Assembly (NCBI GenBank): GCA_949292335.1
Contig: CASEYY010000016.1
Coordinates: 16,922 to 80,921, forward strand
Direction of reading: 5' to 3'
DNA: 64,000 bases
Source of the DNA: an uncultured Pseudomonadota bacterium
GTDB taxonomy: Bacteria; Pseudomonadota; Alphaproteobacteria; RF32; CAG-239
The translations under genes and the position numbers were made by a program. Within the stretch, counting starts at the first letter, position 1. Each line of letters opens with the position of its first letter. Shown here piece by piece: positions 1 through 64,000 of this stretch. The notes under the pieces are model-generated. The model had not been told where the DNA came from, searched no databases, and saw only the letters and a program-made list of their open reading frames with translations.

Positions 1-578
1 TCAAATTTGTCAAGGTGAAATAAAAATGCCATAATCACAATAAACAATAGCAAAGGAACAATTTTGATAATCGTGCCGATACTGTTGACGATACTGGCTT
101 GCTTAACGCCCTTTAATACCAAAAAGTTAAAACACCAGATAATTATCGAACCGCCGATGATTGAGGGAAGGTTGTTGCCGCCGGCAAAATGCGGCGGGAA
201 AAAATAATTGAGGGCATCCATGGTTATAACCGCATAACCGACATTACCGCAAACCTGACATAGCCAATATGACCAACCAATGGTAAAACCGCTGTATTGT
301 CCGAATCCGGCACGGCTGTATGAGTAAATTCCCGTGGTCAAATCCGGTCTGGCCATGGATAAAATTGAAAATGTGCGGGCAATGAAGTATATGCCTATAC
401 CGGTTATTACCCATGCTAAAAGAACTGCTCCGGCAGAGGCTCCGGAAGCCATATTTTGCGGTAATGAGTATATTCCTCCGCCTATCATTGAGCTGATAAC
501 GATGGCGGCTAGAGCCAATACTCCGAGTCCTCCCTGGTTCCTGCCCGTTGTTGAAGTTTTTGATTTTGTTTCTTTCAT
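1..578 (-). CDS. APC-family arginine/agmatine-type antiporter (AaxC/ArcD-like), N-terminal ~192 codons; gene continues beyond window start
   Basis: Absent from the ORF track because it runs off the window edge. My minus-strand translation from the ATG (complement of 576-578) reads [65 protein letters not shown]..., a polytopic APC-type N-terminus. It lies directly downstream of the arginine decarboxylase gene. Confidence 0.75.
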
Positions 579-600
579 CTTTGTATCCTTTTAATGAATT

Positions 601-630
601 TTGCGGAGCAATTTAGCTATTGCTCCGCAA
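601..630. promoter_or_regulatory. Perfect 12-bp stem / 6-nt loop hairpin between decarboxylase and antiporter genes
   Basis: ttgcggagcaat-ttagct-attgctccgcaa. It is not followed by a T-run on the coding (minus) strand, so it is more likely an intercistronic stability or processing element than a terminator. Confidence 0.4.
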
Positions 631-645
631 ATCTAATATTGCCGA

Positions 646-1230
646 CTATAATTTTACGGCCGGGGCATGTTCAAAGTTTAAGAATCCCATGGCTGTCAGA
701 CTGTAACCAAATTGTTGGGTAATGTTGACATAATTGTGCCACATTTGAAATTCTGAGTGCTTCTCAACACCGCGAATTTCAAGCTCATGCTTTAATGATT
801 TGTTTAGCCACATTTCCGCATGACCTTTGGCAATTTCGTCATCAATGAAAGTATCAAAATATTCTACATATTCGGCAGCCCAGCCTCCGATTAATTCTCC
901 TTTTTTATTTTTGCCCCAGCATACGCCTAATCCGGTGGCAACAGCCTTGTGGTCATCACGGCTGGCTCCGTTGGCGGCCATAATTACTTCTAAAACAGCT
1001 CCATGTTTGAATTGTTTTACAATCTTATCATTTAACGGAACAATTTTGCCGAATAATTCTTTGGGAAGAACCGAGGTATAGGGGATAACATTAAAGTTTT
1101 CTATCTTGGCCTGCATTAATGCAGAGTCGTAGCAGAATGTTTCAAAGGGTTGCGGCGGAATTCCGTCATCGGCTTGTCCGGCTCCTCCGGTAATAAATGC
1201 AAAAGTTGGGTAACGTACACCTTCGGTCAT
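646..1230 (-). CDS. aaxB: Pyruvoyl-dependent arginine decarboxylase (PdaD/AaxB family)
   Basis: 194 aa. The [34 protein letters not shown] block includes the T|S self-cleavage site, and there is a GGWAAEYVE block. It closely resembles my recollection of Chlamydia AaxB. Confidence 0.85.
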
Positions 1231-1252
1231 TTTTATTTCTCCTTTTTCTAAA

Positions 1253-1290
1253 TTAAAAAAAATAAGCAGCTTTTCACAAAGCTACTTATT
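1253..1290 (-). terminator. Rho-independent terminator after pfk
   Basis: aataagcagctt/aagctacttatt stem (11 of 12 pairs), followed on the minus strand by a T-run (A-run 1253-1260 on plus). Confidence 0.55.
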
Positions 1291-1352
1291 TAAGTATAAT
1301 CGAAAACGGGGTTTTCAATAAAAAGTTGAAAATTTTTTATCGTGAATTATTG

Positions 1353-2432
1353 TTAAATTTCTCCGATATAGATGCCTAAGTCTTTGGCGGCTTTTACATA
1401 CTTGCCTTTAGGATCAACCAAAGTAGTACCGGCTTTTACAACATCATTTAATTCAACGGCAGAAACTTCTCCGTTTTTCCAGACAACCATTTTATTATCT
1501 TCGCCTTGAGCAAGCAATTCGACTGCTTTGGCACCAAAAAGCGAAGCTAAAAGACGGTCAAAGGCTACCGGAACACCTGATCTTTGTAAGTGACCGAGAG
1601 TGGTGACGCGGAATTGGAAGTCGTTGTAAACTTTGCTTATTTCGCCGCATAAATATTGGCCGATACCACCGTAAATCATTTCTCCGACCATATTTTTACG
1701 ATTGGTAACCGGAGTACCGTCTTCGGTCTTTAGACCTTCGGACACAACAATAACGGCGTGGTTGCGACCGCGAGCTTTGATTTCTTTTAACTTATTGATA
1801 ATTCCGTTGATGGTATAAGGAATTTCGGGAATTAAGCAAACATCGGCATTACCTGCTAAAGCTGAGTGTAATGCCAAGTGGCCGGCATCGCGTCCCATAA
1901 CCTCGGTAATCATGGCTCGGTTGTGCGAACGTGCGGTTAGTTCCAGACTGTCAATGGCTGTGGTGCAGTACTGTACGGCAGTTTGGAAACCTACCGAAAA
2001 TTCCGTAATCGGAGTGTCGTTATCAATAGTCTTGGGAATGCCGATAATTCGTACCATGGAGCCACGGCACATATTGGAGACAATATTCATACTGCCGTCG
2101 CCGCCGACAACAACAATCGCATCAAGACCAAGTTCTTTAACGCCGGTGGCAAATCTCTTGGAAACTTCTTCCAGTGATTCTATACGCATTCCTTTGTTTA
2201 GAGAGCCTAAATATGAGCCGCTCAGACGAGGCCAGGGCGAGTCGCTAAAATTTTTAACCGTTAAAACTTCATAACGGTGCGGCTTTTCGGTAATGCCTTC
2301 GGTGCCGTCGTTTATCCCATAAACTTCCCAACCTTTCTTTTCGGCTGCTTCAACAACCGAACTGATTACGGCATTAAGGCCGGCACAATCGCCGCCTGAG
2401 GTAAGAACTCCTATTCTTTTAATTTCACTCAT
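1353..2432 (-). CDS. 6-phosphofructokinase (phosphoryl donor ambiguous)
   Basis: 359 aa with GVLTSGGDCAGLNAV, VVGGDGS and PKTIDND motifs of the PFK family. Confidence 0.9.
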   Translation of the reverse strand: MSEIKRIGVLTSGGDCAGLNAVISSVVEAAEKKGWEVYGINDGTEGITEKPHRYEVLTVKNFSDSPWPRLSGSYLGSLNKGMRIESLEEVSKRFATGVKELGLDAIVVVGGDGSMNIVSNMCRGSMVRIIGIPKTIDNDTPITEFSVGFQTAVQYCTTAIDSLELTARSHNRAMITEVMGRDAGHLALHSALAGNADVCLIPEIPYTINGIINKLKEIKARGRNHAVIVVSEGLKTEDGTPVTNRKNMVGEMIYGGIGQYLCGEISKVYNDFQFRVTTLGHLQRSGVPVAFDRLLASLFGAKAVELLAQGEDNKMVVWKNGEVSAVELNDVVKAGTTLVDPKGKYVKAAKDLGIYIGEI

Positions 2433-2543
2433 AGCTTAAAAGACTCCTTTTTAAATTGTTGCATTATTTGTCATTTTGGTGTATACTAATACAGATTTAA
2501 GAGATATTTTCCAGAAAAAAATGTGATTTAATAAGATTTTTTA

Positions 2544-2774
2544 TTGAAAGGGCTTTTTTTTATGTTGAACCAGAATCAAAATGCTCGCTTGTTGCAACAA
2601 CTTTGTGAGCTGAAACTGGAAGAAAGACGCGTCAGATCCGATATTCACCACTTGGTTAAGGATAACAGAACGATCGATTTCTTTAAGGCTAAACAACTTA
2701 ATATCCTTAAAACCGGTGTGAAACAGAAGATTAAGACGGTCGAGTCTAAAATGACACCAAATATTATTGCCTAG
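2544..2774 (+). CDS. Small hypothetical protein (start more likely ATG at 2562)
   Basis: 76-aa ORF, charged and helical, followed by a strong terminator. No motif recognised. Confidence 0.35.
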   Translation: MKGLFFMLNQNQNARLLQQLCELKLEERRVRSDIHHLVKDNRTIDFFKAKQLNILKTGVKQKIKTVESKMTPNIIA

Positions 2775-2788
2775 CTTTTCACTTTTAT

Positions 2789-2820
2789 AAAAAGTCCGGA
2801 CGCTGAGTCCGGACTTTTTT
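2789..2820. terminator. Bidirectional rho-independent terminator
   Basis: aaaaagtccgg-acgctgagt-ccggactttttt, with an A-run and T-run on either side. It lies between convergent genes. Confidence 0.75.
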
Positions 2821-2823
2821 GGT

Positions 2824-4704
2824 TTAGTTCTCCAAGCCTAACAACTTGTATTTAATTCTGACATCCATTTCTTTGGCGTAGTCATCTATCAACTCAGACG
2901 CCAGATTGTCTTCTAACGCTTTCTGCATCTCAAAATTAATACTTTCAAGTTGCTGCTCACTACCAGACTTGGCTTTAATAACCTTAACTGGGGAAACGAT
3001 ATTGGTAACTCCGCCGCCGGAGATAAGGCGATATTCGTTCAATGGGGTTTGGAATACCTCGTTGAGTTGTAAAGAATTTAGTTTGGCAAAAGCTTCGCCT
3101 TTTTTCAAAGGTTGAGTTTGGTTAAGCTTAAGGTTGAATCTTGAAGCTATATCCGATAAGGAATCTCCTTCATCCAAGTTGGCGACAATGTCATTAACAA
3201 TTTCTTGGGCAATCGCCGATTTTTCATTCTCAGCCCAAATCTTGACAATTTCGGGACGAACCTGTTCTAACTCTTTGATTCTGGCTTCATCAATCTTGTT
3301 TACGGAGGCCAAAACAAAACTGTCCTCGGTTTCTATGGTTTGGGTAATCTCATTTTCGTTGTATGAAAATGCCGTATCAATGAAATCGGAAGATGATACC
3401 AACTCGGAGTATTCTTTATTGCTTAATGATTTGTAGCTGCCGTCTTCTCTTAAACCTTTTATGGAGATAATTTTAGTATCATATTTGTCGGATATGTCAT
3501 CTAGAGAAGATCCGCTGCCTATCATATCATCAATTTCGTGCATGACCTCAAGGGCTTTTTCGTAAGCGTATTCTTGTTGCAGAATGTGCCTAATTCTGTT
3601 TTTAACTTCGGAAAGCGGTGTTTCTTTTTTGGGAGTTATTTTGGTAACTCTAATGAGGTGCCAGCCAAAATCTGATTGGATCGGACCGACAATCTCGTTT
3701 ACTTTGGCGTCAAAAACATCTTGTGAAAGTTCCGGTAATAAAGAATCGGCCGTAACATCACCTAATTCCGTGGTTTGTTTGTCCTGATTGGCTTTTTGCA
3801 GGGCAACATCGTAGAAATCTTTGCCGCCTTTTAGCAAGTTAACAGCTTCTACGGCAGCTTCTTCGCTGTCAAATACCATCTGTAATGCCTGACGGGTTTC
3901 CGGAACTACATAATCAGCAAGGTTATCTTGATAGTAGGAGGATATGTCGTCATCCGATATTTGCATCTTTTCGGCCAAGTCGGCAATTTTTAGATTGATA
4001 AAACTAACATCGCGATTTTCGGCTTCTTCAAATTGCGGAGCAAAATCTTCGTAATATTGCTCAATTTCTTCTTCCGTAATGTCACGGTCGATTTTCATGG
4101 TCGAAGGATCAATACTTATATAAGCAAAAACTTTCTCCTGATTGGCAATTTGAGAATAATATTTATTCATAAACTGCGGAAAAGCTATGTTTTCGACCGG
4201 AGAATACACCAAGTGGCGGCTTAAAATATTTTGTTTTAAGTTGTTGATGTACTCTTTCTCGCTCATGTCAAAATAAGAAAGTTGGCGACGCAAAAGTTCG
4301 GGGCTGAAGCGACCGGAGGCGTCCATAAACTCAGGTTGCGAGGCTATAATCTGTTGTATCAATTCATCGGATATGCTGGCATCTTCTTTTTGTGCCTCCC
4401 GCATGATAATCATATCGGTGAGGTTTTGTTTGACCAGTGAGCTTAAGATATCTTTTCTGGTATCATCGTTTAATTCCAGCTCGTAACCCAAGACTTTTTG
4501 CGATTTACGGATGCTGTCTTGCAACTTGGCGTTCATCTCATCTTGCAGAATTTCCATGTTATCCACTTTCAAAACGGCACGATTCTTGCCGGCAGAATTT
4601 ACATAGCCCGAAATTCCGAACAAAGACATGAAACTTAATGCCGTGAGTGCCAAAATCAGTTTGGTTAACCACGAGTCTTGATATTTTCTTATTTTACTTA
4701 TCAT
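2824..4704 (-). CDS. ppiD: Periplasmic chaperone / peptidyl-prolyl isomerase PpiD
   Basis: The N-terminus MISKIRKYQDSWLTKLILALTALSFMSLFG is a signal anchor. A long SurA-like region and a parvulin block (GPIQSDFGWHLIRV) follow. Start chosen at internal Met14 of the ORF, which has an aaggaa RBS. Confidence 0.8.
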   Translation of the reverse strand: MISKIRKYQDSWLTKLILALTALSFMSLFGISGYVNSAGKNRAVLKVDNMEILQDEMNAKLQDSIRKSQKVLGYELELNDDTRKDILSSLVKQNLTDMIIMREAQKEDASISDELIQQIIASQPEFMDASGRFSPELLRRQLSYFDMSEKEYINNLKQNILSRHLVYSPVENIAFPQFMNKYYSQIANQEKVFAYISIDPSTMKIDRDITEEEIEQYYEDFAPQFEEAENRDVSFINLKIADLAEKMQISDDDISSYYQDNLADYVVPETRQALQMVFDSEEAAVEAVNLLKGGKDFYDVALQKANQDKQTTELGDVTADSLLPELSQDVFDAKVNEIVGPIQSDFGWHLIRVTKITPKKETPLSEVKNRIRHILQQEYAYEKALEVMHEIDDMIGSGSSLDDISDKYDTKIISIKGLREDGSYKSLSNKEYSELVSSSDFIDTAFSYNENEITQTIETEDSFVLASVNKIDEARIKELEQVRPEIVKIWAENEKSAIAQEIVNDIVANLDEGDSLSDIASRFNLKLNQTQPLKKGEAFAKLNSLQLNEVFQTPLNEYRLISGGGVTNIVSPVKVIKAKSGSEQQLESINFEMQKALEDNLASELIDDYAKEMDVRIKYKLLGLEN

Positions 4705-4868
4705 TGTTATCCGTTCCTTGAAAAATATATCCACATATATCAAAATCTTTGCCGATTATAATACCTTTATTATTTTATACAACTACTCAAATATTGGTGT
4801 TGAAAAGTTTTTCTTACTATGCTAGAAGGTAGGTTAATTTGATAATTTTGATAAATGAGGAGTTTGTT

Positions 4869-5627
4869 ATGGCACGCAAAATGATGATTGCCGGAAACTG
4901 GAAAATGAACGGTTTGTCCACCGACGGAGTAAATTTGGCTAAGGAAGTGGCCGCCGCTGTTAAAGCTAAAAAAAGAGATTGCGAATTTGTAGTTTGCCCG
5001 CCGTTTACCATTTTGGCTTTGGTTAAAAAAGCTTTGCGTGGAGCTAAAGTGGCTCTGGGTGGGCAGGATTGTCATTTTGAGGAAAAAGGTGCTCACACCG
5101 GAGATATTAGCCCTTTGATGCTTACCGATTTGGGTTGCTCTTATGTCATTTTGGGGCACTCCGAAAGAAGAGCCGATCATGGCGAATCCGATGAGTTGGT
5201 GTGCAAGAAGGCTGTCGCCGCTCATAAAAGCGGTTTGAAAACAATTATTTGTATCGGAGAGACTTTGCAACAACGCGACGAGGGTAAAACCATTGATGTT
5301 TGCTCAAAGCAAATTTTGGGTTCGGTACCGGAGTGTGCTGACGCCAAAAATACGGTCATCGCTTATGAACCGGTTTGGGCCATCGGTACCGGTAAAACTC
5401 CGACAGCTCAAGATGTCGAGGATGTTCATGCCGCCGTTCGTAAGGTCTTGGCTAAAAAATTGGGAAGAGCCCAAGCTAATAAAATGCGAATCCTCTACGG
5501 TGGTTCGGTTAAACCGAATAATGCCAAAGAATTACTCGCTTTGCCTGATGTCGACGGAGCTCTTATCGGTGGGGCTAGCTTGAAATCAGCCGATTTTATG
5601 GCTATTGCCGATAATGCCGGTTGTTAA
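4869..5627 (+). CDS. tpiA: Triosephosphate isomerase
   Basis: MIAGNWKMNG, ILGHSERR and AYEPVWAIGTG motifs. A gaggag RBS lies upstream of the ATG at 4869. Confidence 0.95.
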   Translation: MARKMMIAGNWKMNGLSTDGVNLAKEVAAAVKAKKRDCEFVVCPPFTILALVKKALRGAKVALGGQDCHFEEKGAHTGDISPLMLTDLGCSYVILGHSERRADHGESDELVCKKAVAAHKSGLKTIICIGETLQQRDEGKTIDVCSKQILGSVPECADAKNTVIAYEPVWAIGTGKTPTAQDVEDVHAAVRKVLAKKLGRAQANKMRILYGGSVKPNNAKELLALPDVDGALIGGASLKSADFMAIADNAGC

Positions 5628-5652
5628 TTTGAATTAGATAAGGAAAATTAAA

Positions 5653-5988
5653 ATGGGAACAGTTTTATTGGTTATTCATTTGTTGGTTTGCATTTTCTTG
5701 GTGGCTTGTATATTAATGCAAAGATCCACCGGCGGTGCGTTGGACGGCTTGGGCGGCGGTTCGGGAGCATCGAGCTTTTTGAGTGTCAGAGGTACCGGAA
5801 ATTTGCTCACCAGAACTACGGCAATATTAGCTACTTTGTTGTTTGTTACCAGTATTTCTTTGGCTTTGTATTATCGCGGACAAGCCAGACCGGCCGAGTC
5901 TTTATTGGATAAGGCGGCTGCCGAACAAACCGTGCCGGCCAATAATCCGGCTAATGATATTCCGCAGGCTCCGGTGGCAGAAAAATAA
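5653..5988 (+). CDS. secG: Preprotein translocase subunit SecG
   Basis: 111 aa with two TM helices and an LLQRS-type motif (ILMQRSTGG). It sits in the classic tpiA-secG position. Confidence 0.85.
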   Translation: MGTVLLVIHLLVCIFLVACILMQRSTGGALDGLGGGSGASSFLSVRGTGNLLTRTTAILATLLFVTSISLALYYRGQARPAESLLDKAAAEQTVPANNPANDIPQAPVAEK

Positions 5989-6011
5989 GGAACAACATTA
6001 TGATAGATAAC

Positions 6012-6052
6012 TTAAGGGCATCTTTCCAATAAATTAGGGAAGGTGCCCTTAA
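6012..6052 (+). terminator. Long hairpin after secG
   Basis: ttaagggca ... tgcccttaa outer stem with inner tttcc/gggaa pairing, followed by ctcttt. Confidence 0.4.
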
Positions 6053-6086
6053 CTCTTTGAAATATTTATATAACGGGAATTTGAAA

Positions 6087-7724
6087 ATGTCTGAAAATAC
6101 CAAATTTATATTTATTACCGGCGGTGTGGTCTCTTCTTTGGGAAAAGGGTTGGCTTCGGCTTCGTTGTCTTCTATTCTGCAGTCCAGAGGGTTTAAGGTT
6201 AGGATGAGAAAACTCGATCCGTATCTTAATGTTGATCCGGGAACAATGAGCCCTTATCAACATGGCGAGGTGTTTGTTACCGACGACGGTGCCGAAACTG
6301 ATTTGGATTTGGGACATTATGAAAGATTTTCCGGTGTGCCTTGCCATAAAACCGATAGTGTTACAACCGGAAAAATTTATCAACGCGTAATTGACAAAGA
6401 AAGGCACGGAGATTATCTCGGAGCTACAATTCAGGTCATTCCTCATGTTACCAATGAAATTAAAGATTTTATTCTTTCGGATATTACAGACGAGGACTTT
6501 GTGCTTTGTGAAATCGGCGGTACCGTCGGTGATATTGAAGGCCAGCCGTATTTGGAAGCCATTCGTCAGGTAGCATATGAATTGGGCAGGGAAAGAGCCA
6601 TGTTTATTCATGTAACCTTATTGCCGTATATTCCAACCGCCGGTGAGCTTAAAACCAAACCAACGCAACACTCGGTTAAAAAACTGCAAGAATACGGAAT
6701 TCAACCGGATATGCTATTGTGTCGTTCGCAAATGCCAATTCCGCAAAACGAAAAACGCAAGATTGCATTGTTCTGCAATATCAGAGAAGAAAATGTTATT
6801 GCGGCTTTGGATGTGTCGAGCATTTATGAAGTCCCGATTGCTTATTCTCGTGAGGGTATGGATAAAGCAGTGTGCAGACATTTCGGAATTGCTTGTGACA
6901 GTGAACCGGATTTAAGCAAGTGGGAAAGAATTTTGGAAAATATTAGGCATCCCGAAGGCGAGGTCAGAATTGCCGTGGTGGGCAAATATGTTAAGTTGCT
7001 GGAAGCTTATAAATCTCTTAATGAAGCTTTAACTCACGGCGGTATTGCCAATAAATATAAGGTGAAAGTAAAGTGGATAGATTCTGAAATTTTAGAAACG
7101 GAGTCGCCGGATGAGCATTTGAATGATGTCAGTGCCATACTGGTTCCGGGAGGATTCGGACAACGCGGTACCGAAGGAAAAATTAATGCCATAAAATATG
7201 CCAGAGAACATAAAATTCCGTTCTTAGGTATTTGTTTCGGTATGCAAATGGCCGTAATCGAAACCATGAGAAATGTGGCAGGAATAAAAAATGCAGGAAC
7301 TACCGAATTTAGTGCTGATTGTGAGCCGGTTGTGGGTTTGATGACCGAATGGGATAAAGAGGGAGCCAAGCAAATCAGGCATAAGGACGGTGATCTCGGC
7401 GGCACCATGCGATTGGGTGCTTACGATTGTGTATTGGCTCCTAATTCCTTAACCGCTAAAATTTATGGTAGGGAAAAGATATCGGAAAGACATCGCCACA
7501 GATATGAAGTGAATATGAAATACGAAGATACTTTAAGACGTTCGGGGATGGATATCGTCGGAAAGTCCCCCGACGGTAAATTGCCGGAAATCGTGGAGAT
7601 AAAAGATCATCCGTGGTTTGTTGCCGTGCAGTTCCATCCGGAATTAAAATCAAAGCCGTTTGATCCGGCTCCTTTATTTGTCTCTTTTGTAAAGGCAGCT
7701 ATTGACAAAAGCAGGTTGATTTAA
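6087..7724 (+). CDS. pyrG: CTP synthase
   Basis: [17 protein letters not shown]-terminus and a GICFGMQ glutamine amidotransferase motif. Start taken at the ATG at 6087. Confidence 0.95.
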
Positions 7725-7767
7725 TACATACATCTCGTCAAAATTTAGTTTTACGGATTTTATAATA

Positions 7768-8319
7768 ATGAAAAGTTTAAAAATATGGACTTTTTTATGT
7801 GTTGTACTTTTGTCTTATGAAGCCAGAGCAGATTGGCTCGATGATTGGATAAAAGATGTCTCCGATGCTTCCGAGTCAATTATAAGTTTGGGGCATTATG
7901 ATGCCTATATTCCATTTTATGCCTGGCATAATCGTTTTGCTTATGATGATGAGCATATTGCAAAATATAACGAAAATGCTTTTGGTTTTGGAATTGGTAA
8001 ATCTTTGTATGATGAGAAGGGTGATTGGTACGGATTGTATGCGTTTGCTTTTGAGGATTCAAACAGCAAATTGGAAACCGTGGCCGGTTTTGCTTATCAA
8101 AAAAACTGGAATCTTACCAGTAACGGCGATTGGAAGGCCGGAATAGGTTATACCATCGGAATGACACAACGCGAGGAATACTATTACATTCCAATTCCAA
8201 TGCCTTTGCCGATTGCCGGAATAGAATATAAAGAAACAGCTTTGCAAATGGCATATGTGCCGGGACTTGAAAATTTTGGTAATGTCGCATTGTTTTGGTT
8301 CAGAATAAGAATAAATTAA
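7768..8319 (+). CDS. pagP: Lipid A palmitoyltransferase PagP-like outer-membrane protein
   Basis: 183 aa with a signal peptide. The blocks YIPFYAWHNRFAYDDEHIAKYNENAFGFGIGKS and DWYGLYAFAFEDSNSK match the PagP pattern as I remember it. Confidence 0.7.
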   Translation: MKSLKIWTFLCVVLLSYEARADWLDDWIKDVSDASESIISLGHYDAYIPFYAWHNRFAYDDEHIAKYNENAFGFGIGKSLYDEKGDWYGLYAFAFEDSNSKLETVAGFAYQKNWNLTSNGDWKAGIGYTIGMTQREEYYYIPIPMPLPIAGIEYKETALQMAYVPGLENFGNVALFWFRIRIN

Positions 8320-8400
8320 TTAAATTTTAGAATAGGTACAAAAAAATACTTGATTATTTTTGTTTTGTGCTTTATCTCTAGGGACAGCTTTATCGATAAA

Positions 8401-8487
8401 GCGGCCATGGCGGAATTGGTAGACGCGCAACCTTGAGGTGGTTGTGGGAGAACTCCCGTGAAGGTTCAAGTCCTTTTGGCCGCACCA
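8401..8487 (+). tRNA. tRNA-Leu(GAG), CCA encoded
   Basis: Folded by hand. Acceptor GCGGCCA/TGGCCGC, anticodon stem caacc/ggttg with loop ttGAGgt, long variable arm, T-loop ggttcaagtcc. Confidence 0.9.
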
Positions 8488-8571
8488 AAATAAAGCTTTT
8501 TTTATGCCAAACGGAGACGCCATAGATTTATTTCTTCTATTTCACGCGATTACGAGAGGAGGTTAAAGCTC

Positions 8572-9525
8572 ATGTTTAAGGTTTGCAGAACTGATGCTAA
8601 CGGAAAACTCGTCAAACTTAAAAAAAATCGCTTGTATCCGGGATCGTGGATTAATCTTATAAACCCAAGCAGTGAAGATTTGGAAAAAATTGCCTCATGG
8701 ATCGATTGGGATGTCGATACCATAAAGACTTCTTTGGATATTGATGAAAGATCGCGTATCGAACACGAGGGAAATAATTTTATGGTAATTGTTAATTTAC
8801 CATTGCTTGATGATGACGGATATTTTGATACTTTGCCGTGCTCCATGATATTTACTCCTAAAAATTTTATTACCATCTGCTCTAGAGAAAATCGTATTAT
8901 CGGTGCTTTTACCAGAGCTACGGCCAATACTTTCAGTACCCAAAATAAACCGGGAATGATGTTGACTATTTTGTATAAGGCAACACAATTCTACTTGCGT
9001 TATTTGAAAATTATCAACCGCAAAACCGAATCTATTGAATACAGCCTCCGAAATACCACCAGTAATAAAGAGTTGTTTCAACTGATGGAAATTCAAAAAT
9101 CATTGGTCTATTTTACTACCGCTTTGCGTGATAACCAGATGGTCTTGCAAAAGCTGCTGAGAATAGTCCGCAGTAAAATGACTTTTACCAATACCACTTT
9201 TACCGAAGATGATATTGATTTTCTTGAAGATATTATGATCGAAAATAAACAGGCTATCGAGATGGTCGATATGCACAGAACCATTCTTGAGAGTATGATG
9301 GACGGTTTTGCTTCGGTAATTAATAATAATGTCAATCAAGTTATGAAGTTTTTGGCAACAATCACCATTATACTTTCAATTCCTACCATGCTGGCCAGCT
9401 TTTGGGGAATGAATTTGACTTTGCCTCTGTTGGATAGTAAATATGGATTTTGGTATGTCTTGGCAACTTCGGTTCTGTTGACCATCCTAGCTATTTTATT
9501 CTTACGCAAGAAGAAAATGTTCTGA
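8572..9525 (+). CDS. corA: CorA-family magnesium/cobalt transporter
   Basis: 317 aa with a C-terminal FWGMN motif between two TM helices. Confidence 0.85.
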   Translation: MFKVCRTDANGKLVKLKKNRLYPGSWINLINPSSEDLEKIASWIDWDVDTIKTSLDIDERSRIEHEGNNFMVIVNLPLLDDDGYFDTLPCSMIFTPKNFITICSRENRIIGAFTRATANTFSTQNKPGMMLTILYKATQFYLRYLKIINRKTESIEYSLRNTTSNKELFQLMEIQKSLVYFTTALRDNQMVLQKLLRIVRSKMTFTNTTFTEDDIDFLEDIMIENKQAIEMVDMHRTILESMMDGFASVINNNVNQVMKFLATITIILSIPTMLASFWGMNLTLPLLDSKYGFWYVLATSVLLTILAILFLRKKKMF

Positions 9526-9638
9526 TCTTATAGTGCTTTGTTGTTAGTATCTTGGTAAGTATTCTTGTGATGAATGCTTTTTTGTCTTAGTATGGGGACT
9601 GTTTTTGTTTTATTTTTGCAAATAAAAGGATTTGGAAA

Positions 9639-10109
9639 GTGATATTGGGAATCTCCGTGGCTTTAATCGCCGTAGTTGTTGATCAGTTAACCAAATTTTG
9701 GATTTTGGGCTTTTTGGGGGTCAATGCCTATGAACCTTTCGGTAATTATTTTAATATCGTTAGAACTTGGAACACCGGGGTCAGTTTTTCGATGCTAAAT
9801 AATTACGGTAACGCAGGGGCTTGGATATTGTCGGCATTGGCCGTTATAATCGTTATTATGCTCTTGATGTGGTTGAGAAAAGAAGAAAATCGATTGACGC
9901 AAATTGCCTTGGGCTTAATCATGGGCGGAGCAGTCGGAAATGTTATTGACCGTGTGCGTTTCGGTGCCGTATTTGATTTTTTGGATTTCCATGTCGGTGA
10001 ATGGCATTGGCCGGCTTTTAATGCCGCGGACAGTTGCATTTGTATCGGTGCGGCAATTATTATTGCTCAGGCTATATTTGACAGAGTGTATAAAAAGGGG
10101 GAAAAATGA
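9639..10109 (+). CDS. lspA: Lipoprotein signal peptidase II
   Basis: 156 aa, four TM segments, VDQLTK, NTGVSFS and GGAVGNVIDR motifs. GTG start. Confidence 0.9.
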   Translation: MILGISVALIAVVVDQLTKFWILGFLGVNAYEPFGNYFNIVRTWNTGVSFSMLNNYGNAGAWILSALAVIIVIMLLMWLRKEENRLTQIALGLIMGGAVGNVIDRVRFGAVFDFLDFHVGEWHWPAFNAADSCICIGAAIIIAQAIFDRVYKKGEK

Positions 10110-10288
10110 AAAAAATATTGTTGGTGGCCGTACTGGTTTGTTTGTCGGCTTGTTCGTATTTTAATAAGGAAAATTTAGGTCTTGCTAAAAAGGCTCCCGA
10201 CGAAACCGTGGTCGAAGAGAAAAAACCTTTGTCTTTGCCGCCGGAGTTTGATGTGCGTCCGCAAATCTCCGCCAAATCTGCCGAATAG
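10106..10288 (+). CDS. Small lipoprotein, DUF3035/BamF-like
   Basis: The lipobox LSAC and a PLSLPPEFDVRP motif match what I recall for the alphaproteobacterial DUF3035 family. It overlaps the lspA stop. Confidence 0.6.
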   Translation: MKKILLVAVLVCLSACSYFNKENLGLAKKAPDETVVEEKKPLSLPPEFDVRPQISAKSAE

Positions 10289-10295
10289 GTGAATA

Positions 10296-11624
10296 ATGCA
10301 GAAATATTTTGCAATTTTAACGGCTCTGTTCGGGGCTCTTTTTTCGTTTGAGGTAAAAGCTCAAAACTTTGCTATGGAAGATTTTTATCTTGATAACGGT
10401 TTGCAAGTTATCGTGATTGAAAATCATAAAGCTCCGATTGTCAAACAAATGCTGTTTTATAAAGTGGGTGCCGCCGATGAAAAGGCTGGACAAAAAGGTA
10501 TTGCTCATTTGTTGGAACATATGATGTTTCGCGGTACCGACAAGGTTGAAAAACAAACCTTAAATAAAGTCTTGGAAGAAAACGGGGCCGAAAGTAACGC
10601 TTTTACCGCTCAGGATGTTACCGCTTACCATCAATTCTTAGATGTCAGCAGACTTGAGTTGGCGATGTTTTTAGAGGCCGACAGAATGCGGGGTTTGGCC
10701 TTTGATGAAGACACATTCGTAACCGAGAGAGATATCGTTTTTCAAGAAAGAAAACAGGTGATAGAAAATAATCCGGCAGCAAAGTTTTTTGAGAATTTGA
10801 ACAAAATTTTGTGGCAGGAACATCCCTACGGAACTCCGATAACCGGTTATGACAGCGATATTGCCGGTTTAAGTGTTGATGATGCCAAAGAATTTTATAA
10901 CAAATATTATGCTCCGAATAATGCGGTGTTGGTACTTTCGGGCGATATTGATGTTAAAACGGCGAAAGAGTTGGCCGAGAAATATTACGGCAATATAAAG
11001 GCAACGCAGACGGAAAAAGCAGACTATCCTCAAATAGCTGAAAATTATAAGGCTCGCTTGGAAATGTCGTTGCCGGATGTTAAACTCAAACGATTTGTGA
11101 AAATATTCGTAGCTCCCTCACTTAATCATGATGCGGACAAAGTTTATGCCTTGGAATTGTTGAGCCAATATCTGTGCGGGGATGAAAATGCCCCTTTATA
11201 TCAGGATATGGTTGTTAAGGATAAGGCGGCCTTGAGTATTGATACGGGGTATGACGGGGTTGTCAAAAGCTATGGCTCTTTTGTCATAAGTGCGGTTCCG
11301 GCAGATATCAATACCGATGAATTTGAGGCTAAGCTGTTAAAATCGTGGCAGAGGGCTTTGAAAAACCTGACGGAAGAAAAACTGAATCTGGTTAAAAGAA
11401 AATTGTTGGCCGATATGGTTTATCTGAAAGATAATCCCGAAACTTTAGCTCAGATAACCGGCAGAGTGGCTGCGGTCGGAGGGAGCTTGGAGTATGTTGA
11501 TATGTATGCCGAAAAAATAAATGAGGTTTCGTTTGATGAGGTAAGGCAGGTGGCAGAAGATTTATGGCAAAAAGCTCCGCAAGTTACCGGAATTTTATAT
11601 CCTGAGGAGACCGTAAATGAGTAA
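10296..11624 (+). CDS. M16-family zinc peptidase (catalytic subunit)
   Basis: Signal peptide and the inverted zinc motif HLLEH (GIAHLLEHMMFRGT). Confidence 0.85.
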   Translation: MQKYFAILTALFGALFSFEVKAQNFAMEDFYLDNGLQVIVIENHKAPIVKQMLFYKVGAADEKAGQKGIAHLLEHMMFRGTDKVEKQTLNKVLEENGAESNAFTAQDVTAYHQFLDVSRLELAMFLEADRMRGLAFDEDTFVTERDIVFQERKQVIENNPAAKFFENLNKILWQEHPYGTPITGYDSDIAGLSVDDAKEFYNKYYAPNNAVLVLSGDIDVKTAKELAEKYYGNIKATQTEKADYPQIAENYKARLEMSLPDVKLKRFVKIFVAPSLNHDADKVYALELLSQYLCGDENAPLYQDMVVKDKAALSIDTGYDGVVKSYGSFVISAVPADINTDEFEAKLLKSWQRALKNLTEEKLNLVKRKLLADMVYLKDNPETLAQITGRVAAVGGSLEYVDMYAEKINEVSFDEVRQVAEDLWQKAPQVTGILYPEETVNE

Positions 11625-13023
11625 AAAACCGGCTTATCTTAAAACCAAAAGCAGTTCATATTGGGTGATATGTGCTTTGCTGGCCGCAATCGCTTGGTTC
11701 GTTTACGGAGCAGGTAATGATTTTGAATTGAAATATTTGGTGGAAAATTCCGTACTTAAAAATCGCAGCTTCCAAGGTAATGTCGAAGAAATATTCGTAC
11801 CATCTCTAAAAACCAAGGCTTATTTTATGGAAGAAAATACCAATCCGTTGGTAGCGGTGAGCTTCTTGTTTGATGAGGCCGGAACCGCCTATGAGGAAAA
11901 CGGAAAAGAAGGTTTGGTTGCTTTGAGTGCGGCAACAATTAAGGACGGGGCCGGTGAATATTCGGCCAAAGATTTGAAAGAGCAAATGGCGGTTAACGGT
12001 ATTAAAATTGCCTTTTCGGCTAATAAAGACTGGTTTGCCGGCACCTTGGTTACACCTAAAGAAAATTTACCCCAAGCCGTCGATATTTTGAAAAATATCT
12101 TGCTTAAACCTAATTTCGAAAATGAATATTTCAAGTTGGCTAAGGCTCAAACCATTAAGGTCTTAAAAACCGAAAAAGAAAATCCGCAAAAAGAATTACA
12201 GCTTGAATTTAATAAGAAAATTTATCAAGACCATCCCTATGCCAAGAATCCGTTGGGTACGGAAGAATCCGTGAACGCATTAAAAAGACGGGATTTGAAA
12301 AATTTTGTTAAAAATAATTTGGCAAAAGAAAATTTACATTTGGGAATTGCCGGTGATTTGAATAAAGAAGAAGCAGCTCATTTGATTGCCGGTATTTTTT
12401 CCGAGCTACCGGATAAGCCGCAGGCTAAAAACTTGCCTCCTTTGCATATTAATTGGCAACAAGAACCTTTGCAAATAAACAGAAAAAGCGGACAGACCAT
12501 AGTGACTTTTGCCGGAATGGGAACTTGCCGCAAATGCGAAGATTTTTACTCCTTATATATAGCTAATTATATTTTCGGGGGCTCCGGGCTAAATTCAAAA
12601 ATTAATATGAGTTTGCGTGAAAAAGAAGGTCTCACTTACGGGGCTTATTCGGCTTTAGTGATAACAAATAAAGCCAATTTGTTGGTAGCCGGATTTTCAA
12701 CCACTCCCGATAATTATGTCAGGGCTCAAAATATGTTCTATGATGAGTGGTTGAATGTTGCTAAAGAAGGATTTAGCGAAGATGAACTTACGGCCGCCAA
12801 AAATTATTTAACTTCATCGTATAATTTGCGTTTTGCTTCAATCGACGGAATTGCCGATATGTTGGTTATGATGCAGAAATATGATTTGGGATTGGATTTT
12901 TTACAAAAACGCAACGACTATGTAAATGCCGTAACTTTACAACAGTTGAACGATGCCGCAGCTAAGTATTTTACCAAAGAAATTTTGCGGGCGGAAATCG
13001 GAAATTTTAAGGAAGGAAATTAA
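11617..13023 (+). CDS. M16-family peptidase, non-catalytic partner
   Basis: M16-like length and blocks (LREKEGLTYGAYS) but no HxxEH motif. It overlaps the upstream M16 gene by 8 nt (ATGAGTAA). Confidence 0.75.
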   Translation: MSKKPAYLKTKSSSYWVICALLAAIAWFVYGAGNDFELKYLVENSVLKNRSFQGNVEEIFVPSLKTKAYFMEENTNPLVAVSFLFDEAGTAYEENGKEGLVALSAATIKDGAGEYSAKDLKEQMAVNGIKIAFSANKDWFAGTLVTPKENLPQAVDILKNILLKPNFENEYFKLAKAQTIKVLKTEKENPQKELQLEFNKKIYQDHPYAKNPLGTEESVNALKRRDLKNFVKNNLAKENLHLGIAGDLNKEEAAHLIAGIFSELPDKPQAKNLPPLHINWQQEPLQINRKSGQTIVTFAGMGTCRKCEDFYSLYIANYIFGGSGLNSKINMSLREKEGLTYGAYSALVITNKANLLVAGFSTTPDNYVRAQNMFYDEWLNVAKEGFSEDELTAAKNYLTSSYNLRFASIDGIADMLVMMQKYDLGLDFLQKRNDYVNAVTLQQLNDAAAKYFTKEILRAEIGNFKEGN

Positions 13024-13025
13024 TA

Positions 13026-14678
13026 ATGTTCGGAAGATCTAAGGAAATTAATAAATCATCTGCTTGGAAAAAACTTGTAAGCCAAGCCAAAAAAATGCGT
13101 AAAATTCAGATGCGTGATATGTTTGCCAAAGATCCGAAAAGAGCCGAAAAGTTTACTTTGAAGCTTGATAATATGGTACTCGATTTTTCCAAAAATATTA
13201 TTGACGACAAAACTTTTGAATATTTGTTAAGATTGGCCAAACAAGCAAAAGTTAAGCAGAAAATCGAACAAATGTTTGCCGGTGATAAAATAAATATTAC
13301 CGAAAACAGAGCGGTTTTGCACACTGCTTTACGCAACATTGATAATACCCCTATTTATGTCGACGGTAAAAATGTGATGCCGGAAATTAACGCTGTCTTA
13401 GCTAAAATTAAAAGTTTTTCCGAGGCGGTTCGTCTGGGCAAGTTTAAAGGTCATACCGGTAAAAAACTTACCAATATTGTTAATATCGGTATCGGAGGTT
13501 CGGATTTGGGACCGAAAATGGCGGTTGAGGCCTTGAAAAAATATTGGGGAAAAGGTCTTAATTGCTACTTTATTTCCAATATTGACGGGACGGCTTGTGC
13601 CGAAGTCTTGAGTAAGTTAGATCCCGAAACTACCTTGTTTATTGTTTGCTCAAAGACATTTACCACTATCGAAACTTTGACCAATGCCAAAACTTGTCGT
13701 CATTGGCTGGTCGATGCTTTGGGGGAGCCTGCGGTGTCAAAACATTTTGTGGCCGTTTCGACTAACGCCGAAGAAGTGGCTAAATTCGGTATAGATACCG
13801 CAAATATGTTTGAATTTTGGGATTTCGTCGGCGGCAGATATTCGATGTGGTCGGCTATTGGCTTGATTATTGCCATTGCCGCCGGATATGAGAATTTTGA
13901 AAAAATGTTAGCCGGAGCTAACGAAATGGATAAGCATTTTTTTAATAGCGAAGCTGACAAAAATATTCCGCTTATCTTAGCTCTTTTAAGTGTTTGGTAC
14001 AATAACTTTTTCAATGTTCGCAATCATGCCGTAGTGGCTTATGATCAGTATTTGACTTATTTACCGGCTTATTTGCAACAGTTGGTAATGGAAAGCAACG
14101 GTAAGTTTGTTAATCTTGATAATAAATTCATCAATTACCAAACTTCTCCGGTGATTTTCGGTGGAGCGGGGACCGATGTGCAACACTCGTTTTTCCAAAT
14201 GATTCACCAGGGAACCGGCTTTGTGCCTTGCGATTTCATCGTACCGGCAATCTCACATAATGAGATTGGCGAGCATCACGAAATTTTGTTGGCTAATGTC
14301 TTGGCTCAGAGCGAAGCTTTGATGAAAGGAAAAACCGTGACCGAGGCTGCCAGTGAGTTGAAAGCTGCCGGAAAGTCGGCAGAGGAAATAAATAAGCTCA
14401 AAAAATATAAAAGCTTTAAGGGAAATCGTCCCTCAAATACCATAATATTCAAAAAAATTGATGCTTACGCTTTAGGTATGTTGGTGGCAATGTATGAGCA
14501 TAAAACTTTTGTCGAAGGAATTATTTGGAATATTGATTCATTTGACCAAATGGGAGTTGAACTCGGAAAGCAAATGGCTTTGAAAATTTTGCCGGAGTTG
14601 CAGGGCAGTCATGAAAGTAAAGAGCATGATTCCTCGACCAGAGCTTTAATCAAAATGATTAAAAAAATGAGAAAATAA
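13026..14678 (+). CDS. pgi: Glucose-6-phosphate isomerase
   Basis: 550 aa with GIGGSDLGP, VSTNAEEVAKFGI, FWDFVGGRYSMWSAIG and ESNGK motifs. Confidence 0.95.
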   Translation: MFGRSKEINKSSAWKKLVSQAKKMRKIQMRDMFAKDPKRAEKFTLKLDNMVLDFSKNIIDDKTFEYLLRLAKQAKVKQKIEQMFAGDKINITENRAVLHTALRNIDNTPIYVDGKNVMPEINAVLAKIKSFSEAVRLGKFKGHTGKKLTNIVNIGIGGSDLGPKMAVEALKKYWGKGLNCYFISNIDGTACAEVLSKLDPETTLFIVCSKTFTTIETLTNAKTCRHWLVDALGEPAVSKHFVAVSTNAEEVAKFGIDTANMFEFWDFVGGRYSMWSAIGLIIAIAAGYENFEKMLAGANEMDKHFFNSEADKNIPLILALLSVWYNNFFNVRNHAVVAYDQYLTYLPAYLQQLVMESNGKFVNLDNKFINYQTSPVIFGGAGTDVQHSFFQMIHQGTGFVPCDFIVPAISHNEIGEHHEILLANVLAQSEALMKGKTVTEAASELKAAGKSAEEINKLKKYKSFKGNRPSNTIIFKKIDAYALGMLVAMYEHKTFVEGIIWNIDSFDQMGVELGKQMALKILPELQGSHESKEHDSSTRALIKMIKKMRK

Positions 14679-16478
14679 ATGCCGATAAGAATCCTGCCTT
14701 CAAACCTTGTTAACCAAATTGCCGCCGGCGAGGTGGTCGAAAGGCCGGCTTCGGTGGTTAAAGAATTGGTCGAAAATGCCTTGGATGCCGGTGCAGCCAG
14801 TGTCGAGGTCAGCTTATCCGAGGGCGGAAAGACACTGATTGCCGTAACCGATAACGGCAAAGGTATGAATGCAGAAGAACTTAATTTGGCGGTTGAACGG
14901 CATGCAACTTCAAAATTACCTGATGATAACTTGTTTAATATCTGTTTCTTTGGTTTTCGCGGAGAAGCTTTGCCTTCTATTGCTTCGGTCTCCAGACTGA
15001 CTATCACAACCAGACAAAAAGGCGGTGATTTCGGTTGGAAAATTGAAGTAAACAGCGGTCAAAAATCAGCGGTCATACCGGCAGCCTGCAATAAGGGAAC
15101 CAGAATCGAGGTTAGGGATCTGTTTTATGCAACACCGGCCAGATTAAAATTTCTTAAAACCTCTGTGAGCGAGACCGCCGCGTGTGTCGATGTGTTGCAA
15201 AGAATTGCTTTGGCTAATCCAGATGTTAGTTTTTCTTTATATGCCGATGGAAAAAAGAAATTTTATTATCCTGCCGCCACCGGAGATTTGTTTGAGGCGA
15301 GAATCGAAAGACTTTCTGCCGTTATGGGCAAAGAATTTAGAGATAATGCAATATTAATCGATACAGAACGCGAAAATCTGAAAATCAGCGGTTATATTTC
15401 TTTGCCGACACTCAATAAAGCCAATTCTTTGTCGCAATTTTTGTTTGTAAATAATCGCCCGGTACGCGATAAACTGTTGCTCGGAGCTATTAAAGGTGCT
15501 TATCAGGATGTTTTGACTGCCGGTCGTTACCCAATGTGTGCGTTGTTTTTTGATTTGCCGCCGGAAGATGTTGATGTCAATGTGCATCCGACAAAAGCCG
15601 AGGTAAGATTTTATGACAATAATTTGGTCAGAGGCTTGTTGGTAACAGCTATCAGAAATGCTTTAGAAAGAGCTTCGGGAAAAACTTCTAATACATTGGA
15701 TTTAAATAAAATTGCGGCACCGGAATATTCGAGGCCGATGGAATTATCAGAGCCGCAACCATTTGTTTTTGCAACAGGTTCGAATATTTGGCAAAGTCGT
15801 CCGAATCATGCAAGTGCACAAGCTGTTTTACCGGAGTTGGAACGCAAATTTTCACTTAAGACAGAAATTCAACCTGAGGTCAATGATGTTGAAGAAATAG
15901 GTCCGTTGGGTTTGGCAAAGGCTCAATTTAACGACACTTATATCATATCGCAGACGCCGGAGAGTATTATAATCGTTGATCAGCATGCAGCTCATGAACG
16001 AATTGTGATGGAGAAGTTAAAAGAAGGTTTGCGTGAGCATAAACAGGCAACACAGATGCTCTTAATTCCGGAAATTGTTGAGCTCAATCCGGCTGAGAAA
16101 TCCAGAATTTTGGAAAATGCCGAACAGCTGCAGCAGTTAGGGCTTGAAATTGAGGAATTCGGAACCACCGCCGTTATCGTGCGTGAAATTCCGGCATTGC
16201 TCGGCAATATTGATGTCGCCGGGTTGGTGCGTGATATTGCCGAACAAATGGTTGAGTGGGGCGGGGCATTTGAACTAAAAGAAAAATTGCACTTGGTTTG
16301 TGCGACAATGGCGTGTCATGGATCGGTGAGGGCGGGCAGAAGACTTAATATTGAAGAAATGAACCGCTTGCTCCGAGATATGGAAAAAACTCCGCACTCC
16401 GGACAATGTAACCATGGTCGTCCGACTTATGTGGAACTGAAAATTAAAGATATTGCCCATTTATTTGATAGGAAATAA
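14679..16478 (+). CDS. mutL: DNA mismatch repair protein MutL
   Basis: IAAGEVVERPASVVKELVENALDAG GHKL ATPase N-terminus and the C-terminal DQHAAHERI endonuclease motif. Confidence 0.95.
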   Translation: MPIRILPSNLVNQIAAGEVVERPASVVKELVENALDAGAASVEVSLSEGGKTLIAVTDNGKGMNAEELNLAVERHATSKLPDDNLFNICFFGFRGEALPSIASVSRLTITTRQKGGDFGWKIEVNSGQKSAVIPAACNKGTRIEVRDLFYATPARLKFLKTSVSETAACVDVLQRIALANPDVSFSLYADGKKKFYYPAATGDLFEARIERLSAVMGKEFRDNAILIDTERENLKISGYISLPTLNKANSLSQFLFVNNRPVRDKLLLGAIKGAYQDVLTAGRYPMCALFFDLPPEDVDVNVHPTKAEVRFYDNNLVRGLLVTAIRNALERASGKTSNTLDLNKIAAPEYSRPMELSEPQPFVFATGSNIWQSRPNHASAQAVLPELERKFSLKTEIQPEVNDVEEIGPLGLAKAQFNDTYIISQTPESIIIVDQHAAHERIVMEKLKEGLREHKQATQMLLIPEIVELNPAEKSRILENAEQLQQLGLEIEEFGTTAVIVREIPALLGNIDVAGLVRDIAEQMVEWGGAFELKEKLHLVCATMACHGSVRAGRRLNIEEMNRLLRDMEKTPHSGQCNHGRPTYVELKIKDIAHLFDRK

Positions 16479-16480
16479 AA

Positions 16481-17257
16481 ATGAGTGTGTTTATGCATGG
16501 ATTGTTGGCGGCATTGGCTGCCGGAATGTTTACCGGTTTGGGCGGGTTATGTATATTTATAAAAAAACGATACTCAAAATCGGAAATTAACCAGCTGCTT
16601 AATTTGGCGGCCGGAGTGATGTTGGCGGCATCGTTCTTTTCGCTATTAGTGCCTTCAATGAATGATATCATCAAATATGATGAACAAAATTTGTATCAAG
16701 ATGCTTTGACTTATGTATTGTCGATTTTTGCCGGCGTGTTGTTGGTGTGGATATTAAATCTGGTGTTGCCACATGAACATAACGCCATGGGACGGCATGG
16801 ACCAAATTTTGATGTGAAAAAAGCTTGGCTGTTTATTATTGCCATAACTTTGCACAAACTTCCCGAAGGATTAGCCGTGGGAGTGGCATATGGTGCGGAG
16901 GCAATAATAAATCCGTTGTCTTTGGTAATAGGTATTGCCGTTCATAATATTCCCGAAGGTCTGACAATCGCGATATCCTTAATCGGGGCAGGGTATTCCA
17001 AACTTAAAGCATCTTTCGTGGCTTTTATTATCGGTTTTATACAACCGGTGGGAGCTTTGGTTGGGTTGTTGTTGATGGATATCAGCTTTAATATCATTCC
17101 TTATGGAATGGCTTTAGCCGGAGGTACCATGTTGTTTGTGGTCATCAACGAGATTTTGCCGGAAACCTACGGGATGAAAAACAGCAATAAATCAGCCGCG
17201 GCCGTGTTTTTAGGCTTTATTGTCATGACTTTTATTTCAATAGTTTTTCATGAATAA
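16481..17257 (+). CDS. zupT: ZIP-family zinc transporter
   Basis: 258 aa, polytopic, with HKLPEGLAVG and HNIPEGL motifs. Confidence 0.85.
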   Translation: MSVFMHGLLAALAAGMFTGLGGLCIFIKKRYSKSEINQLLNLAAGVMLAASFFSLLVPSMNDIIKYDEQNLYQDALTYVLSIFAGVLLVWILNLVLPHEHNAMGRHGPNFDVKKAWLFIIAITLHKLPEGLAVGVAYGAEAIINPLSLVIGIAVHNIPEGLTIAISLIGAGYSKLKASFVAFIIGFIQPVGALVGLLLMDISFNIIPYGMALAGGTMLFVVINEILPETYGMKNSNKSAAAVFLGFIVMTFISIVFHE

Positions 17258-17273
17258 AAAAACAAAAAAACTG

Positions 17274-17302
17274 TTGACGGAAAAATAAACTTAAGTTAAA
17301 TA
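17274..17302 (+). promoter_or_regulatory. Sigma-70-type promoter for tRNA-Ser(GCU)
   Basis: TTGACG-17 nt-TAAATA, ending about 15 nt upstream of the tRNA 5' end. Confidence 0.55.
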
Positions 17303-17317
17303 TAAGCCCAGTGCCAA

Positions 17318-17405
17318 GGAGAGTTGGCAGAGTGGTAATGCAGCGGATTGCTAATCCGTCATCGGGAATACCGATGCACAGGTTCGAGTCCTGTACTCTC
17401 CGCCA
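17318..17405 (+). tRNA. tRNA-Ser(GCU), CCA encoded
   Basis: Acceptor GGAGAGT/ACTCTCC, anticodon loop ttGCTaa, long variable arm, T-loop ggttcgagtcc. Confidence 0.9.
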
Positions 17406-17412
17406 CTAAAAA

Positions 17413-17445
17413 ACAGCTGTTTGCTTTTGCAAGCAGCTGTTTTTT
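17413..17445 (+). terminator. Rho-independent terminator after tRNA-Ser(GCU)
   Basis: 12-bp stem acagctgtttgc/gcaagcagctgt, tttt loop, T-run. Confidence 0.8.
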
Positions 17446-17543
17446 GTATTTCTTTGTTTGCAAAATATAACTTGTTTTTGACACTTGTGTAAATGTGGTG
17501 TAGGACTCGTTTCGGTTAAGTAAATTAATGGAGAGTTTATACT

Positions 17544-18518
17544 ATGTGGGAAAAAATTGAATACATATTTACGCATCATGCCGTATTATCACAAGAGGCT
17601 ATGTGGAGCATTTTCGGCATCGTGGTATTGGCTTTGTTGTTTTTTGATTTATTCCTGTTTAATCGCAAAAATGAAGTACCTGATTTTACGCATACATTAA
17701 TCCTTTGCATACTATATATCGCCGCGGCTTGTGTTTTCGGAATATTTGTGATTTACGAAGAGGGAATCGCCAAAGGTATGGACTTTTTTACCGGGTTTTT
17801 GGTCGAAAAAAGTTTGTCTTTGGATAATATTTTTATTATGTCTTTGGTCTTTGCCTCAATCGGAGTGCCGCGTCAATATCAACACCGTGTCTTGTTCTGG
17901 GGAATCTTGGGCGCTATTGTTATGCGGGCGTTACTTATTTATGTCGGTGAAACGTTGATTGTTCATTTCCATTGGGTGCTCTATGTGTTTTCTGCTATTT
18001 TGGTTTGTACCGGCGTCAAAATGCTGTGGGCGAAAAATGAACATAATTCCGATTTTAAGGATTCAAAAGTCTATGCCCTCATTGCAAAAACATTTCGGGT
18101 TACCAAAAAAATTCATGGCCCGCATTTTGTAGTTAAGAAAAACAAAAAATATTATATAACTCCGCTTTTGTTTGCTCTGTTGGTGATTGAAACCATGGAT
18201 GTTATTTTTGCCTTAGACAGCATTCCCGCGATATTTTTGATTACGCAGGATGTGTTTATTGTTTATACCAGTAACATATTTGCAATCTTAGGATTGCGAG
18301 CTTTATATTTCTTGTTGGAAGCCGTAGTACATAAATTCAAATATTTAAAACCGGCTTTGGCAATTATTTTAATTTTTATCGGGCTTAAGATATTTGTACC
18401 GAAGTTGTTTGGTTTTGAGTTGGAGGCTTGGCATTCTTTGTCGGTTACCTTTGGGCTTTTATTTGGTGGAATTGTGTTTTCTATGTATAAAACCAGAGAA
18501 ATTAAGTCGGCTGAATAA
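17544..18518 (+). CDS. TerC/Alx-family integral membrane protein
   Basis: 324 aa, polytopic, with the EKSLSLDNIF and FALDSIPAIF paired TerC motifs. Confidence 0.8.
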   Translation: MWEKIEYIFTHHAVLSQEAMWSIFGIVVLALLFFDLFLFNRKNEVPDFTHTLILCILYIAAACVFGIFVIYEEGIAKGMDFFTGFLVEKSLSLDNIFIMSLVFASIGVPRQYQHRVLFWGILGAIVMRALLIYVGETLIVHFHWVLYVFSAILVCTGVKMLWAKNEHNSDFKDSKVYALIAKTFRVTKKIHGPHFVVKKNKKYYITPLLFALLVIETMDVIFALDSIPAIFLITQDVFIVYTSNIFAILGLRALYFLLEAVVHKFKYLKPALAIILIFIGLKIFVPKLFGFELEAWHSLSVTFGLLFGGIVFSMYKTREIKSAE

Positions 18519-18533
18519 AACTTAAAAAAACTC

Positions 18534-18562
18534 TTGCCAAAAAAATAAATGCGTATTATAGT
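18534..18562 (+). promoter_or_regulatory. Sigma-70-type promoter for tRNA-Lys
   Basis: TTGCCA-17 nt-TATAGT, about 20 nt upstream of the tRNA 5' end. Confidence 0.5.
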
Positions 18563-18582
18563 CCGCACTGTCGTTGATTGAT

Positions 18583-18658
18583 GGGTGCGTAGCTCAGTTG
18601 GTAGAGCAACTGACTCTTAATCAGTGGGTCTGGGGTTCGAACCCCCACGCGCCTACCA
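18583..18658 (+). tRNA. tRNA-Lys(CUU), CCA encoded
   Basis: 76-nt cloverleaf folded by hand: GGGTGCG acceptor, GCTC/GAGC D-stem, ACTGA-ctCTTaa-TCAGT anticodon arm, TGGGG-ttcgaac-CCCCA T-arm. Confidence 0.9.
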
Positions 18659-18733
18659 ATAAAAAAGGTCTCTTTAGGAGACCTTTTTTTATTGGGTAGG
18701 TAATGTTGGGTTTGAACCACAGACACTGGGGTT
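18641..18733 (+). repeat. Direct repeat copy 1 (tRNA-Lys T-loop/acceptor 3' end + terminator + ~45-nt tail)
   Basis: acccccacgcgcctaccaataaaaaaggtctctttaggagacc...ggtaggtaatgttgggtttgaaccacagacactggggtt recurs at 18827-18917 with a few substitutions and a 1-nt indel. Confidence 0.9.
18661..18690 (+). terminator. Rho-independent terminator after tRNA-Lys
   Basis: aaaaaaggtctc-tttag-gagaccttttttt. Confidence 0.8.
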
Positions 18734-18826
18734 CGACTACCAGCGAAAGCGATACGGGGGTATCGCGGTGAGCGTAAGCGAATGAGTGCCAGTGCAACTC
18801 GAGCCTTTGATAGAAGGCGAAGAGTA
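18734..18826 (+). other. Unassigned GC-rich 93-nt segment with three predicted hairpins, sitting inside the T-loop of the duplicated tRNA-Lys 3' fragment
   Basis: gcgatac-gggg-gtatcgc, gagtgc-cagt-gcaactc and gcctt-tgatag-aaggc stems. It is visibly more GC-rich than its surroundings and is flanked by ctggggttcga on the left and acccccacgcgcctacca on the right. Confidence 0.3.
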
Positions 18827-18917
18827 ACCCCCACGCGCCTACCAATAAAAAAGGTCTCTTTAGGAGACCTTTTTTATTGGTAGGTAATGTCGGGTTTGAA
18901 CCCCAGAGACTGGGGTT
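18827..18917 (+). repeat. Direct repeat copy 2 (pseudo tRNA-Lys 3' end + terminator copy + tail)
   Basis: See copy 1. It includes a second CCA-ending acceptor strand and a second terminator hairpin (18847-18875). Confidence 0.9.
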
Positions 18918-19042
18918 ACCTGTATTGCAAGGTTCAAAAATTTTTTATGATTATTTTGTTTCATATTCAATAAATGCTTGCTTTCATATCTTTTTTATCT
19001 ATAAAATAAATGCGAAAGTTTTTTAACAAGGAGATATTATCA

Positions 19043-19831
19043 ATGAAATTTGTCAAATATACTTTGCTCTCATTACTGGCAGTTATCGTAATCGCTATTA
19101 TTGCCGCTTGGGTCTATTTAGAGCCTTTGGTTAAAGGTGTCGTTCATAAATTCGGTACTCAAGTTGTTGGCACCGAAGTTACTTTGGATGGTTTCAAATT
19201 GCATCCTATTGACGGCGAATTGGAAATTACCGGTCTTAAGGTTGCCAATCCGCAAGGTTATAAAGAACCCAATTTGCTGAGCTTGGGTAGAGTTTTTGTA
19301 AAAGTAGATGTTAAGAGCTTATATTCTGATACCATAGTCGTCGAAAATATCAGAGTTACAGCTCCGGAAATTACCTATGAAATGCCGAATTTTACGACCA
19401 GCAATATTCAGCAAATTCAAGAAAATGTTTCTAAAAATACCGCTTCAACCAAAAACAAACAGCCGGTTAAGGAAGAAAAAACCGAGGCTAAATCAGAGCC
19501 GGCCAAGAGTGTGGTTATTCGCAATGTCTTGGTTGAAGATGGTAAACTTTCTGCCTTGACTCCGTTGCAGAAAAATGGAGAAGCTTTAGTTCTGGATTTG
19601 CCGGCTGTCGAAATTACGGGTATCGGGGATGGTCGCAAAAATATGACTATCGACGAATCCTTAACAGTGGTCTTCAACAGAATTCTCTTTAATGCTACTT
19701 CCGTTGCCACCAAAGCTTTGGGTAATGTTTCCGAAGCAGCTCAGAAAATTGCTAATCAGGCTGCAGAGCAAGCCAAAGGAAAAGTTAAAGAAGAAGCCGA
19801 AGGTTTGTTGGATAAAGTTAAATTCTGGTAG
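19043..19831 (+). CDS. Hypothetical membrane-anchored protein
   Basis: N-terminal TM (LLSLLAVIVIAIIAAWVYL), a beta-rich middle region, a K/E-rich linker and an amphipathic C-terminus. Start at the ATG at 19043, which has an aaggag RBS. No family recognised with confidence. Confidence 0.6.
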   Translation: MKFVKYTLLSLLAVIVIAIIAAWVYLEPLVKGVVHKFGTQVVGTEVTLDGFKLHPIDGELEITGLKVANPQGYKEPNLLSLGRVFVKVDVKSLYSDTIVVENIRVTAPEITYEMPNFTTSNIQQIQENVSKNTASTKNKQPVKEEKTEAKSEPAKSVVIRNVLVEDGKLSALTPLQKNGEALVLDLPAVEITGIGDGRKNMTIDESLTVVFNRILFNATSVATKALGNVSEAAQKIANQAAEQAKGKVKEEAEGLLDKVKFW

Positions 19832-19850
19832 TATTTATTTTCAGGCCACA

Positions 19851-19880
19851 AAAAAGCATCCGATTTCGGATGCTTTCTTT
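19851..19880. terminator. Hairpin terminator (bidirectional position)
   Basis: aaaaagcatccg-attt-cggatgctttcttt. A near-copy lies at 20003-20035 with the loop reverse-complemented (aaat). Confidence 0.7.
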
Positions 19881-19882
19881 GT

Positions 19883-19972
19883 TGGCGGAGAGGCAGAGAT
19901 TCGAACTCTGGGTGGGCTCGCGCCCACGACGGTTTGGGCCTTTGGCCATCTGCGATTCCAAGACCGCTGCAT
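19883..19972 (-). pseudogene. tRNA-Ser 3' fragment (acceptor 3' strand+CCA, T-arm, variable arm, anticodon arm with ~22-nt insertion, end of D-arm)
   Basis: Identical to the intact tRNA-Ser(UGA) at 20038-20127 over the 3' half apart from one variable-loop substitution. It carries the extra gaatcgcagatggccaaaggccc in the anticodon loop, and homology stops inside the D-arm. Confidence 0.8.
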
Positions 19973-20002
19973 CAAGTAGCTTGTAATGTAATATTTAAGC
20001 AC

Positions 20003-20035
20003 AAAAAAAGCATCCGAAATCGGATGCTTTTTTTT
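20003..20035 (-). terminator. Rho-independent terminator after tRNA-Ser(UGA)
   Basis: gcatccg-aaat-cggatgc stem flanked by an A-run and a T-run, immediately 3' of the tRNA on the minus strand. Confidence 0.75.
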
Positions 20036-20037
20036 AT

Positions 20038-20127
20038 TGGCGGAGAGGCAGAGATTCGAACTCTGGGTGGGCTCGCACCCACGACGGTTTTCAAGACCGC
20101 TGCATTAAACCACTCTGCCACCTCTCC
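20038..20127 (-). tRNA. tRNA-Ser(UGA), CCA encoded
   Basis: The reverse complement folds as GGAGAGG acceptor, GCA/TGC D-stem, GCGGT-ctTGAaa-ACCGT anticodon arm, GTGGG..CCCAC variable arm, CAGAG-ttcgaat-CTCTG T-arm, then G-CCA. Confidence 0.9.
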
Positions 20128-20190
20128 ATTAGGTGTCAAATAAAAATAATATCCTTTTGTGAAAACCGTCAAGAAACTTCGTTTCTTATC

Positions 20191-20258
20191 CGACGGTTTG
20201 GGCCTTCGGCCATCTGCGATTCCAAGACCGCTGCATTAAACCACTCTGCCACCTCTCC
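20191..20258 (-). pseudogene. tRNA-Ser 5' fragment (acceptor 5' strand, D-arm, anticodon arm with the same ~22-nt insertion)
   Basis: Matches the 5' half of the intact gene, carries gaatcgcagatggccgaaggccc in the anticodon loop, and ends after ccgtcg. It shares a 46-nt direct repeat (1 mismatch) with 19927-19972. Confidence 0.8.
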
Positions 20259-20415
20259 ATTGGACGCAGCTTAAGAAGTTCGCTTTGCTTTTTATATGAA
20301 ACTTTTATAAAGGTCAAGATTTATTTTATGATACTTTATAAAAAATTATTTTTTATGCCGTTAAATCTTTTTTTAATCAAAGGGATTTATTATCACTGTA
20401 AAAAGGGGAATAATC

Positions 20416-21690
20416 GTGAAAAAAAATATCTTGGTGTGGGTTTTAAGTTTGCAAATTTGCTCGTTCGCAACTTGGGCTCAGGCAGATAATAATCCACCTA
20501 AAGAATATTTGGATTGGCTGGATAACTTAAAGAAAGAAATGCTTGAAAAAGGTATTTCTCAAAAAACTATTGATAAAGTCTATGGTAATAATACTTTTTA
20601 TCATGCCACGCCAAATGCCGTTAAAAGTGATCGTAAACAACTCGAATTCGTCTTAACATCCGCCGATTATCTCAATCGAGTGGTCAATAAAAAACGAGTG
20701 GAAAAAGGGCAAGAATATTATACTAATTTACAGCCTTTTTTACAAAAATTAGAAAGCAAATATAATGTACAAGGTGAGTACATTATCGCATTTTGGGGAA
20801 TAGAAACCAATTTCGGTACTAACTTCGGCGGACATAATGTAATTGATGCCTTGACCGAAATGAGTTACGATACAAGACGTCCGCAATTTTTTAAAAAAGA
20901 ATTATATCAAGCTTTGAAAATTGTTGATGATTGGAATGTCGATTTTAATAAAATGCAAGGCTCTTGGGCCGGAGCAATGGGACATTTTCAGTTTATGCCT
21001 TCGACATTTAATGCTTACGCCGTGGATTATAATGATGACGGGGAAATTGATATTTGGGCAACCTTTGAAGATGCCGCAGCTTCCGCCGCAAATTATTTAA
21101 CCGAAATCGGTTGGAAAAAAGATATGCCTTGGGGACAAGAAGTAATTTTACCGTGGAATTTTGACTATTCTATGACCGGAAGAAATAAACCTCAATCTCC
21201 GCAAAAATGGCAAAAAATGGGTGTGAAATCAATAAATAATAAAAAATTGTCAGTGCCAGATACCTGTCAGGCCTCTATTATTACGCCGGAAGGAAAAAAA
21301 GGCAGGGTTTATCTTATTTGCGATAACTTTTATCGTATAATGCAATGGAATCGTTCCGAAAATTATGCTTTGGCGGTCGGGATTTTGGCCGATTACATTA
21401 AAACCGGTAAAAAATGGAAGAAAATAAATCCGAATTCAGCACCAAAAATAAAAACCGAAGATGTCATGAAAATTCAGTCTTTTATCAACAAATTAGGGTG
21501 GTTTGAGCTTGAAGAAGACGGTATGCTCGGCTCAAAAACTCGCGAAGCCATCAAAAAAGTTCAGAAAAAAGCTTTAATGCAACAAGACGGATATCCCGAT
21601 TACCTGCTGTTGCATAAAATAAATAATTATAATTCCGATATCGGATTTAGTGTGCCGGTGCCAGAAAGAAAATTACACAAGGCAAAATAA
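20416..21690 (+). CDS. Lytic murein transglycosylase (MltB/SLT_2 family) with C-terminal peptidoglycan-binding domain
   Basis: Signal peptide, GIETNFG catalytic-Glu block, GAMGHFQFMPSTF block and a C-terminal PG_binding_1-like LGWFELEEDGMLGSKTREAIKKVQ segment. GTG start. Confidence 0.85.
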   Translation: MKKNILVWVLSLQICSFATWAQADNNPPKEYLDWLDNLKKEMLEKGISQKTIDKVYGNNTFYHATPNAVKSDRKQLEFVLTSADYLNRVVNKKRVEKGQEYYTNLQPFLQKLESKYNVQGEYIIAFWGIETNFGTNFGGHNVIDALTEMSYDTRRPQFFKKELYQALKIVDDWNVDFNKMQGSWAGAMGHFQFMPSTFNAYAVDYNDDGEIDIWATFEDAAASAANYLTEIGWKKDMPWGQEVILPWNFDYSMTGRNKPQSPQKWQKMGVKSINNKKLSVPDTCQASIITPEGKKGRVYLICDNFYRIMQWNRSENYALAVGILADYIKTGKKWKKINPNSAPKIKTEDVMKIQSFINKLGWFELEEDGMLGSKTREAIKKVQKKALMQQDGYPDYLLLHKINNYNSDIGFSVPVPERKLHKAK

Positions 21691-21747
21691 GTGCTTTACC
21701 TGAGTCAAAAAAAATTGTAAATTATAGGCGATTTTTTTTTGAAATGA

Positions 21748-22584
21748 ATGATGTCAGGCAGATTAATGATTAGAACTAAATATACTTTTTTACTTCTGTT
21801 ATTGTTTTTGGGAGCTTGTACTTACGGCAGAACAGACCTGGGAGACGGAAAATATACTCAGGCTTCGGTAATCGCCGGGCAGGGCGGAACCTATAAAGTA
21901 GGTAATCCGTATAAAATTATGGGAAAATGGTATTATCCAAAAGAAGATTACCATTATTCCGAGGTGGGAATGGCTTCTTGGTATGGATCTGATTTTCACG
22001 CCAAAACTACGGCCAATGGTGAAAAATATGATATGTATTCTCTAACCGCTGCCCATCGTACTTTACCTTTACCCTCAATCGTAAAAGTTACAAATCTGGA
22101 AAACGGTCGTTCTTTGGTGTTGAGAGTTAACGATCGCGGGCCTTATGCCAAAGGGCGGATTATCGATGTTTCTAAAAGAGCTTCACAACTCTTAGGATTC
22201 CACACTCAAGGAACAACAAAAGTAAGAGTCGAGATTATGCCCGAAGAAAGTAAGGCCTTGAAAGCGGCTTTGCTCGGGGAAAAATATTCTCCGGGAGTTA
22301 AAGAGGTCGAACAGACTCCTTTGCCGCAGAAAACACAAAAACAGGTATATCCCAAAGGAAGCTATTTTGTTCAGGCCGGATCTTACAGTTATCAATCCGG
22401 AGCTCAGGATGTGGCCGCCAGATTACAGGATGTCGGAAGCACCAATATCTATTATGTTAATCTTGACGGGCGGAATTATTATCGGGTCAGAGTCGGACCT
22501 TTCAGCAATCAGAATGAGGCAGAGGTTGCTTTAGCTAAGGTCAAAGATGTCGGAATTTTTGATGCAAAAGTTGTATCGGATTAG
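21748..22584 (+). CDS. rlpA: Septal ring lytic transglycosylase RlpA (DPBB + SPOR)
   Basis: Lipobox LGAC, ASWYGSDFHAKTTANGEKYD and VTNLENGRSLVLRVNDRGPY DPBB blocks, and a C-terminal SPOR-like YYRVRVGPF block. The exact start is uncertain. Confidence 0.85.
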   Translation: MMSGRLMIRTKYTFLLLLLFLGACTYGRTDLGDGKYTQASVIAGQGGTYKVGNPYKIMGKWYYPKEDYHYSEVGMASWYGSDFHAKTTANGEKYDMYSLTAAHRTLPLPSIVKVTNLENGRSLVLRVNDRGPYAKGRIIDVSKRASQLLGFHTQGTTKVRVEIMPEESKALKAALLGEKYSPGVKEVEQTPLPQKTQKQVYPKGSYFVQAGSYSYQSGAQDVAARLQDVGSTNIYYVNLDGRNYYRVRVGPFSNQNEAEVALAKVKDVGIFDAKVVSD

Positions 22585-22596
22585 GAGAGATAAAAA

Positions 22597-23745
22597 ATGA
22601 AAATGCATAAATTTTATTTGACTTGTTGCAGTGCCGCTGTTTTGTTGGCGTCCGCTAGTGCTTGGGCTATTGATACCAAAGCTAAAAATATGGTGTTGAT
22701 GGATTATGATACCGGTGAGTATTTGTATGAGAAAAATATCTCCGATCCGATTCCTCCGGCATCAATGAGTAAGTTAATGACCATATACATGATTTTTGAT
22801 AAGCTCAGAAACGGCAGCCTTTCTCTTGATGATACTTTTAAAGTGAGTGAAAATGCTTGGCGTAAAGGCGGGGCTCCAAGCGGCGGTTCGACAATGTTTT
22901 TGGCAATCGGGGATGAAGTAAAAGTCGATGAACTGCTCAAAGGAATAATTATTCAATCGGGTAATGATGCCTGTATTGTGGCTGCCGAAAATATTGCCGG
23001 TGACGAAGATAGTTTTGTTGATGCCATGAATGCCAAAGCTCAGGAGTTGGGACTTACAAATTCTCATTTTGCCAATGTTACCGGATTGCCGCACCCAGAT
23101 CACAGAATGTCGGTTGAAGATTTGGCAAAATTGGCCAGACACATAATCAAAGAATTTCCTCAGTTTTATCATTTGTTCTCGCAGAAAGAATTTGTTTATA
23201 ACAACATTCGTCAAGGAAATCGAAATCCGTTGTTATATTCAATGCCATATGCCGACGGACTTAAAACCGGTCATACCGAAGAAGCCGGTTTTTGCTTGAC
23301 GGCTTCGGCTAAAAAAGGAGATAGAAGAATTATCGGGGTCATGACCGGACTAAGCTCTAATAAAGAACGTTCGGAAGAGGCAGAAAAAATGATGTCTTGG
23401 GGCTTTAGGGAATATGATAATTACAATTTGGCCGAAAAAGGCAAAAAAGTTGCCGATATTCCGGTATGGTACGGAACTGCTCAAACCGTGCCCTTGGTGA
23501 TTTCTCAGGATGTGGTCAAAACCATCAAGAAAAGTGCTCGTAATCAGGTTAAAATGATTGCTTCATATGATAAACCCGTGAAAGCTCCGATACAAATGGG
23601 ACAACAGTTGGGTGTGTTGAAAATTGAAGCTCCCGATATGCCGACAACCGAAATTCCGCTGGTGGCCGGACAGACCATAAATAAAGTCGGCTTATGGGGC
23701 AAAATGGTGGCTAATTTTAAATATCTATTGACCGGAGATATGTAG
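22597..23745 (+). CDS. D-alanyl-D-alanine carboxypeptidase (PBP5/6 class)
   Basis: Signal peptide, SMSK (SxxK), SGND (SxN) and KTGHT (KTG) motifs. Confidence 0.9.
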   Translation: MKMHKFYLTCCSAAVLLASASAWAIDTKAKNMVLMDYDTGEYLYEKNISDPIPPASMSKLMTIYMIFDKLRNGSLSLDDTFKVSENAWRKGGAPSGGSTMFLAIGDEVKVDELLKGIIIQSGNDACIVAAENIAGDEDSFVDAMNAKAQELGLTNSHFANVTGLPHPDHRMSVEDLAKLARHIIKEFPQFYHLFSQKEFVYNNIRQGNRNPLLYSMPYADGLKTGHTEEAGFCLTASAKKGDRRIIGVMTGLSSNKERSEEAEKMMSWGFREYDNYNLAEKGKKVADIPVWYGTAQTVPLVISQDVVKTIKKSARNQVKMIASYDKPVKAPIQMGQQLGVLKIEAPDMPTTEIPLVAGQTINKVGLWGKMVANFKYLLTGDM

Positions 23746-23747
23746 TA

Positions 23748-24392
23748 ATGACGGGAAAGTTTATTACTTTTGAAGGCGGTGAAGGTTGCGGGAAATCAAC
23801 TCAAATCAAACTGTTGGCAGAACACCTTAAACAAAAAGGTTATGATATCATAACCACCAAAGAACCCGGCGGTACCGAAGTGGGACAGGAAATCAGAAAG
23901 CTTTTGGTGTGCGGTGATAAAGATAAGTTTGATGATGTAGCCGAAATGCTTCTCTATTATGCCGACAGAAGAATTCACTTAACCAAAAAAATTTGGCCGG
24001 CCATGCAAAAAGGTTGTATCGTCTTAAGTGACCGATATGCCGATTCAACAGTTGCCTACCAATACTACGGATATAATAAAAAAATTCAAAAAGATAAGCT
24101 CGACGAAATGTATAAAATCGTAGCCGGTGATTTTAAACCCGATTTGACGATAATTTTGGATATTGATGTCAAAAAAGGTTTGGCTCGCTCCTTTGCCAAA
24201 GCCAAAACCATGGAAGTCAAGGAACTGCGTTTTGAAGGTCGTGAGATTGAATTTCATGAAAATCTGCGTCGAGGTTTTTTGGAAATCGCTAAAGAAAATC
24301 CGGAAAGATACGTAGTGTTAAATGCCGATAAGACGATTGATGAACTGCATCAAGAGGTGGTAAAAACAGTGGAAGATAAATTGGGGTTGTAA
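23748..24392 (+). CDS. tmk: Thymidylate kinase
   Basis: FITFEGGEGCGKST P-loop and a DRYADS motif. Confidence 0.9.
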   Translation: MTGKFITFEGGEGCGKSTQIKLLAEHLKQKGYDIITTKEPGGTEVGQEIRKLLVCGDKDKFDDVAEMLLYYADRRIHLTKKIWPAMQKGCIVLSDRYADSTVAYQYYGYNKKIQKDKLDEMYKIVAGDFKPDLTIILDIDVKKGLARSFAKAKTMEVKELRFEGREIEFHENLRRGFLEIAKENPERYVVLNADKTIDELHQEVVKTVEDKLGL

Positions 24393-24394
24393 AT

Positions 24395-25453
24395 TTGCCA
24401 ACGGAAGAAAACACATCATTTGCTCCAAAAGATAATGCCTTTTTGCTGGGACACGAAACCGCAGAAAAAAGGTTTTTGGTGGCATGGAAAAATAATTCTT
24501 TGCATCAATCTTGGTTGATATCGGGGCTAAAAGGTGTAGGTAAGGCAACTTTTGCTTATAAAATTGCCAGATTTATCTTAAATGCCGATGAAAATAATCG
24601 TCAAAATTATAATTCCATTGATGTGCCTCAAGATAATGAAATATTCAAACAAATAGCTCAGGGATCTTGTCCGGATTTTAAATTGCTTGAACGAAGCTAT
24701 ATCAAAACCGAAAAACAGAAAATCATTAAGGCTATAAAAGACGGAAATTATATGTCGGATGATGAGCTTAAAGATTTGAAAAAATCTGCGGTTATTGCCG
24801 TTGATGATGTGCGTACGGTTAACGAATTCTTAGCTAAAAAATCGGCTAACGGCAAATGGCGGGTGGTGATTATTGACAGCGTTGATGATATGAATGCCTC
24901 TTCGGCAAATGCCATATTAAAAATTTTGGAAGAGCCGCCGGCCAGAACTTTAATGCTGTTAATCTCACATAATCCGGCAAAGTTGTTGCCAACGATTAAA
25001 TCGCGTTGCATAAAAATTGAGCTAAAGCCGCTACAAGATAATCAAGTAGCAAGTTTGTTGCGACGATATAGGCCGAATTTGAGTGAAGCCGTTATTAAAA
25101 AAACTGCCGCCTTGGCCGGCGGAAGTATCGGAAAAGCAATAGCTTACGCCGATGGTGAGGCAACCCAGTTTTATGACAATATTTATGCTTTGGCTTCCCA
25201 AGGAACAAATTTTAAGACTTCCGAAATGCTGGAATTTTGTGATGAGGTCAGTAAATCAGAAGAAAATTACGACTTATTCAAAGAGCTTATTTTAAAATTT
25301 TTGAGTGAACAAGCCAAGGCCTTAAATAAGGTAGCAGAAACTACTGATATGTTTGATCAAACAACGAAAATATTTGTTGAGACCGAAAGCCTTAACCTTG
25401 ATAAAAGGTTGGCGGTGATGAATATAATGACTAACATCTGTAAGATATATTAG
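24395..25453 (+). CDS. holB: DNA polymerase III delta' subunit
   Basis: GLKGVGKATFAYKIARF Walker-like block, SANAILKILEEPP and TIKSRC motifs. TTG start. Canonical tmk-holB order. Confidence 0.85.
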   Translation: MPTEENTSFAPKDNAFLLGHETAEKRFLVAWKNNSLHQSWLISGLKGVGKATFAYKIARFILNADENNRQNYNSIDVPQDNEIFKQIAQGSCPDFKLLERSYIKTEKQKIIKAIKDGNYMSDDELKDLKKSAVIAVDDVRTVNEFLAKKSANGKWRVVIIDSVDDMNASSANAILKILEEPPARTLMLLISHNPAKLLPTIKSRCIKIELKPLQDNQVASLLRRYRPNLSEAVIKKTAALAGGSIGKAIAYADGEATQFYDNIYALASQGTNFKTSEMLEFCDEVSKSEENYDLFKELILKFLSEQAKALNKVAETTDMFDQTTKIFVETESLNLDKRLAVMNIMTNICKIY

Positions 25454-25464
25454 AGAGAAGATAA

Positions 25465-26223
25465 ATGTTGGCAGATAGTCATTGTCATTTGGAAAATAAC
25501 GATAATCTTCCTGAAATTATGCAAAGAGCTGTGGATAACGGTGTGGGATTAATTCTTGATGCCGGAAGTAATATTGACCATATTGAAGAGCATTTGGATA
25601 TAACCAAAAAGTATGAAAATGTGTATACCGCAGCCGGTGTACATCCGCATAATGCCAAAGAATTTGCCCAAGTTACGGCTGAGGATATTCTGCGACATAC
25701 CAAAAATCCAAAAGTAATTGCCATAGGTGAGGCCGGATTGGATTATTTTTATGATTTTGCTCCCAAAGATTTGCAAATAAAAGTTTTGGAGCAAAATATC
25801 AAGGCCGCACAAATCAGCGGATTACCTTTGATTATTCATAATCGGGATTCCGATGATGATATGATTGAATTATTGCAAGAAAGCTACGGACAACAAAAAT
25901 TTAAGGCAATAATTCATTGTTATTCATCGTCTTGGAAGTTGGCGGAAGCGGCTCTTGGTATGGGATTTTATATCTCGGCGTCGGGGATTATAACTTTTAA
26001 TTCGGCGGCGGAGATACGAGAAAATTTTACTAAAATTCCGCTTGATAGACTATTGGTGGAAACTGATTCTCCGTATCTTGCTCCGGTGCCTAAACGGGGA
26101 CAGGAAAATGAACCGGCGAATGTCAAGTTTACGGCTCAAAAGTTGGCAGAAATTAAAAATGTGAGCTTTGATGAAATTGCAAAAGTAACGACGGATAATT
26201 TTAAGAGGTTGTTTGAATTATGA
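25465..26223 (+). CDS. tatD: TatD-family metal-dependent DNase/hydrolase
   Basis: DSHCHL start, GEAGLDYFYD, IIHNRDS and ETDSPYLAPVP motifs. Confidence 0.9.
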   Translation: MLADSHCHLENNDNLPEIMQRAVDNGVGLILDAGSNIDHIEEHLDITKKYENVYTAAGVHPHNAKEFAQVTAEDILRHTKNPKVIAIGEAGLDYFYDFAPKDLQIKVLEQNIKAAQISGLPLIIHNRDSDDDMIELLQESYGQQKFKAIIHCYSSSWKLAEAALGMGFYISASGIITFNSAAEIRENFTKIPLDRLLVETDSPYLAPVPKRGQENEPANVKFTAQKLAEIKNVSFDEIAKVTTDNFKRLFEL

Positions 26224-27008
26224 GCGGTAGTGCATTGTTTTTGGGAGCAGGGGCATCTCCGGGGGTACCTTCACTTAGTTGCGGTTGGGGAGCTTGCAAT
26301 CCCAATAATCCGAAAAATTTACGAAGACGGACTTCAACACTCTATGAAATCAACGGGGTGAAAGTATTGATTGATACTTCGCCGGATTTGCGAATCCAGT
26401 TGATTGATAACCACATAACTTATTTGGATGGTATTTGCTATACTCATGCACATTCCGACCACTTGTACGGAATTGATGAGTTACGCGAAATTAATCGCAT
26501 AACCTGTAAACCTTTGGATATTTTTGCTCCCGAAGTGGTGATGAAAGAAATAAAAAGAAGGTTTGAGTATTTGTTGTTGGATAAAAAAACTGATGATTTT
26601 TATTTATCAAAGCCGGGATTGTTGCCGCATATAATTAAACCAAATCATCCGTTTTATATAAAAGATGTGAAGATAATGCCGCTTAAATTGCTGGGGCATA
26701 ATATGCCGTCTTTCGGGTATATCTTGAATGATGAGGTGGTGCATATTGCCGATTTCAAAACTTTTTCCAATTCCGCCGTTAAACAAATTGCCGATATAAA
26801 ACCAAAATTGTTGGTTTTGCCGTTGACAATAATCGAATATCACCGTTATCATATCGGGTTAAGAGAGGCTTTGGATTATATTAAAAAAATTAATCCTGAA
26901 ATGGTGGTGCTAAACCATATGGCCAGTGAGTGTGATTATGATTTTGTTAATGAAAATACACCGAAAAATGTATTTCCGGCGTATGATAATATGAAAGTAG
27001 AGTGGTAA
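26220..27008 (+). CDS. MBL-fold metallo-hydrolase (PhnP/GPP-like)
   Basis: THAHSDHLYG (HxHxDH) motif. ATGA overlap with tatD. Confidence 0.8.
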   Translation: MSGSALFLGAGASPGVPSLSCGWGACNPNNPKNLRRRTSTLYEINGVKVLIDTSPDLRIQLIDNHITYLDGICYTHAHSDHLYGIDELREINRITCKPLDIFAPEVVMKEIKRRFEYLLLDKKTDDFYLSKPGLLPHIIKPNHPFYIKDVKIMPLKLLGHNMPSFGYILNDEVVHIADFKTFSNSAVKQIADIKPKLLVLPLTIIEYHRYHIGLREALDYIKKINPEMVVLNHMASECDYDFVNENTPKNVFPAYDNMKVEW

Positions 27009-27009
27009 A

Positions 27010-27879
27010 ATGTTGTGTATATATCATTTGGCCGATCATGACGGTAAGGGGTCGGCCGCGATTGTAAACAGAAAATTTAAGAATGTGGAGTTTTTGGGGC
27101 TTAATCATGATATGGAAGTTCCGCTTGAAGACATATTGAAACATGACAAAATCGTTATATGTGATATTTCTTTGCCGCTTGAGGTGATGTTTAGGCTTAA
27201 TGAAGAAAAAGATTTGACCTGGATTGATCATCATGCCTCGGTAATCGAAAGATATGAAGAAGCTGTCAAATCCGGTGGTAAAAGGGAAATCAAAGGCATT
27301 AGACGCAACGGAACCGCGGCGATTATGCTGACTTGGGAATATTTTTATCCTGATGAAGAAATGCCCGAAGGGATAAAATTATTAGCCTTAAATGATATAT
27401 TTGATTTGCGTGATAAAAGAGTGCGGCCGTTTGAGTATGCGTTTCAATCTTTGGGAGTTAATAAACCTAAAGACAATACTTGGAAGGATTTGTTTTTAGG
27501 AAAACTTAATGTCGATGAGATGGTGAAAAAAGGCGAGGCGATTTTATCTTATATCAAAAATCGCAATCACCGTTTGTGCAAAGCTATGTCTTTTGATACA
27601 GAGTATATGGGTTATAAAGGAATCTGTGCCAATATGCCGCAAGGATATTCCGAGTTTTATGACGGAGTTAAAAATATTAAAAATTATGATTTTATGTGCA
27701 ACTTTTTTATGAACGGAAAGAATAGTTGGAATTTATCTTTTTACACGGCAAAAGATGATGTTGATGTCTCAAAAATAGCCGAGACTTTCGGCGGCGGCGG
27801 ACATAAAAAAGCAGCCGGAGCTTCTGGCTTGAAAAAATTGCCGGATTTTTTGCTTAACGGAGTTCCGCATAAAGACTAA
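27010..27879 (+). CDS. DHH/DHHA1-family phosphoesterase (nanoRNase/pAp-phosphatase-like)
   Basis: YHLADHDGKGSAA (motif I), VICDIS (II), WIDHHAS (DHH, III) and GGGGHKKAAG (DHHA1). The start lies 1 nt after the MBL stop. Confidence 0.75.
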   Translation: MLCIYHLADHDGKGSAAIVNRKFKNVEFLGLNHDMEVPLEDILKHDKIVICDISLPLEVMFRLNEEKDLTWIDHHASVIERYEEAVKSGGKREIKGIRRNGTAAIMLTWEYFYPDEEMPEGIKLLALNDIFDLRDKRVRPFEYAFQSLGVNKPKDNTWKDLFLGKLNVDEMVKKGEAILSYIKNRNHRLCKAMSFDTEYMGYKGICANMPQGYSEFYDGVKNIKNYDFMCNFFMNGKNSWNLSFYTAKDDVDVSKIAETFGGGGHKKAAGASGLKKLPDFLLNGVPHKD

Positions 27880-27918
27880 AAAAAATAAAGCGTCATTTTA
27901 AATGACGCTTTATTTTTT
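27880..27918. terminator. Bidirectional rho-independent terminator
   Basis: aaaaaataaagcgtcatt-tta-aatgacgctttatttttt between convergent genes. Confidence 0.75.
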
Positions 27919-27927
27919 GCATTTTTA

Positions 27928-28281
27928 TCACTCATCATCTATGTCATTTAAGATGATAGGGCTGTTGAAAACACTTCCCGAGCGGATGGTGTTGTGGCGT
28001 CCGATATGGGACAGTGCTTCAATCGAGCAATCGTTACCAATAATGCTTTCGGCACTAATCACGGTATTGTCTCCGATTTTAGTGTAATGTCCGATAATTA
28101 CTCCGGAGCAGATTTTACAATTTTTACCGATGGAACCATTGTTTCCGATAATTACATTGGTAAAAATTACACTCCCTTTACCAATCTTGGTGTTTTTGCC
28201 GATGCTGGTTTTTGACATGTCATAAAACTCAACTCCTGTAAAACAGGTTTCGGCACTCGATGTTTTTGTCTTTTTTGCCAT
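27928..28281 (-). CDS. Short hexapeptide-repeat (left-handed beta-helix) protein
   Basis: About 13 consecutive [LIV]-G-x4 hexapeptides (IGKNTK IGKGSV ... IGRHNT) in 117 aa. No extra catalytic domain. Confidence 0.6.
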   Translation of the reverse strand: MAKKTKTSSAETCFTGVEFYDMSKTSIGKNTKIGKGSVIFTNVIIGNNGSIGKNCKICSGVIIGHYTKIGDNTVISAESIIGNDCSIEALSHIGRHNTIRSGSVFNSPIILNDIDDE

Positions 28282-28453
28282 AATAAAATAATTTTAAAGT
28301 TATACAATAGGTAGTTTGGTGTTAACTTATTATGTCGATTTTGTCAAGCGTAAGTTAAAAAGTAGTGACGACAGTGTTTTTTTTACTTGAGAATTATATC
28401 AAATGTTGTAAATTACAAAGGTTAAAAACAACAATAAAAACAGGAGTATTAAA

Positions 28454-30142
28454 ATGTCTAAAATCTTGGTTACATCAGCTTTACCGTATATAAACGGCGT
28501 TCCTCATTTGGGTCATATGGTCGGTTGCCTTTTGCCCTCAGATACTTATGCTCGTTTTATGCGAATGATGGGAAACGAGGTTTTGTACATTTGCGGTACC
28601 GATGAACACGGTACAACATCGGAAGTAGGGGCTTTGAAAGCCGGTATGGATGTGCAGGCTTATTGCGATATGAATCATAATCGCCATGCTCAAACTTATA
28701 AAGATTTTAATCTTTCTTTTGACTTTTTCGGTCGTACTTCAACCGAAGAAAACAAAGAAATGACCTACCATATTTTTGAACAACTTGATAAAAACGGTTT
28801 TATCGCCGAAAAAACGGTTAAACAAGTGTACTCGGTTGATGATAAAATGTTTTTGGCCGACAGATATATCGTCGGTACTTGCCCTTATTGCGGTTATGAC
28901 AAAGCTCGCGGCGATCAATGCGAAAATTGCACCAAAGTTTTGGAGCCGACCGAATTGATTGATGCCAGAAGTGCGGTTTCGGGATCTAAAAACTTGGAGG
29001 TTAGAGAAACCAAACATCTGTTCCTTAATTTGCCTAAAATTGAGGATAAGCTCGAAGCTTGGCTCAAAACCAAAGAACCGTTCTGGCCCGATGTCGCTTA
29101 TACAATAGCTAAAAAATGGCTTAAGGAAGGCTTGCAGGAAAGATGTATTACCCGCGATCTGAAATGGGGATTCCCGGTTAATAAAAAAGGTTATGAAGAT
29201 AAAGTGTTTTATGTTTGGTTCGATGCTCCAATCGGATATATCGGTATTACCAAACAGTGGGAAGAAGAAAAACCTCAAGAAAGAAACTGGAAGGATTGGT
29301 GGCTTAATCCGCAAAATGTCAGACATGTCGAGTTTATGGGAAAAGATAATGTGCCTTATCACTCAATTACTTTTCCGGCAACTTTGCTCGGCACCGGTGA
29401 GAATTGGACGCAGGTCGATTTCTTGAAAGGTATGAGCTATCTTACTTATGAAGGAGGAAAGTTCTCGAAGTCGGAAAAACGCGGGATATTCGCCGAAGAT
29501 GCCGTCAAAGAATTTCCGGCTGATTACTGGAGATATTGGTTGATGTCTAATGCTCCGGAATCTTCGGATTCGTCATTTTCGTGGGATTTGTTTGCCGGTG
29601 CAGTCAATAAGGACTTAAACGGGGTGCTGGGAAACTTCGTTTCCAGAGTGCTTAAAATGACAGCTTCCAAACTCGGAGATAAAGTCCCCGAGGGCGGAGA
29701 AAATTCAAAAGCCGAAAATGAACTGATTGATGTATTACAAAAAAGAGTAAATGATTATATCAAATATATGGAAGAAATGGAGTTTCGTAAGGCATTGGGT
29801 GAACTCCGAGCTATTTGGGTGGAAGGAAACAATTATATATCCGCCGAAGAGCCTTGGGCCGTCATCAAAACCGATGAACAAAGAGCAAAAGTCATATTAA
29901 GAAATTGCATAAACTTAATTCGTGTTTATGCCTTACTTTCGGCTCCGATTATGCCTGAAACTTCACAGAAAATATTAGATAAACTTTATACCCAACCGAC
30001 TCTCATCAAAGATTTTGATGTTAAAAAAGAAATGAATTTCTTTAAAGGCGGTGAGAGTTTTGAAGTCGGAGATATGCTGTTTGAAAGAATTACTCCGGAA
30101 AGAGTGGAGGAGCTTAAAACCAAATATGCGGGAGCTAAATAA
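28454..30142 (+). CDS. metG: Methionyl-tRNA synthetase (short form, no C-terminal dimerisation domain)
   Basis: PYINGVPHLGH (HIGH), the CPYCGYDKARGDQCENC zinc knuckle and KFSKS (KMSKS). Confidence 0.95.
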   Translation: MSKILVTSALPYINGVPHLGHMVGCLLPSDTYARFMRMMGNEVLYICGTDEHGTTSEVGALKAGMDVQAYCDMNHNRHAQTYKDFNLSFDFFGRTSTEENKEMTYHIFEQLDKNGFIAEKTVKQVYSVDDKMFLADRYIVGTCPYCGYDKARGDQCENCTKVLEPTELIDARSAVSGSKNLEVRETKHLFLNLPKIEDKLEAWLKTKEPFWPDVAYTIAKKWLKEGLQERCITRDLKWGFPVNKKGYEDKVFYVWFDAPIGYIGITKQWEEEKPQERNWKDWWLNPQNVRHVEFMGKDNVPYHSITFPATLLGTGENWTQVDFLKGMSYLTYEGGKFSKSEKRGIFAEDAVKEFPADYWRYWLMSNAPESSDSSFSWDLFAGAVNKDLNGVLGNFVSRVLKMTASKLGDKVPEGGENSKAENELIDVLQKRVNDYIKYMEEMEFRKALGELRAIWVEGNNYISAEEPWAVIKTDEQRAKVILRNCINLIRVYALLSAPIMPETSQKILDKLYTQPTLIKDFDVKKEMNFFKGGESFEVGDMLFERITPERVEELKTKYAGAK

Positions 30143-30948
30143 TGCTTGCTCACAAAAGAAAAAAAGAAAATGATGTTATCGGGCCAAGTACAGGATGGAT
30201 GAAGTGGATTAACAGGTTTTTTAGATTCATCTTATATCCCTTTATCCATCCGAAAACTTTTGTGCTTTTGCTGATATTGCTTGCGGCGGGGTTGCTGGCT
30301 TGGCCAATGTCACAAGGAATAAAGCATGAAAATCTAAAAGACTGGTATACGGAAAAAGCCGCTACATATTACGGCAAAGCAAAATTGCATATTGCAGACA
30401 GTTATTTGGGTGAGCTTTGGAACAAATTTAATATCGGTGCGACGCCGCCCAAAGCCGTCGTCACGGAACAGCCACAAGTGATTAAAACGCTCGAAGATAA
30501 GCCGACTTACTCCCCATCTCCTCGCAATTTGAAACGTCAAACATTTCAAAAAGTCGAAAAAAAATTACCTGAAACCGTTGCTCAATCAGATGACAAAATA
30601 AATCCTGATAATGAAGAGCCTTATTTCAAAAGAAACAACTCTTTGGAATTAAATTATTTGGAAAAGCCCAGAAAAATCAGCGGCGTGTTAGAAATCCTAA
30701 ATGCTAATGAAGTCATGCTCGGTGCAAGAAAACTTTTCTTATATGGAATATATGTTCCGCCTTCATCCGATAACGGCCTTAATGCCGAAATATTTTTAAG
30801 AAAAAATTATGCCGGTAAAAATGTCGATTGTTATATCGGAGCTTACGCAAAGTCAGGTGAGGGAACGGCAATCTGTATTTTCGGGGAGGAGAATATTAAC
30901 AGAAAATTGGTCGATGTCGGACTTTCGCAAAATGTGAGTCTGTTCTAA
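30142..30948 (+). CDS. Hypothetical membrane-anchored protein with possible C-terminal SNase/OB-like domain
   Basis: One TM (FVLLLILLAAGLLAW). The C-terminal ~90 aa (VLEILNANEVMLGARKLFLYGIYVP...INRKLVDVGL) is reminiscent of thermonuclease-fold proteins. TAATG coupling to metG. Confidence 0.45.
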   Translation: MLAHKRKKENDVIGPSTGWMKWINRFFRFILYPFIHPKTFVLLLILLAAGLLAWPMSQGIKHENLKDWYTEKAATYYGKAKLHIADSYLGELWNKFNIGATPPKAVVTEQPQVIKTLEDKPTYSPSPRNLKRQTFQKVEKKLPETVAQSDDKINPDNEEPYFKRNNSLELNYLEKPRKISGVLEILNANEVMLGARKLFLYGIYVPPSSDNGLNAEIFLRKNYAGKNVDCYIGAYAKSGEGTAICIFGEENINRKLVDVGLSQNVSLF

Positions 30949-30956
30949 AGGAGATA

Positions 30957-32396
30957 GTGCCTATGTGGCAACCGGTATGGATGATTTGCGGATATTTTGT
31001 CAGCTTGTTGGGAATCGCAATGCTGTTTCCGGCAGCGGTCGATATATATTATAATCATGCCAAATGGTCGATTTTTATAAGCTCGGCAATAGTTTCTTTA
31101 TTTATCGGGGTATCCTTATTTTTGGCAAATCGCGGAAAAATCAAAGATATCTCTATTCAACAGGCTTATTTAATAACCGTTATAAGTTGGGTCGCCGTGG
31201 CGGGGCTTGCGGCATTACCGTTTATGCTTTACGGGACATATTGGACTGATGCTTTGTTTGAGGCAGCTTCTGGAATTTCTACAACCGGAGCTTCTATATA
31301 TGCCGATGTCGAAAGTTTACCGAAATCAATTTTATTATGGCGGGCGTTGCTTAACGCTATGGGGGGCGTAGGAATAGTTATATTTGCAATCGCCATGCTT
31401 CCTTTTTTAGGTATCGGGGGTATGCAAATATTCCAACGCGAAAATTCCGATGTAAATGAAAAATTTATGCCGAAAATAAGCTATATTGCCAAACGAATTA
31501 TTTCGGTATATTTGTTGTTGATGATAGCTTGTATTTTGGCTCTTAAAATGGCAGGAATGGGCTGGTTTGATGCTGTTTGCCATTCTTTGTCAACCATATC
31601 GACCGGTGGACTGTCAACTAAAAACACCTCTATCGGATTTTTTAAGAGTGCTGATATTGAATGGATTATAACACTATTTATGTTTTTGGGAGCTTTGCCT
31701 TTGACTTGGTATCACAGCTTGATGTTTACCAAAAGTATTCATTCGTTGCGGTCATCTCAGGTGGTGGTGTTTGTTAAAATTTTGGCTTTTTATATAACAG
31801 TAATGACTGTTTGGTTGATATGGAATGATGTATATGTTTTTGGTGATGCCGTAAGATATGCTACATTTAATGTTGTATCAATCGTTACTTCTACTGGATT
31901 TAGTTCTACGGATTGGCTAAATTGGGGAGCATTTGCAGCAACGGCGTTTGTAATATTTGCTTTGACCGGAGGTTGTGCCGGTTCAACATCAGGTGGTATA
32001 AAGATGTTTCGTTGGCAGGTAGTGGCTGCTCAACTTAAAAAAGTTTTTGTTACTACAACTGAACCAAATCGTTTGATGCCGCTAAAAATAGGTAATGTCG
32101 TAATTAGTTCGGATGTTGCTAGTTCGGTGTTTGTGTTTTGTGCAGCTTATACTTTTTCGATTACCATAATCAGCTCATTAATTGCTCTAACAGGTGTTGA
32201 TTTCACGACGGCGTTTAGTGCTACAATAGCTTGTATTACCAATTCCGGTCCGGGAGTTTCTCAAAATATCGGACCGGCAGGAAATTATGGCGGGCTAAGT
32301 GATTCTGTAAAAGTATTGCTCGCTTTTACTATGGTATTGGGAAGATTGGAAGTCTTGACAATTTGGGTATTGTTTACTAAGAATTTCTGGCGTTAA
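30957..32396 (+). CDS. trkH: Trk-type potassium uptake membrane subunit TrkH
   Basis: 479 aa, polytopic, with repeated selectivity-filter-like TTGAS, STGGLST, STGFSS and NSGPG motifs. The start (30957 or the ATG at 30963) is uncertain. Confidence 0.85.
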   Translation: MPMWQPVWMICGYFVSLLGIAMLFPAAVDIYYNHAKWSIFISSAIVSLFIGVSLFLANRGKIKDISIQQAYLITVISWVAVAGLAALPFMLYGTYWTDALFEAASGISTTGASIYADVESLPKSILLWRALLNAMGGVGIVIFAIAMLPFLGIGGMQIFQRENSDVNEKFMPKISYIAKRIISVYLLLMIACILALKMAGMGWFDAVCHSLSTISTGGLSTKNTSIGFFKSADIEWIITLFMFLGALPLTWYHSLMFTKSIHSLRSSQVVVFVKILAFYITVMTVWLIWNDVYVFGDAVRYATFNVVSIVTSTGFSSTDWLNWGAFAATAFVIFALTGGCAGSTSGGIKMFRWQVVAAQLKKVFVTTTEPNRLMPLKIGNVVISSDVASSVFVFCAAYTFSITIISSLIALTGVDFTTAFSATIACITNSGPGVSQNIGPAGNYGGLSDSVKVLLAFTMVLGRLEVLTIWVLFTKNFWR

Positions 32397-32413
32397 TTTT
32401 TTATTTTGTAGCT

Positions 32414-33079
32414 CTACTCATTAATCGTATCAGGTAGCTCGACGGTTGCTTCCGTAATTGCTTGTATTTGTATGGAATCCGGAGCCAGCGGCAATTCATC
32501 TTCGGCAATGAAATCATCTTCCTCATAATCAACTGCTGCTGTTTCAACCGGTACTTCCGCAGGGTTTTCCGGCAGTGATGCTACCGTATCTTCAGCCTGA
32601 AGAGTTTGCATCTTTAAGACTTCTTTGCGGGGTTTCATCGGTATGGTGTCGCGTAAGGCCAGTTGTTCATCCGATAATATTTGACCGCGGTTTTGTGTGG
32701 TATTATAGCATTTGAGCAACCAAACATCATAAATCGGATGCTCAACCGCATTTAAGGCTGGCGTAGAGGAAAACATCCATCCCTTAAATATATTAACCGG
32801 ATTATCGGTTTTATAATTATCGACGACATCAACAAATGCCGTGTTTTCCGGAGTTTCTTCGGGAGATTTGGTAACACATTTGCGTACCAAAATTGAAAAA
32901 CTGCCAAAATTGGTAATGCCATTGACCGGAACATCAATTTCGCTTACGCGGCCGGTTATTTTATCCATGGCTTGCATGCGAGCCGTATTGGCCGATATAT
33001 CTTCGGCATATGATAAGTTGCTTATTGAAGATATTATGAGTGAAGAATAAATAAAATATTTTAGTCTACTGTTCATCAC
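32414..33079 (-). CDS. DUF2155-family periplasmic protein with acidic C-terminal tail
   Basis: Signal peptide, then AMDKITGRVSEIDVPVNGITNFGSFSILVRKC ... FKGWMFSSTPALNAVEHPIYDVWLLKC, which matches my memory of alphaproteobacterial DUF2155. Confidence 0.6.
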   Translation of the reverse strand: MMNSRLKYFIYSSLIISSISNLSYAEDISANTARMQAMDKITGRVSEIDVPVNGITNFGSFSILVRKCVTKSPEETPENTAFVDVVDNYKTDNPVNIFKGWMFSSTPALNAVEHPIYDVWLLKCYNTTQNRGQILSDEQLALRDTIPMKPRKEVLKMQTLQAEDTVASLPENPAEVPVETAAVDYEEDDFIAEDELPLAPDSIQIQAITEATVELPDTINE

Positions 33080-33539
33080 CGGTGACCATGAATATTACTT
33101 CACCGACCAAATCTTCTATGGTTTTGAAGTCTTTGGTGTTTGCCATAGAATCACCGTCTTGCAACAGAGTGGTTTCATGACCGGGGTCTATCTTTATGAA
33201 TTTGTTGCCTATTAATCCGTCGGCTACAATCGAAGCAACACTGTCTGTCGGGAGTTTTATTTCCGGAGATATGCTCATAACAACATTTGCGGTATAATCG
33301 GTGTCATCGAGTTTTTGGCTTACCACCGTACCGATTTTGATACCGTTGATGCGAACATCCGAACCGACATTCAATCCTCCGACTTTTAGAAATTTGGCAG
33401 TTATGTTATAGCCTTTGACAACTTGTAAATCCGATACATTATAGGCAAAATAACAAAATAAAGCCGCTACGGTCAAAACAAGTATACCCATAATTGTTTC
33501 AACAGGTCTTTTATACATAAAAAAGTCAGTCTTTGCCAT
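33066..33539 (-). CDS. mlaD: MlaD-like MCE-domain protein (paralogue 2)
   Basis: N-terminal TM plus an MCE fold block (GLNVGSDVRINGIKIGTV ... ADGLIGNKFIKIDPG). Confidence 0.75.
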   Translation of the reverse strand: MAKTDFFMYKRPVETIMGILVLTVAALFCYFAYNVSDLQVVKGYNITAKFLKVGGLNVGSDVRINGIKIGTVVSQKLDDTDYTANVVMSISPEIKLPTDSVASIVADGLIGNKFIKIDPGHETTLLQDGDSMANTKDFKTIEDLVGEVIFMVTGDEQ

Positions 33540-34077
33540 TGTTTAGTGTCTCCTTTTTACTTTGTCTTTTGGCTTTTCCTATACCGATAATCCGCTCTAT
33601 TAATTCCTCAATAATCATTGCATCTTGCGTGTATGAAAATTCTCCGCCGGGAGCAATCATATCTTCGGAACCGCCAGGTTCAATCTCTATATATTTGGCT
33701 CCCATCACGGCCGAACTGACAATAGCCGCAGAGCTGTCGTCGGGAAGTTGTATTTTATCGTTTATTTCAAGGGTCATTATAGCCTTAAAGTCGCCATCGA
33801 GTCTGGCCCCCACGACTCTGCCGATATCCATGCCGGCTAATCTCACGGCATCACCGACCATAAGACCGTCGGTACGATTGAATCTGGCATAAATCTGATA
33901 GTAACTGCCGCCGCCTTTGTGTGTAATCTCGTCACGCGAAAATAAAACGGCAAAAAATGCCACTAAAATTACCAAAAGTACGGAAAAACCGACTTTTAAG
34001 TTCTTGGCTTCTTCTTTGTTGTAGAGCTCTAGTACCTTCATCTTATTAATATTCCGTATTAATACAAATCTCGTCAA
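33526..34077 (-). CDS. mlaD: MlaD-like MCE-domain protein (paralogue 1)
   Basis: N-terminal TM plus GLMVGDAVRLAGMDIGRV ... SSAVMGAKYIEIEPG. It overlaps paralogue 2 by 14 nt. Confidence 0.75.
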   Translation of the reverse strand: MTRFVLIRNINKMKVLELYNKEEAKNLKVGFSVLLVILVAFFAVLFSRDEITHKGGGSYYQIYARFNRTDGLMVGDAVRLAGMDIGRVVGARLDGDFKAIMTLEINDKIQLPDDSSAAIVSSAVMGAKYIEIEPGGSEDMIAPGGEFSYTQDAMIIEELIERIIGIGKAKRQSKKETLNNGKD

Positions 34078-34192
34078 CTCTTATACAGTATTTTATTTAC
34101 TTTGTCATCAAAGATTTTGAAAAATGAAAATAATTGTTAAAATTTAAAATTTATCTGTTATGATTATGTGGGTTTTATAAGGAATTGCTGAA

Positions 34193-34903
34193 ATGTTAAA
34201 AGTGCGTGGTTTATATAAATCACTGGAAAACAATAAAATATTGCATGATATAACTTTTAGTCTGCAAAAAAATCAAATCACGGCCTTGCTTGGGGTTAAC
34301 GGTGCCGGAAAAACAACTTTGATGCGTTGTATAGCGGGTGTATACGAGCCAGATGCCGGTAGTGTATGTTTTGCCGGTACTTCTATCAAAAAAGACCGAA
34401 AAAAATATCTGCAAAATATTGCCTATGTGCCGGAGTGGGGTGGGTTATATCCGGATATGACCGTATTTGAATATTTAATATTTATTGCCAAACTTAACGG
34501 CGGTTGCGATAAAAAATTATTGGCTGAAACAATATCTGCTTTGGAATTGGAATCGGTTATTGATAAAAAATGTGCGGCACTTTCAAAAGGATATAAAAAA
34601 AGAACCGCTTTGGCGGCGGCTTTGCTTAAAAAACCAAAGCTCCTAATCTTGGACGAGCCTACCGAGGGTTTGGATCCTAAACAGAAAATCGTTTTGCGGA
34701 AATTGCTTAAAAAATATGCCGAAAATAACGCGATTCTGATATCGACTCATATAATGGAAGAAGTGTCAGCTTTGGCTTCACATATCCTGATAATAAATAA
34801 AGGACAAATTATTTGCGATGCTCCGTTGTCAGATGTCGAAAAGACCATTCCCGACGGAAATTTCGAGTTGTTGTTTTATAATCTTGACGGAGATAAACAT
34901 TGA
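34193..34903 (+). CDS. ABC transporter ATP-binding protein (ABC-2/GldA-like)
   Basis: GVNGAGKTT Walker A, LSKGYKKR signature-like motif, LLILDEPTEGLD Walker B. Confidence 0.85.
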   Translation: MLKVRGLYKSLENNKILHDITFSLQKNQITALLGVNGAGKTTLMRCIAGVYEPDAGSVCFAGTSIKKDRKKYLQNIAYVPEWGGLYPDMTVFEYLIFIAKLNGGCDKKLLAETISALELESVIDKKCAALSKGYKKRTALAAALLKKPKLLILDEPTEGLDPKQKIVLRKLLKKYAENNAILISTHIMEEVSALASHILIINKGQIICDAPLSDVEKTIPDGNFELLFYNLDGDKH

Positions 34904-35646
34904 GAGATTTTGTCGATAACTTAACAGTCTTTTTTTGCAAAGAATTTAAATCATTTTTTCAAAATAAAATGATTTATGTGTTGTTGCCGATATATCTGAT
35001 TATAAGTTTTGCTTTTACATTGTATTTTTCTACTTTTATGACGGTGGCAAATCCCGCTATGCAACAATTCTTTTTGCTGCAACCGAAAATTTTTCTGATT
35101 ATTGTACCGGCTCTGACTATGAGATTGTGGGTGGAAGAATATAAAAATAACACCTGGGAAATTTTATTGTCTCAGCCGATATCCTTAACTGCGGCTGTAA
35201 TCGGAAAATTTTTGGCCGTTTGGGCCATTACCGGTGTTATGTTATTGTCATCTTGCGGATTGTGGATAATTTCGGCTGGCTTTATCGGATGTGATAATAT
35301 CTTTGTGCTTGCGAATTATTTGATGACCTTTCTTATAATCGGAATTATGTGTGCGGTAAGTGCTTGGGCTGCTGCTTTGTGTTTTAACTATGTAGGAGCT
35401 TTTTTGTTGTCTTGGGCTTTTTTGGCCATATTGTTTGCCGTTAATTTCGATAATTACATTAATGATGTTTTGATGGTATTTGTTGATAACTTTAATGCAA
35501 AAACTTTTTCCGATTTTGCCGAAATATCGACAAGTTTGGTCAGCGGAGAGATAAAGGCTGCTTTCGTCTTTTATGCCTGTGCCGTTATGGCGGCGGCATT
35601 ATGGGCAAATGTTGAAGCCGTCGAATATAAAAGGAGCGAAAAATAA
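34900..35646 (+). CDS. ABC-2-type permease (GldF-like)
   Basis: 248 aa, six hydrophobic segments. TTG start overlapping the ATPase stop. Confidence 0.7.
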   Translation: MRDFVDNLTVFFCKEFKSFFQNKMIYVLLPIYLIISFAFTLYFSTFMTVANPAMQQFFLLQPKIFLIIVPALTMRLWVEEYKNNTWEILLSQPISLTAAVIGKFLAVWAITGVMLLSSCGLWIISAGFIGCDNIFVLANYLMTFLIIGIMCAVSAWAAALCFNYVGAFLLSWAFLAILFAVNFDNYINDVLMVFVDNFNAKTFSDFAEISTSLVSGEIKAAFVFYACAVMAAALWANVEAVEYKRSEK

Positions 35647-37520
35647 TGCTCAAATGGTCAGAAAAATTAATTATGCTCATGTTTATAATCGGGATTGTTA
35701 TCGTTTCGGTTACCGCAGGTGTAATCGGAAATTTGCTGTTTGACGCGAAAGGTATTGATGTTACTGCAGATAGGGTTTATTCTCTTTCTGAACAAACAAA
35801 AGAATTTCTGGATAAAAATACTCAAAATTTGTTTATAAGAATTTACGCCGCAGAAGATTTGGCGGTCAAAGATGTAAGATGGAAAATTTATCTGGCCAGG
35901 ATTATTAAATTGGCAGAGGACTATGAAAAAGAAGGACACGGCAAAGTTAAATTTTCTTTCGTTAAGATAAAGCCGTTTGCAGATACTCAGGCCGAGGCCG
36001 AAAAAGCAGGAATTAAAGAATTCTTGTATCCTAACGGAGAAAAGTATGCCTATTTCGGAATGGTGTTGGCTAATGAAAACGGAAAGTTGATTACAATCCC
36101 AAAGTTTAGGTTTGATGACTTCAATTATATTGAAAATTTAATTACCAGAAATTTATCGCAACTAACCGTAAACAATAATAAAAATATTGCCGTTATCTCT
36201 CCTTTTTTTGATGCGGTTACCAAATACACTTATTTCGGAATGTCCGGTGAGTGGCCTTTTGCCGACAGGCTCAGAAAAAGCGGATATAACCTGATTGCAC
36301 TTGATAATATATCAGGCGGAATAAATCCTAATTTTGATGCCGTAATCGTTTTTTATCCGTTATCATTGGATAGTTTGACTGTCTATGCTCTGGATCAATA
36401 TCTGATGCGTGGCGGAAAAATCATAGTACTTCTGGACGCTTTTTCCGAAAACAGATTTGCCGATGAAGATGAATTTGAATATATAAGTTATGTGAGCGGA
36501 ATGGATAAATTTTTAGAAAATTCGGGCATAAGGTATTCTTCAAATTTAGTGGTCGGGGATAATGAAAATAATCGAGATGCCGTACTTGACGGCAGAAAAA
36601 TTAAATATCCGCTGCGGGTCGTCGTGACGAAAGAAAATCTTACTTCTCATAAAATTACCGAAAATATTAAATCTCTGCGGCTTAATCACAGTGGTTTCTT
36701 TAAGTATGAGTCAAAGCCGGATCTGGATACAAAAGTACTGTTTACAACCTCTGAAAACAGCGGGGTTTTGCCGGCGGAAAAAATCAGCTCCATTGATTAT
36801 AACACATTGTTTGAACATTACAAACAAACTCAACAAAAATATCCGTTAGCCGTGTTGGTAGAAGGTAAATTTTCGTCAATGTTTGATGCCCCGATCATTG
36901 ATACTCCGGAAATAATTGCAAAAAATTTACCGTTTCTGAGCGTGCCGTTGAAAGAAGGAAAATTGTTGGTAGTTGCCGACAGTGATATGCTGGGTGAAAG
37001 TCTATGGAATGCAAATCATGCAAAAAATCATGATATATACGGAGATGTATTTGTCTCCGATAATTTGCAGCTTTTATTAAATGCTCTTGATTATATGACT
37101 TCGGCTGATTATGTGTCGGTACCGCTTAAACAAGCAGCCGGATATCAGGAAAATTGGCAAAATTTATTGCAGGAAAAAGCCGAGAAAAAATTTGCCGAGG
37201 CAAAAAATAATTACGGAAAAAAATTATTGTCGGCACAACGCAAATTATCAGCGTTAAACAATGAAATGAAATTTGCCGAATTAAGCTCGGTGAAAAGAAT
37301 TAAAGAAATCGAGCAACTGCAACGAGATATTGAACGATATAAAAATAATCTGGAAAAAATCAATTATGATATTGAAAAGGAATATAACAGATTATTTCTT
37401 CTCTTTGCCGTTGCGTTGATAGCGGTGACACCGGTTTTAATAACTCTGCTGTTGGCCGGAATGTTCGGATTGTATAATAAAAAATTACTTAAAAAAGCTA
37501 GGGAGTACGGTAATGAATAA
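35646..37520 (+). CDS. GldG-like ABC-transporter auxiliary protein
   Basis: 624 aa with N- and C-terminal TM anchors and a large periplasmic domain, placed after the ATPase and permease. This matches the GldG family architecture. TAATG coupling. Confidence 0.65.
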   Translation: MLKWSEKLIMLMFIIGIVIVSVTAGVIGNLLFDAKGIDVTADRVYSLSEQTKEFLDKNTQNLFIRIYAAEDLAVKDVRWKIYLARIIKLAEDYEKEGHGKVKFSFVKIKPFADTQAEAEKAGIKEFLYPNGEKYAYFGMVLANENGKLITIPKFRFDDFNYIENLITRNLSQLTVNNNKNIAVISPFFDAVTKYTYFGMSGEWPFADRLRKSGYNLIALDNISGGINPNFDAVIVFYPLSLDSLTVYALDQYLMRGGKIIVLLDAFSENRFADEDEFEYISYVSGMDKFLENSGIRYSSNLVVGDNENNRDAVLDGRKIKYPLRVVVTKENLTSHKITENIKSLRLNHSGFFKYESKPDLDTKVLFTTSENSGVLPAEKISSIDYNTLFEHYKQTQQKYPLAVLVEGKFSSMFDAPIIDTPEIIAKNLPFLSVPLKEGKLLVVADSDMLGESLWNANHAKNHDIYGDVFVSDNLQLLLNALDYMTSADYVSVPLKQAAGYQENWQNLLQEKAEKKFAEAKNNYGKKLLSAQRKLSALNNEMKFAELSSVKRIKEIEQLQRDIERYKNNLEKINYDIEKEYNRLFLLFAVALIAVTPVLITLLLAGMFGLYNKKLLKKAREYGNE

Positions 37521-38469
37521 AAAAAATTGGTGGGCTTTATCCGTAATAATACTTACTTTCTTGCTGACAGTCACAGCGGCAATATGGTATGAGCAAAAAG
37601 ACAGTGCCAATAATTTGCAAGGTAAATTGGTATTTGCCAAAACTTATAACGATGGTAGCAGAGTTAATAAAATTGTTATTTCATCAAAAGACGGATATGT
37701 TATTCTAAAGCAAGAAAACAGCTATTGGTTGTTGGAAAACGGCGGAATGTATTTTGCTGATTTTAGGTTGATACATTCTTTGTTATCAACAGTAAATCAG
37801 AGCATCTATATGATGAAAATTCCTTATGATGCACAAAAACTCAGTAAATATCTTTTACATAATCCCGAAAAGCAAAAAGAAAACAGTGGGGTACTGATTA
37901 AAACTTATGTCGATGAAAAAATATTGGATGAAATCATTATCGGCAGAGAGGCAGACACGAAAAAATATTTTTATGTTATGAATCCTAAAAATAAAGATAT
38001 TTGGCTGGCCGACGGTAATTTTAATTTGCCGCTTAAACCTGAGGAATGGTTGCTCAATCCGGTCTTGTCGGTGCCTAAAAACGCAGTTGAAAGTGTTACC
38101 ATTGCGAAAAGTTATGTGCAACGAGAAAAACAAGCTGCTTACTTTTTTAATGAAAAAGGAAACAGAGTTTTTGTTGAACCGCTTTTGAATATTTTATATG
38201 CTTTGAATATCGTCAGTGCCGAAAAACAAAAGCCCGAAGACGAGCCCGCACGAGTAATTGATGTGATAACTTTTTACGGTTTGGAGTATATTATAAAATT
38301 GTATAACAAAGACAATAAAATCTGGGCAAAGATTGATTTGACAACAACTTCTTTGCCGAAGTCTCAAGTAAAAGAATATATTAATGAAAACAGTTTTCTT
38401 TACGAGGGATGGTTGTTTGAAATTGCACCTGGGCAGGCTCATGTGCTGCGGGATTTTAAACTGGAATAA
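37513..38469 (+). CDS. DUF4340-like membrane-anchored protein
   Basis: 318 aa with an N-terminal TM. It overlaps the gldG-like gene by 8 nt, and the position after GldG matches the usual GldAFG-DUF4340 arrangement. Assignment is by context only. Confidence 0.5.
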   Translation: MNKKNWWALSVIILTFLLTVTAAIWYEQKDSANNLQGKLVFAKTYNDGSRVNKIVISSKDGYVILKQENSYWLLENGGMYFADFRLIHSLLSTVNQSIYMMKIPYDAQKLSKYLLHNPEKQKENSGVLIKTYVDEKILDEIIIGREADTKKYFYVMNPKNKDIWLADGNFNLPLKPEEWLLNPVLSVPKNAVESVTIAKSYVQREKQAAYFFNEKGNRVFVEPLLNILYALNIVSAEKQKPEDEPARVIDVITFYGLEYIIKLYNKDNKIWAKIDLTTTSLPKSQVKEYINENSFLYEGWLFEIAPGQAHVLRDFKLE

Positions 38470-38503
38470 TATTTTGTTAAAAAAAATTGCATTTATTTGT
38501 AAT

Positions 38504-38533
38504 TTGACTTAACCTGTAGAAGCTTTTGATAAT
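38504..38533 (+). promoter_or_regulatory. Candidate sigma-70 promoter for the MsbA-like gene
   Basis: TTGACT-18 nt-GATAAT. Confidence 0.35.
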
Positions 38534-38545
38534 ATATGGTGACAA

Positions 38546-40309
38546 ATGATAAGAAGATTTAAGAAAAAAATTAAAGAATCGCAAATGATACGCGATTATT
38601 CAAAAATGTGGAAATATGTAAAGCCATACTGGGGGCGAGCACTCTTGACTCTGGTAATAACAATTCCAATAGGTGCTATGGATGCGGTTATTGCTTGGGC
38701 ATTAAAACCATATATGGATGTGGTTATGGTGGAAAAAGGAACGCAGTATACCGCACTTATTCCGTTGGCAATTATTTTATTTACTTTGATCCAAAGTATT
38801 TTTAACTATGTGTCTACTTACCTAAATACTTGGGTGGGGCAGAAGGTTTCGATGGGGCTAAAGTTGGATTTGTTTAGAAAACTTTTGCACTATAACGCCG
38901 CTTTTTTTGATAAAAGAAATTCGGGAGAAATCATTTTTAGATTTAACAGTGATGTGGATACAAGTTGTAGTGGTTTGTTGGCTAATCTTAAATTATTTAC
39001 CACGAGATTGTTTTCGTCTTTAGCTCTTATTGCGGTTTTGTTTTATAATTCCTGGCAACTGGCTATCGTGGCTGTAATTGTTTTGGGTGCCGCTTTGTAT
39101 CCTTTGATGTTGGTAAAGAAAAAAATTAAGCCAATCGTTGATAAATCAGTATTTTCTGGTGCTGATGTGGTCACGCATTATAATGAAACATTTACTGGTA
39201 ATCGCACAATCGCATCATATAATTTGTATGATTATCAAGCCAGAAGATTTAAAGATGCTCTGCAAACTTGTTTCAAACTTGGTATTAAAATAATACAACG
39301 CACCGGTATCATGTCGCCGATGATGCATTTTATTGTGTCTTTAGGTGTGGCCGCGGTTATTTGGTTGGGAAGCTATTTAATCGTTACTCATGAAATAACT
39401 GCCGGTAACTTTGTTTCTTTTATTGCCGCATTGATAATGCTTTATACTCCGATTAAAAACATCGGAAACAACTACAACGCCGTGCAAATGGCTTTGTTGG
39501 CAATGGACAGAGTATTTGAGCTTTTGGAAGGAACTCCGGATATCATAAATTGTGATAATCCCGTTACCATGAGAGGACTTAAAAAAGGCGTCGAATACAG
39601 AGATGTTTGTTTTGAATATGAACAAGGCAAGCCAATATTGAAACATATAAATCTTAACATCAAAAAAGGCGAAACGATAGCTTTCGTCGGTAATTCCGGC
39701 GGAGGTAAGACAACAATGGTGAACTTGTTGCCCAGATTTTATGATGTTTCGTTTGGCTCTATCTTATTTGACGGGGTAGATGTGAGAGATATAGAGTTGG
39801 ACTCTTTGAGAAACAATATCGCAATAGTGTTCCAAGATAATTTCCTGTTTTCGGGAACTATTCGCGATAATATTATGCTCGGGAATGAAAAAGCGTCGGA
39901 AAAACAGGTAAAAGAAGCGGTAAAGAGTGCTTGTCTGGATGAATTTATTGCCGGTTTGGATAAGGGGCTGGATACCAATATCGGTGAGAGAGGAGTGTTG
40001 CTTTCCGGCGGGCAAAAACAAAGAATCGCCATCGCCAGGGCATTCTTAAAAAATGCTCCGATAGTTATTTTGGATGAGGCAACCTCGGCTCTGGATAATA
40101 AATCCGAAGCAGTGGTACAGCAGGCGGTTGAAAATTTGATGAAAGACCGGACGGTGTTTATTATTGCTCACCGCTTGTCTACCGTCAGAAATGCCGATAA
40201 AATTGCCGTTATTAATTATGGTGAGTTGGTGGAAATAGGAACCCATGATGAACTTTTACAGAAAGAAGATTCAATTTATGCTTCGCTGTATCATTCACAG
40301 CTGAAGTAA
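38546..40309 (+). CDS. ABC exporter, fused permease/ATPase (MsbA-like)
   Basis: Six-TM N-terminal half, GNSGGGKTT Walker A, LSGGQKQRIAIARA signature, IVILDEATSALD Walker B. Confidence 0.85.
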   Translation: MIRRFKKKIKESQMIRDYSKMWKYVKPYWGRALLTLVITIPIGAMDAVIAWALKPYMDVVMVEKGTQYTALIPLAIILFTLIQSIFNYVSTYLNTWVGQKVSMGLKLDLFRKLLHYNAAFFDKRNSGEIIFRFNSDVDTSCSGLLANLKLFTTRLFSSLALIAVLFYNSWQLAIVAVIVLGAALYPLMLVKKKIKPIVDKSVFSGADVVTHYNETFTGNRTIASYNLYDYQARRFKDALQTCFKLGIKIIQRTGIMSPMMHFIVSLGVAAVIWLGSYLIVTHEITAGNFVSFIAALIMLYTPIKNIGNNYNAVQMALLAMDRVFELLEGTPDIINCDNPVTMRGLKKGVEYRDVCFEYEQGKPILKHINLNIKKGETIAFVGNSGGGKTTMVNLLPRFYDVSFGSILFDGVDVRDIELDSLRNNIAIVFQDNFLFSGTIRDNIMLGNEKASEKQVKEAVKSACLDEFIAGLDKGLDTNIGERGVLLSGGQKQRIAIARAFLKNAPIVILDEATSALDNKSEAVVQQAVENLMKDRTVFIIAHRLSTVRNADKIAVINYGELVEIGTHDELLQKEDSIYASLYHSQLK

Positions 40310-40361
40310 ATATGCCTAAGGTTTGCCAATGGTGGTAAACCTTATTTTAATAATTGGACGG

Positions 40362-40367
40362 TATAAT
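40362..40367 (+). promoter_or_regulatory. Candidate -10 box (TATAAT) upstream of adhE
   Basis: Perfect TATAAT 45 nt upstream of the adhE ATG, but the -35 is weak. It is preceded by an aaggttt...aaacctt hairpin (40327-40355). Confidence 0.3.
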
Positions 40368-40411
40368 GCAAAATTGTGGTAATTTTTTATAAACAGGAAA
40401 GGTCTGTAGCA

Positions 40412-43006
40412 ATGACAAATAAATCAGTCAAAACAGCTAAAGATTTGGAAGCCTTGATTAAAAAAGTCAAAGAAGCTCAAAAGGTTTTTGCAACTTTTGA
40501 TCAAGAAACCGTAAATAAAATCTTTAAGGCTGCCGCAACCGCTGCCGATATGGCTCGTATTCCTTTGGCTAAAATGGCCGTTGAGGATACCGGTATGGGC
40601 GTAGTGGAAGATAAAATAATCAAAAACCATTTTGCCGCGGAATATATCTATAATAAATATAAAAATGAAAAAACCTGCGGAATTATTAAATCTGATAAGA
40701 CCAACGGTGTAAAAATCGTGGGCGAGCCTTTGGGCGTTATTGCCGGTGTGGTTCCTACAACCAATCCGACTTCTACAGCTATATTTAAGTCTTTAATCTG
40801 CTTAAAAACCAGAAATGCAATCATCTTTTCTCCGCATCCGAGAGCTAAAAAATCAACTATCGAAGCGGCTAAGGTAGTCTATGAAGCTGCTGTTAAAGCC
40901 GGTGCTCCGGAAAATATTATCGGATGGATTGATGAGCCTTCAATCGAATTGACCGATTTATTGATGACACATCCCGATATTCACGGTATCCTTGCTACCG
41001 GCGGTCCGGGAATGGTCAAAGCCGCATATTCTTCCGGCAAGCCGGCGTTGGGAGTCGGGGCAGGTAATGTACCGGCAATTATTGATGAGACCGCCGATGT
41101 CGAAATGGCCGTTTCTTATATTTTGATGTCAAAAACTTTTGATAACGGTATGATATGTGCCTCCGAACAGTCGGTCATTGCCTTGAAACCGGTATATGAA
41201 AAAGTTAAAAAAGAATTCGTATTCAGAGGAGCATATTTGCTTAATCAGAAAGAAGCCGAAAAATTATCTAAAATAATTTTGACACCCAAAGGTGTTAATC
41301 CGGAAATAGTTGGGCAGCCGGCGGTTAAAATCGCAAAAATGGCCGGAATTAATGTGCCGGATCATACTAAAATCCTTTTGGCCGAACAGACGGTTATTGA
41401 TGTGGCAAATCCGTATGCTCATGAAAAATTATCTCCTATTTTATCTTTGTATCAGGCAGATGATTTTGAAACGGCTGTCGAGAAAGCTTTGCACTTGGTC
41501 GAGTTGGGCGGTATGGGACATACTTCGGTGTTGTATACCGATACCAGAAAACAAGACAGAGTGGATTATTTTGCAAAAAAACTTCCGACCGGAAGATTGC
41601 TGATTAACTCTCCGTCTTCTCAAGGCGGTATCGGCGATTTGTTTAACTTTAGACTGGAACCTTCATTAACATTGGGTTGCGGCTCTTGGGGAGGAAACTC
41701 CGTGAGTGAAAATGTCGGAGTTAAACATTTGTTGAATTATAAAACCGTTGCCGAAAGGAGAGAAAATATGTTGTGGTTTAGAGTACCGCCAAAAATTTAT
41801 TTCAAACGCGGGGCAACGGATTTTGCCTTGCGTGAACTGGAAGGTAAAAAAAGAGCTTTCATCGTTACCGATCGTTATTTGTTTGATTCCGGTATGGTTA
41901 ATTCCATAACCAATGTGTTGGAAGAGATGAATATCGAGTATCAAATCTTCTTTGATGTTAAACCAGATCCGACAATCTCCACTATTGAAGAAGCCTTGGT
42001 TATGATCAATGTATTTAAACCGGATGTCTTCATTTCGTTCGGCGGCGGTTCGCCGATGGATGCCGCTAAAATCATGTGGCTTAAATATGAAAGACCGGAT
42101 ATTAAATTTGAAGATATTGCCATGCGGTTTATGGATATCAGAAAACGCATTTGTACAATCGGCGATTTGGGACAAAAAGCAATTATGGTTGCTATTCCCA
42201 CAACATCGGGTACCGGTTCGGAAGTTACTCCGTTTGCGGTTATTACCGATGATGAAAGTCATGTTAAATACGCAATCGCAGACTATGCATTAACTCCGAA
42301 TATGGCAATAGTTGATGCCAACTTTGTTGATAATATGCCTAAAGGTTTAACCTCCGCCGGCGGTATTGATGCTCTTGTGCATGCCATTGAGGCTTATGTT
42401 TCGGTGATGGCTACAAACTTTACCAATTCTGCCGCTTTGGAAGCTGCCAAACAAGTCGTGAGATATTTACCGCGAGCTTATAAAAATGGTGTTAATGACC
42501 CGGTGGCAAGAGAAAAAATGCATCATGCCGCAACTATTGCCGGTATGGCTTTTGCCAATGCTTTCTTAGGCTTATGTCACTCCATGGCTCACAAACTCGG
42601 TGCCGCATTTAATATCCCGCATGGCGTTGCCAATGCACTGCTGATTTGTCAGGTCATTAAATATAATGCCACGGATTGTCCGCGTAAACAGGCAATCTTT
42701 CCGCAATATAAAATGCCGGAGGCTAAAAAAAGATATGCTCAGATTGCCAGCAACTTAAAGCTTAAAGGTAAAACCGATGATGAAAAAGTTGCCGCGTTGA
42801 TTGATGCCATTGTTGAGTTGAAGAAGGAAATTGAAATTCCGGCTTCAATTAAAGAATGGGGCATTTCCAAAAAAGATTTTGAAGCCAAACTTGATTGGTT
42901 GGTGGAAAATGCTTTTGACGATCAATGCACGGGGGCAAATCCGGTATATCCGTTAATGGAAGATATCAGAAAAATTTATATGGATGCTTTTGAAGGTAAA
43001 ATATAA
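40412..43006 (+). CDS. adhE: Bifunctional acetaldehyde-CoA/alcohol dehydrogenase AdhE
   Basis: About 865 aa. The N-terminal ALDH domain has MICASEQS (catalytic Cys). The C-terminal iron-ADH domain has [10 protein letters not shown] and the [10 protein letters not shown] histidines. Start at the ATG at 40412, with an aggaaagg RBS. Confidence 0.95.
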
Positions 43007-43057
43007 ACTGATGTCAAAAAAATAACCCCGTCAATCTTTGCAGAGGAGGGTGAGTTT

Positions 43058-43300
43058 ATGACTAGCAAAATTCAAATTTGTATGGGAAGCTCTTGCTTCG
43101 CTCGCGGTAACAGCAAAAATTTGCAGATTATTACCCAATATCTAAAAGATCATAATTTTGATGCTAAAGTGGAATTATCGGGATTAAGATGCTGTAACCA
43201 GTGTGCCAAAGGTCCTAATCTTACGATTGACGGGGTTGAGTATCATAATGTTGATGCCGGAACTTTGGTTGATATTTTAGATAAAGCTTTTAAGGAGTAA
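43058..43300 (+). CDS. Thioredoxin-like [2Fe-2S] ferredoxin (NuoE/HndA-type fold; HfsA-like position)
   Basis: 80 aa. Cys pattern C-x4-C ... C-x3-C (CMGSSC ... CCNQC). Confidence 0.7.
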   Translation: MTSKIQICMGSSCFARGNSKNLQIITQYLKDHNFDAKVELSGLRCCNQCAKGPNLTIDGVEYHNVDAGTLVDILDKAFKE

Positions 43301-43306
43301 TGTCCG

Positions 43307-45064
43307 ATGTCTAGCCGTGAACATCCTCTTTTTACCATTAAAAATGATTGTCAGGACTGTTATAAGTGTGTGAGAGAATGTCCGGTGAAGGCAATTAAAA
43401 TCGAAGATAATTCCGCTCAAATCGTACCGGAATTGTGCGTGGCCTGCGGTAAATGTTATAAAGTTTGTCCGGTCAGAGCTAAGCAAGACCGCGATGATGT
43501 ACCGCGTGTTAAAAATATGATTACAGCCGGAGAAAAAGTTTATATATCTCTGGCTCCGTCTTGGATTGCCGAGTTTGACAATACCACCAAAGAACAACTT
43601 CTTACGGCAATAAAAAAACTCGGGTTTGCCGGTGTAAGCGAAACCGCTTTGGGAGCAGAGGAAGTATCGACTCATGTGGCCGACTTCTTATCAGATAAAA
43701 AAGAGGGCGTTTTTCTTTCAACTGCTTGTCCGGCATTTGTTGAATACATAAACAAATATATGCCGGATTTAACCGCTGATTTAACTCCGGTGCTTTCGCC
43801 CGTGCTTGCCCATTGTAAGCTGATGCGTGATAAATTGGGGCAAGATATTAAAATTGTTTTTGTCGGTCCCTGTATTGCCAAAAAATTTGAAGCCGATCGT
43901 AATGCCGATTTATTGAACTCAAGTATTTCGTTCAGAGATCTGCGGCGTTGGTTTAGAGAAGCCGGGATTAATTATCATACAATCGAGCCGGAAAAAGAAA
44001 TTGATTTTATATACAAAAGAGCCGAAGAGGGGAGATACTACCCGATAGAAGGCGGTATGATAGAAACAATTAAACCGTACGGTAAAACTAATCATGTTTA
44101 TATGATGCAGTTAACCGGATTGGAAAATATTCAACGGGAATTGTCTGATATTAAAGGTTCAAGACCGGATTATCCGATTTTTATCGAATGTCTGGCTTGT
44201 GAGGGCGGGTGTGTTAACGGACCTTGTACCAGAAGTCACAAATCCGGTTTTGAAAAAAGAGCCAGAGTGCTTAAAGATGCACAGAAGACCAGTATGGCCG
44301 GAAAAAGAACTCCCGAAGAGGACATATCAAAAGATTATCAAGAAAAGCCCGTTGAGAACCACAACTATACCGAAGATCAGATAAAGCGGGTTTTGGCTAT
44401 GCTCGGTAAGTATACGGTTGAAGACGAAATTAACTGTAATGCCTGCGGCTATGATAACTGCCGTAATTTTGCCAAAGCCATATTAGATGGTAAGGCCGAA
44501 ATCGATATGTGTGTATCGCATATTAAACAGCAAGCTCAACGCAAGGCTAATGCTTTGCTTAAATGTATTCCCTCGCCGATTGTTATTGTCAATTCAAAAC
44601 TCTCGATTATTGAGTATAATGATTATTTTGTCAGCGAATTTTGGAATGATGAAGAACATAGTGATATCTACGATAAAAACAACCTTATCGGAGCCAATTT
44701 ACGCGATTTTGTAAGCTTTACCAATTTATTCTCCGCATCGCTTGATTTAGGCGAGGATGTCAAAAGAGAAAATGCCCGCAACAAAAGTAAACTCTACGAT
44801 GTTATGGTGTTTAATATCGAACAAAAACAAGTGGTCGGCGGGGTGATTGAAGATGTTACCAAGGTAGAAATTAAACGCGAAAAAATTGCCGAAAAAGCTA
44901 AAGAAGTTATTGAAAAGAATTTGGCAACCGTTCAACAAATCGCCTGTACTTTGGGTGAGCATATGGCTGAGACCGAAGTATTATTGCGTTCGATTGCCAA
45001 AGATTATGCCGCCGATGATTATGATAAACCAAATGTAACCATTCGCAACAAAAGGGATGATTAA
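43307..45064 (+). CDS. Sensory-type [FeFe]-hydrogenase-like protein with PAS domain (HydS / HfsB-like)
   Basis: Two CxxCxxCxxxCP motifs, then an H-cluster domain with LSTACPAF (Ala in place of the first Cys of TSCCP), VGPCIAKKFE and ECLACEGGCVNGP. Next comes CNACGYDNC-x16-C (Cx2Cx4Cx16C), then a ~150-aa PAS-like C-terminus. Confidence 0.8.
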   Translation: MSSREHPLFTIKNDCQDCYKCVRECPVKAIKIEDNSAQIVPELCVACGKCYKVCPVRAKQDRDDVPRVKNMITAGEKVYISLAPSWIAEFDNTTKEQLLTAIKKLGFAGVSETALGAEEVSTHVADFLSDKKEGVFLSTACPAFVEYINKYMPDLTADLTPVLSPVLAHCKLMRDKLGQDIKIVFVGPCIAKKFEADRNADLLNSSISFRDLRRWFREAGINYHTIEPEKEIDFIYKRAEEGRYYPIEGGMIETIKPYGKTNHVYMMQLTGLENIQRELSDIKGSRPDYPIFIECLACEGGCVNGPCTRSHKSGFEKRARVLKDAQKTSMAGKRTPEEDISKDYQEKPVENHNYTEDQIKRVLAMLGKYTVEDEINCNACGYDNCRNFAKAILDGKAEIDMCVSHIKQQAQRKANALLKCIPSPIVIVNSKLSIIEYNDYFVSEFWNDEEHSDIYDKNNLIGANLRDFVSFTNLFSASLDLGEDVKRENARNKSKLYDVMVFNIEQKQVVGGVIEDVTKVEIKREKIAEKAKEVIEKNLATVQQIACTLGEHMAETEVLLRSIAKDYAADDYDKPNVTIRNKRDD

Positions 45065-45066
45065 AA

Positions 45067-46242
45067 TTGAGCGATTCACTCTTTATTGAAATAGGCTCTT
45101 ATCAGGAACATAAAGCCTCCGAAAGTTGTTTCGGTGATGCTATACTTTCGGAAAAACTACCTGAGGAGCAAAGAATCATCTCTGTGTTATCCGATGGTTT
45201 GGGCAGCGGGGTAAAAGCAAATATCCTTTCATCTATGACCACCAGGATGGCAATGAAATTTGTTGAAAGTGATTTGGATTTGGTGCGTTCGGCCGAGGTT
45301 ATGATGCAGGCTTTGCCGGTGTGCCAAATCAGAAAAATAAGCTATGCGACTTTTTCAATAATTGATGCGACTTTGGAAGGTAAAACCCGCATTTATGAAA
45401 TGGATAATCCGCAATGTTTCGTGGTACGGGATTTCCAACAATACCATCCGGCTCACCATGAAATTTCTTCGGAAAACTGGAAAGACCGCATTATTAATGT
45501 TTATCAGTTTGTAGCCAAAGAAGAGGACAGAATAATCATTATGTCGGACGGAGTGACGCAGGCCGGACTCGGTAATCCTAAATATCCTCTCGGTTGGCAG
45601 AGAGACGGGGTGTGGAAATTTATTGAAAATCAGGTGCGTAGGCATCCGCATATTTCGGCAAAAGATTTGGCCGAAGCTATAGTAAAAGAAGCACTGACTA
45701 AAGAAAAAGACGGTAAGGCCGGAGATGATATCAGTTGTGTGGTGGTATATTACAGAAAGCCTCGCAAATTACTCCTCTTGAGCGGGCCGCCGTTCGATGA
45801 AGAAAAAGACCACGAAATTGCCGAAATGATCGACTATTATGATGGTAAAACCGCAATATGCGGCGGTACAACCGCTAATATAATCGAAAGAGAGCTTTGT
45901 CTTAAATGCGAAATGGATAAAACAAGTTTTGATCCCAATATTCCCATGGCTTCAATAATGCCGGGAATTGACCTCGTCACCGAAGGTATTCTTACTTTGA
46001 CCGAAGTTTATCGTATGCTGAAAGAAGGAATCGACGAGGATAAAGATAATGCGGCAACCAGATTAGCTAAGTTGCTGCTTGATTCCGATAAAATCGATTT
46101 TGTTATCGGAACCAAAATAAATGAAGCCCATCAAGACCCAAATTTACCGATGGAGCTTGACATTCGCCGAAATATTGTTAAAAAGATTTTTAGAATTTTG
46201 CAGAGTAAGTTCTTAAAAGAAATTACGGTAAAATATGTTTAA
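45067..46242 (+). CDS. PP2C/SpoIIE-family serine phosphatase with uncharacterised C-terminal domain (HfsC-like)
   Basis: CFGDA...VLSDGLGSGVKANILS...IIMSDGV...GDDISCVVV are PP2C metal-binding Asp blocks. About 160 extra C-terminal residues are of unknown fold. TTG start 2 nt after the hydS-like stop. Confidence 0.7.
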   Translation: MSDSLFIEIGSYQEHKASESCFGDAILSEKLPEEQRIISVLSDGLGSGVKANILSSMTTRMAMKFVESDLDLVRSAEVMMQALPVCQIRKISYATFSIIDATLEGKTRIYEMDNPQCFVVRDFQQYHPAHHEISSENWKDRIINVYQFVAKEEDRIIIMSDGVTQAGLGNPKYPLGWQRDGVWKFIENQVRRHPHISAKDLAEAIVKEALTKEKDGKAGDDISCVVVYYRKPRKLLLLSGPPFDEEKDHEIAEMIDYYDGKTAICGGTTANIIERELCLKCEMDKTSFDPNIPMASIMPGIDLVTEGILTLTEVYRMLKEGIDEDKDNAATRLAKLLLDSDKIDFVIGTKINEAHQDPNLPMELDIRRNIVKKIFRILQSKFLKEITVKYV

Positions 46243-46265
46243 CCCTTAACAGAAGGATTTGTCCC

Positions 46266-46541
46266 ATGGAAAAAATACAGGTAAAAATCTGTGCCGGAAC
46301 TGCTTGCTTCGTAATGGGAGCTCCGCAAATACAGGCTTTGGAATTTTCTACTCCCGAGGATCTGGCCGATAAAATCGAAGTTACCGAAGTGAGATGTATG
46401 AATCACTGCTCGCAGGGTAAAGGGTATAATAAAGGACCTTTTGTCGAGGTTAACGGTGAGGTTATTGAAGAAGCCACCATGGAAAAAGTAATTACCAAAA
46501 TCAGAGATTTGATTGCCAAAGAGGAAGAAGAAAAGTGTTAA
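46266..46541 (+). CDS. Second thioredoxin-like [2Fe-2S] ferredoxin
   Basis: 91 aa. CAGTAC ... CMNHC (C-x4-C ... C-x3-C). Confidence 0.7.
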   Translation: MEKIQVKICAGTACFVMGAPQIQALEFSTPEDLADKIEVTEVRCMNHCSQGKGYNKGPFVEVNGEVIEEATMEKVITKIRDLIAKEEEEKC

Positions 46542-47986
46542 TACCTAAGAATTATGCCAACCAAATGCGTAGCCGCATCTTGGTTAAAGTTGTTGAAAGC
46601 TTTTATAAAGACAGATTTGAAAGTGCCGATGAGATTCCGATTGAAATGCGGCCGAAAGATTATGATTCAAGTCGTTGCTGTATCTATAAAGACAGAGCAA
46701 TCTTGAAATATCGTATGATGGCGGCAATGGGTTTTACTCCGCAAGAAGAAACCAATGAGGCTAAACAACTAAAGGATTATGGCAAAGAAGCCTTAAAAAG
46801 ACAAAACCATGCCAAGAGCTGTTTGGCGGTGATTGATATTGCTTGCTCGGCTTGCGTAAAATCTCAATATATGGTTACCGATGCTTGCCGCGGTTGTTTT
46901 GCTCGTCCTTGTGTTATGAACTGCCCTAAACAGGCTATTTCAATTATCAACGGTCGTTCGCACATAAATCCTGACCTGTGTGTGTCTTGCGGAAAATGTC
47001 TGGAAGTATGCCCTTATCATGCCGTGGTTAAGTTACCGGTACCTTGTGAAGAGGCTTGTCCGGTAGGAGCCATCCGTAAAGACGAACACGGTGTTGAGCA
47101 TATTAACGAAGAGACTTGTATCTCTTGCGGTAAATGCCTACAGTCTTGCCCGTTCGGAGCAATAGTCGAACGTTCACAACTGGTCGATGTTTTGAATTTA
47201 ATCCATAATACCGATAAAAAGGTTGTGGCCATGTTGGCTCCGGCTGTGGTTGGACAATTTCCGTTTGAAATTAATCAAGTGGTCGGGGCTTTGAAAAAAA
47301 TCGGTTTTGATGATGTGGTAGAAGTTGCCGCCGGTGCCGATGTTACTTCTAAAAATGAAGCCGCAGAGTTTATTGAAAGAATGAAAGAAGGGAAGAGCTT
47401 CATGACGACTTCTTGTTGTCCGGCTTATTACAGAGCTGCCGAAGTTCATATTCCGGAATTGAAACCTTTTGTCTCAAACACCAAAACACCGATGTATTAT
47501 GCCGCGGAAATGCTCAAGAAAGAGCAACCAGATTGCGTATCGGTATTCGTCGGTCCGTGTTTGGCCAAGAGATCGGAAGCCGAATACGATCCGAATGTGG
47601 ATTATGTTCTTACTTTTGAAGAAATCGGTGCAATGTTTGTTGGTGCAGGTGTTGAAATCGGTGATTGCGAACAGGCTCAGTTCGCTAAAGTTTCTTCGGC
47701 TCAAGGTCGTAATTATCCGCTGTCAGGCGGTGTGGCCGGTGCGGTTGGAAATTTGGTCGAAGGTGAAGTTGAATTCCGTCCGGAAAGGATTGACGGTTTG
47801 AGCAAAGAAAATATTAAATTGCTCAAAAAATATGCAACCAAAGGTTCGGAAAACAACATGATTGAAGTTATGTGTTGCGAGGGCGGATGTATTGCAGGCC
47901 CCGGTTGCATTGCCTTGGCTAAAAAAGCGGCTCGTCAGGTTGAAACCTATGTTGCTCAAGGTGTTAATCAAAAGGATATGAAGTAA
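46535..47986 (+). CDS. Catalytic [FeFe]-hydrogenase, group-B-like (HfsD/HydA2-like)
   Basis: Several Fe-S cluster motifs (CSAC..C, CVSCGKCLEVCP, CISCGKCLQSCP). All three H-cluster motifs are intact: TTSCCPAY, VGPCLAKRSE and EVMCCEGGCIAGPG. GTG start overlapping the ferredoxin stop. Confidence 0.85.
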   Translation: MLIPKNYANQMRSRILVKVVESFYKDRFESADEIPIEMRPKDYDSSRCCIYKDRAILKYRMMAAMGFTPQEETNEAKQLKDYGKEALKRQNHAKSCLAVIDIACSACVKSQYMVTDACRGCFARPCVMNCPKQAISIINGRSHINPDLCVSCGKCLEVCPYHAVVKLPVPCEEACPVGAIRKDEHGVEHINEETCISCGKCLQSCPFGAIVERSQLVDVLNLIHNTDKKVVAMLAPAVVGQFPFEINQVVGALKKIGFDDVVEVAAGADVTSKNEAAEFIERMKEGKSFMTTSCCPAYYRAAEVHIPELKPFVSNTKTPMYYAAEMLKKEQPDCVSVFVGPCLAKRSEAEYDPNVDYVLTFEEIGAMFVGAGVEIGDCEQAQFAKVSSAQGRNYPLSGGVAGAVGNLVEGEVEFRPERIDGLSKENIKLLKKYATKGSENNMIEVMCCEGGCIAGPGCIALAKKAARQVETYVAQGVNQKDMK

Positions 47987-48000
47987 GCCTCTTGAGAATC

Positions 48001-48034
48001 AAAAAACTCCTCGTGGAAAAACGAGGAGTTTTTT
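48001..48034. terminator. Bidirectional rho-independent terminator
   Basis: aaaaaactcctcgt-ggaaaa-acgaggagtttttt between the convergent hydA-like gene and proS. Confidence 0.8.
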
Positions 48035-48047
48035 GTCGGTTATAAAC

Positions 48048-49565
48048 CTAGTAACTTCTGGCGTAGATAACATCCATGGTTGCCGGTTTACCGGTCAAAA
48101 GACATTCTCCGGTAGTGCCGGATTGGTTGAAGGGAATGCAACGGATGGTAATCTTCATTTGCTTTAAGATTTCTTCCGTTTTGGGATCTCCGCACCATTT
48201 ACCGCGAACAAATGCAACCTTGCCTTGAGAGTCGTCTTCAATCCATTCGTTGGCATTGGCAAAATATTCGGCAAAGGCTTCTTTATCGGTAATGTCTTCG
48301 CGGATATTGCTCATCAACCTTTTTTGAGCTCTGGTGAACATTTCGTGTTGAATGTTTTCTAAGTATTGAGCAGCTTTGGCAATAAACTCGTCTTTAGACA
48401 CAACCTGTTTGCCTTCGGGAGTGTTGATATAAATTCTTTGACGCAACATCAAGTTGTTGCCTTCAACATCGCGTTTACCAATCTCCAAGATAATCGGAGC
48501 ACCTTTTCTGGTCCATTCCCAGAATTTGTCGATTGAAGATTTGTCTCTCTTGTCTAATTTTATTCTGATTTTTTCACCAAAAGGTGTTTGTTTGGCTAAA
48601 TCAGCTTGTAATTCTTTGATGTAGCTCATTACCAAGTCGCTGTCATCGGGGTTTTTGATTACCGGAACAATTACAATTTGGTAAGGTGCTATTTTGGGAG
48701 GAGTTACCATACCTTCATCATCGGCATGGGTCATAATGACACCTCCGATTAAGCGGGTGGAAACACCCCAAGAGGTCGTATAGGCGTATTCTTGCTTGTT
48801 TTCTTTATTTACAAAAGAAATATTGGCCGACTTGGCAAAATTTTGGCCTAAGAAATGTGAGGTTCCGGCTTGCAGGGCTTTACCGTCTTGCATCATAGCC
48901 TCAACACAATAGGTATCAACTGCTCCGGGGAATTTTTCATGCTCAGGTTTGCGGCCGGTTAATACGGGCATAGCCAAAGTTTGTTCGCACAACTCTTTGT
49001 AGGCATCGAGCATGGTTAAAGTTTCTTCTTCGGCTTCTTTAGCTGTTGAGTGAGCAGTATGTCCTTCTTGCCACAAAAATTCTCTGGTTCTTAAAAATAG
49101 GCGAGGTCTCATTTCCCAACGCACTACATTGGCCCACTGATTAATTAAAACCGGCAAATCGCGATAGGATTTTACCCATTTGGAAAAAGAATCGGCAATA
49201 ATGGCTTCGGAAGTAGGACGAACAATCAAAGGTTCTTCCAATTTGGAAGAGGGGACCAATTTACCGTCTTCCATGGCCAGACGCGAGTGCGTTACAACGG
49301 CCATTTCTTTGGCAAAACCGTCGACATGTTCGGCTTCTTTTTGGAAAAATGAAAGCGGAATAAACATCGGAAAATAGCAATTTTCGTGGTCGGTCGATTT
49401 GATTTTTTCGTCAAATACATCGCGAATTCTTTCCCAAATGCCATATCCCCATGGTTTGATTACCATACATCCCGGAGAAGATGAGTTTTCGGCCATGTCG
49501 GCTTCGGAAACTACATATTGATACCATTCGGGATAGTTGTCTTTTCTTAATTTTTTTAAACTCAT
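48048..49565 (-). CDS. proS: Prolyl-tRNA synthetase, archaeal/eukaryote-like type (no INS editing domain, C-terminal Zn-domain ending in Tyr)
   Basis: 505 aa with FLRTREFLWQEGHTAH and LQAGTSHFLGQNF class II motifs and a C-terminus ...DVIYARSY. Confidence 0.9.
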   Translation of the reverse strand: MSLKKLRKDNYPEWYQYVVSEADMAENSSSPGCMVIKPWGYGIWERIRDVFDEKIKSTDHENCYFPMFIPLSFFQKEAEHVDGFAKEMAVVTHSRLAMEDGKLVPSSKLEEPLIVRPTSEAIIADSFSKWVKSYRDLPVLINQWANVVRWEMRPRLFLRTREFLWQEGHTAHSTAKEAEEETLTMLDAYKELCEQTLAMPVLTGRKPEHEKFPGAVDTYCVEAMMQDGKALQAGTSHFLGQNFAKSANISFVNKENKQEYAYTTSWGVSTRLIGGVIMTHADDEGMVTPPKIAPYQIVIVPVIKNPDDSDLVMSYIKELQADLAKQTPFGEKIRIKLDKRDKSSIDKFWEWTRKGAPIILEIGKRDVEGNNLMLRQRIYINTPEGKQVVSKDEFIAKAAQYLENIQHEMFTRAQKRLMSNIREDITDKEAFAEYFANANEWIEDDSQGKVAFVRGKWCGDPKTEEILKQMKITIRCIPFNQSGTTGECLLTGKPATMDVIYARSY

Positions 49566-49631
49566 AATGTTTATTCCTTTTCATAACGTAATGAAATACT
49601 CACACCCCCATCGGTGCGGGCTCGCGGGCGG

Positions 49632-49659
49632 AGTATAACACAAGTTTTTATTTTGTGAA
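49632..49659 (-). promoter_or_regulatory. Candidate sigma-70 promoter for proS
   Basis: On the minus strand, TTCACA-16 nt-TATACT. This predicts a ~60-nt leader that begins in a GC-rich tract. Confidence 0.35.
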
Positions 49660-49830
49660 GCCTTTTTATTTATTGTAAATTTTTATGAGAAATAAATGTG
49701 AATTTAGGCGAATGTTTTTATAAAATTGTCTTGCCAAGCCCAAAATACTGTATTAGAGTCTTAGATATGACGGATAAGTCATGAGACATTTTGTCTCGGT
49801 TTTTAACCTGTTTTTTGAAGGATTTTTGAT

Positions 49831-50046
49831 ATGGCAACAGGAACTGTTAAATGGTTTAATAAGAAAAAAGGCTATGGTTTTATTACTCCCGATGAAGGCG
49901 GAAATGATGTATTTGTTCATATTACCGCCGTTAAGGCCGCGGGAATGTTTACTTTGCATGAAGGTGCAAAAGTAAGTTATGAGCTGAAAACAGAAAGAGA
50001 AAAAACTGTTGCCGGCGATTTGAAATTGCTTGAGGCTGCCGAATAA
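49831..50046 (+). CDS. cspA: Cold-shock protein (CspA family)
   Basis: GTVKWFNKKKGYGFITP (RNP1) and DVFVH (RNP2). Confidence 0.95.
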   Translation: MATGTVKWFNKKKGYGFITPDEGGNDVFVHITAVKAAGMFTLHEGAKVSYELKTEREKTVAGDLKLLEAAE

Positions 50047-50066
50047 CAGCTTTGATGCTTTATTAT

Positions 50067-50098
50067 AAACCCCCGTTCTAAATTAAGGACGGGGGTTT
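50067..50098. terminator. Bidirectional rho-independent terminator
   Basis: aaacccccgt-tctaaattaag-gacgggggttt between convergent cspA and the rubrerythrin gene. Confidence 0.75.
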
Positions 50099-50122
50099 AT
50101 TTTGAGCTTTGATTACAAACAA

Positions 50123-50662
50123 TTAGAATTGTTCTTGTAATTCAAAGAAGTAAGCTTGCGGGTGATCGCAAACCGGGCATTTGGCCGGTGCAGACGGGGA
50201 TTCTACACGATGTCCGCAGTTGGCACATTCCCAAATAACTTTGGTCGGACGTTCAAAGATTTTGCCTTCTTCCAAAGATTTTAATAATGCTTGATATCTT
50301 TCTTCGTGGCCTTTTTCGATTTTGGCTACTTGCTCAAACAAAAATGCAATCTTGTCAAAACCTTCTTCTTTGGCTTCTCTGGCCATACGAGCGTACATAT
50401 CGGTCCATTCGTAGTTTTCTCCGGCAGCAGCATCTTTTAAGTTGGTCAAGGTTGTGGGAACTTCACCGCCGTGCAACAATTTGAACCAAATTTTGGCGTG
50501 TTCTTTTTCGTTGTTGGCGGTTTGCTCAAATTTATCGGCTATTATGTTGTAGCCTTCTTTTTTGGCTTTGGAAGCATAGTAAGTGTATTTGTTGCGGGCT
50601 TGTGATTCGCCGGCAAAGGCTTCCATCAAGTTTTTTTCGGTCTTTGAACCTTTGAGTTCCAT
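50123..50662 (-). CDS. Rubrerythrin
   Basis: The N-terminus [23 protein letters not shown] belongs to a ferritin-like diiron domain. The C-terminus is a CANCGH...CPVCDHP rubredoxin-like domain. Confidence 0.9.
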
Positions 50663-50680
50663 AAGTTTTCTCCTTTAATG

Positions 50681-51073
50681 TTAGTTGTTTGAGTTTTTTA
50701 GACAGTCGGGGCAAAGTCCGGAAAATGATATTTCCATGTCCTCAACCGTCAAACCTTGTTGCTTTAGAATGCTTTGCTTTATTTCCGGTATGATATTGGT
50801 CTCAATATCGAAAATTTTTAAGCATTTTGAGCAGACAAAATGATAATGCTTTTCGGTGCAATAATCAAAATGCAACACATTATCTATATAATCAAGTTTT
50901 TTTATTATTCCATTTTCCGCTAACTGATTGAGATTGCGATATACGGTCGCAAGGCTTATGTCGGGCAGCTGCTCTTTTACCATGGCAAAAACTTGCTCTG
51001 CCGTTGGATGGCAGGGATTGTTTTGCAAGACCTCCAGTATTAAAGAACGTTGTTTGGAAAATTTCATCTTCAT
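50681..51073 (-). CDS. Fur-family regulator, PerR-like by context
   Basis: 130 aa with a winged-helix block (ISLATVYRNLNQL), HFVCSKC and CPDC zinc motifs. It lies directly upstream of rubrerythrin and divergent from the flavodiiron gene. Confidence 0.8.
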   Translation of the reverse strand: MKMKFSKQRSLILEVLQNNPCHPTAEQVFAMVKEQLPDISLATVYRNLNQLAENGIIKKLDYIDNVLHFDYCTEKHYHFVCSKCLKIFDIETNIIPEIKQSILKQQGLTVEDMEISFSGLCPDCLKNSNN

Positions 51074-51089
51074 TTCCTGTGTATAAAAA

Positions 51090-51104
51090 TGATAATGATT
51101 ATTA
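51090..51104. promoter_or_regulatory. Fur/PerR-type 7-1-7 operator
   Basis: TGATAAT-G-ATTATTA shows one mismatch from the TGATAATnATTATCA inverted repeat. It sits in the divergent perR-like / flavodiiron intergenic region. Confidence 0.55.
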
Positions 51105-51188
51105 GTTTTAGAAAAAATATTTTATCTTGTCAATCAAAATAAAAAGATTATCTTATCAGCAATGACTTAATTTTTGAGGAGAACACAG

Positions 51189-52370
51189 ATGAATGCCGTA
51201 GAAATAAAAAAAGATGTATATTGGGTCGGGGTTAAAGACTGGAATTTGAGAGAATTCCATGGTTATAACACTCCGGACGGTTCAACTTATAACAGCTATT
51301 TAATTATGGATGATAAGATTACTTTGGTCGACGGAGTCAAAGCTTATTTAACGCATGAGCAAATTGCCAGAGTAAAGTCTATGGTCGATTTTTCAAAAAT
51401 ATCTTATGTAGTGGTAAACCACGTTGAACAAGATCACTCAGGCAGTATTCCTGAGATTATGAAACTTGCTCCGCAAGCCGTTATTGTTACCAACTCGGCC
51501 GGTAAAATGGCTTTGGAGGCTCATTTTGATACAACGGGTTGGCAATATCACATTGTTAAAACCGGCGACAGCCTAAATATCGGGAAACGCAATTTGAGCT
51601 TTTTGACAACTCCGATGTTGCACTGGCCGGATTCAATGATGACTTATGTGGCCGAAGATAAATTGTTGTTGCCTAACGACGGGTTTGGTCAACATTTGTG
51701 CTGTGAAGCCTTGTTGGTCAAAGATTATCCGAATGATTTGGTTATGAAAGCGGCAAAAAGTTATTACGCCAATATTTTGCTGCCCTACGGACAACAAGCC
51801 GAAAAAGCTTTGTCAGCGGCCGGTGAAATGAAGCTTGATATTGATATGATTGCACCGTCTCACGGTTTGATTTGGTCCGGAAAAGAAGAAGTTAATCAGA
51901 TACTTGGAGCATATGCTTCTTGGGCTAAGAGTGAGACAACTCATAAGGCCGTTATTGTTTATGATACGATGTGGGGCGCTACCGCAAAATTGGCAGAAAC
52001 CGCTATGGCAGAATTCCAAGATGCCGGTATCAATGTGGTAAAATATAATTTGGGTATTAGCCACATTTCCGATGTTATTACCGATGTGTTGGATGCCGAA
52101 TATGTATTAATCGGTAATCCGACCCTTAATAACCAGATGTTCCCGCGAGTTGCCGCCTTTGTTACTTATATGAAAGGACTGGCTCCTAAGGGTAAGAAAG
52201 GTTTGGCTTTTGGTTCTTACGGATGGCGTCCGGGAGTGGTTAAAGAAATTAAACAAGTTATGGACGATTTGGGCTGGAAAACCGCAGATGTATTCGAAGA
52301 AAAATATACGCCGAAATCTGATGTGTTGAGCCAATTTGCTCAAAGAGTAAAAGAGTTTATCAGCCTTTGA
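51189..52370 (+). CDS. Flavodiiron protein (FprA-type O2/NO reductase)
   Basis: The MBL-like domain has the VVNHVEQDHSGS (HxExDH) diiron motif, and a C-terminal flavodoxin-like domain follows. Start at the ATG at 51189 after a gaggag RBS. Confidence 0.85.
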   Translation: MNAVEIKKDVYWVGVKDWNLREFHGYNTPDGSTYNSYLIMDDKITLVDGVKAYLTHEQIARVKSMVDFSKISYVVVNHVEQDHSGSIPEIMKLAPQAVIVTNSAGKMALEAHFDTTGWQYHIVKTGDSLNIGKRNLSFLTTPMLHWPDSMMTYVAEDKLLLPNDGFGQHLCCEALLVKDYPNDLVMKAAKSYYANILLPYGQQAEKALSAAGEMKLDIDMIAPSHGLIWSGKEEVNQILGAYASWAKSETTHKAVIVYDTMWGATAKLAETAMAEFQDAGINVVKYNLGISHISDVITDVLDAEYVLIGNPTLNNQMFPRVAAFVTYMKGLAPKGKKGLAFGSYGWRPGVVKEIKQVMDDLGWKTADVFEEKYTPKSDVLSQFAQRVKEFISL

Positions 52371-52454
52371 TAAATTGAATAATGTACTTGCAAAAATATG
52401 TCCGTGAGGTAAACTCGCCTCATGGATATATTTTTTTGTGAAGAGGTAAAAAAT

Positions 52455-53303
52455 ATGGAGCAAAAAACTGTTAAAATCGGCAATTTCGAAATCGGAAATC
52501 GGTTACCGTTTTCTTTGTTGTGCGGACCTTGCCAAATCGAAAGCAAGCAACACGCTATCGATATATGCGGTGCTATGTGCGAAATCACCAAAGAATTGGA
52601 GATAAACTACATTTTTAAGGCTTCTTTTGACAAGGCGAACCGGACTTCCATCAACGGAGCAAGGGGTGTGGGTTTGGACAAAGGAATGGAAACTTTTGAT
52701 GAAATCAAAAAAATCTATAACAATATTCCGATTGTTACCGATGTGCACGAAACCTGGCAGTGTGAAAAAGTGGCGGAGCATGTGGATATGCTCCAAATAC
52801 CGGCTTTCTTGTGCCGTCAAACTGATTTGGTGGTGGCCGCAGCAAAAACCCAAAAAGTAGTTAATATAAAAAAAGGTCAGTTTTTAGCTCCGTGGGATGT
52901 AAAAAATTTGATACAAAAAGTTACCGATTCCGGAAATAATCGAGTATGTATTACCGAACGCGGAACATCATTCGGATATAATACCTTGGTGGTGGATATG
53001 CGAGGATTTCCGCAGATGGCTAAAGATACCGGATTTCCGGTGATATTTGATGCTACACACTCGGTACAACAACCGGGAGGTAAAGGATCTTCCACCGGCG
53101 GACAGAGAGAGTTTGCTCCGGTATTGGCCAGAGCGGCCATCGCCGTAGGAGTGGGGGGATTGTTTATCGAAACTCACGAAAATCCGGACAAAGCATTGTC
53201 CGACGGTCCTAACACCATTGCATTGAAAGATATGAAACCAATGCTGGCATATCTAAAAGAATATGATGCCTTGACCAAAACTAAGGTAAGCGATTTTTAT
53301 TAA
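52455..53303 (+). CDS. kdsA: 3-deoxy-8-phosphooctulonate (KDO8P) synthase
   Basis: GPCQIES, FKASFDKANRTS, IPAFLCRQTDL and FDATHSVQ motifs. Confidence 0.9.
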   Translation: MEQKTVKIGNFEIGNRLPFSLLCGPCQIESKQHAIDICGAMCEITKELEINYIFKASFDKANRTSINGARGVGLDKGMETFDEIKKIYNNIPIVTDVHETWQCEKVAEHVDMLQIPAFLCRQTDLVVAAAKTQKVVNIKKGQFLAPWDVKNLIQKVTDSGNNRVCITERGTSFGYNTLVVDMRGFPQMAKDTGFPVIFDATHSVQQPGGKGSSTGGQREFAPVLARAAIAVGVGGLFIETHENPDKALSDGPNTIALKDMKPMLAYLKEYDALTKTKVSDFY

Positions 53304-53306
53304 AAA

Positions 53307-54026
53307 ATGCAGTTCGTCGACGAAGGATATATCATAAAGTGTCGCAAGCACGGTGAAAAATCTTTAATCATCACCGTTTTGTGCAAAAATTACGGTAAAG
53401 TGTGCGGTTATGTTAAAAACGCCATGACTAAAAAAAATATGGCGGTGTTTCAACCGGGGAATCTGGTAAAAATCGATGCTTGGTCCAGAGTTGATGACAA
53501 TATGTTGTTGCTCAAAGTTGAGCTAATTAAACCTTATGCGGTTAATTTTATCACAAGTGCCGATAAACTAAGGTCTTTATCTTGTTTTTGTGCGTTGTCG
53601 GATATTTGTTTGCCGGAGTTGCAACCTCTGGACAGGTTTTATTATTGGGTTGAGAGTTTTGTTAATTTAATACTTGAAGATAACTGGATAACTCATTATT
53701 GTTTCTTTGAATATAGCCTTCTGGAATTCCTTGGGGTGGGGCTAGATTTGTCGGAATGTGCCGCCACCGGAACAACCGAAAATCTAGAGTTTGTTTCGCC
53801 GAAAACCGGTAAAGCCGTGTGCTATGAAGCAGGACTGCCATATAGAGATAGATTGTTTAAATATCCGCATTTCATCGTGGAACAAAATTTTAGTCCGACA
53901 CCGTCGGAAATGGCTGATTTATTAAGGTTGACAGAGTTTTTCCTCAATAAAAACTTTTTTGCAATTCATAACTTGAAATTTCCGGAATGCCGTGATAATT
54001 TGGCAGAAATTGTAGAAAAATTATAG
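53307..54026 (+). CDS. recO: DNA repair protein RecO
   Basis: 239 aa with an N-terminal OB-fold-like region ([21 protein letters not shown]) and typical size and position. Moderate sequence recognition. Confidence 0.7.
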
Positions 54027-54034
54027 GATTAACA

Positions 54035-56257
54035 ATGCCGGAAATTGAAGAAAAAATAAAAACCGTATCCTTGGCCGAAGAACTTAGTAATCGCTACCTT
54101 TCTTATGCGATGTCTACCATTGTAGCTCGTTCATTGCCTGATGTGCGTGACGGCTTGAAGCCAGTGCATCGTCGTCTTTTGTATGCTATGCGTCAGTTAC
54201 ACCTTGATCCAAAATCAGGTTTTAAAAAGTGTGCCAGAGTGGTCGGTGATGTTATCGGTAAATATCACCCGCACGGTGATAGTGCCGTATATGGTGCCAT
54301 GTGTCGTTTGGCTCAAGACTTTTCGGTCAGATATCCTTTAGTCGACGGGCAGGGCAACTTTGGTAATATCGACGGGGACAGTCCGGCGGCAATGCGTTAT
54401 ACCGAAGCAAGACTTACCGAATTTGCCATTGCCTTGATGGAAGGTCTTAATGAAGATGCCGTTGATTTTATGGATACTTATGACGGCGAAGAGCAAGAGC
54501 CTGTCGTTATGCCCGGTGCCGTTCCTAATTTGCTTTGTAACGGTTCGAGCGGTATTGCCGTCGGTATGGCTACCAATATTCCTCCGCATAATCTGGCCGA
54601 AGTTTGTGACGCATTATTGCTGATGATTGAGAAGCCTGACTGCTCAATCGAGAGCTTGGTTCGCAAAATAAAAGGACCGGATTTTCCGACCGGAGGCATC
54701 ATCGTTGATAAATTTGCAACCATTCTTGATGCTTATACTACCGGAAAAGGAAACTTTAGAATCAGAGCAAAGTGGCAAAAAGAAGATTTGGGAATGGGAC
54801 AGTACCAAATTGTGGTTACCGAAATTCCGTATCAGGTCATAAAGTCAAAGCTGATTGAAAAAATAGCCATTTTGTTGCAAGAAAAGAAACTCCCGCTGCT
54901 CAATGACATCAGAGATGAATCGGCTCAAGATGTCAGAATCGTTTTGGAGCCCAAAAATCGCAATGTCGATGCTAATATGTTGATGGAGCTCTTGTTTAAG
55001 CAGACCGAACTGGAAGCCAAGTTTAACATGAATATGAATGTGCTTGATTCCGACGGCGTTCCCAGAGTAATGAGTATTGCCGAAGTATTAAGAGAATTCT
55101 TAAATCATCGCTTGGTGGTTTTGGAAAGACGTACCAAACATCGTTTGCAAAAGATTATCAATCGTTTGGAAATTCTTTCGGGATATTTGATTGCTTATCT
55201 TAATTTGGATGAGGTTATTCATATCATTCGTAACGAAGATGAGCCTAAGCCTAAACTGATGGAAAAATTCAAGCTTTCCGATGTGCAGGCAGAATCAATT
55301 CTTAATATGAAACTCAGAAACTTGCGTAAGCTTGAGGAAGCCGACATCAGAAAAGAGTTTGACGACTTAACGGCAGAAAAACAAGAGCTGGATGCTTTGT
55401 TGAGCGATGAAAATTTGCGTTGGCAAAAAGTGGCCGAAGAAATAAAAGCAATCAGAGAAAAATTTGGTAAGAAGACGGCTCTGGGACGTCGCAGAACCGA
55501 ATTTGCTGAAGTTGATGTCGAAAATATTGATATTTCAATCGAAGCTTTGGTTGAGAAAGAGCCCATCACCGTAATATTGTCGGAAAAGGGATGGATCAGA
55601 GCCATGAAAGGGCATATTGCCTTGAGTGAAGAATTCAAGTTCAAAGATGATGATTGCTTGCTCAAGGCTATCCATGCTCAGACTACCGACAAGATAATTT
55701 TGTTTGATACAGTGGGTAAGTTCTTTAATATCAATGCTTGTGATATTCCTTCCGGACGCGGTTTCGGGCAACCTTTGAGATTAATGGTAGATTTGGGTAA
55801 TAATGATAATATTACCGAGATGTTTGTATTTGAGCCGAAAGCTTCGTATCTTATCGCGTCTGACAAAGGGTATGGTTTTATTGTTGATGAAAATCATCTT
55901 GTTGCACAAACTCGCCAAGGACGCAAGATTATGAATGTTGCCGAAGGTGAAAAGACAATGTTCTGCAAAAAAGTTGTCGGTGATATGGTGGCTATGATTG
56001 GTGATAATCGGAAAATATTGGTATTCAAAATGGAAGAAATTCCGACTATTGCTCGCGGACGCGGTGTTTGCCTGCAAAAATACAAAGATGGCGGCTTGAG
56101 CGATATCCAAATCTTTAATCAAGAAGACGGTTTTAGTTATAATCGTGCCGGCGGCATTAGTGTCGAAAAGGATTTGCTGACTTGGCTCGGACACAGAGCT
56201 CAAGTCGGAAAGCTCGCTCCATTTGGTTTTTCTAAAGATAACAAGTTTTTGAAATAG
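54035..56257 (+). CDS. parC: DNA topoisomerase IV subunit A
   Basis: [26 protein letters not shown] and [10 protein letters not shown] (catalytic Tyr). 740 aa without a GyrA box. Confidence 0.9.
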
Positions 56258-56259
56258 CA

Positions 56260-56442
56260 ATGGAAGGTGTCCTGTTTGAATATGTGCGTTATGGTGCTTC
56301 AATGAAGGTTACGGCGATTGAACCGCAAACCAAAATCGAGGCTGTGGTTATCGTGCCGGCAGATATGCCAGAGGCACAAATGCAGGCTCAAGCTTTACAA
56401 AAACTGCTATATATTCTAAATAAAAAAATGGATGGAAATTGA
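56260..56442 (+). CDS. Small conserved hypothetical protein (DUF6898-like)
   Basis: 60 aa. VLFEYVRYGASMKVTAIEPQTKIEAVVIVPADMPEAQMQAQALQKLLYIL resembles a small alphaproteobacterial family I recall. It starts 2 nt after parC. Confidence 0.5.
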   Translation: MEGVLFEYVRYGASMKVTAIEPQTKIEAVVIVPADMPEAQMQAQALQKLLYILNKKMDGN

Positions 56443-56510
56443 AATCCCTGTGGATAAAAAACCATAAGCAGATGATTGTGTTTCCAATTTTAAAAAATTT
56501 TTTTATAATG

Positions 56511-56542
56511 CCCCCGAGAATGTGTTTCTCGGGGAATTTTTT
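56511..56542 (+). terminator. Hairpin + T-run (terminator of the parC operon, or leader attenuator of the giant gene)
   Basis: cccccgagaa-tgtg-tttctcgggg then aatttttt. A TATAAT at 56504-56509 sits just upstream, so the role is ambiguous. Confidence 0.55.
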
Positions 56543-56556
56543 ATGGGGAAAAACTA

Positions 56557-59500
56557 ATGTCGGACAAGACTACTGACAAGGCTGCAGCTTTGCCGCAGTT
56601 TATGAAAGAAAATACAACTTCTTTTGAAATCGAAGAAAAAGAATCTTGGCTTAATCACAATTTGCATAAGTTAATGATCGCAATCAGTGTTATTTGGTTT
56701 GCCGTCGTACTAATCTATGTCACCCAGTTTTTTGGTTGGTCAAATCTGTTTTTGATGATGCCGGATGAATTCGGAGGCTTTTTAGCCGGTGTAACACTGC
56801 CTTTGGCCATAATATGGGTGGTGATGGCTTATATTGATCGAGGTTCGGCCTTTAATAAAGAAGCTAAGTTCTTGCGTGCTTATATGAACCAATTAGTTTA
56901 TCCTGAAGACGGTGCTCCCCAAACCGCTAAGGCTATGGCTGATGCTATTCGTTCTCAAGTGGTAGAACTGCAACAAGTTTCAAAGTTGGCTCATGAACAA
57001 ACTTCCCAGATTAAAGATGCCATTAAAGAAAATGTTGACGATTTTGCCAAACTTGTCGCCAAGTTGGATAATTATTCCTCAAAAACAATCGTTGAACTTA
57101 GTGATGGCGTCAAATTCTTAACCGCGAACTTTGAAAATATTTTAAGCCGAGCTCAGACATCAACCCAAAATTTGGCACAGATAAATCGTGAATTCATTAA
57201 TGGAGGAAATGATATAGAAGAAGTCTTGGGACGGATGTTTGCCAAGATTGTTCCTTGCCTTAATGAAATTAAAGAAACTTCCGAATCCTTGAGAAATGTT
57301 ACCGATAACTCGGCCGAAGATATTGTAAAAGCTAATGAAAGTTTGCAAGTATTCGTTGAAAAAACAAATGCCTCAATGACTGCTATGCGAAATTTACTTG
57401 AGGCTCAAATCGGTGCCTTGAAACAAGTGGCTGATAAAACAAAATCTAACAGCGATGAAATGAAATCAACTTTGACTTCAGAAATAAACGAATTTGATGA
57501 AATTATTCAAAAACACGGGCAAAAGCTTAATCAAATACTTATTGAAGCTGAGAAAACCGCTAAAGAAAAAACAGATGATCTTGCAAAAGCCGCTTTGGCT
57601 AATATCGGAATCATCAATAATTCCATTAAAAACGGAATGGATGGAATAGGTGATGCCGTCGGTGTTCAGATCGGCAGAATGGATGAAGCCTTGGTCAAAA
57701 ATAACCGTGATATCGCGGCTTTTATTAAGTCTTTGGATGATAAAGCCGAAAATATCAATAAGAAATTTGCCGCTCACGGCGAATTAATGGCTCAAGAACT
57801 CGATAAACTTATGGTCAGAAGTGCTAACTTAGAAGAAGCTATTGCTGTTAGAGTAGCTAATCTCGGCGGCATTTCGGAAAAAGCAATAACGGCCATGAAA
57901 CAAGTCGATGACGCCCTAAATGCAAATTTGGCTAATTTGGATGAAAAGGTTTTGGCTGCAAATAACGACATCTTATCATACACTAGTACTTTACAAGAAA
58001 AAACTTCCGACTTCGAAAGAATTTCCGCTGATAGTGCCGATAAAGTTTTGGATTTGACCGAGGTATTGAATAAACGGTACGAATATTTGCAAAAAGTCAC
58101 GGCCGATGGTTTGAAACAGTTGCAAAACGCCGATAAGGAAATTAATTCGGCAACCGAAAATCTAATCGTACAGACAGCCCAATCGGTGGAAAATATAAAT
58201 AAAATATCAGAAGTTATGCAGAAAAATACCAATAACCTTAATGAGGCTTCGTCAGTGGTGGTGATGCAAAGTCAAGTCAGTGAGGCTTCTTTGTCTCAAC
58301 AGCAAAAGCTCATTACCGATACAGCTGCTCGGGTCGAAGGTATTAAAAATGAACTTAAACGACAAATAAACGACTTAACCTCAGCATCCGATGAATTGGA
58401 AAAAGATGCCGCCAAATTGCTCGATAATGTTAAGTCTAATATTGCTAAAATGTTAACCCAGTGTAATGACGCCATTAATAAGAGTAAAGCTATAAATGAT
58501 AATCTGTCTGAGCAGGCAAATATGTTTGATACTTCGGCAAATCGAACTATGGCAAAGGTTACACAATTTGAGAATACTCTGCTTAAACAATCTCAAAATA
58601 TGGAAACTCTGGCGAAAACCATTGCCGAAAAATCGGAAGAAATCGGAAAAACTTTGGATTCCCATACGACAAAACTATCAGATGCCTCTAACGAAACCGA
58701 AGCTATGTTGTCTAAATCAATATCAGAGTTTGAGACCAAAAGCGATAGTATTAACAATATATCGCAAAATGCCGCGTCTTTAATCCAAAATACCATAATC
58801 GGTTTGGATGATAAAATGGCCGCACTGACAATGTTGTTGAAACAACAGGAAGGGGATTTCTATGCGTATTGTGTCAAAGTACAAGAAAACACCGATAAAA
58901 TGGCCGATGTCTTGAAAAAACAAATGTCAAGTGTTGAAGACGGAGCCGATAAATTGTTTGCCAAGTTGGTAATCTTAGAAGATGATACCGGAAGAAGAGC
59001 TGATACGATAGCAGAAAATTCCCAAAAATCAGTGGAAAAATTAACCGAAATCGAAAAATCTCTGACCGAAAAGCACTCTTTGATTGAAAAAACAGTCGAT
59101 TTTGCATTGGATAAAATGAAAAATGCAAATGAACTTATCGAAAACGGATTGGAAAAATTCGGTGATACGGTAGACGGCATAAAAGCAACCACAACCAATA
59201 CACTAAAAGATCTTAGTGTTAATTCGGCTCAGTTGAAAACCATTCACGAAAAAGTTCTCCAAGAAGGTGAAACCTTGCAGCATAATCTGGAAAGTCAGAT
59301 TAAATATGCCGAAAATGCAGGCGTTAAGTTATCGTCGCAAAACAAAAATATTGCCGATATGTTGGAAATGCAGAAAAATACTATTACCGAGGTGGTTAAT
59401 ACTTTGGCTACACAGGCCAGACTCGGAGAAGCATCATTGGCTCAACAATATAAGTATCTCACCGATGCAACGGTTGAAGCCACTGCAAAATTGCAAGAAA

Positions 59501-60723
59501 TCAATGCCGTATTTAATGGTAATACCGGTGAGATTTTTGAAACTACAAATAAACTCTCGTATGAGTTTGAAGTATTGGGCGATAGGTTATTAAAAGCTTG
59601 TGACGCCATTAATAAGGCTTCAAAAGATTCGGTGAAAAATGTTGACCAGATAAGCCTAAGACTAAATCAATGCAGCGAGGAACTGGATACGACAATTTAT
59701 CACTCGGTGGAAAATATCGGTAGCGTGTTTAACGAATATGAAAAATATGTTGCCGGTTTTAACACAATAACCGCAGAAACATCTACCGGAGTGGTCGAAG
59801 TAAACAATCTTATTTCGGCTCAAAGTGATAAAATGCTTAAAATATCAAATGATGCCAAAAAGTTGGTCGATTGCTTCAACAATGTTTTGAGTGATATTGC
59901 CAATCAGTTATCTAACAAAGCCAACGAAGCTTACGACAAGGTTAACGGATTAGGGCAGGATCTTAAAAAACTCAGCCTTGAAATGGACGATGCGGCTAAG
60001 CTTAGTGCTACACATCTGGAAAAATCAGGTGATAAAATGCGGGCGGCAATAAATGAAATAGCCTCCAACGCCGAAAGAATTTCTAATACCATTCTGTCTT
60101 CCGGAGAGGTCTTTATTAAACAGTCTGGTGCCTTAACGGCTATTGCCGACGAAACGGCCGCTAAAGTTAATGATAGTATTGAAAATATGGTAAATGCCGG
60201 CAAAATTTTTGAAAAACAGGGCGAAGAAATTGTTAAAGGCAGTATCCGGTTTAATGATACCGTTAATACTCAAACCCAAATCTTAAGCGAATGCTCAGGT
60301 AAGGCCGAAAAAGCAATGAGAGCACTATCAAATACCTACAAAGATATTGATGTCGATACTTTCTTGAAAGATGCCGGAAAAATAATATCTGCTCTGGAAA
60401 GTATATCGGTCGATATTAATCGCTTGCTTAATCCCAAAGATGAAGAAGATTTATGGAAAAAGTTTTATAACGGTGATACCCAAATATTTGTCAGAACTAT
60501 TGCTAAAAATATGACTAATACTCAAGTGACAGCCTTACGCAAAGAATTAGAAAAAAATGCCGAATTGCGTCGTTTGGTCGGATTGTATCTGAGCGAATTC
60601 GAAGGATTGGTCGAAAAGTCAAAGAATCACGAATATTCGGCAGCTTTGATGGCGGTCATTTCCGGTGCAGATCTGGGAAAGTTGTACTATGTGCTGGCAA
60701 AAGCTCTTAATAAACTAAATTAA
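56557..60723 (+). CDS. Giant (1388 aa) membrane-anchored coiled-coil protein, function unknown
   Basis: Two N-terminal TM helices (LMIAISVIWFAVVLIYVTQFF, FLAGVTLPLAIIWVVMAYI) precede ~1100 aa of E/K/N/Q/S/L-rich helical sequence. A distinct ~170-aa C-terminal domain follows (DLWKKFYNGDTQIFVRTIAKNM...). Confidence 0.8.
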   Translation: MSDKTTDKAAALPQFMKENTTSFEIEEKESWLNHNLHKLMIAISVIWFAVVLIYVTQFFGWSNLFLMMPDEFGGFLAGVTLPLAIIWVVMAYIDRGSAFNKEAKFLRAYMNQLVYPEDGAPQTAKAMADAIRSQVVELQQVSKLAHEQTSQIKDAIKENVDDFAKLVAKLDNYSSKTIVELSDGVKFLTANFENILSRAQTSTQNLAQINREFINGGNDIEEVLGRMFAKIVPCLNEIKETSESLRNVTDNSAEDIVKANESLQVFVEKTNASMTAMRNLLEAQIGALKQVADKTKSNSDEMKSTLTSEINEFDEIIQKHGQKLNQILIEAEKTAKEKTDDLAKAALANIGIINNSIKNGMDGIGDAVGVQIGRMDEALVKNNRDIAAFIKSLDDKAENINKKFAAHGELMAQELDKLMVRSANLEEAIAVRVANLGGISEKAITAMKQVDDALNANLANLDEKVLAANNDILSYTSTLQEKTSDFERISADSADKVLDLTEVLNKRYEYLQKVTADGLKQLQNADKEINSATENLIVQTAQSVENINKISEVMQKNTNNLNEASSVVVMQSQVSEASLSQQQKLITDTAARVEGIKNELKRQINDLTSASDELEKDAAKLLDNVKSNIAKMLTQCNDAINKSKAINDNLSEQANMFDTSANRTMAKVTQFENTLLKQSQNMETLAKTIAEKSEEIGKTLDSHTTKLSDASNETEAMLSKSISEFETKSDSINNISQNAASLIQNTIIGLDDKMAALTMLLKQQEGDFYAYCVKVQENTDKMADVLKKQMSSVEDGADKLFAKLVILEDDTGRRADTIAENSQKSVEKLTEIEKSLTEKHSLIEKTVDFALDKMKNANELIENGLEKFGDTVDGIKATTTNTLKDLSVNSAQLKTIHEKVLQEGETLQHNLESQIKYAENAGVKLSSQNKNIADMLEMQKNTITEVVNTLATQARLGEASLAQQYKYLTDATVEATAKLQEINAVFNGNTGEIFETTNKLSYEFEVLGDRLLKACDAINKASKDSVKNVDQISLRLNQCSEELDTTIYHSVENIGSVFNEYEKYVAGFNTITAETSTGVVEVNNLISAQSDKMLKISNDAKKLVDCFNNVLSDIANQLSNKANEAYDKVNGLGQDLKKLSLEMDDAAKLSATHLEKSGDKMRAAINEIASNAERISNTILSSGEVFIKQSGALTAIADETAAKVNDSIENMVNAGKIFEKQGEEIVKGSIRFNDTVNTQTQILSECSGKAEKAMRALSNTYKDIDVDTFLKDAGKIISALESISVDINRLLNPKDEEDLWKKFYNGDTQIFVRTIAKNMTNTQVTALRKELEKNAELRRLVGLYLSEFEGLVEKSKNHEYSAALMAVISGADLGKLYYVLAKALNKLN

Positions 60724-60742
60724 TATGGGAAGTTGTTGAAAA

Positions 60743-61054
60743 TTGGCTTATTCAAAGATAGATAATTATGTTGCTTCTTTACAACGGCAGGTCGCAGATA
60801 TTGCCGGTAAAATCAAAAGAATGCAAAATCAAACAAGTTTTGAGACGCAACCGCAACAAAATTATCATTCCGGTGTGGAAAATAAACCATATAATCCGCT
60901 TAGATCCCAAACTCTTGGCATCGTAAAAATGGATAATCCTGATTGCGGATATGCTACCGAAACATATCAGTCAGTTGCGGCAACAAAAGAAAAATCGCCG
61001 GTAGTCGAAGGACTGGTTTTTGACAATAACAAAAAGTTTGATTTCAGAGTATAA
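60743..61054 (+). CDS. Hypothetical protein (TTG start)
   Basis: 103-aa ORF, Q/N-rich, with no recognised motif. It fills the gap between the giant gene and dusB. Confidence 0.3.
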   Translation: MAYSKIDNYVASLQRQVADIAGKIKRMQNQTSFETQPQQNYHSGVENKPYNPLRSQTLGIVKMDNPDCGYATETYQSVAATKEKSPVVEGLVFDNNKKFDFRV

Positions 61055-61058
61055 TGTA

Positions 61059-62042
61059 ATGATTAAAGGCTTTGACAGTAATGTGTTTTTGGCTCCGATG
61101 GCCGGTATTACCGATAAGCCAATGCGAAAATTGGTCAGTTCGTTCGGAAAGGGAAATATAGTTTCGGAAATGGTTGCCATTAATGCCTTATCACGAAAAA
61201 ACCCGAAAACATACCGAATTGCAGATGTCAGAGATGAAAATTATCCGGTTGTCGTGCAACTGGTGGGCAGCGATCCTCAAATATTTGTACCTGCCGTCGA
61301 ATTGATTGAAGAACTCGGAGCTCATTCCATTGATATAAATATGGGATGTCCGGTAAAAAAAATTGTGGCTAACAAATCCGGATCATACCTTATGAAGGAT
61401 GTGGATTTGGCTTCAAAAATAATAAAAACCGTTAAAAAAACTACCAAATTACCGGTAAGTGTAAAATTTCGCAAGGGTTGGGATCACAACAGTGTGAATG
61501 CCGTAGATTTTGCAAAAATGTGCGAGGATTGCGGGGCTGATTATATTACGGTTCACGGTAGAACCCGTTCTGATTTTTATTCCGGCACGGCTGACTGGGA
61601 TATTATTGCCCAAGTTAAACAAGCCGTGAAAATCCCCGTAATAGGAAACGGTGATGTCGATACGCCGCAGAAAGCCAAGGAAATGCTCACTTATACCGGT
61701 GCAGACGGAGTGATGATCGGAAGAGCGGCACTCGGCAGACCATGGCTCATTGCACAGGTGCATCATTACTTGAATAATCAGCAAAATACTTTTATTGTTG
61801 ATGTAGACTTAATAAAAAGTACTTTGCTTAATCATATCAATGAATTGGCAAATTATTACGGCGAAAAATTGGCTTTAGCTTTATCCAGAAAATATGTGTG
61901 TTGGTATTCTAAAACCATGCGTGATGCTAAAAAATTCAGAGAAACTTATATGAAAATTGGAAATTTTGATGAGGCTATGGCCGAAATCGAAAATTTTTTT
62001 GTGGCTGATAATTTTGGTAACAGTGAGGAGGCCGACAGATGA
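61059..62042 (+). CDS. dusB: tRNA-dihydrouridine synthase B
   Basis: LAPMAGITDKPMR, DINMGCP and HGRTR motifs. Start at the ATG at 61059. Confidence 0.9.
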   Translation: MIKGFDSNVFLAPMAGITDKPMRKLVSSFGKGNIVSEMVAINALSRKNPKTYRIADVRDENYPVVVQLVGSDPQIFVPAVELIEELGAHSIDINMGCPVKKIVANKSGSYLMKDVDLASKIIKTVKKTTKLPVSVKFRKGWDHNSVNAVDFAKMCEDCGADYITVHGRTRSDFYSGTADWDIIAQVKQAVKIPVIGNGDVDTPQKAKEMLTYTGADGVMIGRAALGRPWLIAQVHHYLNNQQNTFIVDVDLIKSTLLNHINELANYYGEKLALALSRKYVCWYSKTMRDAKKFRETYMKIGNFDEAMAEIENFFVADNFGNSEEADR

Positions 62043-63394
62043 AAATAATTGTTTGCGGGGCCGGAAATCTCGGCAAAAGCGTAGTTAGTTACTTGGTAAA
62101 GGGAAACAATGACATTGTCGTAATTGATGATAATCAACGAAATTTGGATGAAATTTCTAAAGAATTTGATGTGTTGCCGATTGTCGGAAAACCATCGCAT
62201 CCCGATGTTTTGGAAAGAGCAGGGGCTAAGGATTGTGATATGATCTTTGCCGTTACCGATACCGATGAAGTGAATATGATAGTTTGTCAACTGGCCTATA
62301 CTCTTTTTACGATACCTAAAAAAATTGCCTCAATTAACAGCAAAACATTTTTAGATCCTCTTTGGGCCATGCTCTACAATGATAATCATTTGCCGGTCGA
62401 TTTGTTGATATCGCCCGATATTGATATTGCCGATAATATATTGAAAATATTGAAATATCCGGGATGTTCCGGTATTATTTCGGTCTTAAACGAAGACTAT
62501 TGCATTTTAACCGTTAATATTAAAGAAAATTGTCCGTTCTTAAATGTTGAGCTGATGCAGGTTACCAGGCAAGAAGGAATTAATCCGGGCTTTGTTAATA
62601 TTGTAAGAAACAATCAAAGCTTTTTGCCCGATATGTACGAGACCTTACAACTTAATGATGAAGTGAATATATTACTTAAAACTTCGGATATTTACAGTAC
62701 CATAAGTGCTTTCGGTTTGGAAAAACCAACAAACGAGCGGCTGGTTGTTTTCGGAGGTAACGAAATCGCCGAGTATATAGGCGGTAAAATTGAACATGAT
62801 GATACTATAACTTCGTGCCGTCTGATAGAAGAAGATATTGAAAAAGCAAGAAAATTAGCCAAAATTCTAAATCATGTGGTGGTTATCAACGGCGAAATGA
62901 TGAGTGATGTGATTTTGAAAGAAGCCGAAATAAATCGAGCCGATGCCGTTATTGCTTTAACCGATGATGATAAAGATAATTTGTTGGCTTCGCTTTTGGC
63001 ATCAAAAAACGGTGTCACAACCACAATTTCCGTTATTAATACTCCTTCTTATAATAATTTGATGTTCAGTATTACCGATAATATATTGGTCGACAGAAGT
63101 GCCGTTACCATATCAAAAATATTAAAAGAAATCAGAACCGCAAAGCTTAAAAAGGCCTATTCCGTATCCAGAGAACAGGGTGAAATTTGGGAAATTCGCC
63201 TTAATGAGAGAATGCTTTGTTGCTACAAAAAGATAGGTGAGCTTAATTTGGCTAAAAACTGTAGAGTCTTTGCCATACTGCGTGACGGCAATCTAATTTA
63301 TCCCGATCAAACCACAAAATTAGAAGACGGGGATTTGATACTGGTATATGTGGATTCAACGGCCGTAAAACAGTCAGAACAAATTTTTTCGTAA
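62039..63394 (+). CDS. trkA: Trk system potassium uptake NAD-binding subunit TrkA
   Basis: MKIIVCGAGNLG Rossmann motif and the duplicated RCK N/C architecture (451 aa). ATGA overlap with dusB. Confidence 0.85.
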   Translation: MKIIVCGAGNLGKSVVSYLVKGNNDIVVIDDNQRNLDEISKEFDVLPIVGKPSHPDVLERAGAKDCDMIFAVTDTDEVNMIVCQLAYTLFTIPKKIASINSKTFLDPLWAMLYNDNHLPVDLLISPDIDIADNILKILKYPGCSGIISVLNEDYCILTVNIKENCPFLNVELMQVTRQEGINPGFVNIVRNNQSFLPDMYETLQLNDEVNILLKTSDIYSTISAFGLEKPTNERLVVFGGNEIAEYIGGKIEHDDTITSCRLIEEDIEKARKLAKILNHVVVINGEMMSDVILKEAEINRADAVIALTDDDKDNLLASLLASKNGVTTTISVINTPSYNNLMFSITDNILVDRSAVTISKILKEIRTAKLKKAYSVSREQGEIWEIRLNERMLCCYKKIGELNLAKNCRVFAILRDGNLIYPDQTTKLEDGDLILVYVDSTAVKQSEQIFS

Positions 63395-63473
63395 AAAACT
63401 TTGACAGTGATATAAAAATAATATTAAATAAACAAGTGTTCAGATAAATAATAAATAAAAAAGGATTAAACCT

Positions 63474-63689
63474 ATGAGTACCAATCAAGAAATCGAAACA
63501 AAATTTTTGAACAAACTCAAAGTCGAGGAAGTATCGGTAACCGTATTCTTGGTAAACGGGGTTAAATTGCAGGGAATTATAACCTGGTTTGACGATGCTT
63601 CTTTGTTGTTGCGTCGTGACGGGCATACTCAACTGGTATATAAACATGCCATATCGACAATTATGCCCAGCGATCCGGTCGATCTTTAG
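63474..63689 (+). CDS. hfq: RNA chaperone Hfq
   Basis: [41 protein letters not shown] Sm1/Sm2 motifs. Confidence 0.95.
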
Positions 63690-63701
63690 GTTCTTTGCAG
63701 A

Positions 63702-64000
63702 GTGCCAAGTAGGGAAAATATAAAAGCTGCCGTCATTTTTCCCGATGTTGACGGGGTGAGGTTGTCTTTGTCACCGGAAAACCGGTTGCAAGAAGCCGTC
63801 GGTTTGGCTGTTGCCGTCGGTTTAGATGTCGTATACCAAGATATTGTCAGGCTTAAGACTATAAAACCGGCAACTTTTGTCGGGCAGGGCGTTATGGATC
63901 GTATTGCCGAACTTGTGAGTGAAGCAAGTATTGGGTTATTGATATTAGATACTACACTTTCTCCTATACAGCAAAGAAATTTAGAAAAAAGACTCAAAAT
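63702..64000 (+). CDS. hflX: GTPase HflX, N-terminal part (continues beyond window end)
   Basis: My translation from the GTG at 63702 reads VPSRENIKAAVIFPDV...RLQEAVGLAVAVGLDVV...IKPATFVGQGVMDRIAEL...LSPIQQRNLEKRLK, the HflX N-domain. Canonical hfq-hflX order. Confidence 0.8.
   Translation, partial: MPSRENIKAAVIFPDVDGVRLSLSPENRLQEAVGLAVAVGLDVVYQDIVRLKTIKPATFVGQGVMDRIAELVSEASIGLLILDTTLSPIQQRNLEKRLK

Follow-up and report, generated by a model that had tools for sequence, protein, structure and literature searches.

The tRNA-Lys(CUU) gene in the window (the whole stretch of 64,000 nt that was analysed) is directly followed by what is best read, in outline, as 1.5 units of a cassette of the same type as the RtT repeats of Escherichia coli. 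We hold this composite reading, which gives the cassette both a DNA side and an RNA side, with moderate confidence. Each unit opens with tRNA positions 58-76 and a terminator; the tRNA 3' part then recurs in antisense, followed by the T-arm 5' half in sense orientation and by a 90-nt insert, here called B. The next unit restarts at tRNA position 58, which gives a period of 186 nt. The parts of the locus, in window coordinates, are the following.

18534-18562, plus strand: promoter-like site of the tRNA-Lys gene, TTGCCA-17 nt-TATAGT (promoter scan)
18583-18658, plus strand: intact tRNA-Lys(CUU) with encoded CCA (ARAGORN; Rfam tRNA, 69.2 bits)
18631-18635 and 18643-18647, plus strand: T-stem of tRNA-Lys, with the T-loop at 18636-18642
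18640-18733, plus strand: repeat copy A1, from tRNA positions 58-76 through the terminator hairpin and the inverted tail into the first part of the T-arm 5' copy (repeat search)
18661-18689, plus strand: terminator-like hairpin 1, AAAAAAGGTCTC-TTTAG-GAGACCTTTTTT (sequence, inverted-repeat search)
18690-18725, plus strand: tail 1, a diverged inverted copy of tRNA positions ~47-76 (sequence, inverted-repeat search)
18726-18735, plus strand: cognate copy of the T-arm 5' half, with C48, T-stem TGGGG and T-loop TTCG to G57
18736-18825, plus strand: insert B, ACTACCA...GAGT, 90 nt (covariance model match 18727-18833, 81.8 bits; covariation)
18826-18917, plus strand: repeat copy A2, the start of a second unit without insert (repeat search, relatives' loci)
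18826-18844, plus strand: tRNA positions 58-76 within A2, identical to 18640-18658
18847-18875, plus strand: terminator hairpin 2, within A2
18876-18909, plus strand: tail 2, within A2
18910-18917, plus strand: third T-arm 5' start, truncated, CTGGGGTT

The initial annotation had described a direct repeat of the tRNA-Lys 3' end, terminator and tail, and the comparison of 18640-18733 with 18826-18917 bears this out. The segments 18640-18689 and 18826-18875 are identical over 50 nt (100%), an exact repeat far above chance expectation within 64 kb, and 18686-18733 and 18870-18917 agree at 88% over 48 nt, the offset between the copies being 184-186 nt. The motif ctggggtt does occur three times, at 18630, 18726 and 18910, and each unit is, as had been proposed, a long palindrome around the terminator with a tail that repeats the tRNA 3' end imperfectly and in inverted orientation. 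Its centre is the hairpin GGTCTC-TTTAG-GAGACC followed by a T-run; in copy 2 the arms (18838-18858 and 18864-18884) are 100% complementary over 21 nt, and 18629-18644 is complementary to 18892-18907 at 94%. Hairpin 1 can be extended into the 3' end of tRNA-Lys (CCTACCAAT / ATTGGGTAGG) and was left uncalled by a simple terminator scan, probably because its A/T tracts pair. The end of tail 1 (GAACCACAG) pairs as a hairpin with the T-arm 5' copy that follows it. Between 18400 and 19100, the promoter scan found on both strands no promoter-like site besides that at 18534-18562; with the tRNA promoter alone, and an intrinsic terminator ahead of the module, transcription of B would need read-through of the first hairpin. 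Neither ARAGORN nor the Rfam tRNA model finds a tRNA in 18659-18917, so the second copy is not a second tRNA, in agreement with the initial annotation. The Rfam search finds no known RNA family in the 90-nt spacer, which also lacks a coding frame in the orientation of plus-strand genes. The same order of tRNA, insert and 3' copy is present at tRNA-Lys in two independent assemblies of close relatives, G076 and G019, which makes an assembly artefact unlikely.

Close relatives of B occur in the same 1.475-Mb genome behind tRNA-Leu(CAG), tRNA-Val(UAC), tRNA-Pro(UGG) and a 3' half of tRNA-Arg(UCU), in a common order: tRNA and terminator, inverted 3' copy, spacer of 2-6 nt, T-arm 5' half ending in GGTT(C/T)G, insert, and positions 58-76. 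The inserts at these loci start with ACTAC(A/C)AG and end with ..AGT, and the flanks of each module are pieces of that locus's own tRNA. Five B copies in this genome are found by similarity and nine by the covariance model described below; at least 11 of its 40 tRNA genes have a downstream copy of their own 3' end or an insert junction, together with a conserved insert (several families). The repeat is 8 to 92 nt long depending on the locus, reaching beyond the tRNA into terminator and tail.

A simple pattern for the insert matched 27 of 36 other genomes of the genus, with 1-11 matches each; the reversed-pattern control gave 0 matches, and the pattern was absent from 24 genomes of other families. 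The covariance model returned 97 matches in the examined locus set, which includes 116 distinct tRNA-plus-module loci at 23 tRNA species, so that at least 23 species are used. Across the family, which consists of uncultured gut Alphaproteobacteria, the model matched 141 of 151 genomes and 22 of 23 genera at 1-18 copies per genome, or ~800-900 copies in the 151 genomes; these genomes are MAGs, and the counts derive from a sampling of the family. The model had no match in the one genome of the sister family. In a species-level collection, pattern matches came from MAGs of uncultured gut or rumen Alphaproteobacteria, including Candidatus Enterousia and Candidatus Scatocola, sampled from sheep, yak, deer, rabbit, chicken and human gut. 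Nine pattern matches labelled as other taxa were set aside: seven have no model match, one is marginal at 17 bits, and the ninth, L170, filed under Lactobacillaceae, looks mislabelled, given its genes of Gram-negative type.

Compensatory changes across ~90 distinct copies show that B has a conserved fold, with a stem that encloses two hairpins, and a third hairpin that is optional. In the window copy, the junction ACUACCA is followed by a 5-bp stem, P1 (GCGAA/TGAGT, with tandem G.A), around hairpin H1 (GCGATAC-GGGG-GTATCGC), GG and hairpin H2 (TGAGC-GTAA-GCGAA), and then by a junction, GCCAGTGCA, and P3 (ACTC..GCCTT-TGATAG-AAGGC..GAGT). Among the parsed copies, the 5' junction TT(C/T)G^ACTAC(A/C)A is nearly invariant (^ marks the border of the insert), while P1 occurs as GCGAA/TGAGC (tandem G.A), GGCAA/TTGCC, GCAAT/ATTGC, GGAGT/ACTCC, GGGCT/AGCCC and others. 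Within P1, the base of H1 covaries below a fixed A(G/T)AC-GNNN-GTAT top; beyond H1 come an invariant GG, a hypervariable H2, the junction GC(N)NGTG(C)A and the optional P3, and at the 3' border an A leads into tRNA positions 59-60 and the 3' strand of the T-stem.

A strict parser recovered half of the B copies, and a covariance model was therefore used; it was built from seven equal-length copies, and its own E-values are rough. In the model-based alignment, which was fitted to the model's structure, standard pairs fill 88.3% of the cells, compared with 69.1% in shuffles, and both sides have changed in 26 of 28 pairs. The covariation score is 0.43; shuffled alignments give 0.129, with none of 500 as high, and sliding the partners gives 0.04-0.08. 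Covariation in helix 1, the T-stem, is built in, as this helix is copied from each tRNA; helices 2-6 are internal to the insert. MAFFT with RNAalifold recovered a single helix from five B copies. Folded singly, the window copy does no better than shuffled sequences (z = -1.4), so the support for the fold is comparative.

B is seated between T-loop positions 57 and 58 of the cognate T-arm copy, always at the same position: the junction TT(C/T)G^ACTAC is found in 89-91 of 91 distinct copies, and the right junction, ..AGT^A(N)(N)CC, continues without target duplication. A58 is the sole ambiguous base at the B junction, which leaves no duplicated recombination core around B. In the same 91 copies the split T-loop retains T54 (88), T55 (89), G57 (89), A58 (91), G53 (90) and C61 (87), and C56 is relaxed, being C in 59 and T in 31. 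In tRNA, C56 contacts the D-loop; a partial copy that has no D-loop and relaxes C56 fits a T-loop fold retained in RNA. The relaxed C56 could instead reflect a C-to-T mutational hotspot in TTCGAA, an alternative raised by the inverted copy, which carries the same C-to-T change. In the middle of P1, some copies have tandem G.A and others Watson-Crick pairs, there are G.U wobble pairs on the plus strand, and the H1 loops are mostly GNNN, often GNRA. Judged from the sequences, the tandem G.A pairs, the GNRA-type loops and the T-loop conservation suggest RNA. An inverted T-arm copy, a short spacer and the sense T-arm 5' half precede the insert at 170 of 221 junctions.

The relatives show filled, empty, amplified and decayed states of the same sites. 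At tRNA-Val(UAC), G019 has only the tRNA, terminator and flank, an empty site, while this genome has 184 nt inserted there: the inverted tRNA part, diverged, then the copied T-arm 5' half, B and a 51-nt stretch that duplicates the tRNA 3' end with its terminator. G076 shares this insertion and has, at the same GTTCG^A junction, a second, unrelated element of 96 nt that is a singleton in the sequence searched. At tRNA-Lys(CUU), the window's insert is common to G076 and G019, whose second tail is more decayed; the site is empty in G031 and G013 and holds a tandem array in G065, and decayed variants occur in G016, G012 and G068. This comparison upholds the earlier suggestion that the locus is prone to recombination. 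Tandem arrays are also present on contig C35 of this genome.

The initial annotation had also offered replication slippage or a template switch at the terminator-centred palindrome, with no element involved. The forward-reverse-forward order is indeed the layout of snap-back tandem inversion duplications, the first turn lies at the terminator hairpin in every locus, and unequal recombination between the repeats does explain arrays and empty sites. Slippage leaves the conserved 90-nt insert unaccounted for, however, and recurrence of B behind at least 23 tRNA species rules against a one-off product. The examined loci contain no insert-free zig-zag duplications (the one downstream 3' copy with no interruption, at tRNA-Ser(UGA), is arranged differently), and the second turn invariably falls on the T-stem boundary, with a spacer of 4-6 nt. 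The tails are imperfect even in modules whose flanking repeats are 100% identical, on which ground a fresh fold-back origin of the tail was rejected as well. We give slippage alone hardly any credence.

Several modules are associated with small islands. On contig C46 of this genome, a 3' half of tRNA-fMet, from the anticodon loop on, has B in its T-loop, no inverted tail and its natural upstream context; it adjoins the far side of a 2.4-kb islet with a Tlde1-domain gene, which is bracketed by ~34 nt of T-arm 5' half and the 5' part of B. In G014, a 1.97-kb unit with two cargo genes lies between blocks of tail, T-arm 5' half and B. On contig C40 of this genome, a module lies behind an integrase and a 3' half of tRNA-Arg that has been displaced; the intact tRNA-Arg elsewhere has no module, which indicates that the island displaced a 3' half already carrying it. 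A 395-aa HTH protein encoded between two of the G014 modules was considered as a mobiliser and set aside, as it is present in only 7 of 56 genomes.

Such associations, and the direct repeats of the tRNA 3' end, which are the classic signature of integration, could be read as the initial annotation read them, as an attL/attR-like scar left by a tyrosine-integrase island that entered the 3' end of tRNA-Lys and was then almost wholly deleted. The bracketing of cargo islets by modules and the position of the C40 module behind an integrase agree with this. The spacer, on the other hand, is not a random island remnant: it is the same covarying module at 23 tRNA species. The T-arm copy is split at 57/58 with no duplicated core, the repeat passes beyond the tRNA by a length that differs between loci, and the C40 event displaced a 3' half that already bore the module. 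This genome has three intact tyrosine recombinases, two Xer-sized and one on C40, and a few resolvases, and none of the PF00589 matches in the genome is at or beside the tRNA-Lys locus. The duplicated 3' end thus keeps its att-like form, while the idea that it is the residue of one integration and deletion gives way to a conserved module, with nine copies here and matches in 141 of 151 genomes; we regard the scar as highly improbable.

Truncation or decay affects many B copies, which would be expected if B were a selfish element and not if its RNA were needed. The subtypes of B are mixed, one tRNA having different subtypes in different genomes and one subtype occurring at different tRNAs within a genome. 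At the Lys locus, the copies have a common, locus-specific P3 beneath differing 5' halves, which suggests gene conversion among copies. Copies with only the 5' part were considered as a longer, protein-coding (autonomous) version and proved to be truncated copies that run on into ordinary genes. Much of this would be consistent with a purely selfish DNA element of the MITE type. Its hairpins would be seen in single-stranded DNA by a transposase acting in trans or since lost, it would home to the T-loop TTCG without target duplication, as IS200/IS605-derived elements and REP do, and its RNA would be functionless. The precise insertion 3' of TTCG, the second element at the same junction in G076, the multiple copies with varying presence and frequent decay, and the mixing of subtypes over tRNAs and genomes all speak for it, as does a minus-strand GTAG 2 nt from the hairpin foot, as in REP.

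The enzymes that this reading calls for are scarce. The Y1 (HUH) transposase family PF01797 has no match in this genome, which is rated 100% complete, and among 56 genomes of the genus only one exceeds the cut-off for TnpB-like domains and four for IS110-type transposases, against the presence of B in 141 of 151 family genomes. Reverse transcriptase has no match in this genome, and no integrase, transposase or reverse transcriptase family tracks with B across the genomes searched. The two terminal hairpins are dissimilar, unlike IS200/IS605 ends; the G.A pairs, GNRA-type loops and T-loop pattern suggest an RNA; and the cognate inverted tail is left unaccounted for. In addition, Bosl and Kersten (1991) are said to have described E. 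coli rtT as a stable processed RNA. We consider a purely selfish DNA element unlikely, if far from negligible.

We therefore return to the composite reading. On this reading, B would be, or would have been, an insertion element that specifically targets the T-loop in redundant copies of the T-arm, and unequal homologous recombination between blocks of tRNA 3' end and terminator would let the arrays grow, shrink and vanish and would restore clean empty sites. As with E. coli rtT, read-through from the tRNA promoter and trimming by the tRNA-processing machinery could yield an RNA that ends in a tRNA-like CCA, from whose preserved T-loop motif B would project. The unrelated second element at the G076 junction and the precise junction of B were counted in favour of insertion into the T-loop; a literature search on T-loop-inserting miniature elements found nothing comparable. 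Our best guess is that the cassette RNA mimics part of a tRNA and engages a factor that binds tRNA. In a bolder version, the cassettes would represent an unrecognised, widespread class in which a structured RNA/DNA module homes to the T-loop, and fold-back copies of the target tRNA 3' end serve as a harmless landing pad that spares the essential gene, with no dedicated transposase; the product, with T-loop, acceptor 3' strand and CCA, would mimic a tRNA and act on a tRNA-sensing factor. We think this version improbable as a whole; if true, it would finally explain the RtT repeats of E. coli.

The set of RtT-type cassettes in this distant lineage is far larger and more varied than that of E. 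coli, and its natural variation is sufficient to give the fold by covariation, the empty, filled, tandem and decayed states, and an insertion point fixed at T-loop 57/58. The old RtT curiosity is now open to comparative genomics and to simple experiments. For annotators, the locus is a warning that a duplicated tRNA 3' end need not be the scar of an integration.

Comparison with known systems places the locus as follows. Integrative islands at tRNA genes leave direct repeats of the tRNA 3' end, and the T-loop is reportedly one of the crossover sublocations that Williams distinguished in 2002 for tRNA-integrating islands. The present locus resembles att sites in its direct repeat of the tRNA 3' end and in the modules that sometimes bracket cargo, and differs from them in having no integrase and no duplicated core at the insert junctions, a conserved structured insert where island DNA would lie, a variable repeat length and an inverted tRNA copy. 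The tandem inversion duplications that the Roth laboratory is said to have attributed to snap-back at quasi-palindromes in Salmonella have the same forward-reverse-forward order, with one turn at a palindrome (here the terminator), whereas the present structures measure 30-90 nt, have the same layout at many loci and are always coupled to B. IS200/IS605 miniatures and REP/BIME are, like B, short, hairpin-rich and multi-copy, with strand-specific insertion 3' of a fixed motif, no target duplication and second insertions at the same site; B is distinguished from IS200/IS605 miniatures by the lack of a Y1 match, dissimilar end hairpins, flanks rebuilt from the target tRNA and RNA-type pairing. 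TnpB omega RNA and IS110 bridge RNA also combine a scaffold with ~19 nt from the flank (here positions 58-76) and a fixed motif across the insertion point, whereas the scaffold of B is unrelated and shorter, and TnpB and IS110 are rare in the genus.

The closest likeness is to the RtT repeats, reportedly described by Egan and Landy in 1978, with their RNA following in 1991 from Bosl and Kersten; the initial annotation drew no link to them, though the anatomy is the same. These authors and Rossi et al. (1981) are reported to have found that the RNA is excised from the tyrT transcript and has its end at the CCA of the copy. To our knowledge, the Rfam family RF00391 is known only behind tRNA-Tyr in enterobacteria. 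Read directly, the K-12 tyrT-tyrV locus has units of 178 bp. Each contains GGGGAAGGATGAGAAGCTTCGA, in which the T-arm and acceptor of tRNA-Tyr recur inverted and with an altered loop, then a spacer of 3-4 nt (e.g. CCA), then AGGTTCGA, the T-arm 5' half ending in GGTTCGA, from which the insert (CTCGAG...) follows. The insert of 67 nt reads CTCGAGCG(C/A)(C/A)AGCGAGAG...GCGAAGCGCGCAGCGCTGAGT, and the unit ends with AATCCTTCCCCCACCACCA, the 19 nt of tRNA positions 58-76. RF00391 covers the E. coli unit exactly at 133-138 bits, its consensus pairing the inverted tail with the 3' copy and its 3' end matching tRNA-Tyr. In the K-12 annotation, rttR starts 7 nt past tyrV and ends at the CCA of the first unit, which agrees with the reported RNA. 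The rtT RNA is the product of rttR, is tied to processing of the tyrT transcript and may modulate the stringent response, by a mode of action given as unknown (10.1101/2024.07.17.603846).

In the window, from 17000 to 20500, RF00391 (gathering score 45 bits) has no match at E <= 1. Conversely, the B model, run on the E. coli locus, has its top four matches in the four RtT units, at a weak 12.5-19.9 bits, and alignment of the inserts alone gives z 3.2-4.2, with 0 of 200 shuffles as good. Given the silence of RF00391 and the weak B-model scores, common descent with RtT is not proven. There are plain differences: the E. coli insert is ~67 nt and has no H1 hairpin, the unit has ~70 nt of extra spacer and no intrinsic terminator, the tyrT locus has no terminator between tRNA and module, and the E. 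coli units hold the small tpr reading frame, with none here. The likenesses concern the whole plan. Both cassettes lie directly 3' of a tRNA gene and can form tandems, with periods of 178 nt in E. coli and 186 nt in the window; both end with the last 19 nt of the adjoining tRNA, including CCA; both run from an inverted T-arm/acceptor copy through a spacer and a sense T-arm 5' half into a hairpin-rich, GC-rich insert that extends from CT.. to ..GAGT; and the inserts have the motifs AGCGAAAGCGAGA and GCGAAGCGC..GAGTA in common. With the same anatomy and RF00391 silent, the cassettes are the same kind of element as RtT, outside the Rfam family. Alphaproteobacterial, spread over at least 23 tRNA species and present in hundreds of copies, unlike RtT itself, they form a large new branch of RtT-type tRNA-linked cassettes.

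Beyond their position behind tRNA genes, some modules (a structured insert, B, between T-loop positions 57 and 58 of a cognate T-arm copy) are associated with larger units of DNA. The loci concerned are the following.

Own genome, contig C46:16900-20300 (locus L270), positions 309-3100: 2.4-kb islet with a Tlde1-domain gene
Related genome G014, C10:160000-163500 (locus L044), positions 700-2830: 1.97-kb unit behind tRNA-Pro(CGG)
Own genome, contig C40:28000-40000 (locus L009), positions 5436-6880: integrase, tRNA-Arg(UCU) 3' half and module

The C46 islet, which holds the gene with the toxin-type Tlde1 domain and small ORFs, and in which no recombinase was found, is bracketed by about 34 nt comprising the T5' copy (the sense copy of the T-arm 5' half directly before B) and the 5' part of B, a stretch that behaves like an att core within the module. 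In the right-hand bracket copy, tRNA-fMet sequence is retained, starting with the anticodon loop. The G014 unit encodes a 395-aa HTH-domain protein, present in only 7 of the 56 genus genomes, and a MORN-repeat protein, both lying between two blocks of tail (the inverted copy of the tRNA 3' part), T5' and B. On C40, the tRNA-Arg(UCU) 3' half, which starts within the anticodon loop, comes after a 356-aa tyrosine integrase and precedes a complete module; an intact tRNA-Arg(UCU) without a module lies on contig C35, and the C40 locus looks like an island that has displaced the original 3' half of this tRNA. Separately, the own genome has one IS110-type transposase, with a 369-aa frame, at C13:19076-19504; genes of this type occur in only 4/56 genus genomes.

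In all modules taken together, TTCGAA often reads TTTGAA in the T-loop copies, inverted and sense alike (window 18706-18711 and 18890-18895). Among the inverted copies the change is seen in 56 of 170; among the sense copies, 31 of 91 have T at T-loop position C56. The cause could be a loosened constraint at the RNA level or a hotspot of C-to-T change, for example a methylated TTCGAA site.

A full module also stands behind tRNA-Ser(UGA) on an 829-kb contig (JAISVX010000003.1) labeled as a Lactobacillaceae bacterium MAG; this contig has an MlaC/Ttg2D-like gene as well, and the label is probably wrong.

Further repeats and inserts are found at tRNA genes.

Window 19883-20258, minus strand: tRNA-Ser(UGA) and its downstream copy
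G076:C9 (locus L110), about 1414-1509, minus strand: 96-nt element ACTAACAAGTCCCGCGATAAGTGGGAC...
Own genome, C34:~4270-4440, C45:~4275-4460 and C15:~250-300: third insert type
Own genome, C15:250-433: second cassette family (F2), tRNA-Arg(ACG)
Own genome, C28:13191-13369 joined to C10:21744-21922: F2, tRNA-Lys(UUU)
Own genome, C37:6663-6835: F2, tRNA-His
Own genome, C21:9703-9868: F2, tRNA-Thr(CGU)

The tRNA-Ser(UGA) copy, near-complete for the 3' two-thirds with the anticodon loop interrupted by an insertion, differs in arrangement from the B cassette. At tRNA-Val(UAC) of G076, the 96-nt element occupies the same GTTCG|A junction as B, immediately 5' of it; no further copy was found among the sequences examined. 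The third insert type, which ends in the terminator AAAAAAC(A/G)CCGGAGCAACGG(T/C)GTTTTT, separates tRNA-Glu(CUC), tRNA-Pro(GGG) or tRNA-Arg from a copy of the respective tRNA 3' end, and recurs at tRNA-Arg(UCU) in G003 (L019). F2 has the core GCTAACTCGCTGCGGTCACCGC with a terminator inside, and every cassette listed is followed by a copy of the host tRNA 3' end; the two tRNA-Lys(UUU) units are in tandem across a contig break, and incomplete copies precede tRNA-Val(GAC) and tRNA-Pro(GGG). The F2 start, CCAAGGTTCG, is similar to the spacer plus T5' copy of RtT, the 178-bp repeats behind E. coli tyrT/tyrV.

Follow-up and report, generated by a model that had tools for sequence, protein, structure and literature searches.

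The tRNA-Ser(UGA) gene on the minus strand of the 64-kb window (the whole stretch of DNA analysed) is preceded by a remodelled tRNA-Ser sequence, element A, and followed by a chimeric partial copy, C, so that the locus reads A, intact tRNA-Ser(UGA) (B), C. Comparison with related genomes showed that the arrangement of A ahead of tRNA-Ser(UGA) is an old unit, passed on vertically in a clade of uncultured Alphaproteobacteria from the gut and rumen, and that A was derived from a tandem tRNA-Ser gene copy, including ~20 nt of its leader, and then remodelled. It is now a ~100-nt RNA with three helices (stem a, hairpin 1 and hairpin 2), whose structure lies on the tRNA-sense strand and is under selection. 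We moderately favor the combined reading in which A is a tRNA-derived structured leader and C an extra copy specific to this genome.

Layout of the tRNA-Ser(UGA) locus

The sequence features described in the original prediction (the 5′ part in A, B, C, the repeats, the terminators and a promoter-like site) are all present. Reading along the minus strand, a putative promoter, P1 (TTGACC, a 15-17 nt spacer, TATAAA/TAAAAA; 20289..20317), lies upstream of A. Element A (20159..20258) scores 105.6 bits with the covariance model R1 and is composed of a tRNA-Ser 5′ part, a 23-nt insert, AAACCGTCG, a second hairpin and GACGGTTTTC. The tRNA-like part (20223..20258), comprising the acceptor 5′ strand, the D arm, the anticodon-stem 5′ strand and CTTG, is identical to positions 1-36 of B (36/36), and the A/B direct repeat is 36-39 nt long. 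Relative to a tRNA, the insert GAATCGCAGATGGCCGAAGGCCC (20200..20222) consists of GAATCGCAGAT, a GGCC-GAA-GGCC hairpin and a C, and the AAACCGTCG segment (20191-20199) follows directly on its 3′ side. The RNAalifold consensus contains stem a (GCGGU/AUCGC with the 6-nt loop CUUGGA; 20216..20231), in which the former 5′ strand of the anticodon stem has a new partner in the first bases of the insert, and hairpin 1 (GGCC GAA GGCC; 20201..20211), the latter also being identified by covariation. Hairpin 2 (20163..20199) is long and two-tiered: a basal helix, in which AAACCGUCG pairs with its inverted copy, UGACGGUUU, surrounds an apical AAGAAAC-GAA-GUUUCUU, and U-rich sequence comes after it. The 3′ strand of hairpin 2, GACGGUUUUCA (20160..20170), is complementary at 11/11 positions to the anticodon loop and 3′ stem of B (20083-20093). 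An 11-nt inverted copy of the anticodon arm, GACGGTTTTCA, had been predicted and does occur, one base away from where it had been placed, at 20170-20160.

The A-B spacer (20128..20158) carries a conserved (A)ATTATT(T/G)T motif that may be a second -10 element or a processing site. A promoter-like site, TTGACG-18-TATTTT, overlaps the end of A and reaches into the spacer; the predicted form, TTGACG-15-TATTAT, is present as the alternative fit. B (20038..20127) was recognized as the predicted intact tRNA-Ser(UGA) at 20127-20038 by ARAGORN and by the Rfam tRNA family (RF00005, 58.8 bits), and is the sole tRNA-Ser(UGA) gene seen in the window. Its terminator, T1 (20003..20034, loop AUUU), is an inverted repeat with 15-nt arms that are 100% complementary (-17.6 kcal/mol). 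Alignment with tail2 and with a relative's locus, L001, identified the sequence that follows, tail1 (19973..20002), as the ancestral downstream flank GTGCTTAAATATTAC in diverged form, with a 15-nt filler, ATTACAAGCTACTTG, where it meets C. C (19883..19972) then joins the 46-nt middle of A (19972-19927) to a tRNA-Ser 3′ part (19926-19883) running from the variable arm through CCA, and is followed by a second terminator copy, T2 (19850..19879, loop AAAU), an inverted repeat in the ancestral position adjoining the AsmA-like gene. The opposite loops of the two terminators (ATTT in 20003-20034, AAAT in 19850-19879) had been correctly described, as had the 46-nt direct repeat (20191-20236 and 19927-19972) with its single mismatch in the hairpin loop; in a repeat search, this A/C repeat extends to 49 nt at 96%. 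The repeats clearly exceed chance: shuffled sequence is expected to give 0 matches, and their BLAST E-values range from 1e-15 to 1e-23. Neither the insert nor A's tail nor tail1 recurs elsewhere in the 64-kb window, which speaks against the suggestion that the hairpin is a dispersed mini-element.

The neighboring tRNA-Lys gene has a 19-nt copy of its own 3′ end inside a ~183-nt repeat. A hammerhead ribozyme was considered for the element after tRNA-Lys and tRNA-Ser and rejected: its CUGAUGA..GAAAC-like strings lack the required stems, and no Rfam ribozyme was matched.

Element A in related bacteria

The A-B order recurs at 13 further loci, belonging to other species of related uncultured Alphaproteobacteria from gut and rumen, in which MltB is 61-85% identical where measured, and C was found in none of them (0/13). 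The loci L002, L003, L005, L006, L009, L019 and L021 were located through mltB synteny and thus form an unbiased set for A, and L055 and L057-L061 were retrieved from metagenomes with a DNA pattern that itself fixes 25 bases of A. With R1, the 14 other A copies score 78-111 bits (13 complete copies plus the contig-truncated L021 at 77.9), separate from intact tRNA-Ser genes, which score at most 43 bits. A tRNA-Ser(UGA) gene lies immediately downstream of A in 15/15 copies, and a P1-type block, CTTGAC(C/G)..TATAAA, precedes A in 12 of 14, the exceptions being L055 and the second copy of L057. In L001, which has no A, the P1-type block directly precedes the tRNA, to which an A-type leader is fused straight. 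Since the D-stem 3′ strand is swapped for TT(T/A)GAG-type sequence in 8/14 copies in relatives, the 36/36 identity of A and B in the window reflects homogenization by B.

Averaged over pairs of sequences, identity is highest in the tRNA (0.90), followed by the A-specific segment (0.81), the spacer (0.65) and the leader (0.52). GGAATCG.AGA in the insert is invariant across 14 copies, and GACGGUUUU, which also occurs in L016, is kept in 12/14, the remaining copies having a single mismatch each. All pairs of hairpin 1 (4/4) have changed on both sides with 100% of cells paired, the variants being GGCC/GGCC, GGCU/AGCC, GAGC/GCUC, CGGC/GCCG and UGGC/GCCA. The apical stem of hairpin 2 also covaries (AAAC/GUUU, UGAC/GUCA, GCAAC/GUUGC) and is paired in every copy, and hairpin 2 appears in the minimum free energy (MFE) fold of 10/14 copies. 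Seven pairs in A overall have changed on both sides; the covariation score was reached by 0/500 shuffles, and slid controls were 29-43% paired as against 94.5%. On the sense strand, G-U pairs are frequent and C-A mismatches rare. Stem a has five pairs, of which four are invariant and one changes from GC to GU in three sequences, a pattern that is compatible with pairing rather than compensatory proof of it, and the fold energy of the whole element is ordinary relative to shuffles (z = -0.89). Because these changes are compensatory and conservation exceeds that of the adjacent leader (0.81 vs 0.52), selection appears to act on the structure of A, and we consider it very likely that A is a selected structured RNA. 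In Rfam searches at the gathering threshold and at E ≤ 10, A matched no family other than tRNA, at 14.3 bits where the family threshold is 29 bits; C was not reported as a tRNA by Rfam or ARAGORN, and B alone passes.

A is missing in many relatives (L001, L008, L020, L022, L024, L017 and L052). Partial variants also occur: L016 and L018 have no 5′ half and the AAACCGUCG strand is destroyed, and L025 retains a divergent 5′ part and is missing GACGGUUUU. In these natural partial variants, the terminator helix and its competitor have been lost together. L057 reads A-A-B, and its second A has the D arm of B. These relatives show that the tRNA-Ser locus undergoes unequal crossover, with both A-A-B arrangements and loss of A.

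The comparison bears on whether A and C together could be a second serine-type tRNA gene with a 22-23 nt intervening sequence in the anticodon loop, made functional either at the DNA level, with the 46-nt repeats recombining and B being lost, or by RNA joining or splicing; if split, the joined species would link GGUCUUGGA to AACCGUCGUGGGCG. The original prediction held that joining A and C would give a complete tRNA-Ser gene, and ARAGORN with introns allowed does fold the in-silico join into a 90-nt cloverleaf with a 22-nt 'intron' at 38/39, but its anticodon reads UGG. The tRNA-like parts of C are also better kept than its terminator and tail (2/90 vs ~10/110 differences). However, a 3′ partner with the insert occurs in 0/13 other loci, where A ends in its own hairpin and U-tract, and because A-B with the same insert stands in all 13 of these loci, A must be a free-standing conserved element. 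The same loci do not accord with the idea that a 264-bp unit with a functional tRNA was inserted into an interrupted, insert-bearing tRNA-Ser gene. The repeat shared by A and C is direct, not complementary, so the two cannot anneal like the halves of a split tRNA; C follows a strong terminator and no promoter-like site was found for it, and the window shows no second tRNA-Ser(UGA) gene that could stand in for a deleted B. Constrained folds gave no bulge-helix-bulge motif (5 bp, a 1-nt bulge, 4 bp and an 11-nt asymmetric loop), and the insert is not a group I intron, for which we used a criterion of ~200 nt or more with a group I core: it is 23 nt long and has no Intron_gpI match even at E ≤ 10. 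We therefore give a second tRNA gene hardly any credence.

It is also very improbable that A and C are scars of site-specific integration in the anticodon loop of tRNA-Ser, left by an island that was almost wholly deleted. The repeats would then be att sites, the hairpins leftover recombinase or arm sites without present function, and the expected attP would read GAATCGCAGAT..hairpin..CAAACCGTCG. Consistent with a scar, the break between A and the tRNA falls in the anticodon loop, reportedly a known integrase target, A is patchily distributed among relatives, and the 46-nt direct repeat is common to A and C. Islands are reported to split tRNA genes, restore them and leave a displaced fragment (Islander; PMC4383910). 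Against this, no integrase or mobile-element gene lies within ~7 kb upstream or 5 kb downstream, as the original prediction had noted for integrases; the neighbors are pgi, mutL, ZIP, TerC, the AsmA-like gene, mltB, rlpA, dacA, tmk and holB, and Pfam searches of 10 flanking proteins (13.0-25.5 kb) returned housekeeping families alone and no integrase. The 'island' would measure just 95 nt (A to B) or 218 nt (A to C) without an ORF, the DNA bounded by the direct repeats (218 nt, 95 nt) has no compositional anomaly, and the displaced piece would atypically be the 5′ part. A pattern scan of viral contigs for the insert gave 0 matches and BLAST searches of phages and plasmids matched tRNA-Ser genes alone, so the insert is absent from the viral contigs, phages and plasmids searched. 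Moreover, conservation of the A-specific segment is well above that of the spacer and the hairpin changes are compensatory, neither of which a neutral scar would show, and the stem sequences vary freely, arguing against sites for sequence-specific proteins. To judge from the comparative sequence data, A does not qualify as a split-gene half, as a gene with an intron or as an att scar. The anatomy of the locus given in the original prediction holds, but its central interpretation, insertion into an interrupted tRNA-Ser gene with an att-like duplication, runs against the comparative data.

Possible transcription and function of element A

All 14 complete A copies end in hairpin 2 and UUUU, with no T arm after it. 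With a stem of -5 to -14 kcal/mol and a UUUU tail in 14/14 copies, hairpin 2 looks like a moderate terminator at which transcription might end. It is weaker than T1 and T2 (-17 kcal/mol), has a 4-6 nt bulge and only four U, and was not listed by a simple terminator scan.

We tentatively propose that A is a cis-acting attenuator or insulator, a possibility to which we attach less than even weight. Transcription from P1, the tRNA promoter, would produce A, and A would influence the tRNA behind it in cis, as a leader that contains a terminator. The AAACCGUCG strand could pair with either upstream or downstream sequence. In this scheme, CAAACCGU could pair with GCGGUCUUG, the old anticodon stem, to form an antiterminator, or alternatively with GACGGUUU to form a terminator, and stem a would sequester GCGGU as an anti-antiterminator. 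A might in this way set the share of P1 transcription that reaches the tRNA, or it might, as an insulator, prevent the copied 5′ strand from misfolding with the tRNA. The complementarity of GCGGUCUUG and CAAACCGU is found in all copies at positions that are all invariant, and the terminator-like fold is the MFE structure in most copies, with constrained folds placing the alternative within 1-9 kcal/mol. Neither strand of stem a, of the antiterminator or of the basal terminator helix varies among the copies, so that the alternative pairings cannot be separated by covariation, and gene conversion by the tRNA gene may account for part of this invariance. The reason for attenuating an essential tRNA is not obvious.

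Two familiar kinds of leader were considered and rejected. For a leader peptide, a frame of 24 codons in the window begins with an ATG made of AT and the first G of the tRNA-like 5′ end, but it stops after 9 codons in L057, the start codon is absent in L005 and L019, and no conserved leader ORF was seen on reading the A copies. A T-box-like reading (UCG codon plus UGGC) fails since UGGC is not kept in L003 and L019. A bolder version of the attenuator, which we consider rather unlikely, is an undescribed class of cis-regulatory RNA in which a tRNA gene controls its own transcription through a remodelled duplicate leader. The copied anticodon-arm strand would switch between the antiterminator (with the old anticodon stem) and the terminator (with the inverted copy), and the input would be a factor recognizing the tRNA-Ser anticodon arm, or the tRNA pool.

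Alternatively, A could be a stand-alone, trans-acting small RNA transcribed from P1 and ended by hairpin 2, with the tRNA using a promoter in the spacer; candidate roles would be a decoy mimicking tRNA-Ser or a spacer-derived sponge like the E. coli 3′ETS of leuZ. The unit has the appropriate shape (promoter, ~100 nt, hairpin, UUUU), and one single-stranded stretch, GGAAUCG.AGAU, does not vary. Pairing between the 5′ end and the U-rich tail is feasible in several copies, as GGAGAGG-UUUCUCC in L005 and L009 (-9 kcal/mol) and as GGAAAG-UUUUCC in 4/5 copies of L055, L057, L059 and L061 (~-5.5 to -6 kcal/mol), which would give a closed, cloverleaf-like molecule. As for a separate tRNA promoter, a promoter-like site overlaps the end of A and a conserved TATT(T/G)T-like motif lies 11-22 nt ahead of the tRNA; the (A)ATTATT(T/G)T motif upstream of B is present in 14/14 copies and in L001, L016, L018 and L028, which lack A. 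However, this putative promoter does not keep a constant -35 to -10 geometry, GACGG and the ATTATT motif lying 11 to 19 nt apart in different copies. This makes the assignment of a second promoter uncertain and a fixed promoter with TGACGG as its -35 no more than a tentative candidate. No target or partner is known for A, and its constant position directly upstream of tRNA-Ser(UGA) (15/15) suggests a relationship in cis. We consider a trans-acting RNA unlikely.

If A is functional, it would be a new non-coding RNA family in uncultured gut bacteria, and a clear example of how one of two tRNA gene copies can be converted into a structured leader of the other. To our knowledge, there are hardly any documented bacterial cases in which a dedicated leader structure regulates a single tRNA gene, which would make a tRNA-derived attenuator a useful case to study. 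More generally, partial tRNA copies beside tRNA genes need not automatically be att scars or pseudogenes.

The third copy and comparison with known systems

C is seen only in this genome, in a single assembly, and its match to R1 is limited to model positions 29-59. When B, T1 and tail1 are aligned with C, T2 and tail2, homology stops at ..TAAATAYTAC, after which the 15-nt filler begins; the terminator and tail copies carry ~10 differences in ~110 nt (about 9%) vs 1/46 in the repeat. This repeat ends exactly at the AAACCGTCG segment common to A and B, and the flank downstream of C is collinear with L001. C is probably a lineage-specific by-product of duplication or template switching, outside the conserved system. 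It could have arisen through a 264-bp duplication with an illegitimate, filler-containing junction and the loss of 131 bp at AAACCGTCG microhomology, or through a single replication event with two template switches. The template-switch origin put forward in the original prediction is plausible for C, given the filler and the repeat ending at AAACCGTCG.

Repeat-rich tRNA loci rearrange readily by unequal crossover and template switching, and short-read assemblies break there. C might be an assembly artefact of repeats or strain mixture, the real locus being A-B only: the host is known from metagenome-assembled genomes alone, other contigs with the same flanking proteins end inside repeats or at neighboring tRNAs, and C is unique among the loci examined. 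Against an artefact, ~10 positions separate C plus its terminator from B plus T1, with indels and the loop among them, and the flank of C is collinear with L001 where that of B (tail1) is a diverged copy with a unique filler. The junction tail1|ATGCAG and the loop SNP plus GTCG|TGGG lie within 20-30 nt of unique bases, from which we infer that ordinary k-mers would not create these junctions by repeat collapse. An artefact seems improbable.

No described equivalent came up in literature searches, and several known systems resemble parts of the locus. Split tRNAs (in Nanoarchaeum) and bulge-helix-bulge introns are known in Archaea, and here too the 5′ and 3′ pieces give, on paper, a cloverleaf with extra sequence in the anticodon loop. 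In contrast to those systems, the host is bacterial, the repeat is direct, a bulge-helix-bulge is lacking and all relatives are without the 3′ piece. At the E. coli tyrT-tyrV locus, tandem tRNA duplicates recombine unequally, and 178-bp repeats after tyrT carry the last 19 nt of the tRNA. The tRNA-Ser locus likewise is rich in repeats and gains and loses copies (A-A-B in L057, A lost in L001, C here), and the tRNA-Lys 3′-end copy in the window is comparable to the repeats after tyrT. Unlike the tyrT-tyrV duplicates, however, A is not a second functional tRNA but is remodelled, with new hairpins and a terminator-like end, and is conserved over large distances. Functional RNAs also come from external transcribed spacers of tRNAs, as with 3′ETS-leuZ in E. 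coli. A resembles these as a non-tRNA RNA from a tRNA transcription unit, possibly with a function of its own, but differs in lying on the 5′ side, in being derived from the tRNA sequence itself and in having no known pairing partner.

With the displaced tRNA fragments of Islander-type att sites, at the ends of genomic islands or prophages integrated in tRNA genes (PMC4383910), A and C share the partial tRNA copies beside an intact gene, the repeats of tRNA sequence and the break in the anticodon loop; they differ in that there is no integrase or cargo, the 5′ part is displaced, no attP-bearing element was found, and the non-tRNA part of A is conserved across species with compensatory changes. 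The closest parallels to the proposed leader are the transcription attenuators (T-box, PyrR-type and trp-type). A has no conserved leader peptide, Rfam leader match or known effector, and T-box features are not conserved in it (UGGN is absent in L003 and L019, and there is no specifier loop). Like these attenuators, A sits between a putative promoter and the gene with a hairpin followed by U's, and its strand CAAACCGU would have two mutually exclusive partners, of which stem a could lock the upstream one away. Whereas known attenuators control mRNA, the gene here is a tRNA, and the leader is derived from that same tRNA.

Layout of the tRNA-Ser(UGA) locus and origin of its extra copy

Read along the minus strand of 19700-20450, the locus consists of a promoter-like block, a tRNA-Ser-derived element of about 100 nt (A, 20258-20159), a 31-nt spacer, an intact tRNA-Ser(UGA) gene (B, 20127-20038; identified by ARAGORN, 58.8 bits with Rfam) with its terminator T1 (20003-20034), 30 nt of unique sequence, and a chimeric partial copy (C, 19972-19883) with a second terminator, T2 (19850-19879). 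Element A comprises tRNA-Ser positions 1-36, a 23-nt insert (GAATCGCAGATGGCCGAAGGCCC), AAACCGTCG, the hairpin AAGAAAC-GAA-GTTTCTT and GACGGTTTTCAC, while C joins 46 nt from the middle of A, with one base different, to a variable arm, T arm, acceptor 3' strand and CCA. A repeat search of the window recovered all of the repeats in the original prediction, the inverted 11-mer being shifted by one base to 20170-20160, and the insert-bearing 39-mer was present in two copies versus zero expected. In both A (20258-20186) and B (20130-20090), the bases AT in front of the tRNA 5' G form with it a minus-strand ATG whose frame stops at the anticodon TGA in B and is lengthened to 24 codons in A by an extra G (TGG). 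This frame is not kept in A among the relatives checked and is probably meaningless.

The flanking genes (pgi, mutL, ZIP transporter, TerC, AsmA-like protein, mltB, rlpA, dacA, tmk and holB) are ordinary chromosomal genes whose products include no integrase or transposase near the locus, as had been noted before, and base composition is even. In the genome collection, the nearest relatives by mltB are without exception uncultured Alphaproteobacteria MAGs from the guts of human, ruminant and rabbit that are at most 87% identical, so the host species is absent from that collection.

The original prediction read the repeats as a 264-bp unit inserted into an interrupted, insert-bearing tRNA-Ser gene. 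We found A with the same insert, followed by tRNA-Ser(UGA), in seven mltB-synteny loci chosen without regard to A (L002, L003, L005, L006, L009, L019 and L021, the last interrupted by a contig end), each in the order promoter, A, 26-38 nt and intact tRNA-Ser(UGA). A pattern scan of metagenome contigs revealed six further A-B loci (L055 and L057-L061); its seventh match was a chance hit in GC-rich coding DNA. A type C copy is absent from all 13 of these loci, which argues against the insertion; the interrupted gene, the att-like duplication of 46 bp and the intron are not upheld, while template switching stays plausible for C.

The 3' part of B, T1 and 15 nt of the tail are homologous to the 3' part of C, T2 and its tail. 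About 10 differences separate the two over about 110 nt, two indels and an inverted loop among them. The T1 and T2 loops, AUUU and AAAU, are mutually reverse-complementary (GUUU in the closest relative, L001), a pattern expected from template switching within the hairpin. Homology ends at ..TAAATAYTAC and is followed by 15 nt of filler (ATTACAAGCTACTTG), after which a copy of A begins at position 23 of the tRNA-like part and stops exactly at AAACCGTCG, the sole segment common to A and B 3' of the insert. Since the flank of C is collinear with L001, C and T2 occupy the ancestral position. C could have arisen through a 264-bp duplication with an illegitimate junction and a subsequent 131-bp deletion between the two AAACCGTCG copies, or through a single replication event with two template switches. 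Divergence between the copies indicates that they are distinct and not brand new, and the low divergence of their tRNA-like parts suggests gene conversion. On these sequence comparisons, C, which is known from one metagenome assembly, is probably a genome-specific rearrangement product. It lies behind a strong terminator, and a promoter scan found no promoter-like site for it. Joining A and C in silico (ARAGORN, introns allowed) gives a predicted cloverleaf with a serine-type body, anticodon UGG and a 22-nt intervening sequence, but this molecule is hypothetical and nothing suggests its production.

Structure and ancestry of element A

R1, a covariance model built on 14 copies of A, gave 78-111 bits for the full set of 15 A elements but no more than 43 bits for intact tRNA-Ser genes, a gap that makes A a discrete class. 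Mean pairwise identity is 81% in the part of A without a tRNA counterpart, 52% in the 30 nt preceding A, 65% in the spacer and 90% in the tRNA. In hairpin 1 of the insert (4 bp), each of the four pairs has been altered on either strand, and no copy has lost the pairing (GGCC/GGCC, GGCU/AGCC, GAGC/GCUC, CGGC/GCCG and UGGC/GCCA). The apical stem of hairpin 2 likewise varies in sequence with pairing kept in every copy, and its basal helix (AAACCGUCG / UGACGGUUU) is invariant. In stem a, predicted by RNAalifold, GCGGU, once the 5' strand of the anticodon stem, pairs with AUCGC at the insert start around a 6-nt loop, CUUGGA, and only GC-to-GU changes occur. For the whole structure, 94.5% of cells are paired versus 29-43% with slid partners, and 0 of 500 shuffles reached its covariation score; the alignment behind these figures had been fitted to the model, a procedure biased towards the structure. 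On the tRNA-sense strand, G-U pairs are frequent while C-A mismatches number only two, which favours an RNA transcribed in that direction over a double-stranded DNA site. Judged by its conservation and pattern of substitution, A is selected for its RNA structure.

Known classes do not accommodate A. It scored 14.3 bits with the Rfam tRNA model and was rejected as a tRNA, as a group I or bulge-helix-bulge intron, as a split-tRNA half (relatives have no partner for it, and the repeat is a direct one) and as an att scar (neither an integrase nearby nor cargo nor an attP was found, and A is selected as structure). No described equivalent was found in the Rfam families or the literature searched, and the A copies of these uncultured gut Alphaproteobacteria are candidates for a new family of structured leader RNAs derived from tRNA.

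A and B have in common the tRNA 5' part and several 5' leader bases (in L002, most of a TTATTTTG..CCTAAT leader), and the first 4-5 variable-arm bases (GAGGG) are still present in A of many species; the starting point of A was therefore a tandem duplicate of the tRNA gene. The D-stem 3' strand of A carries a TT(T/A)GAG-type replacement in eight copies and equals that of B in the window, L002, L005, L009, L019 and the second L057 copy, so the 100% identity of the shared 5' part in the window reflects homogenisation by the neighbouring gene. L057 (9126-9358, minus strand) has the arrangement A-A-B, the second A bearing the D arm of the intact tRNA, as expected if the 5' parts had crossed over unequally. 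L001 has promoter, leader and tRNA only, and its A-type leader fused to the tRNA is, as we read it, the reciprocal loss. Such crossover explains the patchy distribution of A without mobility, and in its behaviour the A-B locus resembles tandem tRNA duplicates undergoing unequal recombination. L055 has a second ..CAGTCGGTTTTCCAG..TTATTATT stretch (11990-12052) upstream of its A, just past a tRNA-Thr, that resembles the tail and motif of a further, degenerate A.

Elements downstream of tRNA genes

Following tRNA-Lys(CUU) and its terminator, the tRNA 3' end recurs in the window (18583-18925, plus strand) in inverted and degenerate form; CTGGGGTTCGA and a structured insert of 88 nt (CTACCAGCGAAAG, hairpin, CGGT, hairpin, ..AUGAG.., GGCGAAGAGTA) come next, and ACCCCCACGCGCCTACCA with a second terminator copy is last. 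Overall, a direct repeat of about 95 nt flanks an insert located in the T loop. The element was also found in L001 (1471-1760), where the insert is conserved after tRNA-Lys, L059 (1209-1900), L060, L061 and L055 (12380-12473), where it is inverted; downstream of tRNA-Ser(UGA), L059 (three tandem 177-nt units), L060 and L061 have members of this insert family whose T stem matches tRNA-Ser. The insert has no Rfam family and no viral match. The tRNA-Lys element is reminiscent of the 178-bp repeats after E. coli tyrT, which hold the last 19 nt of the tRNA. C-G-closed GAA-loop hairpins (GGCGAAGCC, GACGAAGUC, AACGAAGUU, AGCGAAGCU) are a repeated feature of both A and the tRNA-Lys/tRNA-Ser downstream element (window 20201-20211, 20173-20189 and 18750-18830; L057-L061); as DNA, GCGAAGC is an unusually stable mini-hairpin. 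L003 (2135-2330) and L006 (850-1045) share a further conserved element after tRNA-Ser(UGA), about 190 nt long (GGCGGACGGCTCAAACGGCGC...ACACACCAGAGCAGTGGTGTGTTTT, with a terminator at its end), with no Rfam match.

Possible function of element A

The promoter block before A is consensus-like and directly precedes the tRNA in L001; this block (P1) would drive A as it presumably does the tRNA there. Hairpin 2 is two-tier (-5 to -14 kcal/mol) and is followed by UUUU in 14 of 14 copies, making it a moderate predicted terminator, weaker than T1 and T2 (about -17 kcal/mol). Strand CAAACCGU has two possible partners, GCGGUCUUG upstream in the old anticodon stem or GACGGUUU downstream, and constrained folds place the two states 1-9 kcal/mol apart, with the terminator state favoured in most copies and the alternative in L055 and L060. 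Stem a could sequester GCGGU, so that stem a would be the anti-antiterminator of an attenuator with an antiterminator and a terminator. The reduced leaders of L016 (1700-1810) and L018 (1665-1785) keep only the apical C-GAA-G hairpin, GACGG(U/C)UUUC and the ATTATT motif, having lost the 5' part together with the AAACCGUCG strand, and the divergent leader of L025 (1019-1166) has a tRNA-like 5' part and an insert of about 55 nt without GACGGUUUU. These variants fit intolerance of an unopposed terminator.

We tentatively propose that A acts in cis as an attenuator-type leader. The main alternative is a trans-acting sRNA, since the end of A overlaps with a promoter-like site and an ATTATT(T/G)T motif is conserved before every tRNA copy. 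This motif varies in its distance from the hairpin and is present in the transcribed leader of L001 as well. The 11-nt complementarity between the tail of A and the anticodon arm of B is automatic because A contains a copy of that arm. As a cis-acting leader, A would be most like terminator-containing leaders in its mode of action.

Follow-up and report, generated by a model that had tools for sequence, protein, structure and literature searches.

A native six-gene region linking adhE to a putative H2-sensing [FeFe]-hydrogenase cassette in an apparent gut alphaproteobacterium

In a window of 64,000 nucleotides from contig CASEYY010000016.1 (assembly GCA_949292335.1), a gene for ethanol formation stands directly upstream of a cassette encoding two different [FeFe]-hydrogenases. 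The six genes of the locus probably form a native module for fermentation in a reduced gut or rumen alphaproteobacterium, tuned by an H2 sensor-phosphatase pair; its orthologues are the HydS/HydA2/AdhE cluster of Ruminococcus albus 7 and clusters of the hfs type. This reading builds on what is directly supported: the genes present with their motifs and orthologues, a composition native to the genome, conservation of the locus and the lack of an internal terminator.

All six open reading frames reported in the earlier note were recovered at the same positions (Table 1), in the order adhE, [2Fe-2S] ferredoxin (fdx1), HydS-type protein, SpoIIE/PP2C phosphatase, second [2Fe-2S] ferredoxin (fdx2) and group B catalytic [FeFe]-hydrogenase (HydA), with spacers of 51, 6, 2, 23 and -7 nt, respectively. 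Reading frames, domain profiles and the fold of the adhE-fdx1 spacer, which has no significant fold (z = -0.45) and in which the terminator scan picked up no candidate site, confirm that adhE is followed by five tightly spaced genes without an intervening terminator. The unit is bounded on both sides by hairpin terminators. The terminator after hydA, common to the convergent hydA and proS, is strong, as had been claimed, and is so on both strands (dG of -23 and -21.5 kcal/mol and z = -5.6 and -5.3 on the + and - strands, respectively). It is not the only one, however, since a second terminator-like hairpin separates msbA from adhE, which is therefore the first gene of the unit; in relatives L085 and L093, compensatory changes preserve this hairpin. 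The GTATAAT and TTGTGGTAA elements that follow, both kept in all three aligned msbA-adhE spacers, may act as a promoter or leader, and a weak promoter-like match is found at the 3' end of adhE (42975-43002). We infer that adhE is co-transcribed with the five-gene cassette.

Table 1. Features of the adhE-hydrogenase region (positions within the window).
Feature	Position	Strand	Details
Terminator-like hairpin and T-run after msbA	40317..40344	+	Upstream unit boundary; 12-bp stem, dG -18.3 kcal/mol, z = -3.1
Putative adhE promoter/leader	40361..40382	+	-10-like GTATAAT 40361-40367; TTGTGGTAA motif 40374-40382
adhE, bifunctional acetaldehyde-CoA/alcohol dehydrogenase	40412..43006	+	864 aa from ATG; NF010378
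adhE-fdx1 spacer, 51 nt	43007..43057	+	GAGGAGG ribosome-binding site 43043-43049
fdx1, thioredoxin-like [2Fe-2S] ferredoxin, 80 aa	43058..43300	+	PF01257, E 3.6e-9
HydS-type putative sensory [FeFe]-hydrogenase, 585 aa	43307..45064	+	Group C, phosphatase-linked; PF02906, PF04060
SpoIIE/PP2C Ser/Thr phosphatase, 391 aa	45067..46242	+	PF07228; residues ~1-230 phosphatase domain
fdx2, second thioredoxin-like [2Fe-2S] ferredoxin, 91 aa	46266..46541	+	PF01257, E 3.5e-7
HydA, group B1 catalytic [FeFe]-hydrogenase, 483 aa	46535..47986	+	TIGR04105; start codon uncertain
Bidirectional intrinsic terminator	48000..48034	.	15-bp stem flanked by A-run and T-run

AdhE matches its profile at 1379 bits (cutoff 951), and public collections contain the protein as read from the ATG, grouped at 90% identity into a cluster of 154 members. 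The two small proteins share a C-x4-C...C-x3-C pattern and 24% identity, and in almost every related locus, whatever the phylum, HydS is preceded by a homologue of fdx1. HydA passes the curated cutoff for group B1 monomeric [FeFe]-hydrogenases (541.8 versus 450 bits), carries 19 Cys within its N-terminal 230 residues and displays intact TSCCP, GPCLAKR (PCxxK) and EVMCCEGGC (ExMxCxxGC) motifs; its description as a catalytic hydrogenase thus stands and is more exactly that of group B. HydS comprises two 4Fe-4S motifs, an H-cluster domain (PF02906, E 1e-47) and a C-terminal region containing a four-Cys motif (PF04060), a PAS domain and a conserved terminal helix. Its H-cluster motifs are TACP (L1), GPCIAKK (L2) and ECLACEGGC (L3), with L1 presenting Ala in place of the proton-relay Cys, and its substitutions agree with the signature published for sensory enzymes (Ala at C299, Gly at M353, non-Met at M497; PMC10055695). 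On its own, this sequence gives only a marginal PAS match (PAS_9, E = 0.11), but the domain is supported in 15/15 orthologues and by PAS matches in the PDB; the hydrogenase-PAS label of the earlier note therefore holds, as judged by sequence comparison, at the family level only. H2 sensing by any HydS is so far putative in the literature, and the present protein is likewise a candidate sensor.

The phosphatase matches SpoIIE (5mqh) in Foldseek searches (E 1.8e-5), and its metal-binding motifs DGLGSG, SDG and DD are invariant. Residues ~235-391 form a fused, conserved, uncharacterised α/β domain, a modestly new observation; the domain is present in 836 representative clusters, where it nearly always makes up the C-terminal part of a ~390-aa protein. 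Neither the operon nor the window was found to encode a kinase, Rex or a transcription factor, and thus neither offers a candidate substrate for the phosphatase, which counts against the proposed module.

The R. albus 7 cluster on pRUMAL01 has the order rex-adhE-kinase-like phosphotransferase-fdx-fdx-HydS-SpoIIE phosphatase-HydA2 (Zheng et al. 2014; Greening et al. 2019, PMC6776011), and as a cluster of eight genes it is 111-fold H2-responsive and reported to be co-transcribed (PMC6776011). Against the retrieved cluster, full-length alignments were obtained for every component, with 30-59% identity (AdhE 59%, HydS 32%, PP2C 30%, and HydA versus HydA2 37% by tblastn to 40% in the trimmed alignment), supporting the proposed orthology of the cassette with the Firmicute HydS/Hfs-type cluster. 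Both loci begin, on one strand, with adhE ahead of the genes for small 2Fe-2S ferredoxins and for HydS, which in each case ends in a four-Cys motif and PAS. They also share a SpoIIE phosphatase of ~390 aa, with one and the same type of C-terminal domain, and a ferredoxin-type hydrogenase of ~480 aa. In contrast with R. albus 7, the window lacks rex and the kinase-like phosphotransferase, the second ferredoxin gene precedes hydA instead of forming a tandem before hydS, and the HydS L1 motif is TACP rather than SSCCH. The locus is also chromosomal, unlike that on pRUMAL01, and flanked by housekeeping genes in a Gram-negative alphaproteobacterial host. The linkage of adhE to HydS, a phosphatase and a ferredoxin-only hydrogenase, and their transcription together, which the earlier note brought out, were thus already published for R. 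albus 7 (PMC6776011) and are not new.

The hfsABCD operon of Thermoanaerobacterium saccharolyticum (Shaw 2009; Eminoglu 2017, PMC5707799), compared by description only, has a similar order of small Fe-S protein, HydS-PAS (HfsB), Ser phosphatase (HfsC) and ferredoxin-linked hydrogenase (HfsD), while the window contains one extra ferredoxin gene and a linked adhE, unlinked to hfs in T. saccharolyticum. Although the operon had been said to start with a ferredoxin-like gene, HfsA is described as unlike known proteins and not as a 2Fe-2S ferredoxin (PMC11837493), whereas the first cassette gene of the window clearly encodes one. Deletion of hfsA or hfsB leads to increased adhE expression (PMC5707799), genetic evidence that the sensor half of hfs influences adhE. 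HydS further resembles the group C3 "phosphatase-linked" putative sensory [FeFe]-hydrogenases and T. maritima HydS (HydDB, PMC5037454; PMC10055695), with which it has in common the 2x[4Fe-4S], H-domain, extra [4Fe-4S] and PAS architecture, the Ala and Gly at C299 and M353 and an adjacent PP2C gene, while position M497 is occupied by Leu and not by Ser.

Gut-metagenome alphaproteobacteria with [FeFe]-hydrogenases (Azospirillum sp. CAG:239 and CAG:260, Acetobacter sp. CAG:977) are organisms of the same kind as the present host (Degli Esposti 2016, PMC4967309), and a 2021 study covered reduced genomes of RF32 (PMC8199421). Fermentative gut alphaproteobacteria that evolve H2, and what they imply for the origin of hydrogenosomes, as raised in the earlier note, were therefore in print in 2016 (PMC4967309). 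The hydrogenase of that study and HydA are probably of the same "type A" (group B). In CAG:977, the HydS homologue CCZ21916 is followed, three genes on, by CCZ21919, the type A hydrogenase of that paper, which therefore belongs to the cassette; the CAG:977 cassette is only 43-51% identical to that of the window, with no adhE or fdx1 match nearby; PMC4967309 contains no description of the sensor, phosphatase, ferredoxins or adhE linkage.

An identical six-gene order is displayed by close relatives L085, L093 and L171 and, also modestly new, by six Lentisphaerota loci. Gut alphaproteobacteria of this clade commonly carry the five-gene cassette, which evolves as a unit among them, the HydS, PP2C and HydA trees being congruent; such common occurrence and vertical inheritance in close relatives count, by the earlier note's own terms, against its reading. 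In the alphaproteobacterial relatives of 59-64% identity the cassette stands by itself, and most alphaproteobacterial relatives have it apart from adhE, each with its own upstream intergenic region; a Victivallis-like locus presents a terminator-like hairpin between adhE and the cassette fdx, so that linkage need not imply a single transcript. Together with the promoter-like match at the adhE 3' end, these observations would suit an arrangement in which adhE and the cassette are separate transcription units, chance neighbours in this sublineage, with the cassette promoter in the adhE 3' end or the spacer and no dedicated regulatory link. Such an arrangement appears rather unlikely, given the short, hairpin-free spacer, the recurrence of adhE-cassette adjacency in three phyla (Alphaproteobacteria, Lentisphaerota and Bacillota), the co-regulation of the R. 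albus cluster (PMC6776011) and the altered adhE expression upon hfsB deletion (PMC5707799).

HydS, the two ferredoxins and HydA could also constitute one multi-subunit catalytic hydrogenase (the original "Hfs" view), HydS being a second catalytic or electron-transfer subunit and not a sensor. HydS indeed retains all H-cluster ligands and several Fe-S clusters, its H-domain is 32% identical to that of HydA, a ferredoxin gene precedes each hydrogenase gene and the activity of T. maritima HydS is measurable (PMC10055695). The loss of the proton-relay Cys, the conserved PAS and invariant output helix of HydS, the PP2C gene between both hydrogenase genes in every locus and the finding that hfsB deletion increased hydrogenase activity instead of abolishing it (PMC5707799) make this improbable.

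The backbone looks like that of a reduced gut or rumen alphaproteobacterium, in agreement with the earlier note, judging from depositor labels of the nearest genomes (Alphaproteobacteria, Azospirillum sp. or Rickettsiales), dusB-trkA-hfq-hflX synteny and DUF2155. The six-gene region is native and the contig is not chimeric: tetranucleotide composition (z = 1.1) is inside the window's own range, the codon-usage distance is 0.053 versus 0.043-0.069 in flank blocks, an independent Logan assembly carries identical DNA, hydA-proS junction included, and relatives reproduce msbA-adhE-cassette (L085, L093) and cassette-proS (L119). A foreign origin of the region, whether by chimerism or misbinning of the contig or by very recent acquisition from a Firmicute, was thus tested and rejected as highly improbable, even though the cassette family is best known from Firmicutes and the species representatives closest by ProRS lack the cassette beside proS, since Firmicute homologues are only 30-40% identical and outermost in all trees.

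The most likely function of the native module is a "high-H2 mode" of fermentation tuned by an H2 sensor-phosphatase pair. HydA, probably with the adjacent 2Fe-2S ferredoxin, would dispose of reduced ferredoxin as H2, and AdhE would dispose of NADH as ethanol; none of hydEFG, PFOR or a bifurcating hydrogenase turned up in the ~85 kb covered, which counts against this scheme. Both enzymes would be needed together at high H2 pressure, when NADH-dependent (bifurcating) H2 formation is unfavourable, which would account for the co-location and probable co-transcription of their genes, probably starting at a promoter that closely follows the msbA terminator. HydS may bind H2 at an H-cluster without the proton-relay cysteine and relay its redox state, through the C-terminal [4Fe-4S] cluster and PAS, to the adjacently encoded PP2C phosphatase, which in turn would alter the phosphorylation of some target and thereby tune the expression or activity of the module.

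The six open reading frames of the unit lie on one strand, separated in order by gaps of 51, 6, 2, 23 and -7 nt. This agrees with the earlier note, which had described adhE joined to an hfsABCD-like sensory/catalytic hydrogenase operon, and the identities that it gave to the genes concur with curated models, motifs and full-length homology. The 51-nt spacer between adhE and the first ferredoxin gene displays no significant structure (z = -0.45), holds no terminator and contains a GAGGAGG ribosome-binding site.

Features of the six-gene operon and of its surroundings (positions in the window)
Feature	Position	Strand	Description
mlaD paralogues, tandem	32414-34077	-	157 and 183 aa, followed by DUF2155 protein
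GldA/F/G-like ABC transporter and DUF4340	34193-38469		upstream of operon; syntenic with L085-087
hairpin and T-run	40317-40344		terminator-like, msbA/adhE boundary
TTGTG[GA]T[AG]A	40374-40382		adhE leader
adhE	40412-43006	+	first ORF of six
fdx1	43058-43300	+	thioredoxin-like [2Fe-2S] ferredoxin, PF01257
hydS	43307-45064	+	585 aa
SpoIIE/PP2C phosphatase	45067-46242	+	391 aa
PP2C C-terminal domain	45769-46239	+	residues 235-391
fdx2	46266-46541	+	thioredoxin-like [2Fe-2S] ferredoxin, PF01257
hydA	46535-47986	+	483 aa
terminator	48000-48034		15 bp, bidirectional, 3' of hydA
proS	48048-49565	-	ProRS, family I
oxygen/NO defence genes	50123-52370		rubrerythrin and PerR/Fur regulator (-), divergent from flavodiiron FprA/flavorubredoxin-like protein
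1388-aa ORF	56557-60723	+	no Pfam or NCBIfam match

The strong terminator that the earlier note placed after hydA is confirmed (z = -5.6), although it is not the sole candidate, as a terminator-like hairpin also precedes adhE (z = -3.1). The two hairpins thus bound the unit on both sides and leave adhE as its first gene. From the terminator-free spacer we infer a single transcript for adhE and the following five genes, hereafter the cassette. The TTGTG[GA]T[AG]A sequence of the adhE leader is kept in three related leaders (the window and the equivalent positions in the homologous loci L085 and L093), lies ~7 nt 3' of a -10-like GTATAAT and could be an operator. It does not correspond to a complete Rex box, and the conserved TTGTGGTAA motif was not called one because the TTCACAA half-site is missing. 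An Rfam scan of the window returned four tRNAs only, with no riboswitch or leader close to the operon.

AdhE is an ALDH and Fe-ADH fusion (PF00171, PF00465, PF25137) that scores 1379.5 bits against the curated equivalog NF010378 (cutoff 951). Its identity is 66% to an alphaproteobacterial AdhE that is unlinked, 63% to the linked enzyme of Lentisphaerota and 59% to that of R. albus, values too close for a neighbour-joining tree to decide its origin. HydA matches TIGR04105, the group B1 monomeric model, with 541.8 bits (cutoff 450) over residues 6-459 of 483, and its catalytic motifs are intact (TSCCP at 292, GPCLAKRSE at 340 and EVMCCEGGC at 444), with the proton-relay Cys present. Judged by family model and motifs, HydA is a group B [FeFe]-hydrogenase, the “colonic-type” of HydDB, where group C3 is termed “phosphatase-linked” (PMC5037454); group B is now regarded as the principal source of H2 in the human gut (PMC12578642). 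No HydE, HydF or HydG maturase was found in the 64-kb window plus ~20 kb of extra contig, and no hydEFG, PFOR or Rnf genes within ~10 kb beyond its right end or ~3.5 kb beyond its left end. HydEFG maturases are reported in related CAG genomes (PMC4967309).

The H-cluster domain of HydS (PF02906, E 1e-47) keeps all four H-cluster-ligating cysteines (TACP, GPC, ECLACEGGC) and is accompanied by two 4Fe-4S motifs. At C299, M353 and M497 (CpI numbering) it has the non-canonical second-sphere residues Ala, Gly and Leu, respectively. This is the pattern published for sensory hydrogenases, in which Ala and Gly occupy the C299 and M353 positions in ~43% and ~51% of sequences, respectively, T. maritima HydS having A131 and G177 (PMC10055695). 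A C-terminal 4-Cys motif (PF04060, E 4.7e-10) is universal among orthologues. Taken alone, the window HydS matches PAS_9 with E = 0.11; when 15 orthologues drawn from at least five phyla were aligned over their C-terminal regions, PAS_9 was matched in 15/15, PAS_8 in 13/15 (best E 4.7e-9) and PAS in 12/15, and in the PDB the orthologue profile retrieved cytoplasmic PAS domains, those of CitA, Aer2 and DcuS (E 6e-4 to 1e-2). The description of this protein as a HydS-type hydrogenase-PAS protein therefore holds at the family level. An AlphaFold model built with 24 homologues, each at least 64% identical, was too poor (mean pLDDT 52) to serve as a guide to the PAS fold, for which these profiles were used instead. 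A long helix with an invariant LGEHMAETE motif follows the PAS domain, and the PP2C gene begins 2 nt past the hydS stop. In its cysteines, second-sphere residues, 4-Cys and PAS modules and PP2C neighbour, HydS fits the group C3 phosphatase-linked class of putative sensory enzymes, H2 binding and signalling still being putative in the literature for the entire class.

The phosphatase displays a Foldseek match to SpoIIE (E 1.8e-5) and invariant PP2C metal-binding motifs. Its C-terminal 157 residues form an α/β domain modelled with pLDDT of ~70-90, in which the motifs CGGTT, G[VI]DLVTEG and VGTxINxAHQDPxLP are kept from Firmicutes to Alphaproteobacteria. The domain is present in 836 representative clusters, with rare exceptions as the C-terminal part of proteins of ~390 aa, fused to PP2C. 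Foldseek returned weak α/β matches only (methylglyoxal synthase, E 1e-2; UbiX-like), and no function was assigned; the domain may provide a second input or serve in docking. Locally, neither a kinase nor Rex nor a transcription factor was found, and tblastn searches with the R. albus Rex and phosphotransferase gave no match, either in the window or among the alphaproteobacterial loci.

A chimeric contig or a recent horizontal transfer of the operon is ruled out by composition, codon usage and independent assemblies. GC content is uniform along the window, the operon lies at a tetranucleotide distance of z = 1.1 from the remaining sequence, inside the range of the window itself (-2.0 to +2.5), and its pooled codon usage lies 0.053 from the flanks, where flank blocks span 0.043-0.069. 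The stretch belongs to an ENA scaffold of 107.6 kb. An independent Logan assembly contains identical DNA, including the hydA-proS junction, while the msbA-adhE-cassette arrangement recurs in L085-087 and L093 and the cassette-proS arrangement in L119. Genes on either side serve the Gram-negative envelope (MsbA, MlaD, KdsA, PagP, LspA), glycolysis and oxygen defence of anaerobe type (rubrerythrin, PerR, flavodiiron protein). The flanks also contain DUF2155 and the dusB-trkA-hfq-hflX gene order, which is characteristic of Alphaproteobacteria. The nearest GTDB species representatives by ProRS (67-85% identity) are MAGs titled Alphaproteobacteria or Rickettsiales, and where members of the protein clusters carry a name, the label is Alphaproteobacteria bacterium or Azospirillum sp. 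On these labels and synteny the host is provisionally assigned to the reduced Alphaproteobacteria, as previously proposed, and to a gut and rumen lineage that is presumably the GTDB order RF32. Ruminant-gut RF32 Alphaproteobacteria have reduced genomes of about 1.59 Mb (PMC8199421), and a 64% relative is represented by a 1.89-Mb contig. The 1388-aa ORF, present on Logan and ENA contigs, begins with hydrophobic segments; the ~1300 residues after them contain much Ala, Leu, Lys, Glu and Asn and very little Pro, a composition that suggests a membrane-anchored giant coiled-coil protein.

A ProRS-guided scan of the same site revealed that the closest species (67-85%) have no operon beside proS; two of them carry an unlinked 65% AdhE nearby. 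The scan supplied labels for the organism and no history of the insertion site. At L002 and L006, loci of BRZ gut MAGs with ProRS at 80%, an AdhE 65-66% identical to that of the window lies 5-9 kb from proS, and the hydrogenase cassette is absent within 10 kb. The position of adhE and the presence of the cassette thus differ between sister species. The ProRS of the window is archaeal/eukaryote-like (TIGR00408, 477 bits), and its nearest relatives beyond the gut clade (53-59%) are a mixture of Bdellovibrionota, Sphingomonadaceae, Rhodospirillaceae, Verrucomicrobiota and Planctomycetota; proS is possibly horizontally mobile and a poor taxonomic marker.

Over 100 cluster representatives match HydS at 60-96% identity, and homologous loci fall into three sets by identity to the window protein.

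Gene organisation of homologous loci by HydS identity
HydS identity	Loci	Organisation
79%	L085-087	gldAFG-like ABC, DUF4340, HATPase, msbA, adhE, cassette; lpxK, not proS, downstream
59-64%	L082-084, L088-090, L094-L123	human gut, some on hundreds of contigs; cassette intact at another site, adhE absent
43-45%	L132, L134, L138, L141, L149, L158-160	exact six-gene order; AdhE 62-63% where full-length

By exact-sequence lookup, the 43-45% loci are Victivallis-like or Lentisphaeria (Lentisphaerota); further carriers of the cassette include Acetobacter sp. CAG:977, Bacteroidales and Deltaproteobacteria. The neighbour-joining trees, built from bacterial HydS, PP2C and HydA sequences, are concordant: the window falls inside a single gut-alphaproteobacterial clade, Lentisphaerota, Deltaproteobacteria, Bacteroidales and CAG:977 follow at 42-51%, and Firmicutes are outermost at 30-40%. 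This concordance indicates that the genes of the cassette evolve together and that inheritance in the clade is vertical. The earlier note had named common, vertical occurrence in close relatives as evidence against its reading; for the cassette, such occurrence is what the trees and loci display. The linkage to adhE is patchy, being found in the sublineage of the window, in Lentisphaerota and in R. albus. In the Victivallis-like L138 (~5545-5610), the adhE-fdx spacer is ~160 nt long and contains a GC-rich hairpin followed by a T-run, so that, unlike in the window, adhE may end or attenuate separately there.

The neighbours of the sensor and phosphatase genes vary outside the Alphaproteobacteria. 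A rex gene lies directly 5' of fdx-hydS-PP2C in the non-alphaproteobacterial loci L124-L127, L146, L167-L169 and L172. L146 (human gut contig UERG01000191.1, 557-8508) contains two convergent sensor cassettes, fdx-hydS-pp2c (+) and hydS-pp2c-fdx-hydA (-), with a rex homologue at its left end. A hydrogenase match is found ~3 kb further downstream in L124, L125, L127, L134, L139 and L147, and the three with motifs inspected (L124, L134, L147) present group A-type MPCTAKK and GGGQ/GAGQ. These arrangements indicate that the sensor-phosphatase pair joins different catalytic partners and regulators.

The closest described system is that of R. albus 7, where an eight-gene cluster encodes a ferredoxin-only hydrogenase, a bifunctional alcohol/aldehyde dehydrogenase, a group C PAS sensory hydrogenase and a Ser/Thr phosphatase (PMC6776011). 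The cluster is co-transcribed and its expression is 111-fold lower in low-H2 co-culture (PMC6776011, Greening et al. 2019). Linkage of adhE to a sensor and a hydrogenase, the novelty of which the earlier note overstated, was therefore already published. The retrieved pRUMAL01 sequence has the order rex, adhE, phosphotransferase, fdx, fdx, HydS, SpoIIE, HydA2; as in the window, adhE lies upstream of and on the same strand as fdx, HydS, PP2C and hydrogenase genes. Each protein of the unit aligns at full length with its R. albus counterpart (AdhE 59%, HydS 32%, PP2C 30% with its C-terminal domain covered, HydA 37%). In contrast with the window, the R. albus cluster includes rex and a kinase-like phosphotransferase and has its ferredoxin genes in tandem, whereas the second ferredoxin gene of the window precedes hydA; the HydS L1 motif is TACP in the window and SSCCH in R. 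albus.

Compared by published description, the hfsABCD operon of T. saccharolyticum, with the order HfsA-HfsB(PAS)-HfsC(phosphatase)-HfsD(hydrogenase), agrees in gene order apart from the extra ferredoxin gene of the window, although HfsA is described as unlike known proteins (PMC11837493) while the first cassette gene encodes a ferredoxin. When hfsA or hfsB is deleted, more adhE is expressed and the yield of ethanol increases (PMC5707799). Monoglobus carries fdx-HydS-SpoIIE-HydA without adhE. Gut alphaproteobacterial MAGs were found by Degli Esposti et al. 2016 to encode [FeFe]-hydrogenases together with HydEFG and PFO, and the same paper made an argument on hydrogenosome origin (PMC4967309), which anticipates both the H2-evolving gut Alphaproteobacteria and the evolutionary reading of the earlier note. 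In the gut-metagenome genome CAG:977, their “type A” enzyme CCZ21919 lies three genes past the HydS homologue CCZ21916. This spacing places the “type A” hydrogenase in the cassette, a context absent from PMC4967309. The present data add nothing new to the mitochondrion/hydrogenosome question, since, among the bacterial sequences compared, the nearest relatives of the cassette outside the clade come from several phyla and are about equally distant.

By homology with R. albus, the operon is most likely a “high-H2 mode” module. HydA would reoxidise ferredoxin with production of H2, AdhE would reoxidise NADH with production of ethanol, and HydS would sense H2 and signal through its PAS domain to PP2C. 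An extended reading, which we consider rather unlikely, would make the operon a self-contained “high-H2 fermentation switch”, repeatedly assembled or spread in gut anaerobes that are not related to one another (Alphaproteobacteria, Lentisphaerota, Bacillota). In lineages without rex, kinase or transcription factor, PP2C would then act post-translationally on AdhE and/or HydA, and its C-terminal domain (CGGTT, GxDLVTEG, AHQDPxLP) would integrate the H2 signal that HydS supplies with one from a metabolite.

The operon as found here is modestly new in three respects: Alphaproteobacteria and Lentisphaerota have an identical six-gene operon, the “type A” enzyme sits in the cassette, and the phosphatase carries an uncharacterised domain. 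A putative H2-sensing circuit hitherto discussed mainly for Clostridia and Thermotoga is thereby placed in abundant uncultured gut/rumen Alphaproteobacteria and in Lentisphaerota, and the hydrogenase behind the 2016 hydrogenosome-origin argument is located inside a sensor-phosphatase cassette. Adjacency in three phyla provides independent comparative support for a functional link between AdhE and HydS, which matters for H2/ethanol partitioning in models of gut and rumen fermentation and for methane mitigation.
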